The notes under the pieces are model-generated. The model saw only the letters and a program-made list of their open reading frames with translations, was not told the origin of the DNA and ran no database searches. Positions 1 through 64,000 of a DNA stretch of 64,000 nt are shown in pieces. How positions within the stretch are numbered: the first letter of the stretch is position 1; every line of letters starts with the position of its first letter. The stretch is from Diplonema japonicum. Taxonomy: Eukaryota > Protista > Euglenozoa: Diplonemea. Made by a program: the position numbers and the translations under genes. The DNA lies in the NCBI GenBank assembly GCA_964019335.1, contig OZ025648.1, positions 62,001 through 126,000 on the forward strand, given 5' to 3'.

Positions 1-3000
1 TCACGTCCACAGGAGGCACCTGTGCGGAAGTTCTTGAACTCTACGTTATTAATGACCGCATTCCCATAGTACGACACATGCCCCAACATGTCATATGGCA
101 GGGGGCTATCCACTTTGCGCTTCATCTTAGACTTTTTGTTTTCAGACCTCGACTGCCCCAACAACACTCCCGTTGACGCTGTTTCAAACGTGTCGCCTTC
201 GAAGGCTCTGTCCTTGCACTGCCCCCTGCCGCCGTACTCGAAGGCATGGATCGACACACACCGCACCTCGTCACAAGGCCTACCGAGTTCTGAGGTGCTC
301 CTTCCTGCGATTACACTGTCCTCCAGGTACATCACGAACCGACCGTTACTTGTCTTTACCATGTTGACAGCAATATGGTTGTCATGGAAGACGGAGTCCT
401 TGATGTGCAGGTGCGCGTTCATCATGGCGAATACCCCAAGGTAGCTGTTCTTCCAAGCACGCACGCCCCGTAGCTCAGTGCACCATGACCTCTTCAGCAG
501 GAACCACCCATGAGCGCATGAGTGCGCTTCGTTGTTCAATAGCCCAGCACTGCTTCCGCAAGTCTCTCCTGGGATGCAGTACCCCTCCCCCCATGAACCA
601 GCGACGACATTGTCCTTGGCCACGATGTGTCTGCCGCTGTGGATGGTGCAGGAGCGCTCGTCGAAGTCACCATTCCCTTCGAATTGCGTGTTGCCGACCA
701 GATTCCCATACAACTGTGAAGATGAGCTGTAAGCAAGGAACATACCCAAACGTTCGTCTTCGACCACTTCCAGTAGTCCACCTGGACTGTGCTCTGCCTC
801 GAGCGATAGATAACGCTGTCCTTAACAACTAGCCCGGAAGTGCCTTCCAGTCGCAGCGCCTGTGAATGGTGTGACAGCACAGCTAGCATACCCGTATCCC
901 GTAGACAAGGTTGTTCCACATGCTGACATGACTGAAAGTGATAATCTCCTTGTCCAATGCATTAAGGTAGACTGTGCCCCTGCCGCCGCCGTACTGCCCA
1001 CAGTGCGCAAATTCTACGTACGAGATATTGGCCTTGGCGTGGAACTGGGGATCCTTGGCAAGGTTACCAAAGACAACATGTGGTCCGTAGGCACCCTCTG
1101 CGTAGGTTGTGGAGTCGGGATTTGTAATCTTGATGTTGTGCGACAGGTAGCCCACCTCACCACGGAGCTTGAAGCCATCAGAGGTGGTGCCTACATGTCT
1201 GTAGGCTAGTGGCGCATCGATTGTGATGGTGCTGCCCGCAATAGCGGTGATAGTGGCAACCTCAGCATGGTCGGACTCGTAGTCGGTGGATGTAACCCAC
1301 ACCTTTCCACCCACCTCCCAGTTCACTGCGTCTTGCAGCACCAGCTGTGTGGAACCTGCATCTGCTGTGGCTGCGAGCTTCGTCCATATCTTGCCGATGT
1401 TTTTGCCGTGTGCGCTGAATGTGCCAAAAACAGCAAGCACGGCAGATCCGAGGAAGTGTGTCTTGCTGATGGCTAAGCTCGGTATGTTGCTCGCGCCGCG
1501 CAAGTGGATATTAACTTTGCTCGTCATAGGCTCCTCGGGGGTGCCAATGATCAGCTCGCCAGACTGTGGTACAGTTCCTTGGGCCCTTCAGTATCATACC
1601 TGCACAAAGATGTGGTTGGCGTCGATAGTAACATCGAAGCCGTCGACCACAATGAGTACGCCCTGGATGATCAACGTCTTCAGCCTGGGGGTATTTGTCT
1701 TCAGCAGGACGGTCCTCCCTTTAGGAATGAACGCCACATCGCCTTCAACTGGCACACCAGTGGGTGTACCCACCCATGCAGCGGGGTCTGTCCATTCCCT
1801 GTGAGTATTACGATGCTTATAAAGCTTTGAGCATACCATTCTTCAGACGGGACTCTCTCCTTCAACATAGCGATGCACTGGTCAGAACCCGGTAGGACTG
1901 CACAGGGAATGGGTGTCAGCTCTACAAACTGCGACCTTCCAGGGTAAGAGATGTCGTGGCTGATGCTATTGAAGAGCAAGGAGAGGGTCTTGCCGTCGGA
2001 GTTGAGGTTCGAGATGGACTGATTGGTCCACCCCTCGATGGGTTGGTCGTCCTTTTGGAACCGCATGTGCAGGACATTAGGCGGGTCGTTGGCATCAAAT
2101 AGCCTCCTGTTGAGCTTCCCGCCTTGCCGCCTTGTCACCACGTCGAACAGCTCGAAGTTGTCGGTGTAGTTGAAGTCCAGCTGTAGTTGGTTTCTGAAAG
2201 AGTTCCATGGCATCTCTGTGACCCACACCCACAGCTGCTCCCAGTCGAGGTTCTGGCTGTAATAGATTTGGAAGGGGATTTCTGCTGTCTCAGTGGTTGC
2301 AACCGGAAGAGCCCAGCCGTCGGTCCGGCCTCTGTCCTTCGATTCGTCAAAAAACTGCGAATGTATCCCATGCGCAGAGCTGATCTCGAAATCGTAATAC
2401 ATATAGTTCTCAGGCGTCGGAAGATGGATGACCACCCTATGGAAGGCGTACTTTGGTGGGCACACCATCGAGGGCACGTTCCTCCGACCTGTCCATGCAC
2501 CATAGCCAAAGGTGGTCGTGTGAGGTGTGCGGCCTACTAAACACTCAGGCATCGCAACGTGAGCCATGTAGGGAAGTATAGTAGTGCCAGGTGTGCCTGT
2601 TGCTGTGCCAGTCAAAATGGACTGCTGTCCAATAAGCTCACCAGTGAAGGTTCCGTCTTCGTCAAGGATTATATCGTTGTGCGGCCACCCGAACATCACT
2701 CTGTTCGCACAGTCGAACCATTTGGTCTCTGAGAACCTGTATGAGAACACCCCCATCTCGCTACTACAATCATTCCAACACCTGCAGCACGTGTACACAC
2801 CAGCGTGGTTTGCTGTCCTGCCGTCTGCGTCACGCAGCCCCTCTTTAAACCCTATGAACGTCAGGTTGATGCCTCTGAAGCCTTCTGACTTCGGTGTGAT
2901 CAGTCCTCTGTAACCAGTGACAGGGCGGAACAGCTTCCACTCATCAGGCCTGTTGGTCTTAGAGTGGGCTATGAAGACACTGTCCCTTATAATTACTCCC

Positions 3001-6000
3001 TGCTGGCCTGTGACGTCGCCAACTTCGAGGCCTGCGTCGTTGTTGTCAATAGCAATGACATTGTCCACAATGTACGGACCAGTATCTACCAGGCCCATAC
3101 CCTGCTCGCCGTTCTTCCACGTCCGTAGATGTGATACCTTGCTCACCGCGTACGGGTTGATTTTCTCATCAGGGTGCCCGCACTCTACTTCACGTGCGTA
3201 ATGGTCTGGGTGCACCCAGAACCCATGTCTTCCGTTGGAGTGTGCTGTGTTCCCCGTCATAGTACCAAGAGGGAGTTGCGAAGGACACTCCAGCACGTTG
3301 AAACCTCTCCTTCTCGGATGCTCCGGTGGGGAGACCCAGAACCCCATGTGGCTGCTGCCCGCTGCCGCATTGTCGATGAAGTTATTCAGCGGGTTTGCCA
3401 TCCAGAAGACCGACGTGAAAACATCATGGCTGAGCTGGCCACCCGTGGGCTTGGCTCCGATTCCGAGGTTCTTCCTGAATGTGTTGTACTTCTCCGTTCC
3501 ATCTTCAACGAAGAACATGTGTCCCATGGCGTTGTAGGCCACGTTTTCTTCAACAGTGACAAAGGAGGTGTCGTGCAGTGTGATGGCCCTGTTGAAAGAG
3601 TGGTGGATAGCGCAACCTTTAACGTACACATCGGTGTCGCGGTTGCCTTCAAGATGGAAGTGGATTGGGTACCTGCCGACTATTTTCGCTTGCCCCACCC
3701 TCCTGAACTCCACGTACTCTAAATGAGCTTTCATATCCATGTTAGGTGAGTGGAAAATCATGTGCGCGCCAAACTTCTGCTTCCATGAGTCTTTGTCCCC
3801 CTGGATCCTGATAGACCTCGACAGCACACCAACCTCGATTGACATGTCCACAGCTACCCCATGGTGCTCTTCCACTGCCCCGAAATGGTGGAACTTCAGT
3901 GGTTTTACAAACGTCACTTGGTTCCCATTCACTGCCGATATCTCTCTCACTTCGCTTTCCAGGAAGTCGTAGCTCCCCGGTGCAATGACAATTTCGTCCC
4001 CAACTGCCCAATTCACGGTGTCCCTCAGTGACAGAGTCGTGTCGCCTACATTCGCCGTAGCAGCCAAGCGAGACCAAGTTGGGCGTTTCGGTTGCCCGTA
4101 CAACTGTACGCTGCCACCTCTGATAGCGATGTTCTTCGTTCCGTACACGGGCAGCGGGATCGTGCTCCTGTTACCGTGCAACGTGATGGTGGCCCTGTGT
4201 TGGTAGGGGCTGCTCTTCTTACCAATCTGAAGCTTACCACCTCGAATTAGCATGTACTGCAGGTCAAGGCTGACGTCTTGGTTGTCATCGAAGATTAGCG
4301 CACCGTCAACAAGCATGAAGAACAGCTTAGGGGGCGACTCGTCGAGGATTATGTTCCTGCCTTTCACCAAGATCACAGTGTCACCTTCACCTGGCACTAT
4401 GCCATCACGCCACGTCAGTGGGCTCGACCACGTGTCAGCATAGAGGAAATGGTCAGTCTTTATGGCAGCGTGGCCTGCACCAGGCACTCTCACTATCACA
4501 CCCACAGCAGACTCTTTAGGTAGCTCAGGCCTTGCACCTGTGACACAGGTGACAACGTTACTCACAGTGACCCCCGACACAGCACACTGCACACCATCAA
4601 CAGTTACTTCCGGTAACGACCCATCAGCGTTGTACAGACCTGTGCCTGTGATCTGCAATGTCACACCGCCGGCCGCTGTTCCATATTCTGGAGAGAAGCT
4701 CACTACAGTGGGAGTTACAAGGGCGTACTGAACACCACTTCTGGGCGACGCTGACGCTGCCTTGGAAACAACCACAGGTTCGCTAGCAGGTCCAGGCCAC
4801 TCACTGGCCGCCTCCACAGTGACTTCTAAAGGACAGTAGTAGTTATCGACAACAGTCGAGGATAATTTCTGCCCCTTTATCAGGATCTCGGTCATGGCAA
4901 GCTTCTTTCCCCGCCGTGGCATGAATCTTATGTACCTCCCCATTTGTATGGTGTTGGGCATCGTGAGCTTCGTCCACCCTGAGTTAGGGACATACGACAC
5001 GTTGTGCAGGAGGGTCCAGCTGTTGCTGTCATAGTCGCCGATGGAGATCTGGGTGCCCTCTTGCGTATCACGCCGAGCTTTCTCCACATCACTTGGGAAG
5101 AACCAGATAGCCTGGGCATCGATAAGGTAGCCTTCGCCAATATCGAAATACAGCGAAGACGATGACGATAGCAGCCCATCGGTCTCAAAGTTCCCGTCGG
5201 TCATAGCCGCAGCCTCGTCTTTCTGCCAGTTCTTGTCAGGGAAGACGGTGGGCTTCAAGTCCAACATGGGCCATGCTTTAGGGTGGCGAATGCGCGCTTC
5301 CCTTGTTGGCAACTTTGGAAGGCTGCACGTAACTTGCTCGAAGGATGCCGTGCGAACGGAGCACTCGTAGCCGCAGACCATGATCTTGAGGTCTTGCGCA
5401 ACAGGCGAAAGGCCAGACCCATCAAGTACCAGCACTTCGCCACCAATGAGGCCGCTCGTGATACTTGTGTAGCTGTTGGACACGCTGAGACTGACAGTGA
5501 GGAGCGCGGTCTTCGAAGCAGTAGACAGACCTGTGGTGCCATAAACGATAGGCGACGTGCTCATGGCAGGCAGCTTGCCTAGGTCGCAGATTATCTCGTT
5601 TGCTTTCTGCGACGTAATTTCGCAAGCCACACCCCCGACAGTTGTAGTATTGACACTGCCCCCCACTGTAAATCTGCTTCCTTTGATGGTGATGGTGCCC
5701 CCGGTGTATGGCAAGGTGTCTGGTGTCACACTGCTGACGTAGGGCGTCTGTGCGTTACTGTATTCGTAGCCTTGCGCACGCTTTCCTTCGAAGCCATTAG
5801 TGGTGACTGTCACTGTTTGCGCACCATTACCGGCGCTTGTCATGCATACGATCTCCGTTAACGACACGCTGTGCACCTTGCATTCTGATGTGCCGAAGCT
5901 CACGGTTGTGGTACCTGTCGAGTGGAAACCTTTCCCAGCAATAGTCACCACCTGACCACCACCCTTGCTACCAATTCTGGGAGTTACGCTGTTCACAACC

Positions 6001-9000
6001 ACAGAGAAGCTGTACCACTGTGATTTCTCTGCTACTCTCGCGAAGCCAATCTCGTCAGTGACCTCTAGCCGCATAGTACCAGCTGGCCCGATTCCCATTG
6101 TGCAAGTGACTTCGGTCTCGGTTGATGTACCCTCGATCTGGCACTCAGTGCTGCCAGCACGTACCTCAATAGTGCCGTCAAGACCTGAGCCAGTGATGAC
6201 AACACTTGCATCGTGACTCGACCCTTGCACGCGGCTCACGGCTGATTGCTCTTCAAGTGACATGTTGTACATGCACGCGTCCTTGAAGATAGACGGCATA
6301 TCAGGTGTCCTGGGCGGGCACACAGCGTGGATGCCATCATTGTGCGACTCGTTCTCATTAGCATATATACGTACTGTGAGTGGGCCCCATAACTGGCGGG
6401 TGTTGCGCTCGATTTGACACTCCAGCTCGGTGTCTGTGACTGTGCGCGTTATGCACTTCAACCCGACTTCCGTTATGGGCCCTATCATAATGAACGTCAG
6501 AGGCGTGAAACCGCCACCCTGGAACCTCATGATACCGCCCCCCAGGTGCGACCCTGTAGTGGGCGAAAAGTCGGTCACAGTGAAATCAGAGCTGAGAGTG
6601 ACGCCTGCCTGACTCCAGCCGATCCCTTTGTGCTGCACACGGAGCTCGTAAGTCCCTTTCAAAGCAGGTGGTGTAATGCACTCTGCTGAAGTTGCTGTTG
6701 CTGTCTTCACTTCACACCCACTACAGTCAGCAGTTCCCTGCAAGCATAAAAGGACTTTCAACTTCTCCACAGCCGGGAATGCGGTCCCAGTGGCAACCAA
6801 TGTTGCTTTACCAGATGAAGGAAGGGCTGTGCCTCCCGACTTAAGGGTAGCACTTGTAACGTGAGGGGTCAACTCTGTGGTATATGTGTAGGTAGAGGTA
6901 GCAACCTCGCCCGAGGGAACAGTCACACGTACGACACCGATGCCTGTTCCAGCTGGAGTGACACATGTCACCGAGAAACCCGTAGTCCTCTTCACAGAAC
7001 AAGGCTGGTTCTGAATCGTGACGACGTTCTCAGTAAGCACTTCAGAGAAGCCCTGCCCGATGAGAGTGATCTCCGCACCACCGTTAACACTGCCAGTGCT
7101 CTGCGGTGTGATCGAGCTGATCATGAGGGGATACCTTACCCTAAAAGGACCGCCCGAGGGTGTTCCGTACCTCCCGAGATGCAGGCCAACCTCGTGGTCA
7201 CCGGCAGGAAGCTTAGGTACCCTGCACTCCAGTACAAACTTACTTGTCGACCTGATGCCACCTTCCCCTTCTTCACCATCTGAGAGACAGGGCACGCCCC
7301 CTATTGTGATTACAGCAAGTGTGACATCTGGCTGGAAGTTGCTTGGGCCATTAACATTGATCTGCATCCATTGACCGTAGACAAGTGATGACGACACCGA
7401 TGACACAGAGGACGCATAGCCTTGCGAGTACGTAAAGGCCAGCCCATCGGTGCTATTGTAAGTGGCAGGTAGATCGTTGGAAGTCACCGTGATCGGGGCG
7501 CCCCTCGTGAGGGCTGGGATGCGGAGCATGGAGAGGGGCAAGGGCTCGTAATACCAGTCGGTGCTCCCCGTGCTGAGGACCTGAAGACCATCACCTTCAA
7601 AGGCAACACTGCCTTGCGGTCTGAAGACGTGGATGAAGTATCTGCAGCCCGACCCAGCGTGCCGCCCCTCACTCATGACGTGGAAGTCCGAGCCAAGCTT
7701 CTTCTCAATGAGCCACCCCACGTTGTAGTTGCAGCCGCTGCGTCGAGGGATGTTGATGCTGACACCGTTGACAACGATGGTACTGCCCGTTGTGGTCACC
7801 ATAGTGGGAACCGTGTGGTAGGGAGCCACACCACCAGGGTCAGGGTGCGAGACACCTACGTGGAAGAAGTTGTCGCCGGTGTGATCAGCATGCACGACTT
7901 CGATGTAGACAGGCACGCCCGCCTGCATGCTGACAGGGGCGCTAATGGGGCCAACAGCCCCTGCTTCGCCTTGGTAGTATCGCCCTGTTCTCTTGTTCTC
8001 AGCCTTGATGCTTTGTGCTATTAATGTTAACACACCATCCACATGGGCGTACACCTCAGCGAAGTCATTCCCGCTAGCGTAAAATGTGTACTGTGTCGTG
8101 TAGGGGGGAACGAAGAACCCTGAGAGAACGGAGGCGGTGTTGCGCAATTTCACATTCTCGGCGACTCGTGTTTGGTTGCTGCCACTTAGAATGACTGGGC
8201 TCTTCTGGAAATGTGTTCCGAACTTTAGGATATCCCAGTCAGTGACGTCCTCTTGCCAAACGCCTGTCTTCTTCGGGGCCGACTTCCTGCGCTTCGTGAC
8301 CTCATCCGGTGTGATGTATGTCGACGGATCACCCAACGCGGCGTCCCCGTCACCATCGCCATCGCCATCACCGTCCCCATCACCATCACCATCACCATCA
8401 CCATCACCCGAGCTACTCATGTACCACAAATCATGACGCAGCCCTGCAGTGCCGGGTACGCAACATTCACAAGGGCACGTGCATGTGCAAGGTGTGGTTA
8501 AAGTTGCGGTGCCTGCGGCCACTTCACACTCAAGTGTCGTGACCGTGGCATCCATCACTTTGCACTCCACACCACCCACCGTCACAGTGTTCTGCGAATC
8601 GTTGGCAGAAAAACCAGACCCTACAAAGGTCAAGACTGTCCCTCCAATATGCGAACCTTCCAACGGGGTCACACTACTGATAGTCGGGTAGTGGGCCACA
8701 TGGTACACGTCACCCTTTGAGTTCATCTTGAAGATATCAGGAAGGTATTGCTGGTCGGGGATGGCGATCCCGATGCTGCCCGCCAACCTTCCATCGCTGT
8801 CACCTGTATCCTCTGACGTTGTCATGAGGTCGGGCTCCACTGCGATCGTCACGTTATACCACCCACCCTCGTTCTCCTGCGGGGAGCAGAAGAAGTGTCT
8901 CTCGCTGCCAGGCTCCTCAGCGAAGGCCTCGATGTTTCCCTCTTCGAGCGTCTCGAGTGTAGAGCAACGTATCTCATCACCGATCTCCACTCTGTACTGT

Positions 9001-9464
9001 GCGGGGAACCTCGATATTAAATTCCCTCGGAATGGCAATCTGGAACCCAGAATGCTCACGTGCCCAATGCCCCGCAGCAGTGGGGTGAGGTTCTCCTTGT
9101 ACTCGAGGCTCACAGTTCGTGTCACCCACCTTCCGTCTACATTCACATGTACCTGGTGTGCCTTGTCACTCGGCGAAAAGGTTACGCCCTTTGGGGTGGC
9201 GTCCAAGATTTCGTTGTTGACGGGCCCTGCTCGTTTGCAGACGATGCGGCGTTCTGCAGTGAACTCTGCCATCACCTCGCACTGGATGCCCCCAATAAAA
9301 GCCTTATTGGCGCCCATGAATTCGTCGCCGCTGAAGCCCTGCCCTATAATTGTGAGCTCCAGACCACCCCCTAGCCCCATCGCACTGGGTTCAAGACTCT
9401 CGACTGATAACGCAGAGCATCCTCCGAGCAGGGATGCTAGCAAAGCACACCTACCTACAAACAT
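1..9464 (-). CDS. Fibrocystin-L/PKHD1L1-like giant surface protein (signal peptide, IPT/TIG repeats, PA14, two G8 domains, beta-helix repeats); 3' end outside window
   Basis: ATG at 9464 (MFVGRCALLASLLGGCSA), 6 nt after a CAG acceptor. Exons 1837-9464, 1600-1798, 892-1563, 746-859 and <1-713 join in frame through GTATG..CAG introns 1799-1836, 1564-1599, 860-891 and 714-745. Repeated IPT motifs (P..GS..GG..LTI.G.GF), PA14-like GFFVPPYTTQYTFYASGND, G8-like WSSPLTW..PGEGDTV and W..P..GDVAFIPKG, GRYPIHFH/HHSFNRAIT. Last exon is open to base 1. Confidence 0.88.
8343..8408 (-). repeat. Coding hexamer repeat encoding (Gly-Asp)11
   Basis: 11 tandem GGNGAY hexamers inside the fibrocystin-like ORF. 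Confidence 0.9.
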
Positions 9465-9540
9465 TGCTACCTGTGATAGCTGAAGAAGATACGATAAAAA
9501 ACTTTTAAAGGATAGCATTAGTTAAGTTTAGAAAGCAAAG

Positions 9541-10398
9541 CTAATCAGAACCCGAGCAGTCAATGCAGGGCAAAGAGGGGGCGGTAGGGGAGCAGCGAAC
9601 GTGGCAGATATGGAGGCAGGTGAAGACCTGAACATCGCCGAACAAGATGCTCTCATTGCACACAGAGCACGTGTAATCCTGCTGCTGCAATGCGATCTGG
9701 TGGCGTGTTGTCTTGTCCATCTCGTGGCGCCTTTGGTGGGCATCGGCGCACACGACATACTGCGTCAAGGTTCCCAATGAGGCCTTGACAGGGAGGAGTG
9801 TGAGGTAGTATCTGTCCGCATTTCTTTCAGTGTGGTGGCTTTTAAAGTGGTGGATCATCTCGCACGGAGAGAGGTGCTTCTTAGTTTTGCACGCAGTACA
9901 ACGGGCACCGCCTGTAGTCTTTCCATGCACTCTCTCAATATGTGCGATAATGTCATTCATGTTCAGGCGCGATAGCAGCCTATTCAGCTTGTCAGCTTTA
10001 TAATGTGTGTCCTCAGACCGCCTCAGGTCGACCTCAGGGGGAGTGTCTTTGCTACTGACACGGATGAAGGGATGCTCAGAGTGGTCGAAGGCGTGGAAGC
10101 ATCTTCTGCACAACTTGTGTTGTGGGCACTCCGCACACACGTACATTTCGTCCTGAAGCTTCCTATAGCAGCCGCCATTCCTCCCCACACACCTCTCACC
10201 CGTGCGCGTTTTGATGTCCTCGTACGCATCACGCGCAACTTCCTTCGAGTCTACCACACTCCGTAAGGCCAGCCCTGAAGCAGTGCTCCGGCAAAATGGG
10301 CACTGAACATACTGCGAAGGCTTTTCAACTGTCTTGATGGTCCCTTCAGGGGAGTAGCTGCAGTCTACAATGACGCCCTCCCACTCTACTTCCGCCAT
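9541..10398 (-). CDS. Zinc-finger protein with ZZ-type finger, C2H2-like finger and C-terminal RING-like domain (putative E3 ligase)
   Basis: ATG at 10398 after acceptor TTCACAG. C..C..YVCAECPQHKLCRRCFHAFDHSEHPF (ZZ-like); CTAC..HFKSHH; CSVC..CLHICHVRC..CIDC (RING-like). Confidence 0.7.
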   Translation of the reverse strand: MAEVEWEGVIVDCSYSPEGTIKTVEKPSQYVQCPFCRSTASGLALRSVVDSKEVARDAYEDIKTRTGERCVGRNGGCYRKLQDEMYVCAECPQHKLCRRCFHAFDHSEHPFIRVSSKDTPPEVDLRRSEDTHYKADKLNRLLSRLNMNDIIAHIERVHGKTTGGARCTACKTKKHLSPCEMIHHFKSHHTERNADRYYLTLLPVKASLGTLTQYVVCADAHQRRHEMDKTTRHQIALQQQDYTCSVCNESILFGDVQVFTCLHICHVRCSPTAPSLPCIDCSGSD

Positions 10399-10451
10399 GT
10401 GTAACCTGTGAAGCAAAGTAGCGCACGGCAGGGAAAATAACTATTATTAAC

Positions 10452-12241
10452 CTACGTAGCGTACATGTAACTGTTCGATTTGCAGCTGTTCTTCAGCTCA
10501 TGAGGCGGTGCGTGCACCTGAAGGGGCAGCTGCCATACTATAGGCCGCTCACAGCTGATTCCACCGTCAGAGAGGTAGTCATCCGCTGCGTTGCGTAATA
10601 CAAAATAAAACTCAAACGAAAGGTACCACTCAACAGCGACTGTGAAAAGGTGGCGTGTGCATAGCGGCATACCTTTATCGGTGTACATGGTGGGAGGACA
10701 ATTCGGGGAAATCACAAATTCGTAGCTGCTCTCCACACAATCGATCATCGTCTCGTCAAACTCTTCCACTGTCTTGCTCTGCGCAGTTTTCGTCTTCACA
10801 AACTCAGGCCTCCTGCAGGGCATATGTCAATACACGTGGGGACATACTCGTCACTAGTTCTGGGGAACTGTCTTCTGGGCGACGGGACGAACGTACCACT
10901 TTTGAAGAGGTTCTCAGGTACTAGCTCTTCGTATTCTAGACGGACGGATACTCTCGCACACCTAGCGGCGTTGGGTTACGAGCAGCACATACCTGCAGAC
11001 ACTATTTTCCACTACCGAAAGCAGACCACTAACAGAATCACCAATACAACAGTGTACGCCCGATGTGATAAGCTTTAGGAAAGGTGTTTCATTGTGCCTG
11101 TTGAATGGTGGTGTTTCACGGTTCACAGTTAAGCATACTTCACAAAGGTTTCCTGCTGTTGAGGGAGAGAGAGGAGGTGCTCGATTGTCTGGCAGTTGTT
11201 CACGTGGTGAGGCAGGGTGTCTACGTGCTCTGGTTCCGGCACTGTGTTGCTGTTCTGCACGTCTTCGCCAAGAAGCTCGCCCATGACACTAGCAGGGGAG
11301 GGGCAGTACACGGGTGCCGACCCGTTTCTGCCGTCAGGAGAAGGCGTCACGTCAGAGAACACACACGGTGAGTCGTCCCATCGTGTTTCACCATAGTCCG
11401 CGAAACAGGGCATTGCAGCACGCCTGCTTGCATCACTCTGGTGGTTAGTTGCGATCTCCATGATAAACCACCTGAAGTCGAAGTCTTTGGGAGTGTATGG
11501 TGGGCGGATAGGCCGAAGAGACGCTGCAGGGTTCCAGATTGTGAGCGGAAGCTTCAGCACGTGTTGTTTCACCGTTCCATTGTAGGACCACACGATGCAG
11601 CACCACACGTGGTAAACGTACCTCATGGAGTACCCTGAGTACGAGGGTGGGAGTTCGGAGGGGAGCTTGACCTTCAGCGCGAAGTTCCGTGAGCTGCCTC
11701 GTTTCATCTTTGTGTCGCGAGGAAGGAGCTCCTTGGCTTCTGTTTCCAGCAGCTTTTGGCAATTCCCCTGCCGATGGGTCATGATTGGCACGGGCAGACT
11801 GCCCTCCACCCACTTCACAGGGCCGCGTGTCTCCTCTGCCTTCCCGCCAAACCAAGACCACCACGAACTGTCGCCCTCAGGGCTCTTCTCGCGATCCATC
11901 CCAAAGGGCGCCGACAGTTGGTCTTCGTACTCGTTGATGTCGTTGATCCATGTGCTGTCCGCAAAGCACATCCCGATAATCTGTGCACAAGCTACCTTCA
12001 CTGTCAGAGTGTCGCTATCCGATGGTATCGCAATGTGCGACCTGTCGAACAGCGCAGCTAGCTTGTTGTCGGAATACGTGCACGTTGGTGTCTCCTTCCG
12101 TTCCTGCCTGATCCCTTCATCGTCGGTGCACAGGATGGTCACCTCAAAATCAACCTGGCTTCCTGGAAAGTAAACAGCCTTGTGCACCTTCCCCCTGCTG
12201 AGCAAATGGAGCTTCCCTGATTCATGCTTCGATTGGCTCAT
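10452..12241 (-). CDS. RGP1: Rgp1-family protein (Ric1-Rgp1 Rab6/Ypt6 GEF subunit), ~560 aa, 4 exons
   Basis: Exons 11139-12241, 10993-11097, 10848-10961 and 10452-10812 join in frame through GTATG..AG introns of 41, 31 and 35 nt. Motifs VYFPGS, LPSELPPSYSGYSMRYVY, IGDSVSG..VSVRLEYEE, VAVEWYLSFEF. Confidence 0.75.
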
Positions 12242-12299
12242 CGCCCCCACCTGTGTGATGCTGCTGGTGCATGAAATACAAAGCACTGCTACTAGACCA

Positions 12300-13388
12300 T
12301 TAAGGTTCGGGGAAATTATCAAACCGCAGCTCCCCTGTCCAAGGTACGGTCGCAGCGAGCGAAGTAAGTGCGCAAGGGCACAACCTCGACATGGCGTTCG
12401 AATGCGCGTAGCACGTAGGCACCGTGCGCAGGTCATGTAGCAGGTTCACCACATAGCTGTTCGAAGGGGAGTCATGTCCTGGCGCCGAAGATGGAGACAC
12501 GAAAGCACCATGCAGACTGACTAAACATGGCTGGCCGCACCCTGGCCACACAGTGCGTAGCACGTTGCAGCTCTGCATCAACTCGAAAAGAAAAGCCTCC
12601 TCGATGCACACCAGCCCTGCTTTGCTGCACACCTCATCGCAGGACTCCCCCGGCAACCCACCCTTCACGTACAGGTCAGGACTGCTCACGTTTCTATCTT
12701 CGTTGTGAAGCGTTTTGTTAGCTTCCTTCCACATCACACACGCGTACCCGCAGGGTGTCGGCTCCTGCCAAGGCTTGACCTTGGGGAGCCGGAGCGTGAC
12801 GGGAGGCCTGCTAGGGTGCTCGTAATCCTTCAGAAGAACGCTGAAAAGGTCGTCGGTGAGGAGTGCAACCTGCTTGCTGTGTGTCTTGAAATGCATAACG
12901 ATGCTACTTAGTGACAGTTCAGTGCGGGCGAGGGTTGTGCTGGGGTCTGCCACGATGAGTGTGTCATGTCTGTGCTTCGGGGAGGATAGGGCGGCTGGAG
13001 GGAGTACGCTGCAAAAGTCGGTCTGTCCCGACACGACCACAGAAAGAGGGTCTAAGATGATCAGGTGGGTGAAGGAAGCCAGGGCGACGGAGGCCTGCGA
13101 AGGTGTGAGCACTTCCCAGTGGGCGGAGTCAAGTCTGTGTCGCGTGATGGCGAACCTTGCTGAGGACCTTGGGAGGGCTGCTCCTAGGACCTCGTATGCA
13201 TTCCTGATGTCGTTGCCCTGGTTGGGCTCGGGGAAATGCGCAAATACCAGCTTACATTGCACAGCCGCCTGCCTGATAGCCATAGTTCCAGGACGGGCAG
13301 CAGGCGCTCCTCGTAGTCCACTGCCCCACACAACTGCTAGCCATATCAGTATGATGATCACAACAATCCGTAACACGCTTAACTGCAT
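12300..13388 (-). CDS. Type II membrane protein with C-terminal Cys-rich module resembling the MGAT5/GnT-V C-terminus; possibly glycosyltransferase-related
   Basis: N-terminal hydrophobic anchor (LRIVVIIILIWLAVVW); GESCDEVCSKAGLVC..F..C..TC..RLCPC pattern at about 12372-12651. Confidence 0.6.
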   Translation of the reverse strand: MQLSVLRIVVIIILIWLAVVWGSGLRGAPAARPGTMAIRQAAVQCKLVFAHFPEPNQGNDIRNAYEVLGAALPRSSARFAITRHRLDSAHWEVLTPSQASVALASFTHLIILDPLSVVVSGQTDFCSVLPPAALSSPKHRHDTLIVADPSTTLARTELSLSSIVMHFKTHSKQVALLTDDLFSVLLKDYEHPSRPPVTLRLPKVKPWQEPTPCGYACVMWKEANKTLHNEDRNVSSPDLYVKGGLPGESCDEVCSKAGLVCIEEAFLFELMQSCNVLRTVWPGCGQPCLVSLHGAFVSPSSAPGHDSPSNSYVVNLLHDLRTVPTCYAHSNAMSRLCPCALTSLAATVPWTGELRFDNFPEP

Positions 13389-14483
13389 CAATCCTCTACT
13401 GTGCCCCTGCCATGGCTCGCGCCCTTATGTCTCCTTGAGGTTGGTTGACAACTGGTGAAGCAAGTAAAGCAGCTCTTTCTTTTTAAAAATTCTGAAGACA
13501 AAGATAGAGAGGAATTAAGAATGGGGACGGGACCGAAGAAGGGAATGAGAAAAAGAAGTGAGAAAAAAAAACAAAAAAATATATAAAAAAAAGAAGACAA
13601 GGATGAAGGTGAATGTGATGACAAAATAAAAAGAAGGGACAACTTGGGGAAGTGGTGGTGTGATGTGGGTCTCTTTTTTTTTCTTTTCTTTTTTTTTTTC
13701 TTCCTTTTCCTCTTTCAGGTCTTTTTTTTTCCTCTTTTTCTTTTTTTTTTTTTTTTCTTCTCTCTCGTTTTTCCTGGCGCACACAGAAAGGGAAGCAGGA
13801 TGAGAGGGTGCAAAATAAAATTTATTTTTATGGAAAAAAAAAGGGTTCACAAGAAACCCTTCTGTTCTGTTTTCTTCTTCTTTAGCGGAAAAAAAGAAAA
13901 AAATACCATTGTTAGTTTTGCTTGGAAGGTTTTAAACAGGCTGCAGCTAGAGGGGAGGTGGCGCCAAACACCTGATGACTTACCAAGATCTACGAATAGC
14001 ACAGGTCACCTTGTTGCCCCGGAAATACTATATTGCTGACAACTGAATCAAAAGGAGAAAAATACCAAAACAGCTCACAAGCATCTTGCCCTTCGCTCTC
14101 TTGCGTGCTTCCTGCCCCACCTCTTCTAAGGGATGCCTATTCACCTCAACCTGCATGACAAAAGAAAAAAAAGGGGAGAAATGATGACATATCAAAAACA
14201 ATTCACTACGATGGGGAGAGGTGTTAGCATCGGAGAAAGAAGAAAGAAAAAAAAAAAGCTCTTTGTCCCTTCTGCTCCTTGTTTTCTTTAAAGCAACCAC
14301 ACTACTTTGCTCACATCCCCCATTCTTTTCTTTTGTTTCTCTTTCTTTCGAAAAGTGCTTTATTGATGACAAGGAAAGAAAATGGACAGCTTTTACTTAC
14401 CCCCCCCTCCCCCCTCTTTCTTATTCACTTAAATTAAAACCTTTCCAACAAGCAACCTTCAGTAATATACATGGTCAAGGGGC

Positions 14484-16897
<2,414 letters not shown>

Positions 16898-17078
16898 AAT
16901 GAAGTTAAGTAGGAAAGGGGGAAAGTTGAAGATATGATATCACTGTAGTGTTTTAGTGCTGGCGGCGGTGTAATTTAAAAAAAGAAAAAGTGGACATGAG
17001 AACAAATGTGCACAACATAAAATAAACTCATAGTAAAAGACAATCCCACTCGAGGACAGCCTCTTGTGGTGTGAGTTC

Positions 17079-18479
17079 CTATCTATTAATGCTCCCCTTC
17101 TGGAGCATAGCCTTCGTTCCTATTGTCGCCTTTAAAGCTTTTCGTAGTCTCGACACGCGTTCTTTCTTGTATGTCCCTTTCAACTCCTGTAGCTTTTGCG
17201 CTGTCTGTCTTGATGCGAAGATCGGTCTCCTGTTAAAGCCTATTGCAGCCTTGCCTCCGATCGCTGTGAGCGACTTGACCCTCTTTGCCCCGTCCGCAGG
17301 GAAGGGGCGTCTTATCCGTCTCGTTCTGCACACTGCGTTGGCTCTCTCCACCAACAGCTTGATTCTGCGTGCCTTCCTCTGCATGTTGTAGACTCCCAGT
17401 GACTTACCGGTTGTCTCCTCAAAGTCGAGTGCAAGTTCAGCTGCCGAAACCTCCGAGTCGGTGTCGCCCTCCACCCATCGCAGCTTTCCCATCCATTCCA
17501 GTAGTGGTTCCCCGAATTGCTCCAGCAGTCCCACCACTGTCCCCAGCTGCGCTGTCGTCGGTACCGGGGTCACTTTGCCTGTCACTTCCCGCTCCCATGG
17601 TAGCTTCTTGTTGCCGCCTTCTGCCTGCATCAGCCCTTCGTCCCGCTTTTCCACCACCATTGCCAGGTATCGCTGCAGCTTCTCCAGGTGTTCGAACCCG
17701 TTCCCCCTTGGTAGGATGGCATGCAGCTCGAGGCAGAGCGGCCATCCCGTCCTGTCGCGCAGTGGTTCCATCTCCTCCCGTATCAGCTCCTCTCGTGCTG
17801 GCGGGCACTCGTACAGCTGGTGGCGTAGCAGTGTTACTGTGTCCGCATGCTTGGTCGGGCAGAGGTCACATTCAAATCCCGACTCGTCTTGTCCTTCATG
17901 CGCCGCTGGCTCGTCTTGATCTTCCTCTTCTTCGCTCCGTCCCTCGGACTCGTCGTCCTCATTCGTGGGGGGTACACACTTTGGTCCTGCTCTGGCATAC
18001 GGACTTAGGTAGGGGATCCCTCCCGCAATTACCCTCTTGATACAGAAAGCTAGATGGCGATCTTTAGCTGTCCTCCAGAGGTCATTCGTTTTGGGATCTG
18101 CTCCTTCCCCGAGTCCGCTGACCGTCTTCCGTTCCGTTGCTAGTGTCGCACTCCTGGCTGCCCTTACAGCCGCCCTGAAGGCGCTTCCTCGCTTGGGCCA
18201 CTCAAGTTCTGTGGCTATTTCCATCTTCTCCCAGTCCCATCCGATTCTCGGCATCCACCTGCATATCAGATTCCCCACCGGTCCCAAGGGGGTCCTCTGT
18301 GAGCCGTACCTCTGCACTATTTGTCGCACTCTCTGTCCAAGACCTGTCCTTTCCAGCGCGCTCGATATCACTTTTAGCGAGTGACAGATGACGTAGGACA
18401 ACGGGTCATTGATGTGTCCTTTCAGCAAAACCGTATTCACCGCTGCAGGCGATCGTCCTCGGAAGTGAGGCCCCCATAG
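17079..18479 (-). mobile_element. 5'-truncated non-LTR retrotransposon fragment (post-RT region and CCHC-type zinc finger)
   Basis: Stop-free frame of >450 codons with no ATG at its 5' end. Begins LWGPHFRGRSPAAVNTVLLKGHINDP and contains CDLC..RHQLYECP, resembling the zinc knuckle downstream of LINE RT domains. No RT catalytic motif, poly(A) tail or TSD recognised. Confidence 0.6.
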
Positions 18480-18702
18480 GTTGCAGGTAAATAAAAGATC
18501 CGGTTTCTCTAAAAGTTAAAAGTAAAAATGACCTTTTCTGTTCAGTGCTATCTTTTCTCATTTTATAGCTGTTAAAACAAAGGTCAAAAGAGTAGTGGAA
18601 ACCTGTTAATAGGATAGGGAATTAGAATACACGACAACTTAAAAAAAAGGGGGCGGGGGGGGTGGGGGATGGGGGAGACAATTCTGCGTTCGAAAAAACT
18701 TC

Positions 18703-19404
18703 TCAAAAATATTTTGCCATAAACGAAGCCTTGTTGCTTCTATATTCAAGGAAAAGTGCTGCTGTGGTGGGGTCAAGCAACTCTATGAGGGAGGCAGGGT
18801 CGGTGCTGGCCAACTCGCGCGCTCGGGTGCTACTAGCGTTGCTGAGGCAAGGCACAAAGATGTGAGGGTAGGAGGGCTTGCTGTTCATGGCTATGAGGCT
18901 GGCCACCTCTGCCCCCTCTCGATCAATGACAACAAGTCCATCATATCTCTGGTGCCCGTGGGCACAGCACCTAGAGTAGAGGTCGCCACCTGTCATGTAG
19001 AAGAGCTTTACATCTGCACTCTTTTGTTTATTCTCGACAGCCCACTTCTTTAAGAATCTCCCAATCATCGGGTGGTCCACAAACCGCTCCTGGCACAGCT
19101 CCCACTTGTCTACCTTTACCCAGTCCTGCAGACCATGCCACTCTAGTGCAGCGTCCAGCATCTTGGCCCTCACCGCGCCCTCTATGTACTCCTTGCCCAG
19201 CTTCCCTTTCACGTAGCTGTCGTGCGACGGTGACACCAAGCCACCCACCACATGGTACCCTTGTTTCTCCAGCACATTCTTCGCAGAGTTAAACATCTGC
19301 ACGTGCTCCTTATGCGGCGGGTTGAAGGAGCCTGTTGCTATCAGCACCACGTCCTTGTCCCCCTTGCGCTCCCTCTTCATCACCCATTCCCATGCTGCGT
19401 ACAT
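18703..19404 (-). CDS. NMNAT: Nicotinamide/nicotinate mononucleotide adenylyltransferase-like protein
   Basis: LIATGSFNPPHKEHVQMF (HxxH), GGLVSPSHDSY, VDKWE..Q, YMTGGDL, ASSTRAR. Confidence 0.75.
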   Translation of the reverse strand: MYAAWEWVMKRERKGDKDVVLIATGSFNPPHKEHVQMFNSAKNVLEKQGYHVVGGLVSPSHDSYVKGKLGKEYIEGAVRAKMLDAALEWHGLQDWVKVDKWELCQERFVDHPMIGRFLKKWAVENKQKSADVKLFYMTGGDLYSRCCAHGHQRYDGLVVIDREGAEVASLIAMNSKPSYPHIFVPCLSNASSTRARELASTDPASLIELLDPTTAALFLEYRSNKASFMAKYF

Positions 19405-19461
19405 GTTGCCTTTTGTGGTGTGTAATGTGACGTACGTCTTTACTGCAATACAATCTATACA

Positions 19462-21576
19462 TCATATAGCCACGGTGCTAGAAGTAGTAGGTGGCCTTAC
19501 ACGGTTCTGCTCGTAGACAGACGGAGCAGGTGTGGGCCTCCTGAGAGCCATCGAGAATGGAGGGTCTTCCCTAAGCATTGCAAGTTGCGCTGAGACGGCC
19601 GACTGGCGTGAGTCAGGGGGGTTCCTTGTGCGGGGGACTGGCAGGCGGTGGTACGGCACGGGGTCGGGGCCTCTCGGACGGCCGCCAGTCCATTTGGGGG
19701 CGATGACGCCTGGGACAGCACCGTTGGTGCCCCACTTCGTGTTGTTCTGCTTGGGGGGTGCCTCTGTGCTGTCCTGGTAGATCTCGATCTGCTGATATAG
19801 ATTCTGCATGTCCTCCCCCACCCTGTCCCTCTGTCTTCGAAGGTCGTTGACCTCGCCTCGCACCCCCTCTGCGTACAGCTCTGTCTCGTACAACCCCAGC
19901 CGTTGGATCTGCACACGCTTCTTGCACACAGTACACAGCCCTGTGGCAATCCCCTCGTCTCTCACCTCTTCTGCAGTAACATGTGCATGCCACGTATTGC
20001 TGATGTCCCCCACCACGCTCCATTTTGCGTTGACCTCATGCGGCCGCCAGCCATTGTGAGGAGCTGCGCACTCTATCACCCTCTCGTCGCCACATTTCAC
20101 CACCCACACACCGTCCTCCGACGTGATCGATGCCTTTGGCTCACGGTCCCTTTCCCAGACAGGGTTTTCTACATCCGTACCCAGCAGGTTGTACTTACCC
20201 TCTGTTTTACCCTTTGGGCCGTGCAAACCTGGCCGCACCATGCCGTTGGCTGCAACTTCCTCCCATCCACCACCCACCACCACCCACAGTGAAGAGGGTA
20301 CCTCTGGTGGAGGGTAGTCGGGTGGGTTCTGTGCTGCCAATTCCCGTTGCCGCGACTCCTCAACAGCCATTCTTTCTTTCTCGAGCCTGCCCGCCTCCGC
20401 TTCCAGCAATGCATTCTTGCTACGGGACACTACAAGTGCTTTTTCGTACTTCCCCCTCTCGTTCTGTACCCTTTCAATCACGGTCTCAAAAGTGCGCCGC
20501 TTGTCAGGCGGCAAGTCATAGGGGTCCACCTTTACGGGTGTCACGACCCCGATGTTGTTCACGCTGTCGAGTCTCTTCGCGAGCTCTTGTTCGTCGATCA
20601 TGTGTGCAGTGGCCGCCCTGCACAGCAGATCCTTCACGTCCAGGTGGCTCACCTCCTTAGTAGCCGAGGCGCCGGCAGCGGTGTCAGCGTTCAGCGACTT
20701 CCACATGGAGATGGCTTCCATGTGCCGCATGGATGGCACCGTCACGTCGGTCAAGCAGGTGAATTCCTTCAAAGTGAACGGAAGGTGACTGTCGTAGCAG
20801 ATGTTGACAAGGTCGTCGAGAGGCGCGTATGGAAGGGTCCCCCTGCCGAGGACGATGTCCCTTTCGAGGTCGAGGTTCCGCACGTCCAACTGTTGCAACT
20901 GCTTCAAAGCTGCATCTCTCTCGGCTTCTGCTTCCTCTATCTGCTCACGGTGCGTTGCAAAAGTGTTCCGTGATGCTTTTCGAAGATCTTTTCTGAGAAG
21001 CATCGTAACGTGGGGTACGGTGCGGAGCAGTTCATTGGGCGACATGACAAGGTGCACTGCGGAAGTGTCGAGAAGGACAGCGAGGTCGTCCAAGGTGGCC
21101 TTCTGAGTGTAGGGGTCGAACCTTCCACGCTTGTTCATGATGCTGTCCCAGATGACCTCTGCTTGCTCCCGACGGATGCCTTCGAAACACAGGTCCGCCA
21201 CACGTAAGAAGGTGTCGAGCGTGATGCCATGCAGCTGGTGGCCCTGCCCAGGGAGGTGCACATCAGGATAGACATCTGGACTGCGACCTTGGATATCTAC
21301 ACACGTCTCGAAAAGCTCAGCAACCGCGTCACGGTACAGCTGCTCGTCCTTAGGGGTGGAGTAGCCGAGGTCGCTCGCTGTTATGATTCTTGCGTCGTTC
21401 TTAGGTGTCTGGAAGAAGAGATCGGGCGGCCGATCCACTTGACTTGCCGCCTTATGCTTTTCCTTCCAGCTCAACCCTTGCCACACAGCGTCAGTCACAC
21501 TGTCACGTGCTGCGCTCTTATGCCTCAGCGACAGGTCAGTCACAGCTCTGCGTGCCTCATCTTCTGTGAGACTCAT
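19462..21576 (-). CDS. Hypothetical protein with coiled-coil segments and a W-rich module
   Basis: ~704-codon ORF, ATG at 21576 right after a CAG acceptor, heptad-like E/K/R/L stretches. Confidence 0.75.
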   Translation of the reverse strand: MSLTEDEARRAVTDLSLRHKSAARDSVTDAVWQGLSWKEKHKAASQVDRPPDLFFQTPKNDARIITASDLGYSTPKDEQLYRDAVAELFETCVDIQGRSPDVYPDVHLPGQGHQLHGITLDTFLRVADLCFEGIRREQAEVIWDSIMNKRGRFDPYTQKATLDDLAVLLDTSAVHLVMSPNELLRTVPHVTMLLRKDLRKASRNTFATHREQIEEAEAERDAALKQLQQLDVRNLDLERDIVLGRGTLPYAPLDDLVNICYDSHLPFTLKEFTCLTDVTVPSMRHMEAISMWKSLNADTAAGASATKEVSHLDVKDLLCRAATAHMIDEQELAKRLDSVNNIGVVTPVKVDPYDLPPDKRRTFETVIERVQNERGKYEKALVVSRSKNALLEAEAGRLEKERMAVEESRQRELAAQNPPDYPPPEVPSSLWVVVGGGWEEVAANGMVRPGLHGPKGKTEGKYNLLGTDVENPVWERDREPKASITSEDGVWVVKCGDERVIECAAPHNGWRPHEVNAKWSVVGDISNTWHAHVTAEEVRDEGIATGLCTVCKKRVQIQRLGLYETELYAEGVRGEVNDLRRQRDRVGEDMQNLYQQIEIYQDSTEAPPKQNNTKWGTNGAVPGVIAPKWTGGRPRGPDPVPYHRLPVPRTRNPPDSRQSAVSAQLAMLREDPPFSMALRRPTPAPSVYEQNRVRPPTTSSTVAI

Positions 21577-22794
21577 CCTGATGGTGGTGGTGGTGAAAAG
21601 ATGCGGAGAAGGGGGAAAAAAAATACAAAAGAGGAAAGAGGGCAAATTGTGAAACGGTTACACGGCAGCAGTGTGTCCCCTCTTTTTCTTTTATTGAAAA
21701 AGAAAGAAAAATAGAAAAAAGACAAATAGGTGGATGGGGTGTAAAAACTATTTAAAAAAAAATAGCAAACCTTGTCGTTTTGGCTCTTCTCTCAAGTAAG
21801 GGAGAAAAGGTAAAGAAACCTGCAGAAAGTAAAGTAACCATACTGCATTTGAACAAAAGGCAGAAGAAGAAAAAAAAAAAAAAACTAAAAACGGAGAAAA
21901 GAGATTCGTTTTCACTGGTTCAAACTTCGCTAAAGGTAGAACTCATAGAGGGGTACATAGAAGGGCTACATAAAAAATACGAAAACTTGCTTGGTGCCGC
22001 ACTTCTTTTTTCTTTTTCTTGTTTGCAGATTTACAATCTGCAGTTCGCGGCCAATGCCCAGTGATGGTTTTTTTTAAAGTCCATGGGGAAGGGTAGGGGA
22101 AGGGTGGATCTGTGTTCAAGAGAGTAAATTTCGTTTCGTTGCAGAGGGAAAGGGAAGAACACGTAAACGTTGAAGTTAAAAACTCGTTCACCCCCGCGCC
22201 TCATATCCTTAGCACAAGGTGCTAAGCTACAATTTTGACCAACCAAGGCTATGAGCAATGGTTCTCCGCACACGTCCCTATCCTTGCGAGAAGACGGCGT
22301 AATGAGAAATAAAAAAAAAGGAGAAAGAAGAGAAGAAAAAAAAAAACGAATACAAGTCGGACGCTCCTGAATTGTGATTATTGCAATCCTCAGGAACCTG
22401 GCTTTTCTAGTTAACCCCCCTTTTATTTTTTTTTTTTCTTTTATCCCTTTCTGCATCAGGTCTTCGGAGGTTTCCTTTTCTAGAATGAGGGGTGTACACC
22501 CGATCTAAGAAAAGGAAAAAAAGGAAGATAGGGAAATGAAGACCTGGTAGGGAAAAAAAGTGGGAAAAAAAAAAAAAGAGGGGATGAAGGGTTAGGGAAC
22601 AAAAAAAAAATTCACTATGATAGGAAACGAAGTGGTTAGGCAACGGCCCACAAAAAAAAAAAAAGAAAAAAAATCTCATTTCTGTTATTTTTTCTTCTGT
22701 CTTGAACAAGGAGGGAATTCCGTGTTGGGGGTGAATCTAAGGATGGAAAAAAAAAAAAAAAGAAAAAAGAAGAAGAAAAAAAAAGAAGTAGCCA

Positions 22795-25700
22795 TCAAAC
22801 AACGACCTGTGTGAATCTGGTGGTGTCGTGCGGCCGCCGTTCTGCCATCTGGCACAAGCCCATGTACTTCTCTATGGCATCTGTCCTCTGCTTCCGCTTA
22901 CGGGAGTACATTACGATGACAGCAATGCCCAGACACAGGACGACTGCTGTCAGTGCTACTATCATTACAAGCAGGATATTCTTCGTTTTGTTATCGTTAC
23001 TCGCGCTGCTGCCGCTTGTGTCTGTAGGCGGGAGAGGGGGTCCCGACGGCTGCGGTGTCACACCAGTCTCATTGTACTGCCGTGCCTCCCCGCACGTCCA
23101 CCTCAGCTTAAACCCCTTCGCCACCCCGCCACTGTTCGTTGTGAACCTCATCACAGTGTTCCCCTTCCATGTCACTCTGTTGGGCATCGATGTCCCGCTC
23201 AGCTGTGTGGCCACCCCGTCCTCGTCAGTCACTGTCAGCAGATCGCGCCCACCTTCCGTGTCGAGCAACAGCCATTCGATGTTCACGTATCTCGCACATG
23301 TTACTCTCCAACACTTGTCCTCATCGTTCTGATAGCTTCCTCCCCCTACTGGATAGTCGATTGCTCCACCAGCTGCACTCGTGTCCAGCACGTAGTTTCC
23401 AAAACAAGTTGCTGCGCTCCCAACACGAGCCCCGCATGTGTAGCTAAAGCTGAAGCCGTCTTTACCAATCCCCGAGTTTGAGTAGAATCGCAACTTCACA
23501 TTTCCTTTCAACGACACAGCACTAGGTATCGCGATCCCTGAGTAGCTCATAACGCTGCCTAGCCCGTCTGTAAACACCAGCATATCCTGCTCACCCTTAG
23601 TGTTGAAAGCTAACCAATTTATGTTCACGTAGTCACTGCATGTGATTTGCCAACACTTATTATCGTTAGCGGGGTACGTCTGTCCTATCGGGTAGTCTAG
23701 CCTGCCACTTGGGCTGGTAAAGTTACTTTGCACGAGGTTGCCGCAGTTACCATCGTCTCCTTGCTCCTCAGGCCCACAGGTGTATACCAGTTGAAAGTTA
23801 TTCATTGATACCAAAGAATCGCTGCTGAAGCGCATCATCACCTCACCCTTCAACACTTTCACATGGTTTGCTATGTTTGCAGTGATTTCCAGCGTACGGC
23901 CATTACCATCCGTAAGGTACAACTTGTCGTTTGCACCCTCAAAGTCGACCAACGTCCACACGAAGTGTACGTACATGTTGCATGCTAATGACCAACAAAC
24001 TGTGTCATCGTTTTGATACTCCACATCGCTATTAAGGTAGTCAACAATGCCCGATGAACCTAATTCCTTCACCTTACCAAAGCAGTTCTCCTTGCTGCTG
24101 ACTACAGGCGTCATCTCAGCAGTATCAGGACCACACACCCAGCTGAAGGAGAAGCCACTGTTCTGGCTGCTGCTGTCACTTGTGAACCTCATCAGAACGT
24201 TCCCCTGGAAAGCCCTCTCACTCGGGATGCTCGACCCACTGAGGTCTGTCTCCACGCCCATCCCGTCAGTGACCTTCAGTGTGTCGTGTGTGGACTCTGT
24301 GTCGAAGGTGAGCCAGGAGATCACAACGTACTGTGAACAGGTGAATCTCCAGCACTTGCTGTCGTCGTTCGGGTAGTCTGCAGTGCCTGCAGGGTAGTCA
24401 ACCATCCCACTCGCGGCGCTGGTGTCAACAAGGTAGGTGTCAAAGCAGTTTCCTGCTGTCCCGGTCGGAGCAGGACCACACACCCAGCTGAAGGAGAAGC
24501 CACTGTTCTGGCTGCTGCTGTCGCTTGTGAACCTCATCAGAACGTTCCCCTGGAAAGCCCTCTCACTCGGGATGCTCGATCCACTCAAGTCTGTCTCCAC
24601 ACCAAGCCCATTGGTCACCTTCAGAACATCATTCGAAGATTCCGTGTCGAAGGTGAGCCAGGAGATCACAACGTACTGTGAACAGGTGAACCTCCAGCAC
24701 TTGCTGTCGTCGTTCGGGTAATCGGCTGTGCCTGCAGGGTAGTCGACCATCCCACTCGCGGCGCTGGTGTCAACAAGGTAGGTGTCAAAGCAGTTTCCTG
24801 CTGTCCCGGTCGGAGCAGGACCACACACCCAGTTGAAGGAGAAGCCACTGTTCTGGCTGCTGCTGTCACTTGTGAACCTCATCAGAACGTTCCCCTGGAA
24901 AGCCCTCTCACTCGGGATGCTCGATCCACTGAGGTCCGTCTCCACACCAAGCCCATTGGTCACCTTCAGAACATCATTCGAAGATTCCGTGTCGAAGGTG
25001 AGCCAGGAGATCACAACGTACTGTGAGCAGGTGAACCTCCAGCACTTGCTGTCGTCGTTCGGGTAGTCTGCCGTACCTGTGGTTGAGTTAGTAAAAATCA
25101 AAAACCGTGCACTGGACCAAAAAAGGCAAGAAATGACTGAAGCCCCAATTCATTGGAATACCATTCTTAATTTCTCTCGTGTTTTTTTACTATACCCTCC
25201 CCCCCCACTATGCCTTCCATTCATCAATCTTGGCATCCATGGTACTAGGGTTTATGTGTCAGACTGAATTGGCGCCGGGTGTATAGAAGCGGGAACTAAA
25301 AAGGCACAGGGGATGCCCTCAGTGAAAACAGCCCCTCATATACCCCTCACGGGTCCAGGCAGGATCAACACCTAGGGTAGGGTCACAACAGACTACTGCT
25401 AAACGTTGCAAAATCTCACACCCGTGATATGACATTCCCACAAGTAGGGTAGGGCCGTGTCAAGAAGCTAAAGGGACTCATAGAGAAGTACCCAGGAAAA
25501 CCAGTAGAGGTCTTATCAACACCTGCGTCTTCCAAAGGGCAGGGGGACTTCGCTCTGCAAACATAATCTGCCCGCGGGCAAAATTATTCGGGGATCCTTA
25601 CTTTCTCTTGTTGTTTGTGCGTGCCGGGTAGAAACTTGGAGAAGCTTATGAACCCGTAAACACGTTGCCAACGCTCCCCTTTTGTTTAGACAAGTCAAAG

Positions 25701-28700
25701 ACCCGTTCGTTCTTGCAAAAAAGAAGAAGGGGTTCACAGTACTCCAAATAAGAAAAACTCCCACAAAACATTCGTTTGATGATTATGATCATCATATAAT
25801 TTCTTGTTTTTGTTTAAACACACCTGCAGGGTAGTCAACCATCCCACTCGCGGCGCTGGTGTCAACAAGGTAGGTGTCAAAGCAGTTTCCCGCTGTCCCG
25901 GTCGGAGCAGGACCACACACCCAGCTGAAGGAGAAGCCACTGTTCTGGCTGCTGCTGTCGCTTGTGAACCTCATCAGAACGTTTCCCTGGAACGCCCTCT
26001 CACTTGGAATGCTCGATCCACTGAGGTCCGTCTCCACACCAAGCCCATTGGTCACCTTCAGAACATCATTCGAAGATTCCGTGTCGAAGGTGAGCCAGGA
26101 GATCACAACGTACTGTGAACAGGTGAACCTCCAGCACTTGCTGTCGTCGTTCGGGTAATCGGCTGTGCCTGCAGGGTAGTCGACCATCCCACTCGCGGCG
26201 CTGGTGTCAACAAGGTAGGTGTCAAAGCAGTTTCCCGCTGTCCCGGTCGGAGCAGGACCACACACCCAGCTGAAGGAGAAGCCACTGTTCTGGCTGCTGC
26301 TGTCACTTGTGAACCTCATCAGAACGTTCCCCTGGAAAGCCCTCTCACTCGGGATGCTCGACCCACTGAGGTCTGTCTCCACGCCCATCCCGTCAGTGAC
26401 CTTCAGTGTGTCGTGTGTGGACTCTGTGTCGAAGGTGAGCCAGGAGATCACAACGTACTGTGAACAGGTGAATCTCCAGCACTTGCTGTCGTCGTTCGGG
26501 TAGTCTGCAGTGCCTGCAGGGTAGTCAACCATCCCACTCGCGGCGCTGGTGTCAACAAGGTAGGTGTCAAAGCAGTTTCCTGCTGTCCCGGTCGGAGCAG
26601 GACCACACACCCAGCTGAAGGAGAAGCCACTGTTCTGGCTGCTGCTGTCGCTTGTGAACCTCATCAGAACGTTCCCCTGGAAAGCCCTCTCACTCGGGAT
26701 GCTCGATCCACTCAAGTCTGTCTCCACACCAAGCCCATTGGTCACCTTCAGAACATCATTCGAAGATTCCGTGTCGAAGGTGAGCCAGGAGATCACAACG
26801 TACTGTGAACAGGTGAACCTCCAGCACTTGCTGTCGTCGTTCGGGTAATCGGCTGTGCCTGCAGGGTAGTCGACCATCCCACTCGCGGCGCTGGTGTCAA
26901 CAAGGTAGGTGTCAAAGCAGTTTCCTGCTGTCCCGGTCGGAGCAGGACCACACACCCAGTTGAAGGAGAAGCCACTGTTCTGGCTGCTGCTGTCACTTGT
27001 GAACCTCATCAGAACGTTCCCCTGGAAAGCCCTCTCACTCGGGATGCTCGATCCACTGAGGTCCGTCTCCACACCAAGCCCATTGGTCACCTTCAGAACA
27101 TCATTCGAAGATTCCGTGTCGAAGGTGAGCCAGGAGATCACAACGTACTGTGAGCAGGTGAACCTCCAGCACTTGCTGTCGTCGTTCGGGTAGTCTGCCG
27201 TACCTGTGGTTGAGTTAGTAAAAATCAAAAACCGTGCACTGGACCAAAAAAGGCAAGAAATGACTGAAGCCCCAATTCATTGGAATACCATTCTTAATTT
27301 CTCTCGTGTTTTTTTACTATACCCTCCCCCCCCACTATGCCTTCCATTCATCAATCTTGGCATCCATGGTACTAGGGTTTATGTGTCAGACTGAATTGGC
27401 GCCGGGTGTATAGAAGCGGGAACTAAAAAGGCACAGGGGATGCCCTCAGTGAAAACAGCCCCTCATATACCCCTCACGGGTCCAGGCAGGATCAACACCT
27501 AGGGTAGGGTCACAACAGACTACTGCTAAACGTTGCAAAATCTCACACCCGTGATATGACATTCCCACAAGTAGGGTAGGGCCGTGTCAAGAAGCTAAAG
27601 GGACTCATAGAGAAGTACCCAGGAAAACCAGTAGAGGTCTTATCAACACCTGCGTCTTCCAAAGGGCAGGGGGACTTCGCTCTGCAAACATAATCTGCCC
27701 GCGGGCAAAATTATTCGGGGATCCTTACTTTCTCTTGTTGTTTGTGCGTGCCGGGTAGAAACTTGGAGAAGCTTATGAACCCGTAAACACGTTGCCAACG
27801 CTCCCCTTTTGTTTAGACAAGTCAAAGACCCGTTCGTTCTTGCAAAAAAGAAGAAGGGGTTCACAGTACTCCAAATAAGAAAAACTCCCACAAAACATTC
27901 GTTTGATGATTATGATCATCATATAATTTCTTGTTTTTGTTTAAACACACCTGCAGGGTAGTCAACCATCCCACTCGCGGCGCTGGTGTCAACAAGGTAG
28001 GTGTCAAAGCAGTTTCCCGCTGTCCCGGTCGGAGCAGGACCACACACCCAGCTGAAGGAGAAGCCACTGTTCTGGCTGCTGCTGTCGCTTGTGAACCTCA
28101 TCAGAACGTTTCCCTGGAACGCCCTCTCACTTGGAATGCTCGATCCACTGAGGTCCGTCTCCACACCAAGCCCATTGGTCACCTTCAGAACATCATTCGA
28201 AGATTCCGTGTCGAAGGTGAGCCAGGAGATCACAACGTACTGTGAACAGGTGAACCTCCAGCACTTGCTGTCGTCGTTCGGGTAATCGGCTGTGCCTGCA
28301 GGGTAGTCGACCATCCCACTCGCGGCGCTGGTGTCAACAAGGTAGGTGTCAAAGCAGTTTCCCGCTGTCCCGGTCGGAGCAGGACCACACACCCAGCTGA
28401 AGGAGAAGCCACTGTTCTGGCTGCTGCTGTCACTTGTGAACCTCATCAGAACGTTCCCCTGGAAAGCCCTCTCACTCGGGATGCTCGACCCACTGAGGTC
28501 TGTCTCCACGCCCATCCCGTCAGTGACCTTCAGTGTGTCGTGTGTGGACTCTGTGTCGAAGGTGAGCCAGGAGATCACAACGTACTGTGAACAGGTGAAT
28601 CTCCAGCACTTGCTGTCGTCGTTCGGGTAGTCTGCAGTGCCTGCAGGGTAGTCAACCATCCCACTCGCGGCGCTGGTGTCAACAAGGTAGGTGTCAAAGC

Positions 28701-31700
28701 AGTTTCCTGCTGTCCCGGTCGGAGCAGGACCACACACCCAGCTGAAGGAGAAGCCACTGTTCTGGCTGCTGCTGTCGCTTGTGAACCTCATCAGAACGTT
28801 CCCCTGGAAAGCCCTCTCACTCGGGATGCTCGATCCACTCAAGTCTGTCTCCACACCAAGCCCATTGGTCACCTTCAGAACATCATTCGAAGATTCCGTG
28901 TCGAAGGTGAGCCAGGAGATCACAACGTACTGTGAACAGGTGAACCTCCAGCACTTGCTGTCGTCGTTCGGGTAATCGGCTGTGCCTGCAGGGTAGTCGA
29001 CCATCCCACTCGCGGCGCTGGTGTCAACAAGGTAGGTGTCAAAGCAGTTTCCTGCTGTCCCGGTCGGAGCAGGACCACACACCCAGTTGAAGGAGAAGCC
29101 ACTGTTCTGGCTGCTGCTGTCACTTGTGAACCTCATCAGAACGTTCCCCTGGAAAGCCCTCTCACTCGGGATGCTCGATCCACTGAGGTCCGTCTCCACA
29201 CCAAGCCCATTGGTCACCTTCAGAACATCATTCGAAGATTCCGTGTCGAAGGTGAGCCAGGAGATCACAACGTACTGTGAGCAGGTGAACCTCCAGCACT
29301 TGCTGTCGTCGTTCGGGTAGTCTGCCGTACCTGTGGTTGAGTTAGTAAAAATCAAAAACCGTGCACTGGACCAAAAAAGGCAAGAAATGACTGAAGCCCC
29401 AATTCATTGGAATACCATTCTTAATTTCTCTCGTGTTTTTTTACTATACCCTCCCCCCCCACTATGCCTTCCATTCATCAATCTTGGCATCCATGGTACT
29501 AGGGTTTATGTGTCAGACTGAATTGGCGCCGGGTGTATAGAAGCGGGAACTAAAAAGGCACAGGGGATGCCCTCAGTGAAAACAGCCCCTCATATACCCC
29601 TCACGGGTCCAGGCAGGATCAACACCTAGGGTAGGGTCACAACAGACTACTGCTAAACGTTGCAAAATCTCACACCCGTGATATGACATTCCCACAAGTA
29701 GGGTAGGGCCGTGTCAAGAAGCTAAAGGGACTCATAGAGAAGTACCCAGGAAAACCAGTAGAGGTCTTATCAACACCTGCGTCTTCCAAAGGGCAGGGGG
29801 ACTTCGCTCTGCAAACATAATCTGCCCGCGGGCAAAATTATTCGGGGATCCTTACTTTCTCTTGTTGTTTGTGCGTGCCGGGTAGAAACTTGGAGAAGCT
29901 TATGAACCCGTAAACACGTTGCCAACGCTCCCCTTTTGTTTAGACAAGTCAAAGACCCGTTCGTTCTTGCAAAAAAGAAGAAGGGGTTCACAGTACTCCA
30001 AATAAGAAAAACTCCCACAAAACATTCGTTTGATGATTATGATCATCATATAATTTCTTGTTTTTGTTTAAACACACCTGCAGGGTAGTCAACCATCCCA
30101 CTCGCGGCGCTGGTGTCAACAAGGTAGGTGTCAAAGCAGTTTCCCGCTGTCCCGGTCGGAGCAGGACCACACACCCAGCTGAAGGAGAAGCCACTGTTCT
30201 GGCTGCTGCTGTCGCTTGTGAACCTCATCAGAACGTTTCCCTGGAACGCCCTCTCACTTGGAATGCTCGATCCACTGAGGTCCGTCTCCACACCAAGCCC
30301 ATTGGTCACCTTCAGAACATCATTCGAAGATTCCGTGTCGAAGGTGAGCCAGGAGATCACAACGTACTGTGAACAGGTGAACCTCCAGCACTTGCTGTCG
30401 TCGTTCGGGTAATCGGCTGTGCCTGCAGGGTAGTCGACCATCCCACTCGCGGCGCTGGTGTCAACAAGGTAGGTGTCAAAGCAGTTTCCCGCTGTCCCGG
30501 TCGGAGCAGGACCACACACCCAGCTGAAGGAGAAGCCACTGTTCTGGCTGCTGCTGTCACTTGTGAACCTCATCAGAACGTTCCCCTGGAAAGCCCTCTC
30601 ACTCGGGATGCTCGACCCACTGAGGTCTGTCTCCACGCCCATCCCGTCAGTGACCTTCAGTGTGTCGTGTGTGGACTCTGTGTCGAAGGTGAGCCAGGAG
30701 ATCACAACGTACTGTGAACAGGTGAATCTCCAGCACTTGCTGTCGTCGTTCGGGTAGTCTGCAGTGCCTGCAGGGTAGTCAACCATCCCACTCGCGGCGC
30801 TGGTGTCAACAAGGTAGGTGTCAAAGCAGTTTCCTGCTGTCCCGGTCGGAGCAGGACCACACACCCAGCTGAAGGAGAAGCCACTGTTCTGGCTGCTGCT
30901 GTCGCTTGTGAACCTCATCAGAACGTTCCCCTGGAAAGCCCTCTCACTCGGGATGCTCGATCCACTCAAGTCTGTCTCCACACCAAGCCCATTGGTCACC
31001 TTCAGAACATCATTCGAAGATTCCGTGTCGAAGGTGAGCCAGGAGATCACAACGTACTGTGAACAGGTGAACCTCCAGCACTTGCTGTCGTCGTTCGGGT
31101 AATCGGCTGTGCCTGCAGGGTAGTCGACCATCCCACTCGCGGCGCTGGTGTCAACAAGGTAGGTGTCAAAGCAGTTTCCTGCTGTCCCGGTCGGAGCAGG
31201 ACCACACACCCAGTTGAAGGAGAAGCCACTGTTCTGGCTGCTGCTGTCACTTGTGAACCTCATCAGAACGTTCCCCTGGAAAGCCCTCTCACTCGGGATG
31301 CTCGATCCACTGAGGTCCGTCTCCACACCAAGCCCATTGGTCACCTTCAGAACATCATTCGAAGATTCCGTGTCGAAGGTGAGCCAGGAGATCACAACGT
31401 ACTGTGAGCAGGTGAACCTCCAGCACTTGCTGTCGTCGTTCGGGTAGTCTGCCGTACCTGTGGTTGAGTTAGTAAAAATCAAAAACCGTGCACTGGACCA
31501 AAAAAGGCAAGAAATGACTGAAGCCCCAATTCATTGGAATACCATTCTTAATTTCTCTCGTGTTTTTTTACTATACCCTCCCCCCCCACTATGCCTTCCA
31601 TTCATCAATCTTGGCATCCATGGTACTAGGGTTTATGTGTCAGACTGAATTGGCGCCGGGTGTATAGAAGCGGGAACTAAAAAGGCACAGGGGATGCCCT

Positions 31701-34700
31701 CAGTGAAAACAGCCCCTCATATACCCCTCACGGGTCCAGGCAGGATCAACACCTAGGGTAGGGTCACAACAGACTACTGCTAAACGTTGCAAAATCTCAC
31801 ACCCGTGATATGACATTCCCACAAGTAGGGTAGGGCCGTGTCAAGAAGCTAAAGGGACTCATAGAGAAGTACCCAGGAAAACCAGTAGAGGTCTTATCAA
31901 CACCTGCGTCTTCCAAAGGGCAGGGGGACTTCGCTCTGCAAACATAATCTGCCCGCGGGCAAAATTATTCGGGGATCCTTACTTTCTCTTGTTGTTTGTG
32001 CGTGCCGGGTAGAAACTTGGAGAAGCTTATGAACCCGTAAACACGTTGCCAACGCTCCCCTTTTGTTTAGACAAGTCAAAGACCCGTTCGTTCTTGCAAA
32101 AAAGAAGAAGGGGTTCACAGTACTCCAAATAAGAAAAACTCCCACAAAACATTCGTTTGATGATTATGATCATCATATAATTTCTTGTTTTTGTTTAAAC
32201 ACACCTGCAGGGTAGTCAACCATCCCACTCGCGGCGCTGGTGTCAACAAGGTAGGTGTCAAAGCAGTTTCCCGCTGTCCCGGTCGGAGCAGGACCACACA
32301 CCCAGCTGAAGGAGAAGCCACTGTTCTGGCTGCTGCTGTCGCTTGTGAACCTCATCAGAACGTTTCCCTGGAACGCCCTCTCACTTGGAATGCTCGATCC
32401 ACTGAGGTCCGTCTCCACACCAAGCCCATTGGTCACCTTCAGAACATCATTCGAAGATTCCGTGTCGAAGGTGAGCCAGGAGATCACAACGTACTGTGAA
32501 CAGGTGAACCTCCAGCACTTGCTGTCGTCGTTCGGGTAATCGGCTGTGCCTGCAGGGTAGTCGACCATCCCACTCGCGGCGCTGGTGTCAACAAGGTAGG
32601 TGTCAAAGCAGTTTCCCGCTGTCCCGGTCGGAGCAGGACCACACACCCAGCTGAAGGAGAAGCCACTGTTCTGGCTGCTGCTGTCACTTGTGAACCTCAT
32701 CAGAACGTTCCCCTGGAAAGCCCTCTCACTCGGGATGCTCGACCCACTGAGGTCTGTCTCCACGCCCATCCCGTCAGTGACCTTCAGTGTGTCGTGTGTG
32801 GACTCTGTGTCGAAGGTGAGCCAGGAGATCACAACGTACTGTGAACAGGTGAATCTCCAGCACTTGCTGTCGTCGTTCGGGTAGTCTGCAGTGCCTGCAG
32901 GGTAGTCAACCATCCCACTCGCGGCGCTGGTGTCAACAAGGTAGGTGTCAAAGCAGTTTCCTGCTGTCCCGGTCGGAGCAGGACCACACACCCAGCTGAA
33001 GGAGAAGCCACTGTTCTGGCTGCTGCTGTCGCTTGTGAACCTCATCAGAACGTTCCCCTGGAAAGCCCTCTCACTCGGGATGCTCGATCCACTCAAGTCT
33101 GTCTCCACACCAAGCCCATTGGTCACCTTCAGAACATCATTCGAAGATTCCGTGTCGAAGGTGAGCCAGGAGATCACAACGTACTGTGAACAGGTGAACC
33201 TCCAGCACTTGCTGTCGTCGTTCGGGTAATCGGCTGTGCCTGCAGGGTAGTCGACCATCCCACTCGCGGCGCTGGTGTCAACAAGGTAGGTGTCAAAGCA
33301 GTTTCCTGCTGTCCCGGTCGGAGCAGGACCACACACCCAGTTGAAGGAGAAGCCACTGTTCTGGCTGCTGCTGTCACTTGTGAACCTCATCAGAACGTTC
33401 CCCTGGAAAGCCCTCTCACTCGGGATGCTCGATCCACTGAGGTCCGTCTCCACACCAAGCCCATTGGTCACCTTCAGAACATCATTCGAAGATTCCGTGT
33501 CGAAGGTGAGCCAGGAGATCACAACGTACTGTGAGCAGGTGAACCTCCAGCACTTGCTGTCGTCGTTCGGGTAGTCTGCCGTACCTGTGGTTGAGTTAGT
33601 AAAAATCAAAAACCGTGCACTGGACCAAAAAAGGCAAGAAATGACTGAAGCCCCAATTCATTGGAATACCATTCTTAATTTCTCTCGTGTTTTTTTACTA
33701 TACCCTCCCCCCCCACTATGCCTTCCATTCATCAATCTTGGCATCCATGGTACTAGGGTTTATGTGTCAGACTGAATTGGCGCCGGGTGTATAGAAGCGG
33801 GAACTAAAAAGGCACAGGGGATGCCCTCAGTGAAAACAGCCCCTCATATACCCCTCACGGGTCCAGGCAGGATCAACACCTAGGGTAGGGTCACAACAGA
33901 CTACTGCTAAACGTTGCAAAATCTCACACCCGTGATATGACATTCCCACAAGTAGGGTAGGGCCGTGTCAAGAAGCTAAAGGGACTCATAGAGAAGTACC
34001 CAGGAAAACCAGTAGAGGTCTTATCAACACCTGCGTCTTCCAAAGGGCAGGGGGACTTCGCTCTGCAAACATAATCTGCCCGCGGGCAAAATTATTCGGG
34101 GATCCTTACTTTCTCTTGTTGTTTGTGCGTGCCGGGTAGAAACTTGGAGAAGCTTATGAACCCGTAAACACGTTGCCAACGCTCCCCTTTTGTTTAGACA
34201 AGTCAAAGACCCGTTCGTTCTTGCAAAAAAGAAGAAGGGGTTCACAGTACTCCAAATAAGAAAAACTCCCACAAAACATTCGTTTGATGATTATGATCAT
34301 CATATAATTTCTTGTTTTTGTTTAAACACACCTGCAGGGTAGTCAACCATCCCACTCGCGGCGCTGGTGTCAACAAGGTAGGTGTCAAAGCAGTTTCCCG
34401 CTGTCCCGGTCGGAGCAGGACCACACACCCAGCTGAAGGAGAAGCCACTGTTCTGGCTGCTGCTGTCGCTTGTGAACCTCATCAGAACGTTTCCCTGGAA
34501 CGCCCTCTCACTTGGAATGCTCGATCCACTGAGGTCCGTCTCCACACCAAGCCCATTGGTCACCTTCAGAACATCATTCGAAGATTCCGTGTCGAAGGTG
34601 AGCCAGGAGATCACAACGTACTGTGAACAGGTGAACCTCCAGCACTTGCTGTCGTCGTTCGGGTAATCGGCTGTGCCTGCAGGGTAGTCGACCATCCCAC

Positions 34701-37700
34701 TCGCGGCGCTGGTGTCAACAAGGTAGGTGTCAAAGCAGTTTCCCGCTGTCCCGGTCGGAGCAGGACCACACACCCAGCTGAAGGAGAAGCCACTGTTCTG
34801 GCTGCTGCTGTCACTTGTGAACCTCATCAGAACGTTCCCCTGGAAAGCCCTCTCACTCGGGATGCTCGACCCACTGAGGTCTGTCTCCACGCCCATCCCG
34901 TCAGTGACCTTCAGTGTGTCGTGTGTGGACTCTGTGTCGAAGGTGAGCCAGGAGATCACAACGTACTGTGAACAGGTGAATCTCCAGCACTTGCTGTCGT
35001 CGTTCGGGTAGTCTGCAGTGCCTGCAGGGTAGTCAACCATCCCACTCGCGGCGCTGGTGTCAACAAGGTAGGTGTCAAAGCAGTTTCCTGCTGTCCCGGT
35101 CGGAGCAGGACCACACACCCAGCTGAAGGAGAAGCCACTGTTCTGGCTGCTGCTGTCGCTTGTGAACCTCATCAGAACGTTCCCCTGGAAAGCCCTCTCA
35201 CTCGGGATGCTCGATCCACTCAAGTCTGTCTCCACACCAAGCCCATTGGTCACCTTCAGAACATCATTCGAAGATTCCGTGTCGAAGGTGAGCCAGGAGA
35301 TCACAACGTACTGTGAACAGGTGAACCTCCAGCACTTGCTGTCGTCGTTCGGGTAATCGGCTGTGCCTGCAGGGTAGTCGACCATCCCACTCGCGGCGCT
35401 GGTGTCAACAAGGTAGGTGTCAAAGCAGTTTCCTGCTGTCCCGGTCGGAGCAGGACCACACACCCAGTTGAAGGAGAAGCCACTGTTCTGGCTGCTGCTG
35501 TCACTTGTGAACCTCATCAGAACGTTCCCCTGGAAAGCCCTCTCACTCGGGATGCTCGATCCACTGAGGTCCGTCTCCACACCAAGCCCATTGGTCACCT
35601 TCAGAACATCATTCGAAGATTCCGTGTCGAAGGTGAGCCAGGAGATCACAACGTACTGTGAGCAGGTGAACCTCCAGCACTTGCTGTCGTCGTTCGGGTA
35701 GTCTGCCGTACCTGTGGTTGAGTTAGTAAAAATCAAAAACCGTGCACTGGACCAAAAAAGGCAAGAAATGACTGAAGCCCCAATTCATTGGAATACCATT
35801 CTTAATTTCTCTCGTGTTTTTTTACTATACCCTCCCCCCCCACTATGCCTTCCATTCATCAATCTTGGCATCCATGGTACTAGGGTTTATGTGTCAGACT
35901 GAATTGGCGCCGGGTGTATAGAAGCGGGAACTAAAAAGGCACAGGGGATGCCCTCAGTGAAAACAGCCCCTCATATACCCCTCACGGGTCCAGGCAGGAT
36001 CAACACCTAGGGTAGGGTCACAACAGACTACTGCTAAACGTTGCAAAATCTCACACCCGTGATATGACATTCCCACAAGTAGGGTAGGGCCGTGTCAAGA
36101 AGCTAAAGGGACTCATAGAGAAGTACCCAGGAAAACCAGTAGAGGTCTTATCAACACCTGCGTCTTCCAAAGGGCAGGGGGACTTCGCTCTGCAAACATA
36201 ATCTGCCCGCGGGCAAAATTATTCGGGGATCCTTACTTTCTCTTGTTGTTTGTGCGTGCCGGGTAGAAACTTGGAGAAGCTTATGAACCCGTAAACACGT
36301 TGCCAACGCTCCCCTTTTGTTTAGACAAGTCAAAGACCCGTTCGTTCTTGCAAAAAAGAAGAAGGGGTTCACAGTACTCCAAATAAGAAAAACTCCCACA
36401 AAACATTCGTTTGATGATTATGATCATCATATAATTTCTTGTTTTTGTTTAAACACACCTGCAGGGTAGTCAACCATCCCACTCGCGGCGCTGGTGTCAA
36501 CAAGGTAGGTGTCAAAGCAGTTTCCCGCTGTCCCGGTCGGAGCAGGACCACACACCCAGCTGAAGGAGAAGCCACTGTTCTGGCTGCTGCTGTCGCTTGT
36601 GAACCTCATCAGAACGTTTCCCTGGAACGCCCTCTCACTTGGAATGCTCGATCCACTGAGGTCCGTCTCCACACCAAGCCCATTGGTCACCTTCAGAACA
36701 TCATTCGAAGATTCCGTGTCGAAGGTGAGCCAGGAGATCACAACGTACTGTGAACAGGTGAACCTCCAGCACTTGCTGTCGTCGTTCGGGTAATCGGCTG
36801 TGCCTGCAGGGTAGTCGACCATCCCACTCGCGGCGCTGGTGTCAACAAGGTAGGTGTCAAAGCAGTTTCCCGCTGTCCCGGTCGGAGCAGGACCACACAC
36901 CCAGCTGAAGGAGAAGCCACTGTTCTGGCTGCTGCTGTCACTTGTGAACCTCATCAGAACGTTCCCCTGGAAAGCCCTCTCACTCGGGATGCTCGACCCA
37001 CTGAGGTCTGTCTCCACGCCCATCCCGTCAGTGACCTTCAGTGTGTCGTGTGTGGACTCTGTGTCGAAGGTGAGCCAGGAGATCACAACGTACTGTGAAC
37101 AGGTGAATCTCCAGCACTTGCTGTCGTCGTTCGGGTAGTCTGCAGTGCCTGCAGGGTAGTCAACCATCCCACTCGCGGCGCTGGTGTCAACAAGGTAGGT
37201 GTCAAAGCAGTTTCCTGCTGTCCCGGTCGGAGCAGGACCACACACCCAGCTGAAGGAGAAGCCACTGTTCTGGCTGCTGCTGTCGCTTGTGAACCTCATC
37301 AGAACGTTCCCCTGGAAAGCCCTCTCACTCGGGATGCTCGATCCACTCAAGTCTGTCTCCACACCAAGCCCATTGGTCACCTTCAGAACATCATTCGAAG
37401 ATTCCGTGTCGAAGGTGAGCCAGGAGATCACAACGTACTGTGAACAGGTGAACCTCCAGCACTTGCTGTCGTCGTTCGGGTAATCGGCTGTGCCTGCAGG
37501 GTAGTCGACCATCCCACTCGCGGCGCTGGTGTCAACAAGGTAGGTGTCAAAGCAGTTGGCGGAGGTACCAGTTACGACACCGCAGGTGAAGGACAGTGTG
37601 AAGCCATCACCAGTGGAGGATGAGTCAGAGGTGAAGTGCAGCGTTGTGTCACCAGTGGCGATGAGCGTTGCAGGCAGGGAAGATCCCGTGACCTCTGTGG

Positions 37701-37932
37701 TAGCGGCGGCAGTATCGGTGATGGCCAGCTTGTCGCAACAAGACTCAGCATCAACCATCGTAAAGGTTATTGTGACTGATGAGGGACACGTGATGGTCCA
37801 GCAAATATCCTCGTTATCGCTGTATGCCACACCACCTGCGGGGTAGTCAAGCGTGCCTGACGTAAGTGGGCTGCATGGCGCAGAAGATGCCAGCTGGAGG
37901 CACAGAAGAGTGCATAACCATGAGATTCTCAT
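22795..37932 (-). CDS. Giant type I membrane protein with 30 tandem CUB domains (cubilin-like architecture), ~3551 aa, 7 exons
   Basis: Signal peptide MRISWLCTLLCLQLASSA at 37932. Exons 36459-37932, 34332-35711, 32205-33584, 30078-31457, 27951-29330, 25824-27203 and 22795-25076, separated by six 747-nt phase-1 introns (GTGTGT..TACTAACTCAACCACAG). Splicing restores DYPAG|TADYPND exactly as at intron-less repeat junctions. CUB motifs YPND..CW, FDTE..D.L.V, FTSD.S..GF; TM ILLVMIVALTAVVLCLGIAVIVMY followed by RKRK. Confidence 0.88.
24126..37557. repeat. Higher-order tandem repeat: 2127-bp unit (4 x 345-bp CUB monomers + 747-bp intron), ~6.3 copies
   Basis: Identical ORF sets recur with an exact 2127-bp offset (25792, 27919, 30046, 32173, 34300, 36427); 345-bp sub-period within exons. 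Confidence 0.97.
25077..25823 (-). other. 747-nt spliceosomal intron; further copies at 27204-27950, 29331-30077, 31458-32204, 33585-34331 and 35712-36458
   Basis: GT..AG ends, TACTAAC branch-point match ending 10 nt before the intron 3' end, phase-1 frame restoration. Confidence 0.88.
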
Positions 37933-38731
37933 GTTTGTTCTTTTATGCTTTTTGGTACTATACCTTTTGAATAGGTGTATGCTACCTTTGAAGTTTAAGT
38001 ACTGGGCAATGTGACTGACATTTGAGGGACGTATAAAATATAAACGGCGGTTAACCCAGAGTGCAGTCACGAAAGGAGGAAAAGATGGGGAAAAGCAAGA
38101 AAAAGTAAAACGAATGAGATTTTGGGTAGGTGCGTTGTAAGGGTGAAAAAGAAGAAGGGGGGAGAAAGAAGAAGAAAAAAAATTATGGATAATATTCGTC
38201 TGTCTTCTTTTTTTTTTCCTCGTTGTTGGAAGAAGCAGGGGGGGGGGGGGGGGGAGAAGAAATGAATTTGTTCCAATTTTTTTTTCCTCTCATTTTTTTT
38301 TCCATCCCCATTTTTTATTATTATTTTTCTTTTTCTTTTTTGCAATGTTCTCATTTCATTCAATTCAGCCAATTTGCTGCTCGCTGGGATAATAAAAAAA
38401 AAAAAAAAAGAAAAAAAGAAAAAAGAAACTAAGGGTTGTTAATAGGATACGAGGGACAGTTGGCAAAGGTAATATGTAAGAACACAACAATTGGTAGATG
38501 CCAAAGAATGAAAGTTTGAAAGAAGAAAACTGAGAAAACATGTGAAAAACGTAGTAGGTGTTGTGGAAGGTGCTTTTCTTTTTTTTCTTTTTTTCTTTTT
38601 TAATCCTTCACGTTGGCACGCTTCCTAGTTATAACTCATTTTTCTTTTCTTTTCTTTTCTTTTCTTTTTTAAACCATATTGGATATGGCGGTTGTAGAGG
38701 AGAAAAGGAAAAGAAGTTGTAGAAGTTGGTG

Positions 38732-38800
38732 CCGTAAACACGTTGCCAACGTTTCCCTTTTTGCTTAGACAAGTCAAAAACTTGCTCTGCAAAAAAAAAA
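38732..38800 (+). repeat. Short dispersed repeat shared with the CUB-gene intron, followed by an A-run
   Basis: CCGTAAACACGTTGCCAACG..TTAGACAAGTCAAA matches 25654-25699 (first 20 nt identical); both copies are followed by TGC plus an A-run. Confidence 0.75.
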
Positions 38801-38933
38801 GGGGGGGGAAGAAGGTGGTAGGGTTTATTTTATTTTTTTGTTGTACGTTTTGCTTCCAATATTAAATCTTTTTTTTTGAAAACTATTGAGTAACATTTTT
38901 CGCCATTCAAACTTTTTTTTTTCAATAATTTAA

Positions 38934-40732
38934 CCATCTACCAACGGACCATTTTTGCCCACCAGGGGGTAAATTTTCAAAACTTCAAAAAAAGCTATTC
39001 TAGCGCAACGCCGGGGCTATATGCCCCCGAAAATGCCTCCAGATGTCCCAATTCTAGAGAGAGGGTGCCCACAGCAGGGCCCACCCCCACAACATTGTCA
39101 AAAATATCGTTCCTGAAGTGCTCGAGAGGGGGTACAAAAAACAAGTCAAAAAATCGACTGTAAAATTCTATAAAAAGCTATTTAAGGCCTTCTTGTCGCG
39201 GTTCGTACGTGCCCCAGGGCTGGGGGACTTCTTTTTTGACCCCGAGAGGGGTTTCTGGGGGGTATCCCCGGCAAGGTGGCAGTCTTTGAAGCACGGAGTC
39301 ACGCAAAGTTGTACAAGCAGGCTGAACACTGAAATAGGGGTCTTTTCGACCTGAAATGCTTGCACCGCACGTTGCACTACTTTTTCGGGGAAATGGTCCC
39401 AGAAGGTACTGTCACGGCGCATTGGGGTCTCAGAGCACTCGTTCTGTGTTTCGGGGCATGGTATTGGGGCAGCCTGCTCTGTAGTTGACTTTATCTGTTG
39501 TTTAGACTGCCTCCCTAGTAGCCCTTCGATGACTGCCTCTTTGAAAGGCGTCAATACACTGTCGTTCGTACTCAGGGTGTTGGGGGGCAGGCTTCTTTCC
39601 AAACAAGCCAAGCATTCGCCAGAGATTTACCTAACAAGTACGAAAATACTTTTAGGGGCCACTTTTAAGTCATAAGGGTGCGTTTATGGCGTTTTGTCAC
39701 AGCGTCACCCAGCGTCGGTTCCGCCCATTGCGGTGTTGTAAATATGCACTTGGTGGGGAACAAGATGTCCTTTCCGGCTTTCATTCTCTTTTGGCGGACG
39801 GTCAAATTTGACTTCACTGGAACATCCAACGTCGATAGAAAGCACACAGGCTTGATGTCATGCCACGTTGTGGTGCAAAGGATGCTCGCGTGCTGGTGGA
39901 ACTGTGTCCCCACGGGATGCGCGTCCTTGGGCTTGCGGCCTCGCTTCTTTGGGGCATCCATGATCTCCGGGAGGCCTTCGCGATAGGTAGAAGTCAGCAC
40001 GCTTGTTTGTTTCGCTGTGGAAACACAGATTTCCCAGAATAGTCAAAAAGCGGTCTCTTGACATGACGGTAGCGTACCCAGGTGTAGTTGAGAAACGTGG
40101 AGCCAGTGCACCAGTAATCAGAATAATCTGGCTTGATATCCAAGTCCATCGACAAAAGGACACCTAGGAAGGTACGCAGAGAAGCAGCATCGAGATCCAG
40201 GGAGACACCTTTTTTAGCCGCATTTGCTACATTGTTCGAAGTTATGACCCGAATAAAGTTTGGACGAGCATTTGGGAGAATATATGGAATGGCGTTGAGC
40301 CTCTGATGTCAAAACAGGGTCCACAAGGATTCCGATCTTCACGAAACCGGATGCCTTCCGACTGCTCCGGCTTTGCCGTCCAATCACCCTGCTGTGACTC
40401 GGAATCGGTCGAATTCGTGTCAGAATCACTGTTTGTATCAAAATTGCATAATAGGGATGAGCCATCAGTGCTGCCATCACTCATAACGTCCTCTTCCGGC
40501 CTCTTTCCGGGCGCCTTTTTTTGAAGTGATTTTTAAGGGTAAATTTGGGCTGGCGTTTTTTTTTATTTTTTCATTTTCTTGTTAAGTTAGGGCAGCATTT
40601 AGTTTATATTTTTCATATTTTCCGCGCAGGACCCCGCCGGCAAGAAAGGGCCGGGCCGTATTGCATTGAAAGCCCTTTGCGTAAAAGATTTTTTTTCAAA
40701 TCGTCTATATATAGACGCTCGTTGATAGATGG
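38934..40732 (-). mobile_element. piggyBac-family DNA transposon, non-autonomous and internally deleted, 1799 bp
   Basis: TTAA at 38930-38933 and 40733-40736. 13-bp TIR CCATCTA(C/T)CAACG with 12/13 match. Frameshifted transposase remnants: acidic N-terminus, TPFHIF, MSRDRFLTILGNLCF, WHDIKPVCFLST, YNTAMGGTD, LCVTPCFKDCH. Confidence 0.9.
39280..40484 (-). pseudogene. Degraded piggyBac transposase
   Basis: Motifs spread over several frames with stops. The segment between MSRDRF and W.D.K.V..LST is far too short to hold the first two catalytic aspartates. Confidence 0.8.
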
Positions 40733-41742
40733 TTAAAATATAAAAAAAAAAGGTCGCTCTTTAAAAAATATTGACAAAAAAGAAAACAAAAAGGTAAACT
40801 GCTGCAGCTGGCCCTGTCACAAATATGGGGGGGGGGGGGGGGGGGGAGAGAGAACGGTAAAGAAGGAAGGGAAGAAGGGTGCAAATATGGATGGGAGCAG
40901 TCAGGAAGCAACTGGTAATAATAATCTTTTTCATTTTCATTTTCATTTCTTTTTCTTTTTTTTCCCTCTTTCTTTTCTACTTTTCGATTCTTTTTTTTTG
41001 TAACACCTCTTTTGCAGAAATGAAAAAAGAAAAAAAAACAAAAGAAAGAAAAAAAAGCACAAGTACCAAAAATCACGCAAACAGCACGCGACGAGTGTTT
41101 CTTTTCTTTTTCCGATTTTCTTTTTTTTCCCCCCCCCTGCTTTTGTCTTTGCATGCCAAAAAAAAAAAAAAAAAAAAAAAAAAGAGACATTTAAGGGTAC
41201 CTGCGGTATGTGGCAGGACGCCTAAAAAAGACCTTGATAAAATTTCAGTGTGGCTCACTGGAAAAAAAAAAAAAAATCCTTCAGTACCAACAATATTCTA
41301 TTGCAATACCGCATGGCCTATTGCGCAACAAAAGCACTGCTTTAAGAGAAAAAAAAAACCTGAATCGGGGAAGAGAAAAAGGCGGGAGGGGTGAGGGAAA
41401 CAAAGAGATATAAATAAAAAAAAAACAATATAAAAAAAAAAGACAACTGACCAATCCAATGGACAGATGCAACGAGGGAATGGAGAGAGAGAAAAAGAAT
41501 AACAAAAAAAGATGTTTTTGAAGAAAAAAAACCCTTCTTTTTCATGTTCTCCCCCTCCTTTTCTTCCCCCCCCCCCTCCCTCTTTGGGCCTACCTCAACT
41601 ATATCCACACTTGGGGACGAAAGAGGAAGAGGAAAAAAATGGGGGGGGGTGAAAGTGCTTTTTAAATCAATAAAAAAGTTTTTTCTTCTCACTCGTATCA
41701 GTAAGCTGGGACACCGCTTTTCTTAACAAAAAAAGAAGGGGA

Positions 41743-44700
41743 CTACAAAATGACCTCCACACCAGTGTGCCCGTCAGGGCATGACCCGTAACAGCAATCA
41801 ACAGCCTTGCTGGTCTTGCCGCAGTTTCCTGCCCCAACACTGCCGGGGCAGCCATTCCTATCACCTGACTGCGTGCACCAATCGAGCGACCATTCGCTTC
41901 CATGTGGCTGCGACTTGTCGTAGTTCACCTGTGATTGTGAAGGTGTTCGATATTCGTTGTCTACTAGCCATCCCATACCTTAATGTAGTGGGTGTGCGCA
42001 TTGGCTAGTGTAGAGGTCTTGTAGACATAGGTCCTGCGGCCTTCCTTCAGGTCGAGCATCTCTGACGGGGAGATGTGAACCTGTTTCAAATAAAATGGGT
42101 GGAAAGAAAAAAAAAGGGGGGGGGGAAATAACACCTGGTGGTTGTGGCCGCTGCCTAGCAGTTTCAGGTCTGCCCCGTACGCCTCCGATCGTGTCTCCTC
42201 GATGATGTCCTTGATCTCCTGGTTGTCCTTCCCCATGATCAGCTCCTCCACCGCCTTCACCTCCTTGAAGATCGTGTTCCCGTGCTCGTGGACGGGGAAC
42301 ACAGGCCACCTCTGCCTGATTTTGCCTTCGATGCTGTCGATCTCCGGGAAGAGGATCCAATGCCCCGAGGCACGGACCTCCCTCTTGGTCCCCGACTGGT
42401 CCAGCACGTACGTCACACCGCCAGACGTGTCTGCTGCGTCGACCTGCGTGGCGTCCTTAAAGAAGGTAGCGGGCGTGCGGTAGAAGAGGTCCTGCCTGGT
42501 CCCCTTGTACGGCTTGTCGGTCTTCCCGTTCCTGCCGCCTGTGGTGACGTCGTCGTACATAGGCTTGTCGCTCCTGCTGTAGTAGGGGATGTTGTAGGGG
42601 TTCCACTTGGAGAGGGGTGTGAGGTAGATGATCTCCAACGGGATGGAGTACGACCATCTTTGTTCCCAGCACTTCTTGTACACGCACTGTCTGCGGGATG
42701 TCCACGCACACTTCGCCCCTGTCGCCCCGCCGGTCACCTGTGACTCGTCCCAGCTCCCGACACAGGTCTCCCTGCTCTTATACGACAAACACTCTGCGTC
42801 CCTGTCCTTGTCGGCCTGAGGGGACACTTTCAGGTTCTCAGGGTCCAGCTTGGTGCACACTTTCAGGGGGTTGACCCTCTTGTGGGTCGTCTGCGCTGCA
42901 AACATGTAATCGTTGAAAGCCCTCTTCTTGTCTGTCCTCCCCATGGCGTCCTTCTGCAGCATGGAGTAGTACCTAGTGTACCTTGCGGTGTTCAGCGCAG
43001 CATTCCCGTCTGGGGTGGCGCACGTGGCACCGAAGGACTCGTCCAGCAAGTTGGCGTTCGGCCCGTCGAACCCGGAGATTTGGTACATGAGCTCATCGAG
43101 GTACTCGTACTTTGTCTTACCCTTGGGCCACGGTGACGTCGCCTTCCACTTGTCGGGCATCGTGGGGTTCAAGTCGAACACGGCACGCACCGTCTTCGCC
43201 ATCTTCTCCCTTGTAGCAGGCTTTGATTCACGCATCTGCAAGTGTACCTCGTCCTTTACCCTAAACCTTGAGGTGGGGAGGTGGTCGGCAAGCGGCTTGC
43301 AACTAATCCTGTAGAACCACTGCGCGAGGTTAGGCTCGAATGTGTCGGAGTCACCACTCTTCTCGATCATGCTCCTGATGGATGTCGGGAGGTATGGGAG
43401 GTTCTCGAGGTTGTTCTTCTGCCCGTTCTGGAACAAGAAGTTTGTTTTCTCGTTCAGATCGTTCCACCCGTCGGCGTCGATGTGGTGGCGCTCCGAGGAG
43501 AAAGGCTCAGCGACGTCCTCTTGAGCATTAATCCACGTGCCCTCCAAGTAGCAGAGCACGGGCCTGAAGTAGTCCGTGTAGTTACGGTGTGTAGTATTCT
43601 GCGTGTGCCAGGCACGGAACCACTCCCTCATCTCGGCGACCTGGTTGTTAACATTGCCTGCGTTCAGGACATCAGGGGGAACCTCGGGGTACTCAATGTC
43701 CTTCGATGCAGGGGGCCACTTGCTGATGTACTCGCTGACGGTCTTGGAATTGTCGGGTTCGACCATGGAGTAGTCGTTGTGGCGGGTTGTGAACTGCACA
43801 CCGTTCAGCACAGCACCAAACTCACCCATACCAATGGTGTGGTGCGTGTTGGCGTGGTTGTGGATGTTCACCACACCATACGCCGCGTACGACCCGTCGT
43901 GGTAGGCGCTGGTGCCCTGCCCCCATGAACGCACTATTGTAACACCACTGTTGCCCTGCTCCCTCACTCGCTCTTGGATGCGAGTCTCGTACGAAATGAG
44001 CTGGCGACCTAGTGCAGCAACAGCACCCTTCAATCTCTCGACAGACTGCGAGTCCACCTGCTGGCCACCAGACACACCGTACTTAGACGGGTCATAAAGG
44101 GGACACGTCGCCATCACCTTCTCAGTAGGGTCAAGCACAACTACAGCAAGCTTCACATTCCTACCCCAACCCTTGTTTTTCGAGGAAACAGCACCGGTCG
44201 GTTTGACCTTGCTATCCCAGCAGTACTCCCTGCGGTCGGGGTCGGACACACCAGACTTGGATGACCCGAAGAACCACGTGCCCGCAGTATCCAGCGTAAT
44301 GGTGAAGTTCTTCCCCGCCCTCTCCAAGCCCTCGTAGTCCACCCTACCCGCCAGCAGGGTTGCCTTGTCGAAGTCGCATTCGTCGAAAGCCTGCTGGCTG
44401 TTGAACTGCCACACGTTGTTGTTCTTGTCAGTCCCCCTCCAGAAGACAAGGGTGTCGCCCTTGTACGCGAAGATGGGCGCGTTGTACATGTTCGACGTCC
44501 ACCTGCAGTTCATGTCGGTGATGACGTCCCTAGTCAACATCGAGGGACCCGACGCGGAGGCGGCACCACCACGCAGCGCTGACCCGCCGATAACGCAGCT
44601 GTTAGCCGTGCTGCCACTCTGTCTGTAGGCGTAGCGGGTTACGGGGATGTAGATTTCGGTTGTGTTTGGCTCGATGGTGCAGTACCCGTTGAGGCCGTTG

Positions 44701-45263
44701 CTTCCAGCCAGGCCCGTCGTATTGTCCAGCTTTGCAGAGAGGTTGGCAACGAGGTCCCTGAGGTCTTGGAACTCCTGCGAAGTCGGTTGGGAGGGGGTGG
44801 AAACAGGAGCGGAAGTAGGTGCATCGGTGGGGGGTATCCCAGGTGCACTGGTGGGTTCAGCTGTGACCGGTGGAGGGACATTGCATTTCGTGCACGCAGT
44901 CAAAGATTGGATCTGTGTCTGCATGGCTTCCAACCTTGTCTCAAGGGTCGTGACACGCTGCTGCAGTGCGTCGGTGCCCACAGTCTTCTTCCAAAGCACA
45001 CCGTTGCTCCATTCAATGACCCCGAGCTTTGCGTTGCTCATACCACGCACCCCGATGGCCTGAAGCAGCCCACCGCTGGGCACCACCTCCTCGTCAAGGA
45101 GCGTGGCACTGCCGTACTTGCTGGTCAAGACACACGAACCAGTGGCGTCGTCTGCCGTCACACTCATCACATCCTCAGTAGCACTGTCATACCATTCGCC
45201 CTTCATGTCTATACACCCACCTGCCGCGCCTGCAACGCATGTGAGCAGCAGAAACGCTCGCAT
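41743..45263 (-). CDS. Secreted multidomain protein: coiled coil, cupredoxin/phytocyanin-like domain, large uncharacterised domain and His-motif C-terminus, ~1138 aa
   Basis: Signal peptide MRAFLLLTCVAGAAG. Exons 42135-45263, 41979-42080 and 41743-41928 via introns 42081-42134 (54 nt, in frame) and 41929-41978 (50 nt). GDTLVF..NVWQ..FDECDF..L..GTWFFG pattern; IHNHANTHH, TRHNDY, GHNH, AHTH, CPDGH. Confidence 0.8.
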
Positions 45264-45393
45264 ATTTCCTTTGCGTACTACCTAAGGGGAATGGAGGACC
45301 GACGTAAGGAAACAAACGAAAAAAGAGAAAATCTATAACAGAAAATATCAGCGGGGGAGGGGGCTTCTAATATCTAGCTTCTAAACACATCTA

Positions 45394-46443
45394 TCAATAA
45401 TACTCGAAGCAGTCTGCAACGGTGTCACTTGGCTGTGTGCGGACGCCGGCTGTGGGGAGGTCGCGTATCTTGTACGGGATGGATCTGAAGGTGGAGGATT
45501 TGAGAGCGTCCGCAGTGCAGTGCTTGGAGAGGTGCAGCACTTCGCCGTCAGAGACGGTGTCGTAGGTGAGAATTACAGGCCTGCCGTTGGAGTCGTTCAG
45601 CACCACGGGGTGAGTGGGTGGGAGCTGCAGCGTCTTCTTCACAGTCGCTTCCAGGGCTGCTCGTTCGTCACGCTTTCGTATCCTGAGCTTCACCTTGCCG
45701 TCATTCAGCAGCACGAACTTGCTTTCGTCGGACACTTGGATCACGACAGGCTCTTGAGGCACCGGTGGGCACGCCATGTCCTTCTGCTTAGAACGCACCT
45801 GCATTCTGCCATCCTCAACCTCAGCTGCCTTGCTCCGTTCACACCCAATTGAAGTGCTCCGTTTAGTGCTCACATGTTTCCTAACCTCCCTTACAGGGGG
45901 CTTTGCGTTGTGTGTTTTCATGTAGTTTCTCTCCACAATTGGATTGACGTTCTTCCACCCGTAGGCATGGAAGGGCGGGCTGAACGAGGAGTCCGGCACA
46001 AAACGACCATCTCGAAGCGCTTTTCGGCTTTTAAGAGTGGTGTTCTTGGGAGCCAGTTGCTTGGGTGGTTGTGTGGGTTCCTCGCATCGCAGGTCTCTTA
46101 CTGTCACCTGCATACCAACATCGGCATATGTCTGTGGGGCCTGGGCTGGGACGCCGGTGGATTGTGGCGTGCTAGGAACAGCGGTAGTTCTCTCAGAGGT
46201 TTCCACTACAAGAATCTCTTCCTCCTCCTCTTCACTCTTATGGTATAACGCAGGGTTGTAGTGCCTTGTTCGTCTTTTCTCTCTCTCTATTCTCTGCTCT
46301 TTCAACGTCAGGTGGTTCGGTTCAAACCCGGGATAGAAAAACTGCGAATCGTTCTCTGTTGTCCACCTCTCCCTCCTTTCCATTACCGAGGCGCCCCTAC
46401 TCCTCGTTTTGCTTTGGTACCTCTCTGGCACGTACGAACTCAT
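45394..46443 (-). CDS. Hypothetical protein
   Basis: ~349-codon ORF from ATG 46443, coding-like composition, same strand as the cluster; no family recognised. Confidence 0.7.
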   Translation of the reverse strand: MSSYVPERYQSKTRSRGASVMERRERWTTENDSQFFYPGFEPNHLTLKEQRIEREKRRTRHYNPALYHKSEEEEEEILVVETSERTTAVPSTPQSTGVPAQAPQTYADVGMQVTVRDLRCEEPTQPPKQLAPKNTTLKSRKALRDGRFVPDSSFSPPFHAYGWKNVNPIVERNYMKTHNAKPPVREVRKHVSTKRSTSIGCERSKAAEVEDGRMQVRSKQKDMACPPVPQEPVVIQVSDESKFVLLNDGKVKLRIRKRDERAALEATVKKTLQLPPTHPVVLNDSNGRPVILTYDTVSDGEVLHLSKHCTADALKSSTFRSIPYKIRDLPTAGVRTQPSDTVADCFEYY

Positions 46444-46812
46444 CTTCCCCTCTGTAGTCTTTGCTTTACTACGGAACAAATATTAAGGAGAGCGAGAGAG
46501 AAAATTAAGAAGGCAACCCCCCCGAAAGGAAGGGTGTCGATAAAAAAAGGGGAAGAGGGAGGAAGCCACGCGGAGCCGTGCCGGCTCAGCTGGGTATAAG
46601 GAGCGTCAAATACAAACAAAAAACGGAAAACGGCGGGTTTTCTTCAAGGCATTCCCCCTTTGCATCTTTTTTAAATCTTGGGGGAAAAGAAGGGAACATA
46701 GCGAAGCGAAAGCGAGGGCAGGGGAATAGTGTAATGTACAACGAGGCAAGAAAGCGATTATCAGGAAAATATATGTCACATGTGGCTGAGCACTCTCAAG
46801 CGAAAGAGGAGC

Positions 46813-49800
46813 CTATTTCTTCTCTCTGGCAAGGATGGCAGCATTGATGAGCTCCTTGGTGTTAATAGAGCCGAGGCCGGAAGCAGGATCCCAACCCTTG
46901 GTCGCCGTAAAACCGTTTTTCCCACAGCAACTGGAAGAACACTTGTTGTTGCCCTCAGTGACATCGTGAAAGACGTCAGGGTTGGTACCGGCAAGCTTGT
47001 AGAGAAGGGGGTTGGCAAACCCCAATTTAGGGGATGAAGATGTTGTGCCATTGGTTTTTGAGTGAAACTTTTTGACAAGCTGGTCGTTCACGACGCTGAA
47101 GATGCCTGCCACAACAGGGGTGGAAGCTGAAGTCCCGTCTGTAGGCATCCACATGGCCATCCACACTGCGTAGTTGTGAGCGACTGCGCTCACATCAGGG
47201 TATCCCCTCCCTGCCGCGTTGTACTTGTCTGCTGGCGGGAGTGTTGCAGCCTCATTCTTGAGGTACGCACTCACAACTGCCTCCTGGTACGCGGGCCTTG
47301 AGCTGTACACGCTGAACCCACCCCCTGATGTGATGCTTGCATCTGGGTATGTTGCTACCACCTCGTCACTCCCCGTTATGCACCCACCATTCTGCAGGCA
47401 CAACTCAGAAATTTGTGGTGCATGCAGTCTTTCCTTCGCATCCATCCCGCATTCGAACTTCACGTACGTCCCCGCCGTGTCCACAAGGCACTTCCCGCAT
47501 GGGATGTCCTCCTTCTGTGCGAACCCTTCACACTTCCTAGACCCTGCATAGATGGTCTCCACAACCGACGCCCCCAGCCTGCACCCTACCTCTGCCGAGT
47601 TCTTCCCGTCGTCCGACACCAAGCACTTCCCAATCGGCAGCTCCGTGGTCTTGCAGTCCTTCTTGCATTTCGAATCCTTGCAGATCATTTGCGACACTGT
47701 CTTCGCTTCAACGGGGACGAATGCGGGGAGACCCTTGAGATCCTCTTTCTTATCTAAACCACAACTGAAGTACACGTAGGTGCCAGAAGTGTCAACCAGG
47801 CACTTGTTGCATTCGATGGTCTCTTTCTGTGCAAACCCTTCACACTTCTTGGACCCTGCATAGATGGTCTCCACGATTGACATCCCCAGTTTGCACCCAA
47901 CAGTGGCTGAGTTCTTGCCGTCATCCGAAACTAGGCACTCTCCAACAGGCAGTTCTGTAGTCTTGCAGTTCTTGGTGCACTTCGAGTCGTGGCATATCTT
48001 CTGCGTCACGGACTTGCCGGTGACGCCCTCCTTTCGGTACGTCTGAACGGGTACAGGTGCGGGGAGTCCCTTGAGATCCTCTTTCTTATCTAAACCACAA
48101 CTGAAGTACACGTAGGTGCCAGAAGTGTCAACCAGGCACTTGTTGCATTCGATGGTCTCTTTCTGTGCGAACCCTTCACACTTCTTGGACCCTGCATAGA
48201 TGGTCTCCACGATTGACATCCCCAGTTTGCACCCAACAGTGGCTGAGTTCTTGCCGTCATCCGAAACTAGGCACTCTCCAACAGGCAGTTCTGTAGTCTT
48301 GCAGTTCTTGGTGCACTTCGAGTCGTGGCATATCTTCTGCGTCACGGACTTGCCGGTGACACTCTTCTTGTGGGCAACCTTCTTTCGGTACGTCTGAACG
48401 GGTGCGGGGAGTCCCTTGGGGTCCTCATCTAAACCACAGCTGAAGTACACGTAGGTGCCAGAAGTGTCCACCAGGCACTTGTTGCATTCGATGGTCTCTT
48501 TCTGTGCAAACCCTTCACACTTCTTGGACCCTGCATAGATGGTCTCAACGATTGACATCCCCAGTTTGCACCCAACAGTGGCTGAGTTCTTGCCGTCATC
48601 TGAAACTAGGCACTCTCCAACAGGCAGTTCTGTAGTCTTGCAGTTCTTGGTGCACTTCGAGTCGTGGCATATCTTCTGCGTCACGGACTTGGTCTTATAA
48701 ATCCTAGCTGGCTGAGTAAAAGTACTAACTGGCCCGTCTATAGCTTTCTTGATCATAGTTCCCCCTACAGTGGTCACGTACGGCGATGCAGCAGGGAACA
48801 TGGAGTCGAGGGGCAGTTTCGGAGAGCACTTTGCACCGTCTATGTTGCCTGGTGCACCGTCATCGCCCGAAGACACCACCAGGGTAACCCCTGATGTGCC
48901 AATTTTCATGAATTCAGTGTTCGTACGCTCTACGTACTGCTGTGAGTCGACGCCAAGCTCCTTGCACGTGGGGTTCGGCTTTCCGGTGGGTTGCAAACAT
49001 TGAGACACTTCGCTCCAAGAGTAGCTGATGCTAACCACTGTGATGCCTGTGCCCTTGTTGAAGAAGTCACTCCCAAACTCGTACATCCAGCGCTGCTCCG
49101 TCCAGTACACGGTGTGTGCACCCCTGCCCACGGCAAGGAGGTACTCGATGTCGAGGCTCGACTCTAGCTCCCCCTCATCTGAGTTGAACGGTCCTATGAT
49201 AGTCGGTGCCACTGCACCTGGGATCCCTGCAAGCTGGAAAAAGCTTTTGTAGCCTTTCCCGCCTGTGAGGTAGTACGGCATGTAGGCACCAGCATCCAGG
49301 AACTCAACCACGCCTTGCGAGCCGCTCAAGGGGTAGACACTCTCGTCGATGTTGTATAAACGGTAAAGTGACGAGGGCCCCACGGTACCACCGTCGATGG
49401 CGCGCAGAGGCTTGCGGGAGGGCTTTACTCCCCGGGTGGGGAAGAAGGCTAGCCCAGTAATTAGGTCGATTCCCTTGGGGAGTTTCTTAACAGTCCCCTG
49501 TGCCGCGACTGTGGTGGAGTTGGAGCCGCTGTGCTTGAAGGTCCTGAAGACGAGAGAAGGGAACAACTTCTTCAACTTTACTACAGTAGTTTGCAGCTTG
49601 ATGCTGTCTACGTTGTTGCGGTCCCATTCACTGCTTGCCACACTTGCCTTCTCAAGCCACCTCGTCACACTCCTCACCATTTCCTCAGACGGTGCAAGCT
49701 TGTTGTTGATGTCCTTCACACTCAAGTGCTTCCCGTAGTCCTCGTGGTCAGGATCGCTCACTGCTTCGAAGCGCTCCTTTAGCCACGCAAGGTTCCTCTG

Positions 49801-49923
49801 CTTCAAAGCGATCCTGAGCTGCATGGTGTCCCTCTTGGACGCAGGCCCCACGTCAACCCAGTTATGAGGAGCGCCATTGAGGCTGAAAAGCCCCAATGCG
49901 AGGCCTGAGAATAGAAGCAACAT
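46813..49923 (-). CDS. Sedolisin/tripeptidyl-peptidase I-like S53 peptidase with prodomain and a four-repeat Cys-rich insertion
   Basis: Signal peptide; prodomain VSDP..YGKHLS; catalytic ESSLD, SSGDDG, GTSASTP; PAASPYVTTVGGT, GRGYPDVSA, GWDPASGLG. Confidence 0.92.
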   Translation of the reverse strand: MLLLFSGLALGLFSLNGAPHNWVDVGPASKRDTMQLRIALKQRNLAWLKERFEAVSDPDHEDYGKHLSVKDINNKLAPSEEMVRSVTRWLEKASVASSEWDRNNVDSIKLQTTVVKLKKLFPSLVFRTFKHSGSNSTTVAAQGTVKKLPKGIDLITGLAFFPTRGVKPSRKPLRAIDGGTVGPSSLYRLYNIDESVYPLSGSQGVVEFLDAGAYMPYYLTGGKGYKSFFQLAGIPGAVAPTIIGPFNSDEGELESSLDIEYLLAVGRGAHTVYWTEQRWMYEFGSDFFNKGTGITVVSISYSWSEVSQCLQPTGKPNPTCKELGVDSQQYVERTNTEFMKIGTSGVTLVVSSGDDGAPGNIDGAKCSPKLPLDSMFPAASPYVTTVGGTMIKKAIDGPVSTFTQPARIYKTKSVTQKICHDSKCTKNCKTTELPVGECLVSDDGKNSATVGCKLGMSIVETIYAGSKKCEGFAQKETIECNKCLVDTSGTYVYFSCGLDEDPKGLPAPVQTYRKKVAHKKSVTGKSVTQKICHDSKCTKNCKTTELPVGECLVSDDGKNSATVGCKLGMSIVETIYAGSKKCEGFAQKETIECNKCLVDTSGTYVYFSCGLDKKEDLKGLPAPVPVQTYRKEGVTGKSVTQKICHDSKCTKNCKTTELPVGECLVSDDGKNSATVGCKLGMSIVETIYAGSKKCEGFAQKETIECNKCLVDTSGTYVYFSCGLDKKEDLKGLPAFVPVEAKTVSQMICKDSKCKKDCKTTELPIGKCLVSDDGKNSAEVGCRLGASVVETIYAGSRKCEGFAQKEDIPCGKCLVDTAGTYVKFECGMDAKERLHAPQISELCLQNGGCITGSDEVVATYPDASITSGGGFSVYSSRPAYQEAVVSAYLKNEAATLPPADKYNAAGRGYPDVSAVAHNYAVWMAMWMPTDGTSASTPVVAGIFSVVNDQLVKKFHSKTNGTTSSSPKLGFANPLLYKLAGTNPDVFHDVTEGNNKCSSSCCGKNGFTATKGWDPASGLGSINTKELINAAILAREKK
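47446..48690 (-). repeat. Four 258-bp (86-aa, 9-Cys) coding repeats
   Basis: 48433-48690, 48094-48351 and 47758-48015 encode identical peptides; 47446-47703 is diverged. Confidence 0.92.
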
Positions 49924-49983
49924 AGTACAGTACCTGCATAAGAAGTATGGGAGAGTTAAGACAAGCTGAATACTATGATTGTG

Positions 49984-50877
49984 TTAGTAAAGACCCAAGC
50001 GGGTGGAAGTGAGGGGGGCTGCCTTGTTGGTTCGCTTCTGGTCGAGCATCTCCGCACGGCGTATGTTCCATTTGTTTTTGGTTTTCACGAGCTTGTTAGC
50101 ACGGTTCGTTGAGATGTTCATAGGGCTCAGCTCGTGGGGGGCAGGGCGGAACTCCTCTGGCATGTTGGGGTTGTGGCGCATCGACTCACTCTTGGCGATT
50201 GTGGCTTCCGCCACACGAACCCTCGTGTTCTCGATGTTTGCAGGCCGCTCTATGAAGGATCGGTTGTCCGCCACCTGTTGCGTGGGGAATGACACACGCC
50301 TTTCTGAACTATCTGCGTCCAGCATCTCCATCCATCGCGAAGCGTCTAACTCGTCTGTCCCGAGTAGAGCCTGCTTTATGGTGTTGGGGACCTTCTGGCC
50401 TGGGAGATATCGCATTTGAACTATTTCATCATCACCCTTCATCGGGGCATAGACGGCTTCTTTTCTAGATGAGCGTGTGCCAAATTTCGACCAGTTGACG
50501 TCCCCTGGTGTCCACCGTTCGTTCCTCTCTGTGTACCCCTCCAGCTTCCGCATCTTTCGCTCTGCTTCAGACATTTTCTTATACCTCTGATGCCGCATTT
50601 CCCTGCTATGCGGCGACACAAGCTCCCTGAAGGTCTGTCCCTTCCCTTTCTGCTGCACTTGGTATTGCGGCATGTTGTTCTCTCGCTCAGCATGCTTGTG
50701 CCTTGCAATCAACCCTGTGTTCCGGTCGGCTTCCTCTGAATTGAACTCCGGATTCAAACCCGCTCCTTTATTGTATTTCATCATCGCCGAAGGGTTGTAC
50801 TTCCGATGGAACAGCTTCTTTCCATACCCGTGGCCGAACCTCTTCTGGCAGCTCAGCACGTTCGCCACTATGTTCAT
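49984..50877 (-). CDS. Hypothetical basic protein, possibly mitochondrial
   Basis: ATG 50877 after a CAG acceptor; N-terminus MNIVANVLSCQKRF lacks acidic residues; K/R-rich. Localisation is only an inference. Confidence 0.7.
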   Translation of the reverse strand: MNIVANVLSCQKRFGHGYGKKLFHRKYNPSAMMKYNKGAGLNPEFNSEEADRNTGLIARHKHAERENNMPQYQVQQKGKGQTFRELVSPHSREMRHQRYKKMSEAERKMRKLEGYTERNERWTPGDVNWSKFGTRSSRKEAVYAPMKGDDEIVQMRYLPGQKVPNTIKQALLGTDELDASRWMEMLDADSSERRVSFPTQQVADNRSFIERPANIENTRVRVAEATIAKSESMRHNPNMPEEFRPAPHELSPMNISTNRANKLVKTKNKWNIRRAEMLDQKRTNKAAPLTSTRLGLY

Positions 50878-51138
50878 GGTGATAGGGTGCCTGGTGGATA
50901 AGAGGTGGGGGTAAAGGGTAGAATAAAATAATAAAAAAACTGGGTACAAAAAAAAAAGGGGTATGCATTACAATAGGTGGTACAAAATAAACATTTAATT
51001 CTTAAAAAACAAAGGCGTCCACACAAACTGCTTCTTTATTCTTCCCGGTGGATGCAAATTATTATCGCTAGCTCACTAGCTTAATTGCGATGGAGACAGA
51101 CTTTACATATCCCACAACAGTGCTGACTTATTTTCTCT

Positions 51139-52203
51139 TCAAACACTCGGCGCGTGCCGCTCCCTGTTGTCAATGGTGAACATAAGCTGCTGCAGTGTGT
51201 TCGTGAGGGACCGCATCTGGAGCTTGTTCTGCTGCTTGAGGTTGGCCAAGAGAGGGTCCTTGCCAGAGCGCTTTTTGGGCGGCTTGACACCTACCTCCAT
51301 GACGGGGATGGGAAGGACCTGGTGGGTGGCAGCTGCTTCGTCTAACCGCTGCTCTGCCTCGTTTACCAAGACTGCAACCTGCGCCTTCAGGTCTTGGTTA
51401 TCCCTCCGCAGGGTCCTGATGAGCAGCTCCCTCTCCCCTGCTGTGTCACGCTCATCCTCCAGCGACTTCAAGGCCTGTGTCCGCTCTCGTTTTAGGAACC
51501 TTCCTTCCTGCTCGGAGTTCAGTGCAACCTTCTCTTGGCTTTTCATGTCGAATTCTACTTGTTTCAGGGCTTTCTGCAGATCGGCTACTTCTTCGGTTAA
51601 TTCCACGATTCTCTCGTCCTTTCTGCCGTGCTTGTTGGACGTCCTTGCCAAGATGTTCTTAAGCCGTGTGCACTCTGCTGTCACGATCTCGTTGCAGCGC
51701 AACTGTGCCTCCGCCTGTCTCTTGTGCAGGTCACGTTCAGTTACTTTCTTCTCGAGGTCCTCCTCTGCAGTGCACCGGGACGCTTGTGCCTCGGTAAGCT
51801 GCTGCTTCAATGAAGCCACTGCCTCGCTTTGTTGTCTAAGCTGCGTGAGGAGGTCCGACCTCTCCATTTGGTAGTCGGATAAGGTTCCGAGTTTTTCGTG
51901 AGCTGCAATACACTTGTCCTTCAGAGCTACCTGTTGGTGCTGCTGGTATGTCTTCTCTTTGCATAGCTCGGTGTTCTGCTCCTGAAGCACCTCCACGAGG
52001 TTTTCCAATCTCTGTACCTCCTGCCTCAGGTGTAAGTTCTGCTCCTCTACTGTGTTCAGTGCATTCGAAGTTGCAGCGTGCACTTCGCACACAGCTTGAA
52101 GCTGCTCAGTCATACGCTTGTGCTCTTCAAGTTCTACCTTTCCCTTTTCCTCCACAATGACCCTTGTGGGGTACTTGCTCCAGCCGTTGTTGGGGTCTGC
52201 CAT
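51139..52203 (-). CDS. Coiled-coil protein
   Basis: ~354-codon ORF, E/Q/K/L-rich heptad pattern. Confidence 0.78.
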   Translation of the reverse strand: MADPNNGWSKYPTRVIVEEKGKVELEEHKRMTEQLQAVCEVHAATSNALNTVEEQNLHLRQEVQRLENLVEVLQEQNTELCKEKTYQQHQQVALKDKCIAAHEKLGTLSDYQMERSDLLTQLRQQSEAVASLKQQLTEAQASRCTAEEDLEKKVTERDLHKRQAEAQLRCNEIVTAECTRLKNILARTSNKHGRKDERIVELTEEVADLQKALKQVEFDMKSQEKVALNSEQEGRFLKRERTQALKSLEDERDTAGERELLIRTLRRDNQDLKAQVAVLVNEAEQRLDEAAATHQVLPIPVMEVGVKPPKKRSGKDPLLANLKQQNKLQMRSLTNTLQQLMFTIDNRERHAPSV

Positions 52204-52487
52204 TTGTTTCAACAAGGTTTCTTTCCGGCAGGGAAACCGAAAACTGTGGAATTGACTTTGTCTTTGCGGGAGAAATAAAATAACAAGAGGGACAAAAAAA
52301 AAAAAAAAAAACTAAAGTAAAATTGGCAGCGAGCATTTGACAGTAAACAAAGCGAGCCGGAAAAAAAGATGAAACAGGAGGACAAGAAAAGTGGGTAGTG
52401 ACGAGAGGACATCGTCATGCAACAAGCTAAGGGGCGTAGTGAGAGTAGAGGAGGGTGGGGCTCTTTAACAAGCTTAATAAAGAAACA

Positions 52488-52518
<31 letters not shown>

Positions 52519-53370
52519 GTTTCTTCCTCCCTAATTATCTCACGGATTAAAAAAAAAAAAAACACATTAAAGTGGCTATTGTCCCCCTCCCTCCTACTCT
52601 GCCCATTCTGGAAAGAAAAAGAAATTACGCACAACACCCATGGGATCCTTCTTTATTTATTTTCTTCGTTTTTTTTTTTTCTTCTTCTTTTTTTCTGTGC
52701 TAACAACAGGGGGAGGAACGAGACAAAGAAAATACAAAAAAGATAAAAAGAAATGAAGAAGAAAAGGATACACAGAGCACAAGGGAGGAGGGAAGGGAAA
52801 AGAAAAACTAATTTTTAAACCTTCTAAACTTTGAAAACTGAACAGAAAAAAAAGGGGGGGCATTTCTTTTAAGGGGTTCCTCATTTCTTAATCTCTTCTT
52901 TTTACCTTTTCTTTTTTCTTTTTTTTTTCCGTTAGAATCAAAAGGGGGCGGGATCTTGTTGATGATGATGCAAGAAAATCTCAAAGTGACTTCTTGTTCA
53001 CTTTCCCTGCATCTCTCCCCCCCCCCCCCCTTCTTTTCCCTCCAAGAACGAAGCGCCCAAAAAAGAAAGGGGGGGGGGTAAAGCAACATAGTAAAGACAT
53101 AAAAGAATAAGGAGAGATATCCCCAGAGAGACACGGGATCTCAAATATAGTTTTCAACAAAAAAAACCCTCCCCCTCCCCCCTCAGAAATAAAGAACAAA
53201 TATATAATATAAAACGCATTTAATTGATTGACCAGGTTAGGGAACAGCCAAATTGGGGGGTGGCCTTCACCTTTTTCCTTTTTTTTTTTAAAGTGGGGGT
53301 GTGAACGATGGGTCGTTAGTGGTCTTTTTATTCAAAAGATCCTCTTTTTGCTTTTTTTTTTTAGACACAG

Positions 53371-56300
53371 CTACAGAGGCGACATGGCAGAGCCGTGCTT
53401 CCAAGAAAACTTCATGAACGCATAATAGCATTCCCGTTCGACCTTCTCACGAGAGGTGGCGAAGGTAGTCCAAAATTTAGCTTGTTTTAGAAACCATCGC
53501 CTGTCGGCATGATAAGTGTGTGTGATCAGCAAGCGGGACGACATCTCACTAAGGTAGTGGCTGAAGACGTCCTCTTCCTCTGTAATCTGAGACCGGATGA
53601 CGGTAGCAGAGCGACACATTGACCGTGCCATGGATTGGTAGATGAGCTCCCGCTCCTCCCATTCCCACACCTCTTTGTCGTGTCTGATTCGCTTCTCTCT
53701 TTTGCTGACCTCGTTCCTGAGTTCTTGCTTTAGTTCGGTCTTCTTGCAGCATAGCCAGTTGTATCTGGTGTCTTCCGTGGTCTGCCTCTCACTTTTCTCG
53801 TTGTCACGAATTACCCACCGTGCCACCCACACCCTCCTCACGCAGAAGCCTCTTCGTATTGCTTGTATCTTCGTCGCTGCCCTGTCCAGCTTCACTTCTG
53901 CGCCTGAGTACGGCATTCTCCGTAAGGAGAAGGGCATCAGCATGTGCCCCAAATCCCCTGCCCTCATGTATTTATCGATCTTGTTGTAATGCCATTCGCT
54001 GCCGTGTAGAGTCACTGCGCAGTGGTCCCAAGCGTCGACCATGGTCTGCCCGCCAAGGGGGCGGGTGCTGATTTGCTTTTCTTCCCTCACGCTCTTCCTC
54101 CTTTTGATGTGAGGGTTCAAGGCAGGCATGGATGGCGAGTCAAACGCCAACGACGACACCACCGCGTCCTGCTCCAACGCCCGCCCCGCCGGGGTGAGCG
54201 ATGCGATCTTCTCTGGCGGCAGCTGTGCAGTGGCATGGTGTGTTGTTATGTTGCATACTATTGAAGAACGCCGCCTGGGCCTATCGAAGATGCTGGTCCG
54301 TCTGTTTTCCTCCCCGAAAAACAGAAGCGGTGAGGGTGTGAAATTGTCAGGGTCCGCCACGAAGTTCACACTCCCCACCCGTTTGCGCACCGGTTGGAGC
54401 ACAGGTGACGGGGGTTCGGGGGTGTGGATCAGGAGTTGCTCGAAATTCTGCGAAACAAGAGTTTTAAAAAAAAGAACGTGCGACACACCTTGTTCTCAGA
54501 CAGCCTCTTCGAGTGCACCTGAAGCATGGCACAGCCACCTTTAAGAAAGAAGGACGCGTCGACACTCTGGTCGCATGCCTCCCGCAGTTCATCGATGATG
54601 GGGCCCAGCGAGAGTTGTTGTTCTCTCTTGTTCAGCATGACCTGCTCAGGGCTGCTCTTCATGCTGATGATGGTTGTGTTGTACATGTACACCTGCCGAA
54701 CGAGGAGGCTGATTGATATTCTGGACGTTCTGCGAGCGCGTAGGTTCATTGGCGATGCGACAGAGGCCTTCCTGCTGATGAGCTTTGTAATGGTGCTGGC
54801 CACAGTCTGCCCGAAGGCAGCGTCGGTGGCGTCGTACTTCAATCGCGGCACGAAGCACCCGATCACGATCTTGTTCGGCCTGCTCTTCGACGACTCGTTG
54901 AGGTCTTTGATCTCCTTTTTGTCGTATGCCACTTCATGTCGCTCGATGAGCACCACATCACCGCCGTTCAGGCTGCTGGCACTCGTAGTGATGTGCTCGT
55001 AACCACGCTTCTTGAGCTTCCTGTCCAGGTACACGTTGAAGGTGTTTGTCGTGACACGGAACTCCCTTGTGGCGTGCCCCAAGAGCGCTTTCCGGAAGTA
55101 GTAAGACGCAAGGAAATTGTATCGTGCAGGACAGTGACACGTGAAGGACCCTCCGATGCTGCTCCTGCCGCCGACATAGATGTAACCATGCACAGGGCCT
55201 GAGGTGTCGAGATGCTGTGGTGCCCTACGCAGCTTGCCGTAACAGGACACCGTGTCGCACATGATGACGGGAAGCGGGATCTCCTCCCCTTCGTGCTCCA
55301 TGAATTCCATCAGTTGCGACATGCGTATGAACCCAGGCCTCTCTGCGTCCTGCCGGCCAACGTCGAACTCCTTCGTTAACAAGTGCAGCTCCGGCTTGTT
55401 TATTCCCGACGGCCCCCTGTACATGGAGTCCACAAGAGATGTGCTGATATGCCCCAACCCAATAAACACCAGCAAGCAGATATCTTGCTTGTTCTTACAG
55501 TTCTCTCGTGCCTCGCGTACCGCTGCTAGTATGTTGGGCTTCGTGGGGCGCTGTGAATCAGGCCCATCGTGCAGCTCCGTGACTGTGTACCCTGCGCTCT
55601 TCAGGATCATGGCCAGCAGCATTGCATCACCAGCTGCCTGGTGGCAGGGCAGCAGCCGTGCGTCATCGTACATACTGATGCCCACCACCACAGCATGCAG
55701 CACGCCCCGTCTAGCCCTGAGCCCCTCGTTGCCGGGCCTCGACAACGGTGCGTGGAAGGGCGCACTTGGAGCCAGGTTAGCGTCGGACCTCCGCAGCTTG
55801 GGGACATTTGTCACGGGAGCCGCCCTGAACGCCTGCAGAGTTGATGTCAAGACACGCAGCTTCCCAAGCTTCTTCTTGAAGAGGCTGGTTCTAAACCTCT
55901 TTATCCTACTAGACATCAAGGGGTCGTCGGCAGGCGTGCCGACCGACTTCAAGCTGAGCTGCGAGTTGCTCAGAGTATGGCTCAGCGTCAGTGAGCCGTC
56001 GTTGAGGCTATTCTCTATTCCTGCGGCTGGTGAATTAGGCCCGACGTACTCTTGCAAGTGCTCGGCACCGGGATCATCTGCATTGACAACCATGGGGGAG
56101 AGGCTGGTGTTGTCCACACTACTTCGAGCGAATGCGCTGGCGGGGCTAGAACTACTAGAACTCCTGGGGCTTTTCAAAATCCTGAGAGACGTGGGAGCTG
56201 AGACACGTCTCCGTTCGTGCATGGGGGTCTGTATGGGGGTCTTGCTGCCTGTGCTCACCGGGGTGTCAAGCACAGTACCTGTACCAGAGCGTGACAACGA

Positions 56301-57836
56301 GATGGCATCGCCTGTCACCAGACTCTGCTCCTTCAGATCGTGGCCGATTACGACGACGGAGGGCGTTGCCAGGGAGGACTCTTTCATTGAGCGGGAAACC
56401 GAAGGGCGCGTGGCTACTGACTGACCTTCACAGTTGGTCCCGTCCGCCAACGGCGCAGGCAAGCTCGCCGTCTCTTCTCCTTTTGGGGACACCATGGGCT
56501 CCTTCGGTACATCATCTGCAGTCCTTGCTGACAAGGCGGGCAGCGTGGACGACGGCGAAGCAGGCTGCGAGGTGCCCGTTGTGCTTGTCTCAGACGCTGA
56601 CAGAGATGGTATCAGGAGAGACTTCGCCCCGTGCATCTCTGTAGTCTTGGGTGTGTCCACTGGTGTCCATGCTCCGGGAATAACTGAGGCAACAGACCCT
56701 GCAACTGAGTTTATCTTCGGCTTTGAGAACTTCTTGCTGAACTCTGACTGCGGTGCTACCTTGACAGCATTAGGCACAAGAGGCACCTCACACGGCACGG
56801 CAGGCAGCTCGGCAGAGGACGGCCGCGTCCAGCTCTTCGGCATGGTGCCCGGCATGATTCTTGTGTGGTGGAAGTATTGCTCAGGTTGGAAGTCGATGCC
56901 TACATTGCGACCTTCCTCCTCTTGCTTGCCCTCTGCAAGCATGTTCATCTGCTGCATGGCTTTGATGGTGGGAGCAGAGGCGGGGCGATTAATCTTAAGC
57001 GGGATCACCTCACGTTCTTCAGGTGGCACGACAGACTGGCCGAGGACGACCTCTACGAAGTGCGGCTGCTGTTGGGTGCTTTGCGACATGATGTTTGCAG
57101 GCTTCGGGGAGATAGGGGGCCTTGTATCGGTGGGGCTGGAAGGCAGCGGCGGGGTGGGAGAAGATCCGTCGGCGGGGGAGAACAGAATGTGACCCTCACC
57201 CTTGTGCTTGCGGAGGAGGTACTTGGCAGCCCCCGGTGTGGGTGACGTACACATGTCGCGTGTCTGCGACGCCTGCGCCACAAGGGGCGTGCGCACGATA
57301 GGGGGCTTGCCGGTAGCTGTGGATGCTTGCGCAGCACGGGACTGCAACCGGTTATGAGCTGCCTTCGCTTTCGAGAAAGGATCTTGCACCGCGGGTTTAA
57401 GCTTTGTCGTTGGGAAGAGCTGGGAGACAGCACGCTGCGCGGAAGGGTTGTTCCTACGTGTTGAGATGATGTCCTCTATGGACCGGCCCTCCCCCCGTAC
57501 AGGGTCTACGGCAGGCCAGTCTTCTTCCCGAATGGGGAGGCCAAGCTGTGCCTTGCGGACATCGACTGACGGGAGGCCTGCAAGGAGCTCAGCTTCGTGA
57601 TGGATGCCTGCTGCCTTCCGTGCAGGGCACCCTTCGCTTGCGTCCATGCCTGCAGCCGTGAAGTGCTCGCCAAATGCTTTGGGAACACTTGTATCCCTCC
57701 GGCTGTACGCCTTCGGGTTCGCCATACATACAGGTAGGTCAGGGTAGCACTTGCGCAGCTTTCTTTTTATTGACGTTTTCGTGAGATCTTCCCACCATTC
57801 CTCATCACTGTCTCCTCCGGCATCACGCCCCCCCAT
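53371..57836 (-). CDS. Large protein with disordered S/P-rich N-terminus, caspase-like (C14-fold) domain lacking the catalytic dyad, and IQ motif, ~1474 aa
   Basis: Exons 54489-57836 and 53371-54447 joined by the 41-nt intron 54448-54488 (GTGTGT..CAG). AVVVGISMY..L..A.GDA..LA..L..GY.V..L.D..PTK.NI pattern; IQ motif AATKIQAIRRGFCVRR. Confidence 0.78.
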
Positions 57837-59175
57837 GCCTGTGGGGGAGAATGTTGAGTTTGGGTAGAAAAGTGAGAAAGAAAAAGGCTAGATGGTGACA
57901 ATGTGATATAAAAAAAAAAAGAAAAAAAGAGGAAAATAAAGAAGAAAGAAGAAAAACGAATAAAGAAAGCGGGGGAAGCTTCAAGACAAAGGGCCTGTGC
58001 ACAGGGCACCTTCAGACGAGGGATGCTAAACATCTCGTATACTTCAAATTGTTCCTTTTTCTTTTTTTTTTTTCTCCCCCATTTCCCGACCAGCTTGGTA
58101 GTGTTTAACCGTAGGGGGTCAAAAGAAAAAGGGGAAGGCGACGGTGAACGAGGGGGAAAAAAAAAGAAAAAAAGAAATCAGGCGGTTTTTTTTTTTTTTC
58201 AAAGAGATACGGAATAAAAGTTTCTTTTTTTTTTTTTTTTTTTTTTTTTTCTTTTCTTTTTTTTGCTTGAACGCTTCACACTCTTAAGTGATTCCATTCC
58301 GAGCACAATGTCAAAAGTTAATGCCTCAGATTTCATTTTTTTTGAGGAAAAACATCGTACGGAAACCATTCACAGTAACGAGAAAAAAAAAAAGAAAAAA
58401 AAACCGTCCCGAGTTCTACGGTAACCTGGATACTTGAAACCTTGTTAAAAAAAGTAGAAAGTTCAGAGGCACCGTAAATAGTGGTAAAAGAGGGGGCGAA
58501 AAAAAGTTATTTGGTTACTGTGAAATGATGGTTTTTCTCGTTCCTTTCTACTTGCTGAAGCACTGGCAGAGGGCCCTTTAACTAGCCTGGAACCCTTGAA
58601 GATACGAGTCGCTAAAAAAAAGAGAAAAAAAAAAAAAAAGAAAGAAAAGAGAAAAAGGGTGAAGATAGGAAAAAAGAAGAACATTAAAAGTAAAATACAT
58701 AACAATAGAAAAAAAAGTGGCAGAATCAGCTTTAAAGAATTATTGGGCGTGCCATGCCCAACATAAGCCCCCCCCCCCCCCCCCCCCCCCCAATGGTGCC
58801 GGTAAAGCAAACGGTTCAAGTGAAGTACCACATGCTGCTGTAAGGTGAAGAATGTGTCGACAAAAACTGGACATTTGTCAGCCTTTTTTCTTTTTTTTCT
58901 TCCCCTATTATTACAGCATTATGTGCTTCTCCATTTCTTCCTGTTTTTTTTTTTTCTTTTTTTCTTTTTTTTTTTTAAAAAAAAAATACTTATTTTGAAT
59001 CTGATTGGGCGGTGGGAATCTACACGGACAAAGGGTTCAAAAAAAAAAAAGATGAGTTGCTTCATTAAAAGCGGAAACATATGAGGGGGGAGGGAAAAAA
59101 AAAACACTCTCTTTTTCGTCATCTTCTATCTTTTCTTTTTTTTTTTTTTTTTTTTTTTTTTTTCTCTCGTTGTCC

Positions 59176-59811
59176 CTACATCAATTTAAGTAACTCGGAG
59201 TAAGAGGGAGTGGGTGAAACTCCCTCGGCGTTGTGAAGCGAGGGGTGCTTCAAGGGTAGGGGCTTGGTAGGCACAGACGGTGGGCCGTGGAGCTGTATCA
59301 ACCGGGCGACAAAGGATGTTACCATAGTTTCTACTACTTGCGATAAAACTAGGCCGGAGAGCTGCTGGTGGATGGGGTTGTGGAATTTGAACATGACTTC
59401 AAAATTAACATCAGTTGTCTTGGGTGTAATGGGCGTGAATTCCCAGTGGCAGTTTAGGTACTCAAGAAGAACCTGTGATTTCCCATTCCCTGCAAGCCGT
59501 GCAGTAATTCTTTCATGGGGATGGAGAGAAACCGTTGATGAGTATTTTTGGGAAAACATTGAAAATCCGGCCTCAAGCTCCGCTTTCATCCTGCCCCCCT
59601 CACGTGCTACCACCTTGCTATCGACGCACCACGGAAGGAATTTCTTATACTCATCGACGTTTTCCACCACGTTGTACACCTCTTCCGTGTTCCAGCCTAG
59701 GACACAGTGCTCGCAGTACCCCACAGCGCCCTCGGGGACCTTGAGTATCTTTGTTGAATGTAATCTGTTCTGATACCCCATCCCTGAGCGAAGTAGGATT
59801 CGGGTTCGCAT
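59176..59811 (-). CDS. COQ10: Coenzyme Q-binding protein COQ10 (START/polyketide cyclase fold)
   Basis: ATG 59811 with presequence-like MRTRILLRSG; VYNVVENVDEYKKFLPWC..S, AELEAGF..YSSTV, L.C.WEF, VNFEV.F.F. The upstream in-frame low-complexity part of the ORF is treated as UTR. Confidence 0.9.
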   Translation of the reverse strand: MRTRILLRSGMGYQNRLHSTKILKVPEGAVGYCEHCVLGWNTEEVYNVVENVDEYKKFLPWCVDSKVVAREGGRMKAELEAGFSMFSQKYSSTVSLHPHERITARLAGNGKSQVLLEYLNCHWEFTPITPKTTDVNFEVMFKFHNPIHQQLSGLVLSQVVETMVTSFVARLIQLHGPPSVPTKPLPLKHPSLHNAEGVSPTPSYSELLKLM

Positions 59812-60713
59812 TTTTTTTTTTTTTTTTTTTTTTCCCCCTCTTCGTAACCCTCCTCCACCTTCTTTTGAAGAGAAAAAAAAGTTTGACCAACGAAAAAAAA
59901 AGGGAATGGGAGGGGGGGGATAAAACAGGTTGAGGGGGACAAAAAAAAGGGGGGGAGGGGGCAAAAGACAATGTGAGTGAGTAAATCTTGGGAATAGGGG
60001 AAGGATATAACTATATTGGAGGGGGGGGGGGGGGGGGGGGGAGAACAGAAGAGAAAAATAAAAGAAAAAAAAACTCAAAAGAAAAAGAGAACCTTTGCAA
60101 AGCCAAGTTGTAAATATAAAAAATGGGGTGGGGTACTGTAGTAAGTAAAAGGGAAAGAGAAGGTATATCTGTCCCTTAAAAAAAAAAACAAAACAAAAAA
60201 CTATCCCAAGCCGCGTAAATCCTTTTGTTTTCTTCTTGTTTTCCTTCCTATCGATTTTTTCAATTGTTCTTTTTTTTTCTTTTTCTTTCTCTCGTTTGGA
60301 CAAGACTTCTATTTTCTTTTTCTTTTATCTCGGAAAAATCTTTTAAAAACTTTCTTTTTTTTTTTGCCCCCCCACTCTTTTCCCCTTGTTTTTCAAGAAA
60401 GGCGCCCCTAGCTAAAGAATCCTTTTTTCTTTTTCTTTCATTTTTTTCGTTTCTATTTCTTTCTTTTTTCATACAAAAAAAAAAACACACAACACAAAAA
60501 AAAAAAACCTCCCCAAGGGGGAATATAAAAAAATACTGCGAAACAAAAAAAATCCAAAGGAAAGACCCAGGGCAGAGTAAGATTTTCTTTTTCTTTTCTT
60601 TTTCTTTTACCCCCCCCCCACCCAAGCTAATCCTAAACAGAAAGAAGACACACTATGGGGGAAAAAAAAGGGGGGAAAAAAAAAACAACTCCACGCGGAT
60701 TCCGTCCCTACCT

Positions 60714-63700
60714 TCACAACGAAGGTGTATGCTGCAGCTTTAGCCTCCACTCAGACCAAGACTGGTTATAGACAATGGCAGGGTCATTGATAACAAGGTG
60801 AGCAGAATAGATTTGAGACTCTGACTTTGTACTGAAACGAGCTTTTTCACGTTTGAACTTGTCGTAAATTTCATTCCGAGACCTCTTAGGGGGCACGGGT
60901 ACAGGGAAGGAGTGGTTGGAGACATCAGAAAACGGTGTCTGTGGTATTGGGTACCATTTTGAGAACAAAAAAAAATACGCATACCGATACTGCGCTCTTT
61001 ACGGTGCCCCCAAAGGCAGAGGGGGATGATGAACGGACCCTACTGTGCGCCATGCTGGGGCTGCCCACACTGGCAGCATCGTGGTCGTCTTCCTCCCGCC
61101 CTTCTTGCCCGAAGAAGAAAACTAAATTCGATGGTTTGAGCCTCACCAAGCCATGCTCCTTGAAGTTCACAGTTAAGACGCTCTCCCTGTCCTTTCCGTT
61201 CGACACCGCTACGCCAGTCACGTAGCCTCGTACCCCGTTCAGGTGGTTCATCTTCTTTAAGTGTGCTGCCTCCACCCAGCTCCCTTCGTGCACCTCTACA
61301 TGCACGCCTATCGTGAGCTCTGTTTTCTTCGCTGCCCTGAACTCATCTATCGCCTATGGTTAGGTTATGAGAATTGGCTTTTTCTTTTTTTTTTTTTTTT
61401 TTGAAATACCATCTGGAAGCTTGGTAGACTCTCCGCCTCCTTCCCGTCTACTGTTAGAATAGTGCCAGGCAGCAGCCCGGCCTTGCACGCCGGTGACCCG
61501 AGTGTGGTGCCGAGAAGCCTTATCTTTCCCTGGTTGATTCCCGAGCCCTGTTATGTTTGTTTCCTTTAAGGTACGGGATACCTGTACGTGGATGTTGAAG
61601 CCCATCTCTGCATCAGGGGAGGGGAGCTTCACCGTGAAGCTGTCGCAGGAGTGAGGGTTGGATCGCGAGACAGACCGCTTCTTGCCCTTGTCGCCCCACC
61701 ACCCCTTGAGCTTCGAGATGGCCGTCTGCGCAACGTACTTCTCGATGACGTTGACCTTCAACATGAAGTAGGGGAAGGTCTGGATGTGGTCGCACTCGAT
61801 GTTCTCCACCGCAACGTGCGCCAGGTCGCCTTGTTTGGCGTCCCACACGTTGAAGGTCTGCTCAACCACCGCCTCCTTGAAGGAGGCCAGCCACGCGGGG
61901 ACCCTCATGAACACGTTGACTGCGTCAATGGGGTCCTTCCGTGATGCTTGCGTCACATGCCTGTCGACAGCTGTCCTCAGCAGCTCCGACCTGTGCAGTG
62001 CTAGCCACGTGTTGAACGCACTCGAACACGGCAGCCACTCAAAGATCTTCTTCATAACACCGAACTCCAGCTTCCGCATCTTTTTCAAAGGGACAGTCCA
62101 CTCCGGAGGGTACACCACACACCCACACCTTTTGATGCAGCCTTCCGTCTCCTCTGCATGCGAGCGCTCATGGAACAGTTCTGTTGCGGTGTCCATTGCC
62201 TTTTGGACGGCAGCCACCTGGCATTCAATCCACTCGACGTCCTTGGCGTTCAGTGACTCTCGACCTGCTTGCAGACAGGCTGCTATGTCTCCCAAAGCAA
62301 GATGGCAGTACAGTAGCCCTAGGTGGCAGGTGTCCCTGTTGGGGTACTGCATGAGCAACGCGAAGAAGGCTTCGCTTGCCTCTTTGTAGTCGCCGTCCTC
62401 GTAAATGTCCCACGCCTCTTGCACCTGCTGCGAGATGTTGTACTCGTTGGAGCGCTCCTCAAGGAACATTGTGATGTCATGCGCCACGTCCTCATTATCA
62501 GGGAGGTAGTCCATCGGAAGCATAGAGTTCTGGTCTCTCCTATACCGCGCACCTGCGCCGATCAGGGTGCACGCCACGTCGGGCTGCGCATAGGCACATG
62601 CCACGTGCAAGGGCGTGATCCCGCACCCTCCTTCGGGCAGATTGTTCATCTCGTTGGCCCTCTTCTTGAAGAAGGCCAACCAGTTAACATTGGCACCCGC
62701 CTCGATCATCACCTTCACATCATCGTCCTCGCCCTCCACCACTGCAGAGAAGAAGACACCAACCTTTCTGCGGAGGTCCCACGAGCTGTACTTGTCTCTG
62801 AGGTATTCTCGCCGCTCTTTTTGTGTTTTTCGGTATGCCATGTAGCACTTTGAGCAGACAGCCTCGAACCTGTGGTGAGTAGATATCAAACTGGGTGGCA
62901 TACTTTCTGCATGCAGAGCATTTGTTTGAGATGGGTACTTCTTTCTTAGGTTTGAACTTCCTGCGTCTTTGGAAGGACGCGTACTGCAGTTCCTCTTCGG
63001 TGAGCTCTGCGCACACCCTGCCCACCACCACGTGGCCGCCCATCACACGGTCGCCAGCAGCCTCGTCATGCGGCGTGACTGAGATATTCCTGTCGACCTC
63101 GTCGTCCCCGTTGAGCCAGTCGCCCGACCTGTGCGGTAGGCGCCCTTCGTGCGCTTGTGTGTTGAAGTACCCGTCGCCTGTTTTGAAGTCGTCCTTTGAG
63201 TCTGTCACCCGCCAGATCCCGTCGGGTGTCGAGAACAGCCACGCCTCTTCCTCCTCTTCCTTCCCTTCCCGCTTCCATACAGGATGCTCGTTCGCTGTCT
63301 CCTCTTGCAGCACGTACTGCCCCGAGTACTCAGAGGCGTAGTCCGTCGATCTTATCACATATTTCTGCACAACCTCTTCTTCTTCCTCTTCTTCTTCCTC
63401 GCTTTTCGTGTCTTCGCCTTCGCTCTTCACACTTGCTGCTTTCTCCTCGCACGGGTCGGTGTGCGAGGAAGGCTTCACAAACGAACCTTTAGGAGAGAGA
63501 GAAGCTAGGGACCCGTTTTCGCTGTGCAGCAACGAGAAGGACCCGTTGGTCTTGGTGTCGGGGGAGGTGAGGCTGCCCAGGCTCGCAAGGGAGTCGCGTT
63601 TTTGCTGCAAAAGGAGTTCAAAAATGTTACAAAGAAAAAGAAAGACAGCATACCTCTCCTCCTACGGACCCCCTGCGCTCTTCGAGGATGACGATGGAGC

Positions 63701-64000
63701 CTTTTGGGAACCACGCACCCCTCCTGTCGCCGAACATGAGACCCACGATGTTGTCTTCCTTGCGCTCCTTGATCATGTGGCCTGTCATGCCCACCCACTT
63801 TTCATAGTCAGCGTCCCACTGGGGCAGCTTAGGGTTGCTCTCTATCATCGCCTTCACCTGTGCTGCGTCGTCGATGACCTTGACCTTCACCCTCTTCGGC
63901 CTTTTGGGGGATGCGGAGGAGCGTATTTCCGGTGACGAGACGGAGCCCAGTCTGATAAGGGACTTTCTTGGCGACGACGACGCCAGGCACGCGAAGTAGT
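60714..64000 (-). CDS. Multidomain protein (Mind-bomb-type SH3-like repeat, W-rich module, ankyrin repeats, TPR-like helices, PDZ-like domain); 5' end outside window
   Basis: Exons 63654->64000, 62904-63604, 61582-62869, 61410-61547, 60985-61353 and 60714-60938 join in frame through introns of 49, 34, 34, 56 and 46 nt. Ankyrin GITPLHVACAYAQPDVACTLIGAGA; PDZ-like GSPACKAGLLPGTILTVDG appears only after splicing. Confidence 0.78.

Follow-up and report, generated by a model that had tools for sequence, protein, structure and literature searches.

A candidate 30-CUB membrane protein gene of Diplonema japonicum built on a higher-order exon-intron repeat

Unequal crossover or gene conversion with the period of the unit leaves its signature in diverged monomers that are combined into homogenised multimers; Olduvai/NBPF triplets are a coding example of such higher-order repeats. 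The closest genomic analogue of the locus described here is the KIV-2 array of the human LPA gene for apolipoprotein(a), in which the copy number of a 5.5-kb unit with two exons ranges from 1 to more than 40 (PMC4378929). At the level of domain architecture, the protein to compare is cubilin, which has an amnionless-binding stretch at its N terminus and 8 EGF domains ahead of its CUB domains and lacks a transmembrane (TM) segment (PMC5799345, PMC6283879). We analyzed a window of 64,000 nucleotides from the HiFi assembly of D. japonicum YPF1604 (contig OZ025648.1, positions 62,001 to 126,000), in which positions 22795-37932 read on the minus strand as one gene with seven exons and six introns. 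The best explanation for this locus, to which we assign a probability of roughly 75%, is a single intact protein-coding gene that contains a higher-order-repeat array and encodes a 30-CUB type I membrane protein.

Gene structure and domain content

The minus strand carries seven long open reading frames (ORFs) in series, with lengths of 547, five times 478, and 768 amino acids, separated by six identical 747-nt intervals at 25077-25823 + 2127n. All six intervals have the features of phase-1 GT-AG introns. Their 5' end is G/GTGTGT, their 3' end is TACTAACTCAACCACAG/G, and a TACTAAC branch-point-like motif lies ahead of CACAG/G. These ends match the published splice logos of D. japonicum, whose introns are 98% GT-AG with the 5' site (G)/GTATG, a 3' CAG, and an A-rich tract, whereas the length of 747 nt is far above the published median of 41 nt (PMC12621601). 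At the predicted exon-exon junction, the exon end ...CCCTGCAG is followed by GTACGGCAGAC..., and removal of the intron restores the repeat junction DYPAG/TADYP, which is the same as that found within exons. Each exon is open in the frame inherited from the preceding one, and the sole stop is the terminal one. A frame check showed that the coding total of 10,656 nt is open throughout; arithmetic from the exon sizes gives 3,551 codons and hence a predicted product of 3,551 residues. Splice signals, reading frame, and domain register thus agree with the proposal of the initial annotation that the 478-aa ORFs are exons of one gene. ORF calling that is blind to introns would split this gene into seven pieces, including five identical 478-aa ORFs, which calls for caution in annotation.

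The individual segments were delimited by frame and splice signals. Exon 1 (36459-37932; 1474 nt of coding sequence) contains the signal peptide, the first CUB domain, monomers B, C, and D of the array, and the first 64 nt of monomer A. It is followed by exon 2 (34332-35711; 1380 nt, corresponding to four CUB equivalents) and by exons 3 (32205-33584), 4 (30078-31457), 5 (27951-29330), and 6 (25824-27203), of 1380 nt each. Exon 7 (22795-25076; 2282 nt of coding sequence including the stop) holds the rest of A, monomers B and C, three unique CUB domains, the stalk, the TM helix, and the tail. Intron 1 (35712-36458), recognized by its GT-AG ends and TACTAAC motif, has a depth of ~6 times that of unique sequence in DNA runs; introns 2 (33585-34331), 3 (31458-32204), 4 (29331-30077), 5 (27204-27950), and 6 (25077-25823) were assigned from their splice signals and their sequence identity to it.

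The protein begins with a signal peptide and continues with 30 CUB domains; a short Pro/Thr/Ser stalk then leads to a single TM helix and a tail of 36 aa. The start codon (37930-37932) is the first ATG downstream of a pyrimidine tract and AG, and this ATG at 37932 opens a 20-aa signal peptide with a hydrophobic core (MRISW...; 37873-37932). The 30 CUB domains comprise 1 unique N-terminal domain, 3 + 5x4 + 3 repeated monomers, and 3 unique C-terminal domains. CUB1 (37558-37881), which corresponds to the Pfam CUB stretch 71-161 of the exon 1 ORF, is 39% identical to monomer B, and the three membrane-proximal domains (23062-24087) were delimited by alignment as U1 (23749-24087), U2 (23407-23748), and U3 (23062-23406). 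The 24-aa TM helix (22906-22977) has a Kyte-Doolittle 19-residue mean of 3.1 and is followed by the basic sequence SRKRKQR and thus by a basic 36-aa tail that is predicted to be cytoplasmic (22798-22905). The tail includes YMGL, which matches the YxxPhi pattern and might be a motif of that kind. All structural statements of the initial annotation, including the signal peptide, TM helix, and short tail, hold at the coordinates given there, on the minus strand. Apart from CUB, Pfam detected no above-threshold domain, EGF included, in any of the exons.

The CUB assignment, made initially from the letters of the sequence, was borne out by an HMM scan: exon ORFs match Pfam CUB (PF00431) with 84-95 bits each (cut-off, 21.4), and individual CUB domains score 26-27.6 bits in a genome scan. 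A sequence match in the PDB was obtained with PCPE-1 (E 2e-5). An AlphaFold2 (AF2) model of monomer B, computed from a 21-row alignment, reached a pLDDT of 90.9, whereas single-sequence AF2 of two monomers gave a pLDDT of only 33. Foldseek aligned the model with a probability of 1.00 and TM scores of 0.71-0.80 to CUB domains of PCPE-1, neuropilin, TSG-6, MASP-1, C1r, and cubilin. Pfam, the PDB sequence match, and the AF2 model thus confirm the predicted CUB fold. Of the canonical CUB disulfides, the first pair can be aligned (NC... / KCW); at the positions expected for the second, the alignment with PCPE-1 shows either a gap or a residue other than Cys. Two other cysteines (FTC and WVC) are conserved in the subfamily. 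In the subfamily alignment, residues Y26, E52, D56, and D92 reach a conservation of 90% or more, and they align with their PCPE-1 counterparts. These Tyr/Glu/Asp/Asp calcium-site residues are kept in 28 of the 30 domains, the exceptions being U2, which lacks the Glu and the last Asp, and U3, which lacks the last Asp. Because so many CUB domains keep them, the product is most likely a long, multivalent surface protein with Ca2+-dependent ligand binding. It could act as an adhesin or as a capture or endocytic receptor for prey or substrate.

The higher-order repeat and its likely origin

A shift comparison at period 2127 revealed zero mismatches across 24126-37557, a stretch of 13,432 bp or 6.31 units in which 11,305 positions were compared and which includes 26 monomers and six introns. 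The earlier statement that the 2127-bp unit, intron included, shows no differences between copies thus holds over the entire periodic region. Tandem Repeats Finder (TRF) reported a period of 345 in the array, and the 26 near-identical 345-bp CUB monomers follow one another in the fixed order described initially. If the first cysteine is taken as the start of a monomer, the intron falls 64 nt into monomer A and not exactly between D and A. The monomers differ more than the units do: A, B, and D are 96-98% identical to each other at the DNA level and C is 91-92% identical to them (overall range, 91.3-97.7%), whereas four-monomer units are 100% identical. B and D differ at 8 nt and no amino acid, and A and B differ at 11 nt and 1 amino acid, the A monomer being composed for these DNA counts of 64 + 281 nt put in register across the intron. 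Since the units are identical while the monomers differ by 2-9%, the array is a true higher-order repeat. The differences between monomers are mostly synonymous, a bias that indicates purifying selection on the CUB domains.

The non-repetitive 529 nt of the intron have exactly six occurrences in the 62.5-Mb assembly, all within the array, and at the DNA level the genome has no second copy of the locus. The intron also carries a diverged copy of a ~125-nt dispersed structured element (25610-25732, and at +2127n in all six introns), which sequence comparison showed to have ~89% identity. A search of Rfam with the intron and with canonical copies of the dispersed element yielded nothing credible, and Pfam assigned no family to four neighbouring ORFs.

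Divergence is 0% between units, 2-9% between monomers, and ~11% for the dispersed element, and this gradation supports the view that the four-CUB unit was very recently expanded, as the initial annotation had it, or homogenised. In such a scenario, monomers A to D would be older and would have diverged by 2-9% before a 2127-bp block of four monomers and one intron was amplified to, or kept homogeneous in, about six identical copies. Out-of-register homologous recombination or gene conversion may have been the route, and an origin by unequal crossover is plausible from the repeat structure. The presence of the B-C pair at both ends of the array, which had been put forward as a hint at crossover, restates the copy number of 6.31; it fits unequal crossover and other routes alike. 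As each unit adds 1380 nt between phase-1 introns, every gain or loss would amount to exactly four CUB domains and would keep the frame, in agreement with the four-domain steps suggested earlier.

Copy number, expression, and alternative explanations

The 13.4-kb array is longer than the mean HiFi read of ~9.4 kb (7.93 Gb in 8.4e5 reads; PMC13598402), and the number of units and the identity of the copies consequently rest on the assembler and on depth. In an assembly artefact, the true number of units would be markedly different or the copies would not be identical; hifiasm could have chosen the number of units arbitrarily and smoothed out rare variants, and a mis-layered consensus would also yield perfect identity. 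Against this stands the contig k-mer depth in three DNA-like runs (X1, X2, and X4) from two studies, one of them a separate study of 2020. Depth fits the assembled copies (6 introns, 7 copies of C, and 13 of B plus D) within ~20%, with the worst contigs ~28% off in the low-coverage run. Contigs present at 1, 6, 7, 13, and 15-19 copies have much the same depth per assembled copy, amounting to 178-239 in X1, 631-745 in X2, and 11.4-17.7 in X4, as compared to 197, 695, and 15.8, respectively, for unique sequence. Intron-to-unique depth ratios in the DNA-like runs, including the one from the separate study, were 5.5-7.3. No variant letters were seen in these runs, as represented by Logan contigs, which drop rare variants, and the window contains no Ns. 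Since depth tracks the assembled copies, the array is not an artefact inflated from one or two units, and the depth over the unit instead indicates about six. These data support an array of real DNA with ~six units, plus or minus one unit being possible; the number could be about one off or differ between haplotypes. We consider it unlikely that the assembly is wrong to the extent that this alternative demands.

Expression was assessed in run X6, which we call RNA-like and whose record does not state RNA. In this run, the depth was 2.9-3.8 per copy for exons versus 0.4 per copy for the intron, an ~8-fold difference, and the unique part of exon 1 was at zero depth. Both exon-intron boundary contigs were present in all three DNA runs and absent from X6, and no spliced-junction contig was found among the contigs listed in the four runs. 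Exon joining in the mRNA thus has only indirect support. Exon sequence is present in RNA-like runs, with a share that varies between samples. The protein libraries, including the D. japonicum Trinity proteome, contained no transcript-derived protein of this gene, from which it follows that expression may be low or condition-specific.

The latter observation, together with the low depth of the RNA-like run (~3 per copy), would also be expected of a real array that is a functionless accident: young, silent or barely expressed, and heading for decay. Neighbouring domains that are 95-100% identical are, moreover, generally held to be prone to misfolding. However, the coding sequence has stayed open over its entire length, the differences between monomers are overwhelmingly synonymous, the calcium-site residues are maintained in all but two domains, and exon sequence does occur in RNA-like runs, so that an accident of this kind appears very unlikely.

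Tandem gene arrays are common in Euglenozoa, and each 2127-bp unit might instead be a separate cistron for a 4-CUB protein, processed by trans-splicing at the AG and by polyadenylation in the spacer. Several points speak for this reading: the lineage uses trans-splicing and arranges its genes in one-directional clusters, almost every long ORF of the window lies on the minus strand, trans-splicing could equally make use of the branch point, the A-rich tract, and the AG, and the cis-spliced junction was not seen directly. This reading is nevertheless the least probable of those considered, because (i) internal units do not start with an ATG, have none until ~74 codons in, and lack a signal peptide while still encoding disulfide-rich extracellular domains, (ii) the unit begins 64 nt inside a CUB domain, and splicing from the GT to the AG brings frame and domain register back exactly, (iii) the only signal peptide is in the first exon and the only TM helix is in the last, and (iv) the first 145 nt past the would-be stop, which would form a 3' untranslated region, are at zero depth in X6, in which the exons are covered.

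Comparison with known systems and wider implications

Few marine heterotrophic protists are as abundant as the diplonemids. To our knowledge, hardly anything has been learned about the proteins on their surface, and our literature search found no paper linking diplonemids and CUB domains. For the single 30-CUB gene favoured here, a more far-reaching and rather doubtful possibility is a contingency locus, at which the number of units, changing in steps of four CUB domains, would differ by haplotype, clone, or life stage and thereby adjust how far a Ca2+-dependent receptor for prey capture or substrate adhesion reaches and how avidly it binds. If so, it would be the first CUB receptor of variable length to be described outside animals, and it would test, in nature, how a cell manages to fold 26 adjacent domains that are almost identical. 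In a retained first intron, a stop is found 9 codons in; such retention, if it occurs, would give a secreted 4-CUB isoform. More immediately, D. japonicum proves to have a large CUB family, one member of which appears to have just been stretched to 30 domains by the copying of an exon-intron block. This gene is a tractable model for the growth of domain arrays through an intron-bearing higher-order repeat, for in-frame variation in ectodomain length, and for the folding of long runs of near-identical domains; its value is incremental rather than field-changing.

A word-prefiltered homology search with the exon 1 ORF, restricted to a band of lengths, gave no hit at E<=1e-3, and a whole-library HMMER search retrieved 120 matches. 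The ten best-ranked clusters among these showed 30-36% identity, and those with names were D. japonicum paralogues and proteins of Aphanomyces and krill; no name match to cubilin was present within these ten. The D. japonicum genome contains dozens of CUB paralogues. These paralogues and the proteins of Aphanomyces astaci (1,500-1,900 aa) belong to the same divergent subfamily at 30-36% identity and are likewise multi-CUB proteins of non-animal eukaryotes. They differ in their partner domains, namely, astacin, WSC, and M64 peptidase, and no perfect exon-intron higher-order array was present among those checked.

The initial annotation had called the protein cubilin-like. This description stands as far as the very long CUB chain (27 domains in cubilin versus 30 here), the retained acidic calcium-site residues, and the fold, which matches that of cubilin CUB domains (3kq4), are concerned. 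It does not extend further. Cubilin has EGF domains and an amnionless-binding region, whereas here the signal peptide leads directly into CUB domains; cubilin is anchored via amnionless, whereas the D. japonicum protein has its own 24-aa TM helix and basic tail; and the domains of cubilin are diverged, whereas those described here are near-identical. The nearest sequence relatives are protist CUB proteins. Among the ten best-ranked clusters, we found no specific sequence relationship of the 30-CUB protein to cubilin, and kinship with cubilin was rejected given the absence of EGF domains, the TM helix, and the 30-36% identity to protist CUB proteins only. To regard the resemblance as convergent, as had been proposed, seems reasonable.

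The array resembles higher-order repeats of the alpha-satellite type in its diverged monomers and homogenised multimers, and differs from them in its coding content, its spliceosomal intron, and its small number of units (~six). The similarity to LPA KIV-2 is closer. Both are intragenic tandem arrays in which near-identical units of coding exon(s) and intron(s) add whole domains in frame, flanked by related domains that are unique; here, the near-identical units consist of a 1380-nt exon and a 747-nt phase-1 intron, and the frame is kept. The evidence on copy number is in this case the contig depth of one strain, with ~six units and runs from two studies. Unlike in KIV-2, the unit measures 2.1 kb, with one four-CUB exon and one intron; its four monomers can be told apart and together form a higher-order repeat, and the organism is a unicellular euglenozoan. 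Next to KIV-2, the gene is thus a clean but not unprecedented case of a predicted surface protein that can change in length by whole-domain steps.

Gene model and splicing

Seven long open reading frames (ORFs) follow one another on the minus strand between positions 22795 and 38070, the first being 547 aa long, the last 768 aa, and the five between them identical at 478 aa. The sequence G/GTGTGT is located 9 codons before the end of each 478-aa ORF, and CUB-like coding resumes in the following ORF directly after TACTAACTCAACCACAG/G. The intervals between are six identical predicted introns of 747 nt each (25077 to 25823 + 2127n, minus strand; GT-AG, phase 1). Removal of the 747-nt interval recreates the junction DYPAG/TADYP, as found between monomers within exons, so that both the frame and the domain register are restored. 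When read one by one in the inherited phase, all exons are open, and the sole stop is the terminal one (22795 to 22797). The splice signals match those published for D. japonicum introns, of which 98% are GT-AG, with (G)/GTATG as the 5' site, CAG at the 3' end, and a tract unusually rich in A; the introns found here are far longer than the published median of 41 nt (PMC12621601). CAG/GT is present at both intron borders (25077/25823 and equivalents) and CAG/GC at the same spot in uninterrupted monomers; these borders are as expected if an insertion had entered a proto-splice site and duplicated a few bases, and plain splice-site constraint fits equally well.

The first ATG (37932, minus strand) opens a 20-aa signal peptide. 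The 3' part of the last exon encodes a Pro/Thr/Ser stalk, followed by a 24-aa transmembrane helix (22906 to 22977, minus strand; Kyte-Doolittle 3.1) and a 36-aa tail with SRKRKQR at its start and YMGL within. The exons (1,474 + 5 × 1,380 + 2,282 nt) amount to 3,552 codons with the stop and thus 3,551 residues, a length derived from exon sizes only, since all protein searches were run per exon or per domain. The initial annotation had proposed a signal peptide, 30 CUB domains, a transmembrane helix, and a tail in one gene; the shared frame, splice signals, domain register, and Pfam matches bear this out, and the seven-exon single-gene model is very probably right.

In the RNA-like run X6 (type not on record), whose study includes equal-sized runs with locus shares of 0.55, 0.43, 0.26, and 0.19, the depth pattern is not DNA-like: exon contigs have a depth per copy of 2.9 to 3.8, the intron has 0.4 per copy, and the upstream intergenic or untranslated region (UTR) is at a depth of 82 to 117. 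Neither exon-intron boundary contig is found in X6, whereas both are present in the DNA-like runs X1, X2, and X4. As indirect evidence of splicing, such depths match poly(A) RNA that has lost the intron, and they speak against the alternative of a 3' UTR formed by the first 145 nt of the "intron." No joint skipping the 747 nt was found among the contigs listed from the runs. The depth of X6 is zero over the unique part of exon 1, and no transcript-derived protein of the gene was found in the protein libraries searched, among which is the Trinity proteome of D. japonicum. The gene is therefore expressed at a low level or only under certain conditions.

Higher-order repeat array and copy number

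A shift of 2,127 bp gives zero mismatches over 13,432 bp (24126 to 37557), or 6.31 units, in a window free of Ns, in agreement with the earlier reading that the units, introns included, do not differ. Tandem Repeats Finder also detected the inner period of 345 bp. With the first Cys taken as the start of each monomer, the order within the unit is B-C-D-A, and the intron interrupts A 64 nt from its start. At the DNA level, B and D are 97.7% identical, A and B 96.8%, A and D 96.2%, and C is 91 to 92% identical to the others. B and D differ by 8 nt changes and no aa change, and A and B by 11 nt changes and 1 aa change. These values indicate that an older duplication of the 345-bp monomers was followed by divergence under purifying selection; the block of four monomers plus intron was then amplified or homogenized, too recently for differences to remain. 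Unequal crossover is the standard explanation for arrays of near-identical units. As the origin of this array it fits the data, although the B-C pair at both ends, put forward in its favor by the initial annotation, merely restates the noninteger copy number.

The D. japonicum YPF1604 assembly peDipJapo1.1 (62,535,345 bp) was made with hifiasm on 102× HiFi data, and its 7.93 Gb in 8.4e5 reads correspond to a mean read of ~9.4 kb (PMC13598402). The array exceeds this length, which called for an independent check. We divided the k-mer depth of Logan contigs by the count of their 31-mers in the assembly, using only ratios inside one run of a culture, since contig depth itself is not copy number. 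Five copy classes were compared, namely, 1, 6 (intron), 7 (C specific), 13 (B plus D), and 15 to 19. The depth per assembled copy was 178 to 239 in X1 (unique sequence, 197), 631 to 745 in X2 (695), and 11.4 to 17.7 in X4 (15.8), which is from another study (2020). Depth was thus roughly linear over the five classes, within ~20% in both deep runs and ~28% in the low-coverage run. The intron/unique ratio was 5.5 to 7.3, and the 529-nt intron core occurs six times in the whole genome and no more. The array truly exists, with about six units, and an artifact built from a locus of 1 or 2 units is excluded because depth follows the assembled copy number in all three runs. The true count may be one unit more or fewer, or two haplotypes may average six.

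Within each intron lies a ~125-nt dispersed element (25610 to 25732 + 2127n, six copies) sharing 89% identity with its relatives elsewhere in the genome, so its insertion predates the amplification of the unit. A partial copy is located at 38732 to 38804, and genomic copies (loci L001 to L008, around positions 1500 to 1616) are nearly identical to one another. There are several hundred copies, as judged from a k-mer depth of 240 to 750× unique in DNA runs and at least 438 candidates in a genome scan; they occur in both orientations, always with a T-run ahead, and end in CTCTTTTT. The predicted fold is stable (−40.9 kcal/mol, z −3.2), the depth in X6 is extremely high (12,484), and no Rfam family was matched. 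The element may be a small-RNA gene or SINE-like. In runs X11 and X12 of two other organisms (B and C), 6 to 9% of the sampled locus words were present, which may represent this element or a conserved piece.

CUB domains, relatives, and gene neighborhood

The CUB profile scan confirmed the domain assignment, with PF00431 matching every exon ORF at 84 to 95 bits (Pfam cutoff, 21.4). A sequence search of the PDB with one monomer found the CUB domains of PCPE-1 (E 2.4e-5), and an AlphaFold2 model of monomer B (21-row subfamily alignment; pLDDT 90.9) matched PCPE-1, neuropilin, TSG-6, MASP-1 CUB2, C1r, and cubilin CUBs at TM 0.71 to 0.80 (Foldseek). The 30 CUBs comprise 1 unique N-terminal, 26 repeated, and 3 unique membrane-proximal domains. 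Residues Y26, E52, D56, and D92 (monomer numbering) are nearly invariant in the subfamily alignment and align with acidic residues of calcium-binding CUBs. All four are kept in 28 of the 30 domains; among the membrane-proximal ones (within 23062 to 23748), U2 has Glu to Lys and Asp to Asn changes at the calcium site and U3 an Asp to Asn change. The cysteines of the second canonical CUB disulfide have no counterpart in the alignment to PCPE-1, whereas the first pair aligns; another conserved Cys pair (FTC/WVC) may take the place of the second in the sequence. Monomer C (36868 to 37212 and six other copies) differs from A, B, and D by 5 or 6 aa, all within 12 residues around the E52-D56 loop, beside the predicted calcium site; judging from this clustering, every fourth domain may have a different binding surface. 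We infer that the protein is a putative Ca2+-dependent multivalent surface receptor or adhesin.

When the 443 aa unique to the C terminus served as the query for a full HMMER search against 1.84 billion representatives, only 120 matches were obtained, the best with 30 to 36% identity. Among the top-ranked clusters, the ten that were looked up consist of paralogues from D. japonicum (EukProt), "CUB domain-containing proteins" of Aphanomyces astaci, proteins from krill, and unnamed ENA contigs. Partner domains in these clusters are astacin, WSC, or M64 peptidase, and one D. japonicum transcript paralogue pairs CUB with WSC domains. Dozens of CUB genes, at most 30% identical to the 30-CUB gene, are located on other contigs of the genome (C80, 255 to 307 kb; C33, 98 to 300 kb; C7, 818 to 835 kb; C66, 401 to 406 kb; C94, 36 kb; and others), with open frames of 550 to 3,169 aa and several in tandem clusters; at the DNA level, the 30-CUB locus is unique. 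A literature search found no paper connecting CUB domains with diplonemids.

Genes in the window form a one-directional cluster, an arrangement shared with other Euglenozoa. Minus-strand ORFs account for 23 of the 28 of at least 250 aa, and the five plus-strand ones overlap them. Four neighboring ORFs (17079 to 18440, 19462 to 21645, 39168 to 39611, and 41964 to 45263) matched no Pfam family.

Comparison with known systems

The gene belongs to two known kinds, namely, multi-CUB surface proteins and, by the structure of its unit, intragenic exon-intron copy-number repeats. The likeness to cubilin noted in the initial annotation holds only for the large CUB number and the calcium-site residues; cubilin contains EGF domains, lacks a transmembrane segment, and is anchored through amnionless (PMC5799345, PMC6283879), and the 30-CUB protein differs in all three respects. 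In genomic structure, the exon-intron array of 2,127-bp units most closely resembles the LPA KIV-2 repeat, which has a 5.5-kb unit of two exons in 1 to >40 near-identical copies (PMC4378929).
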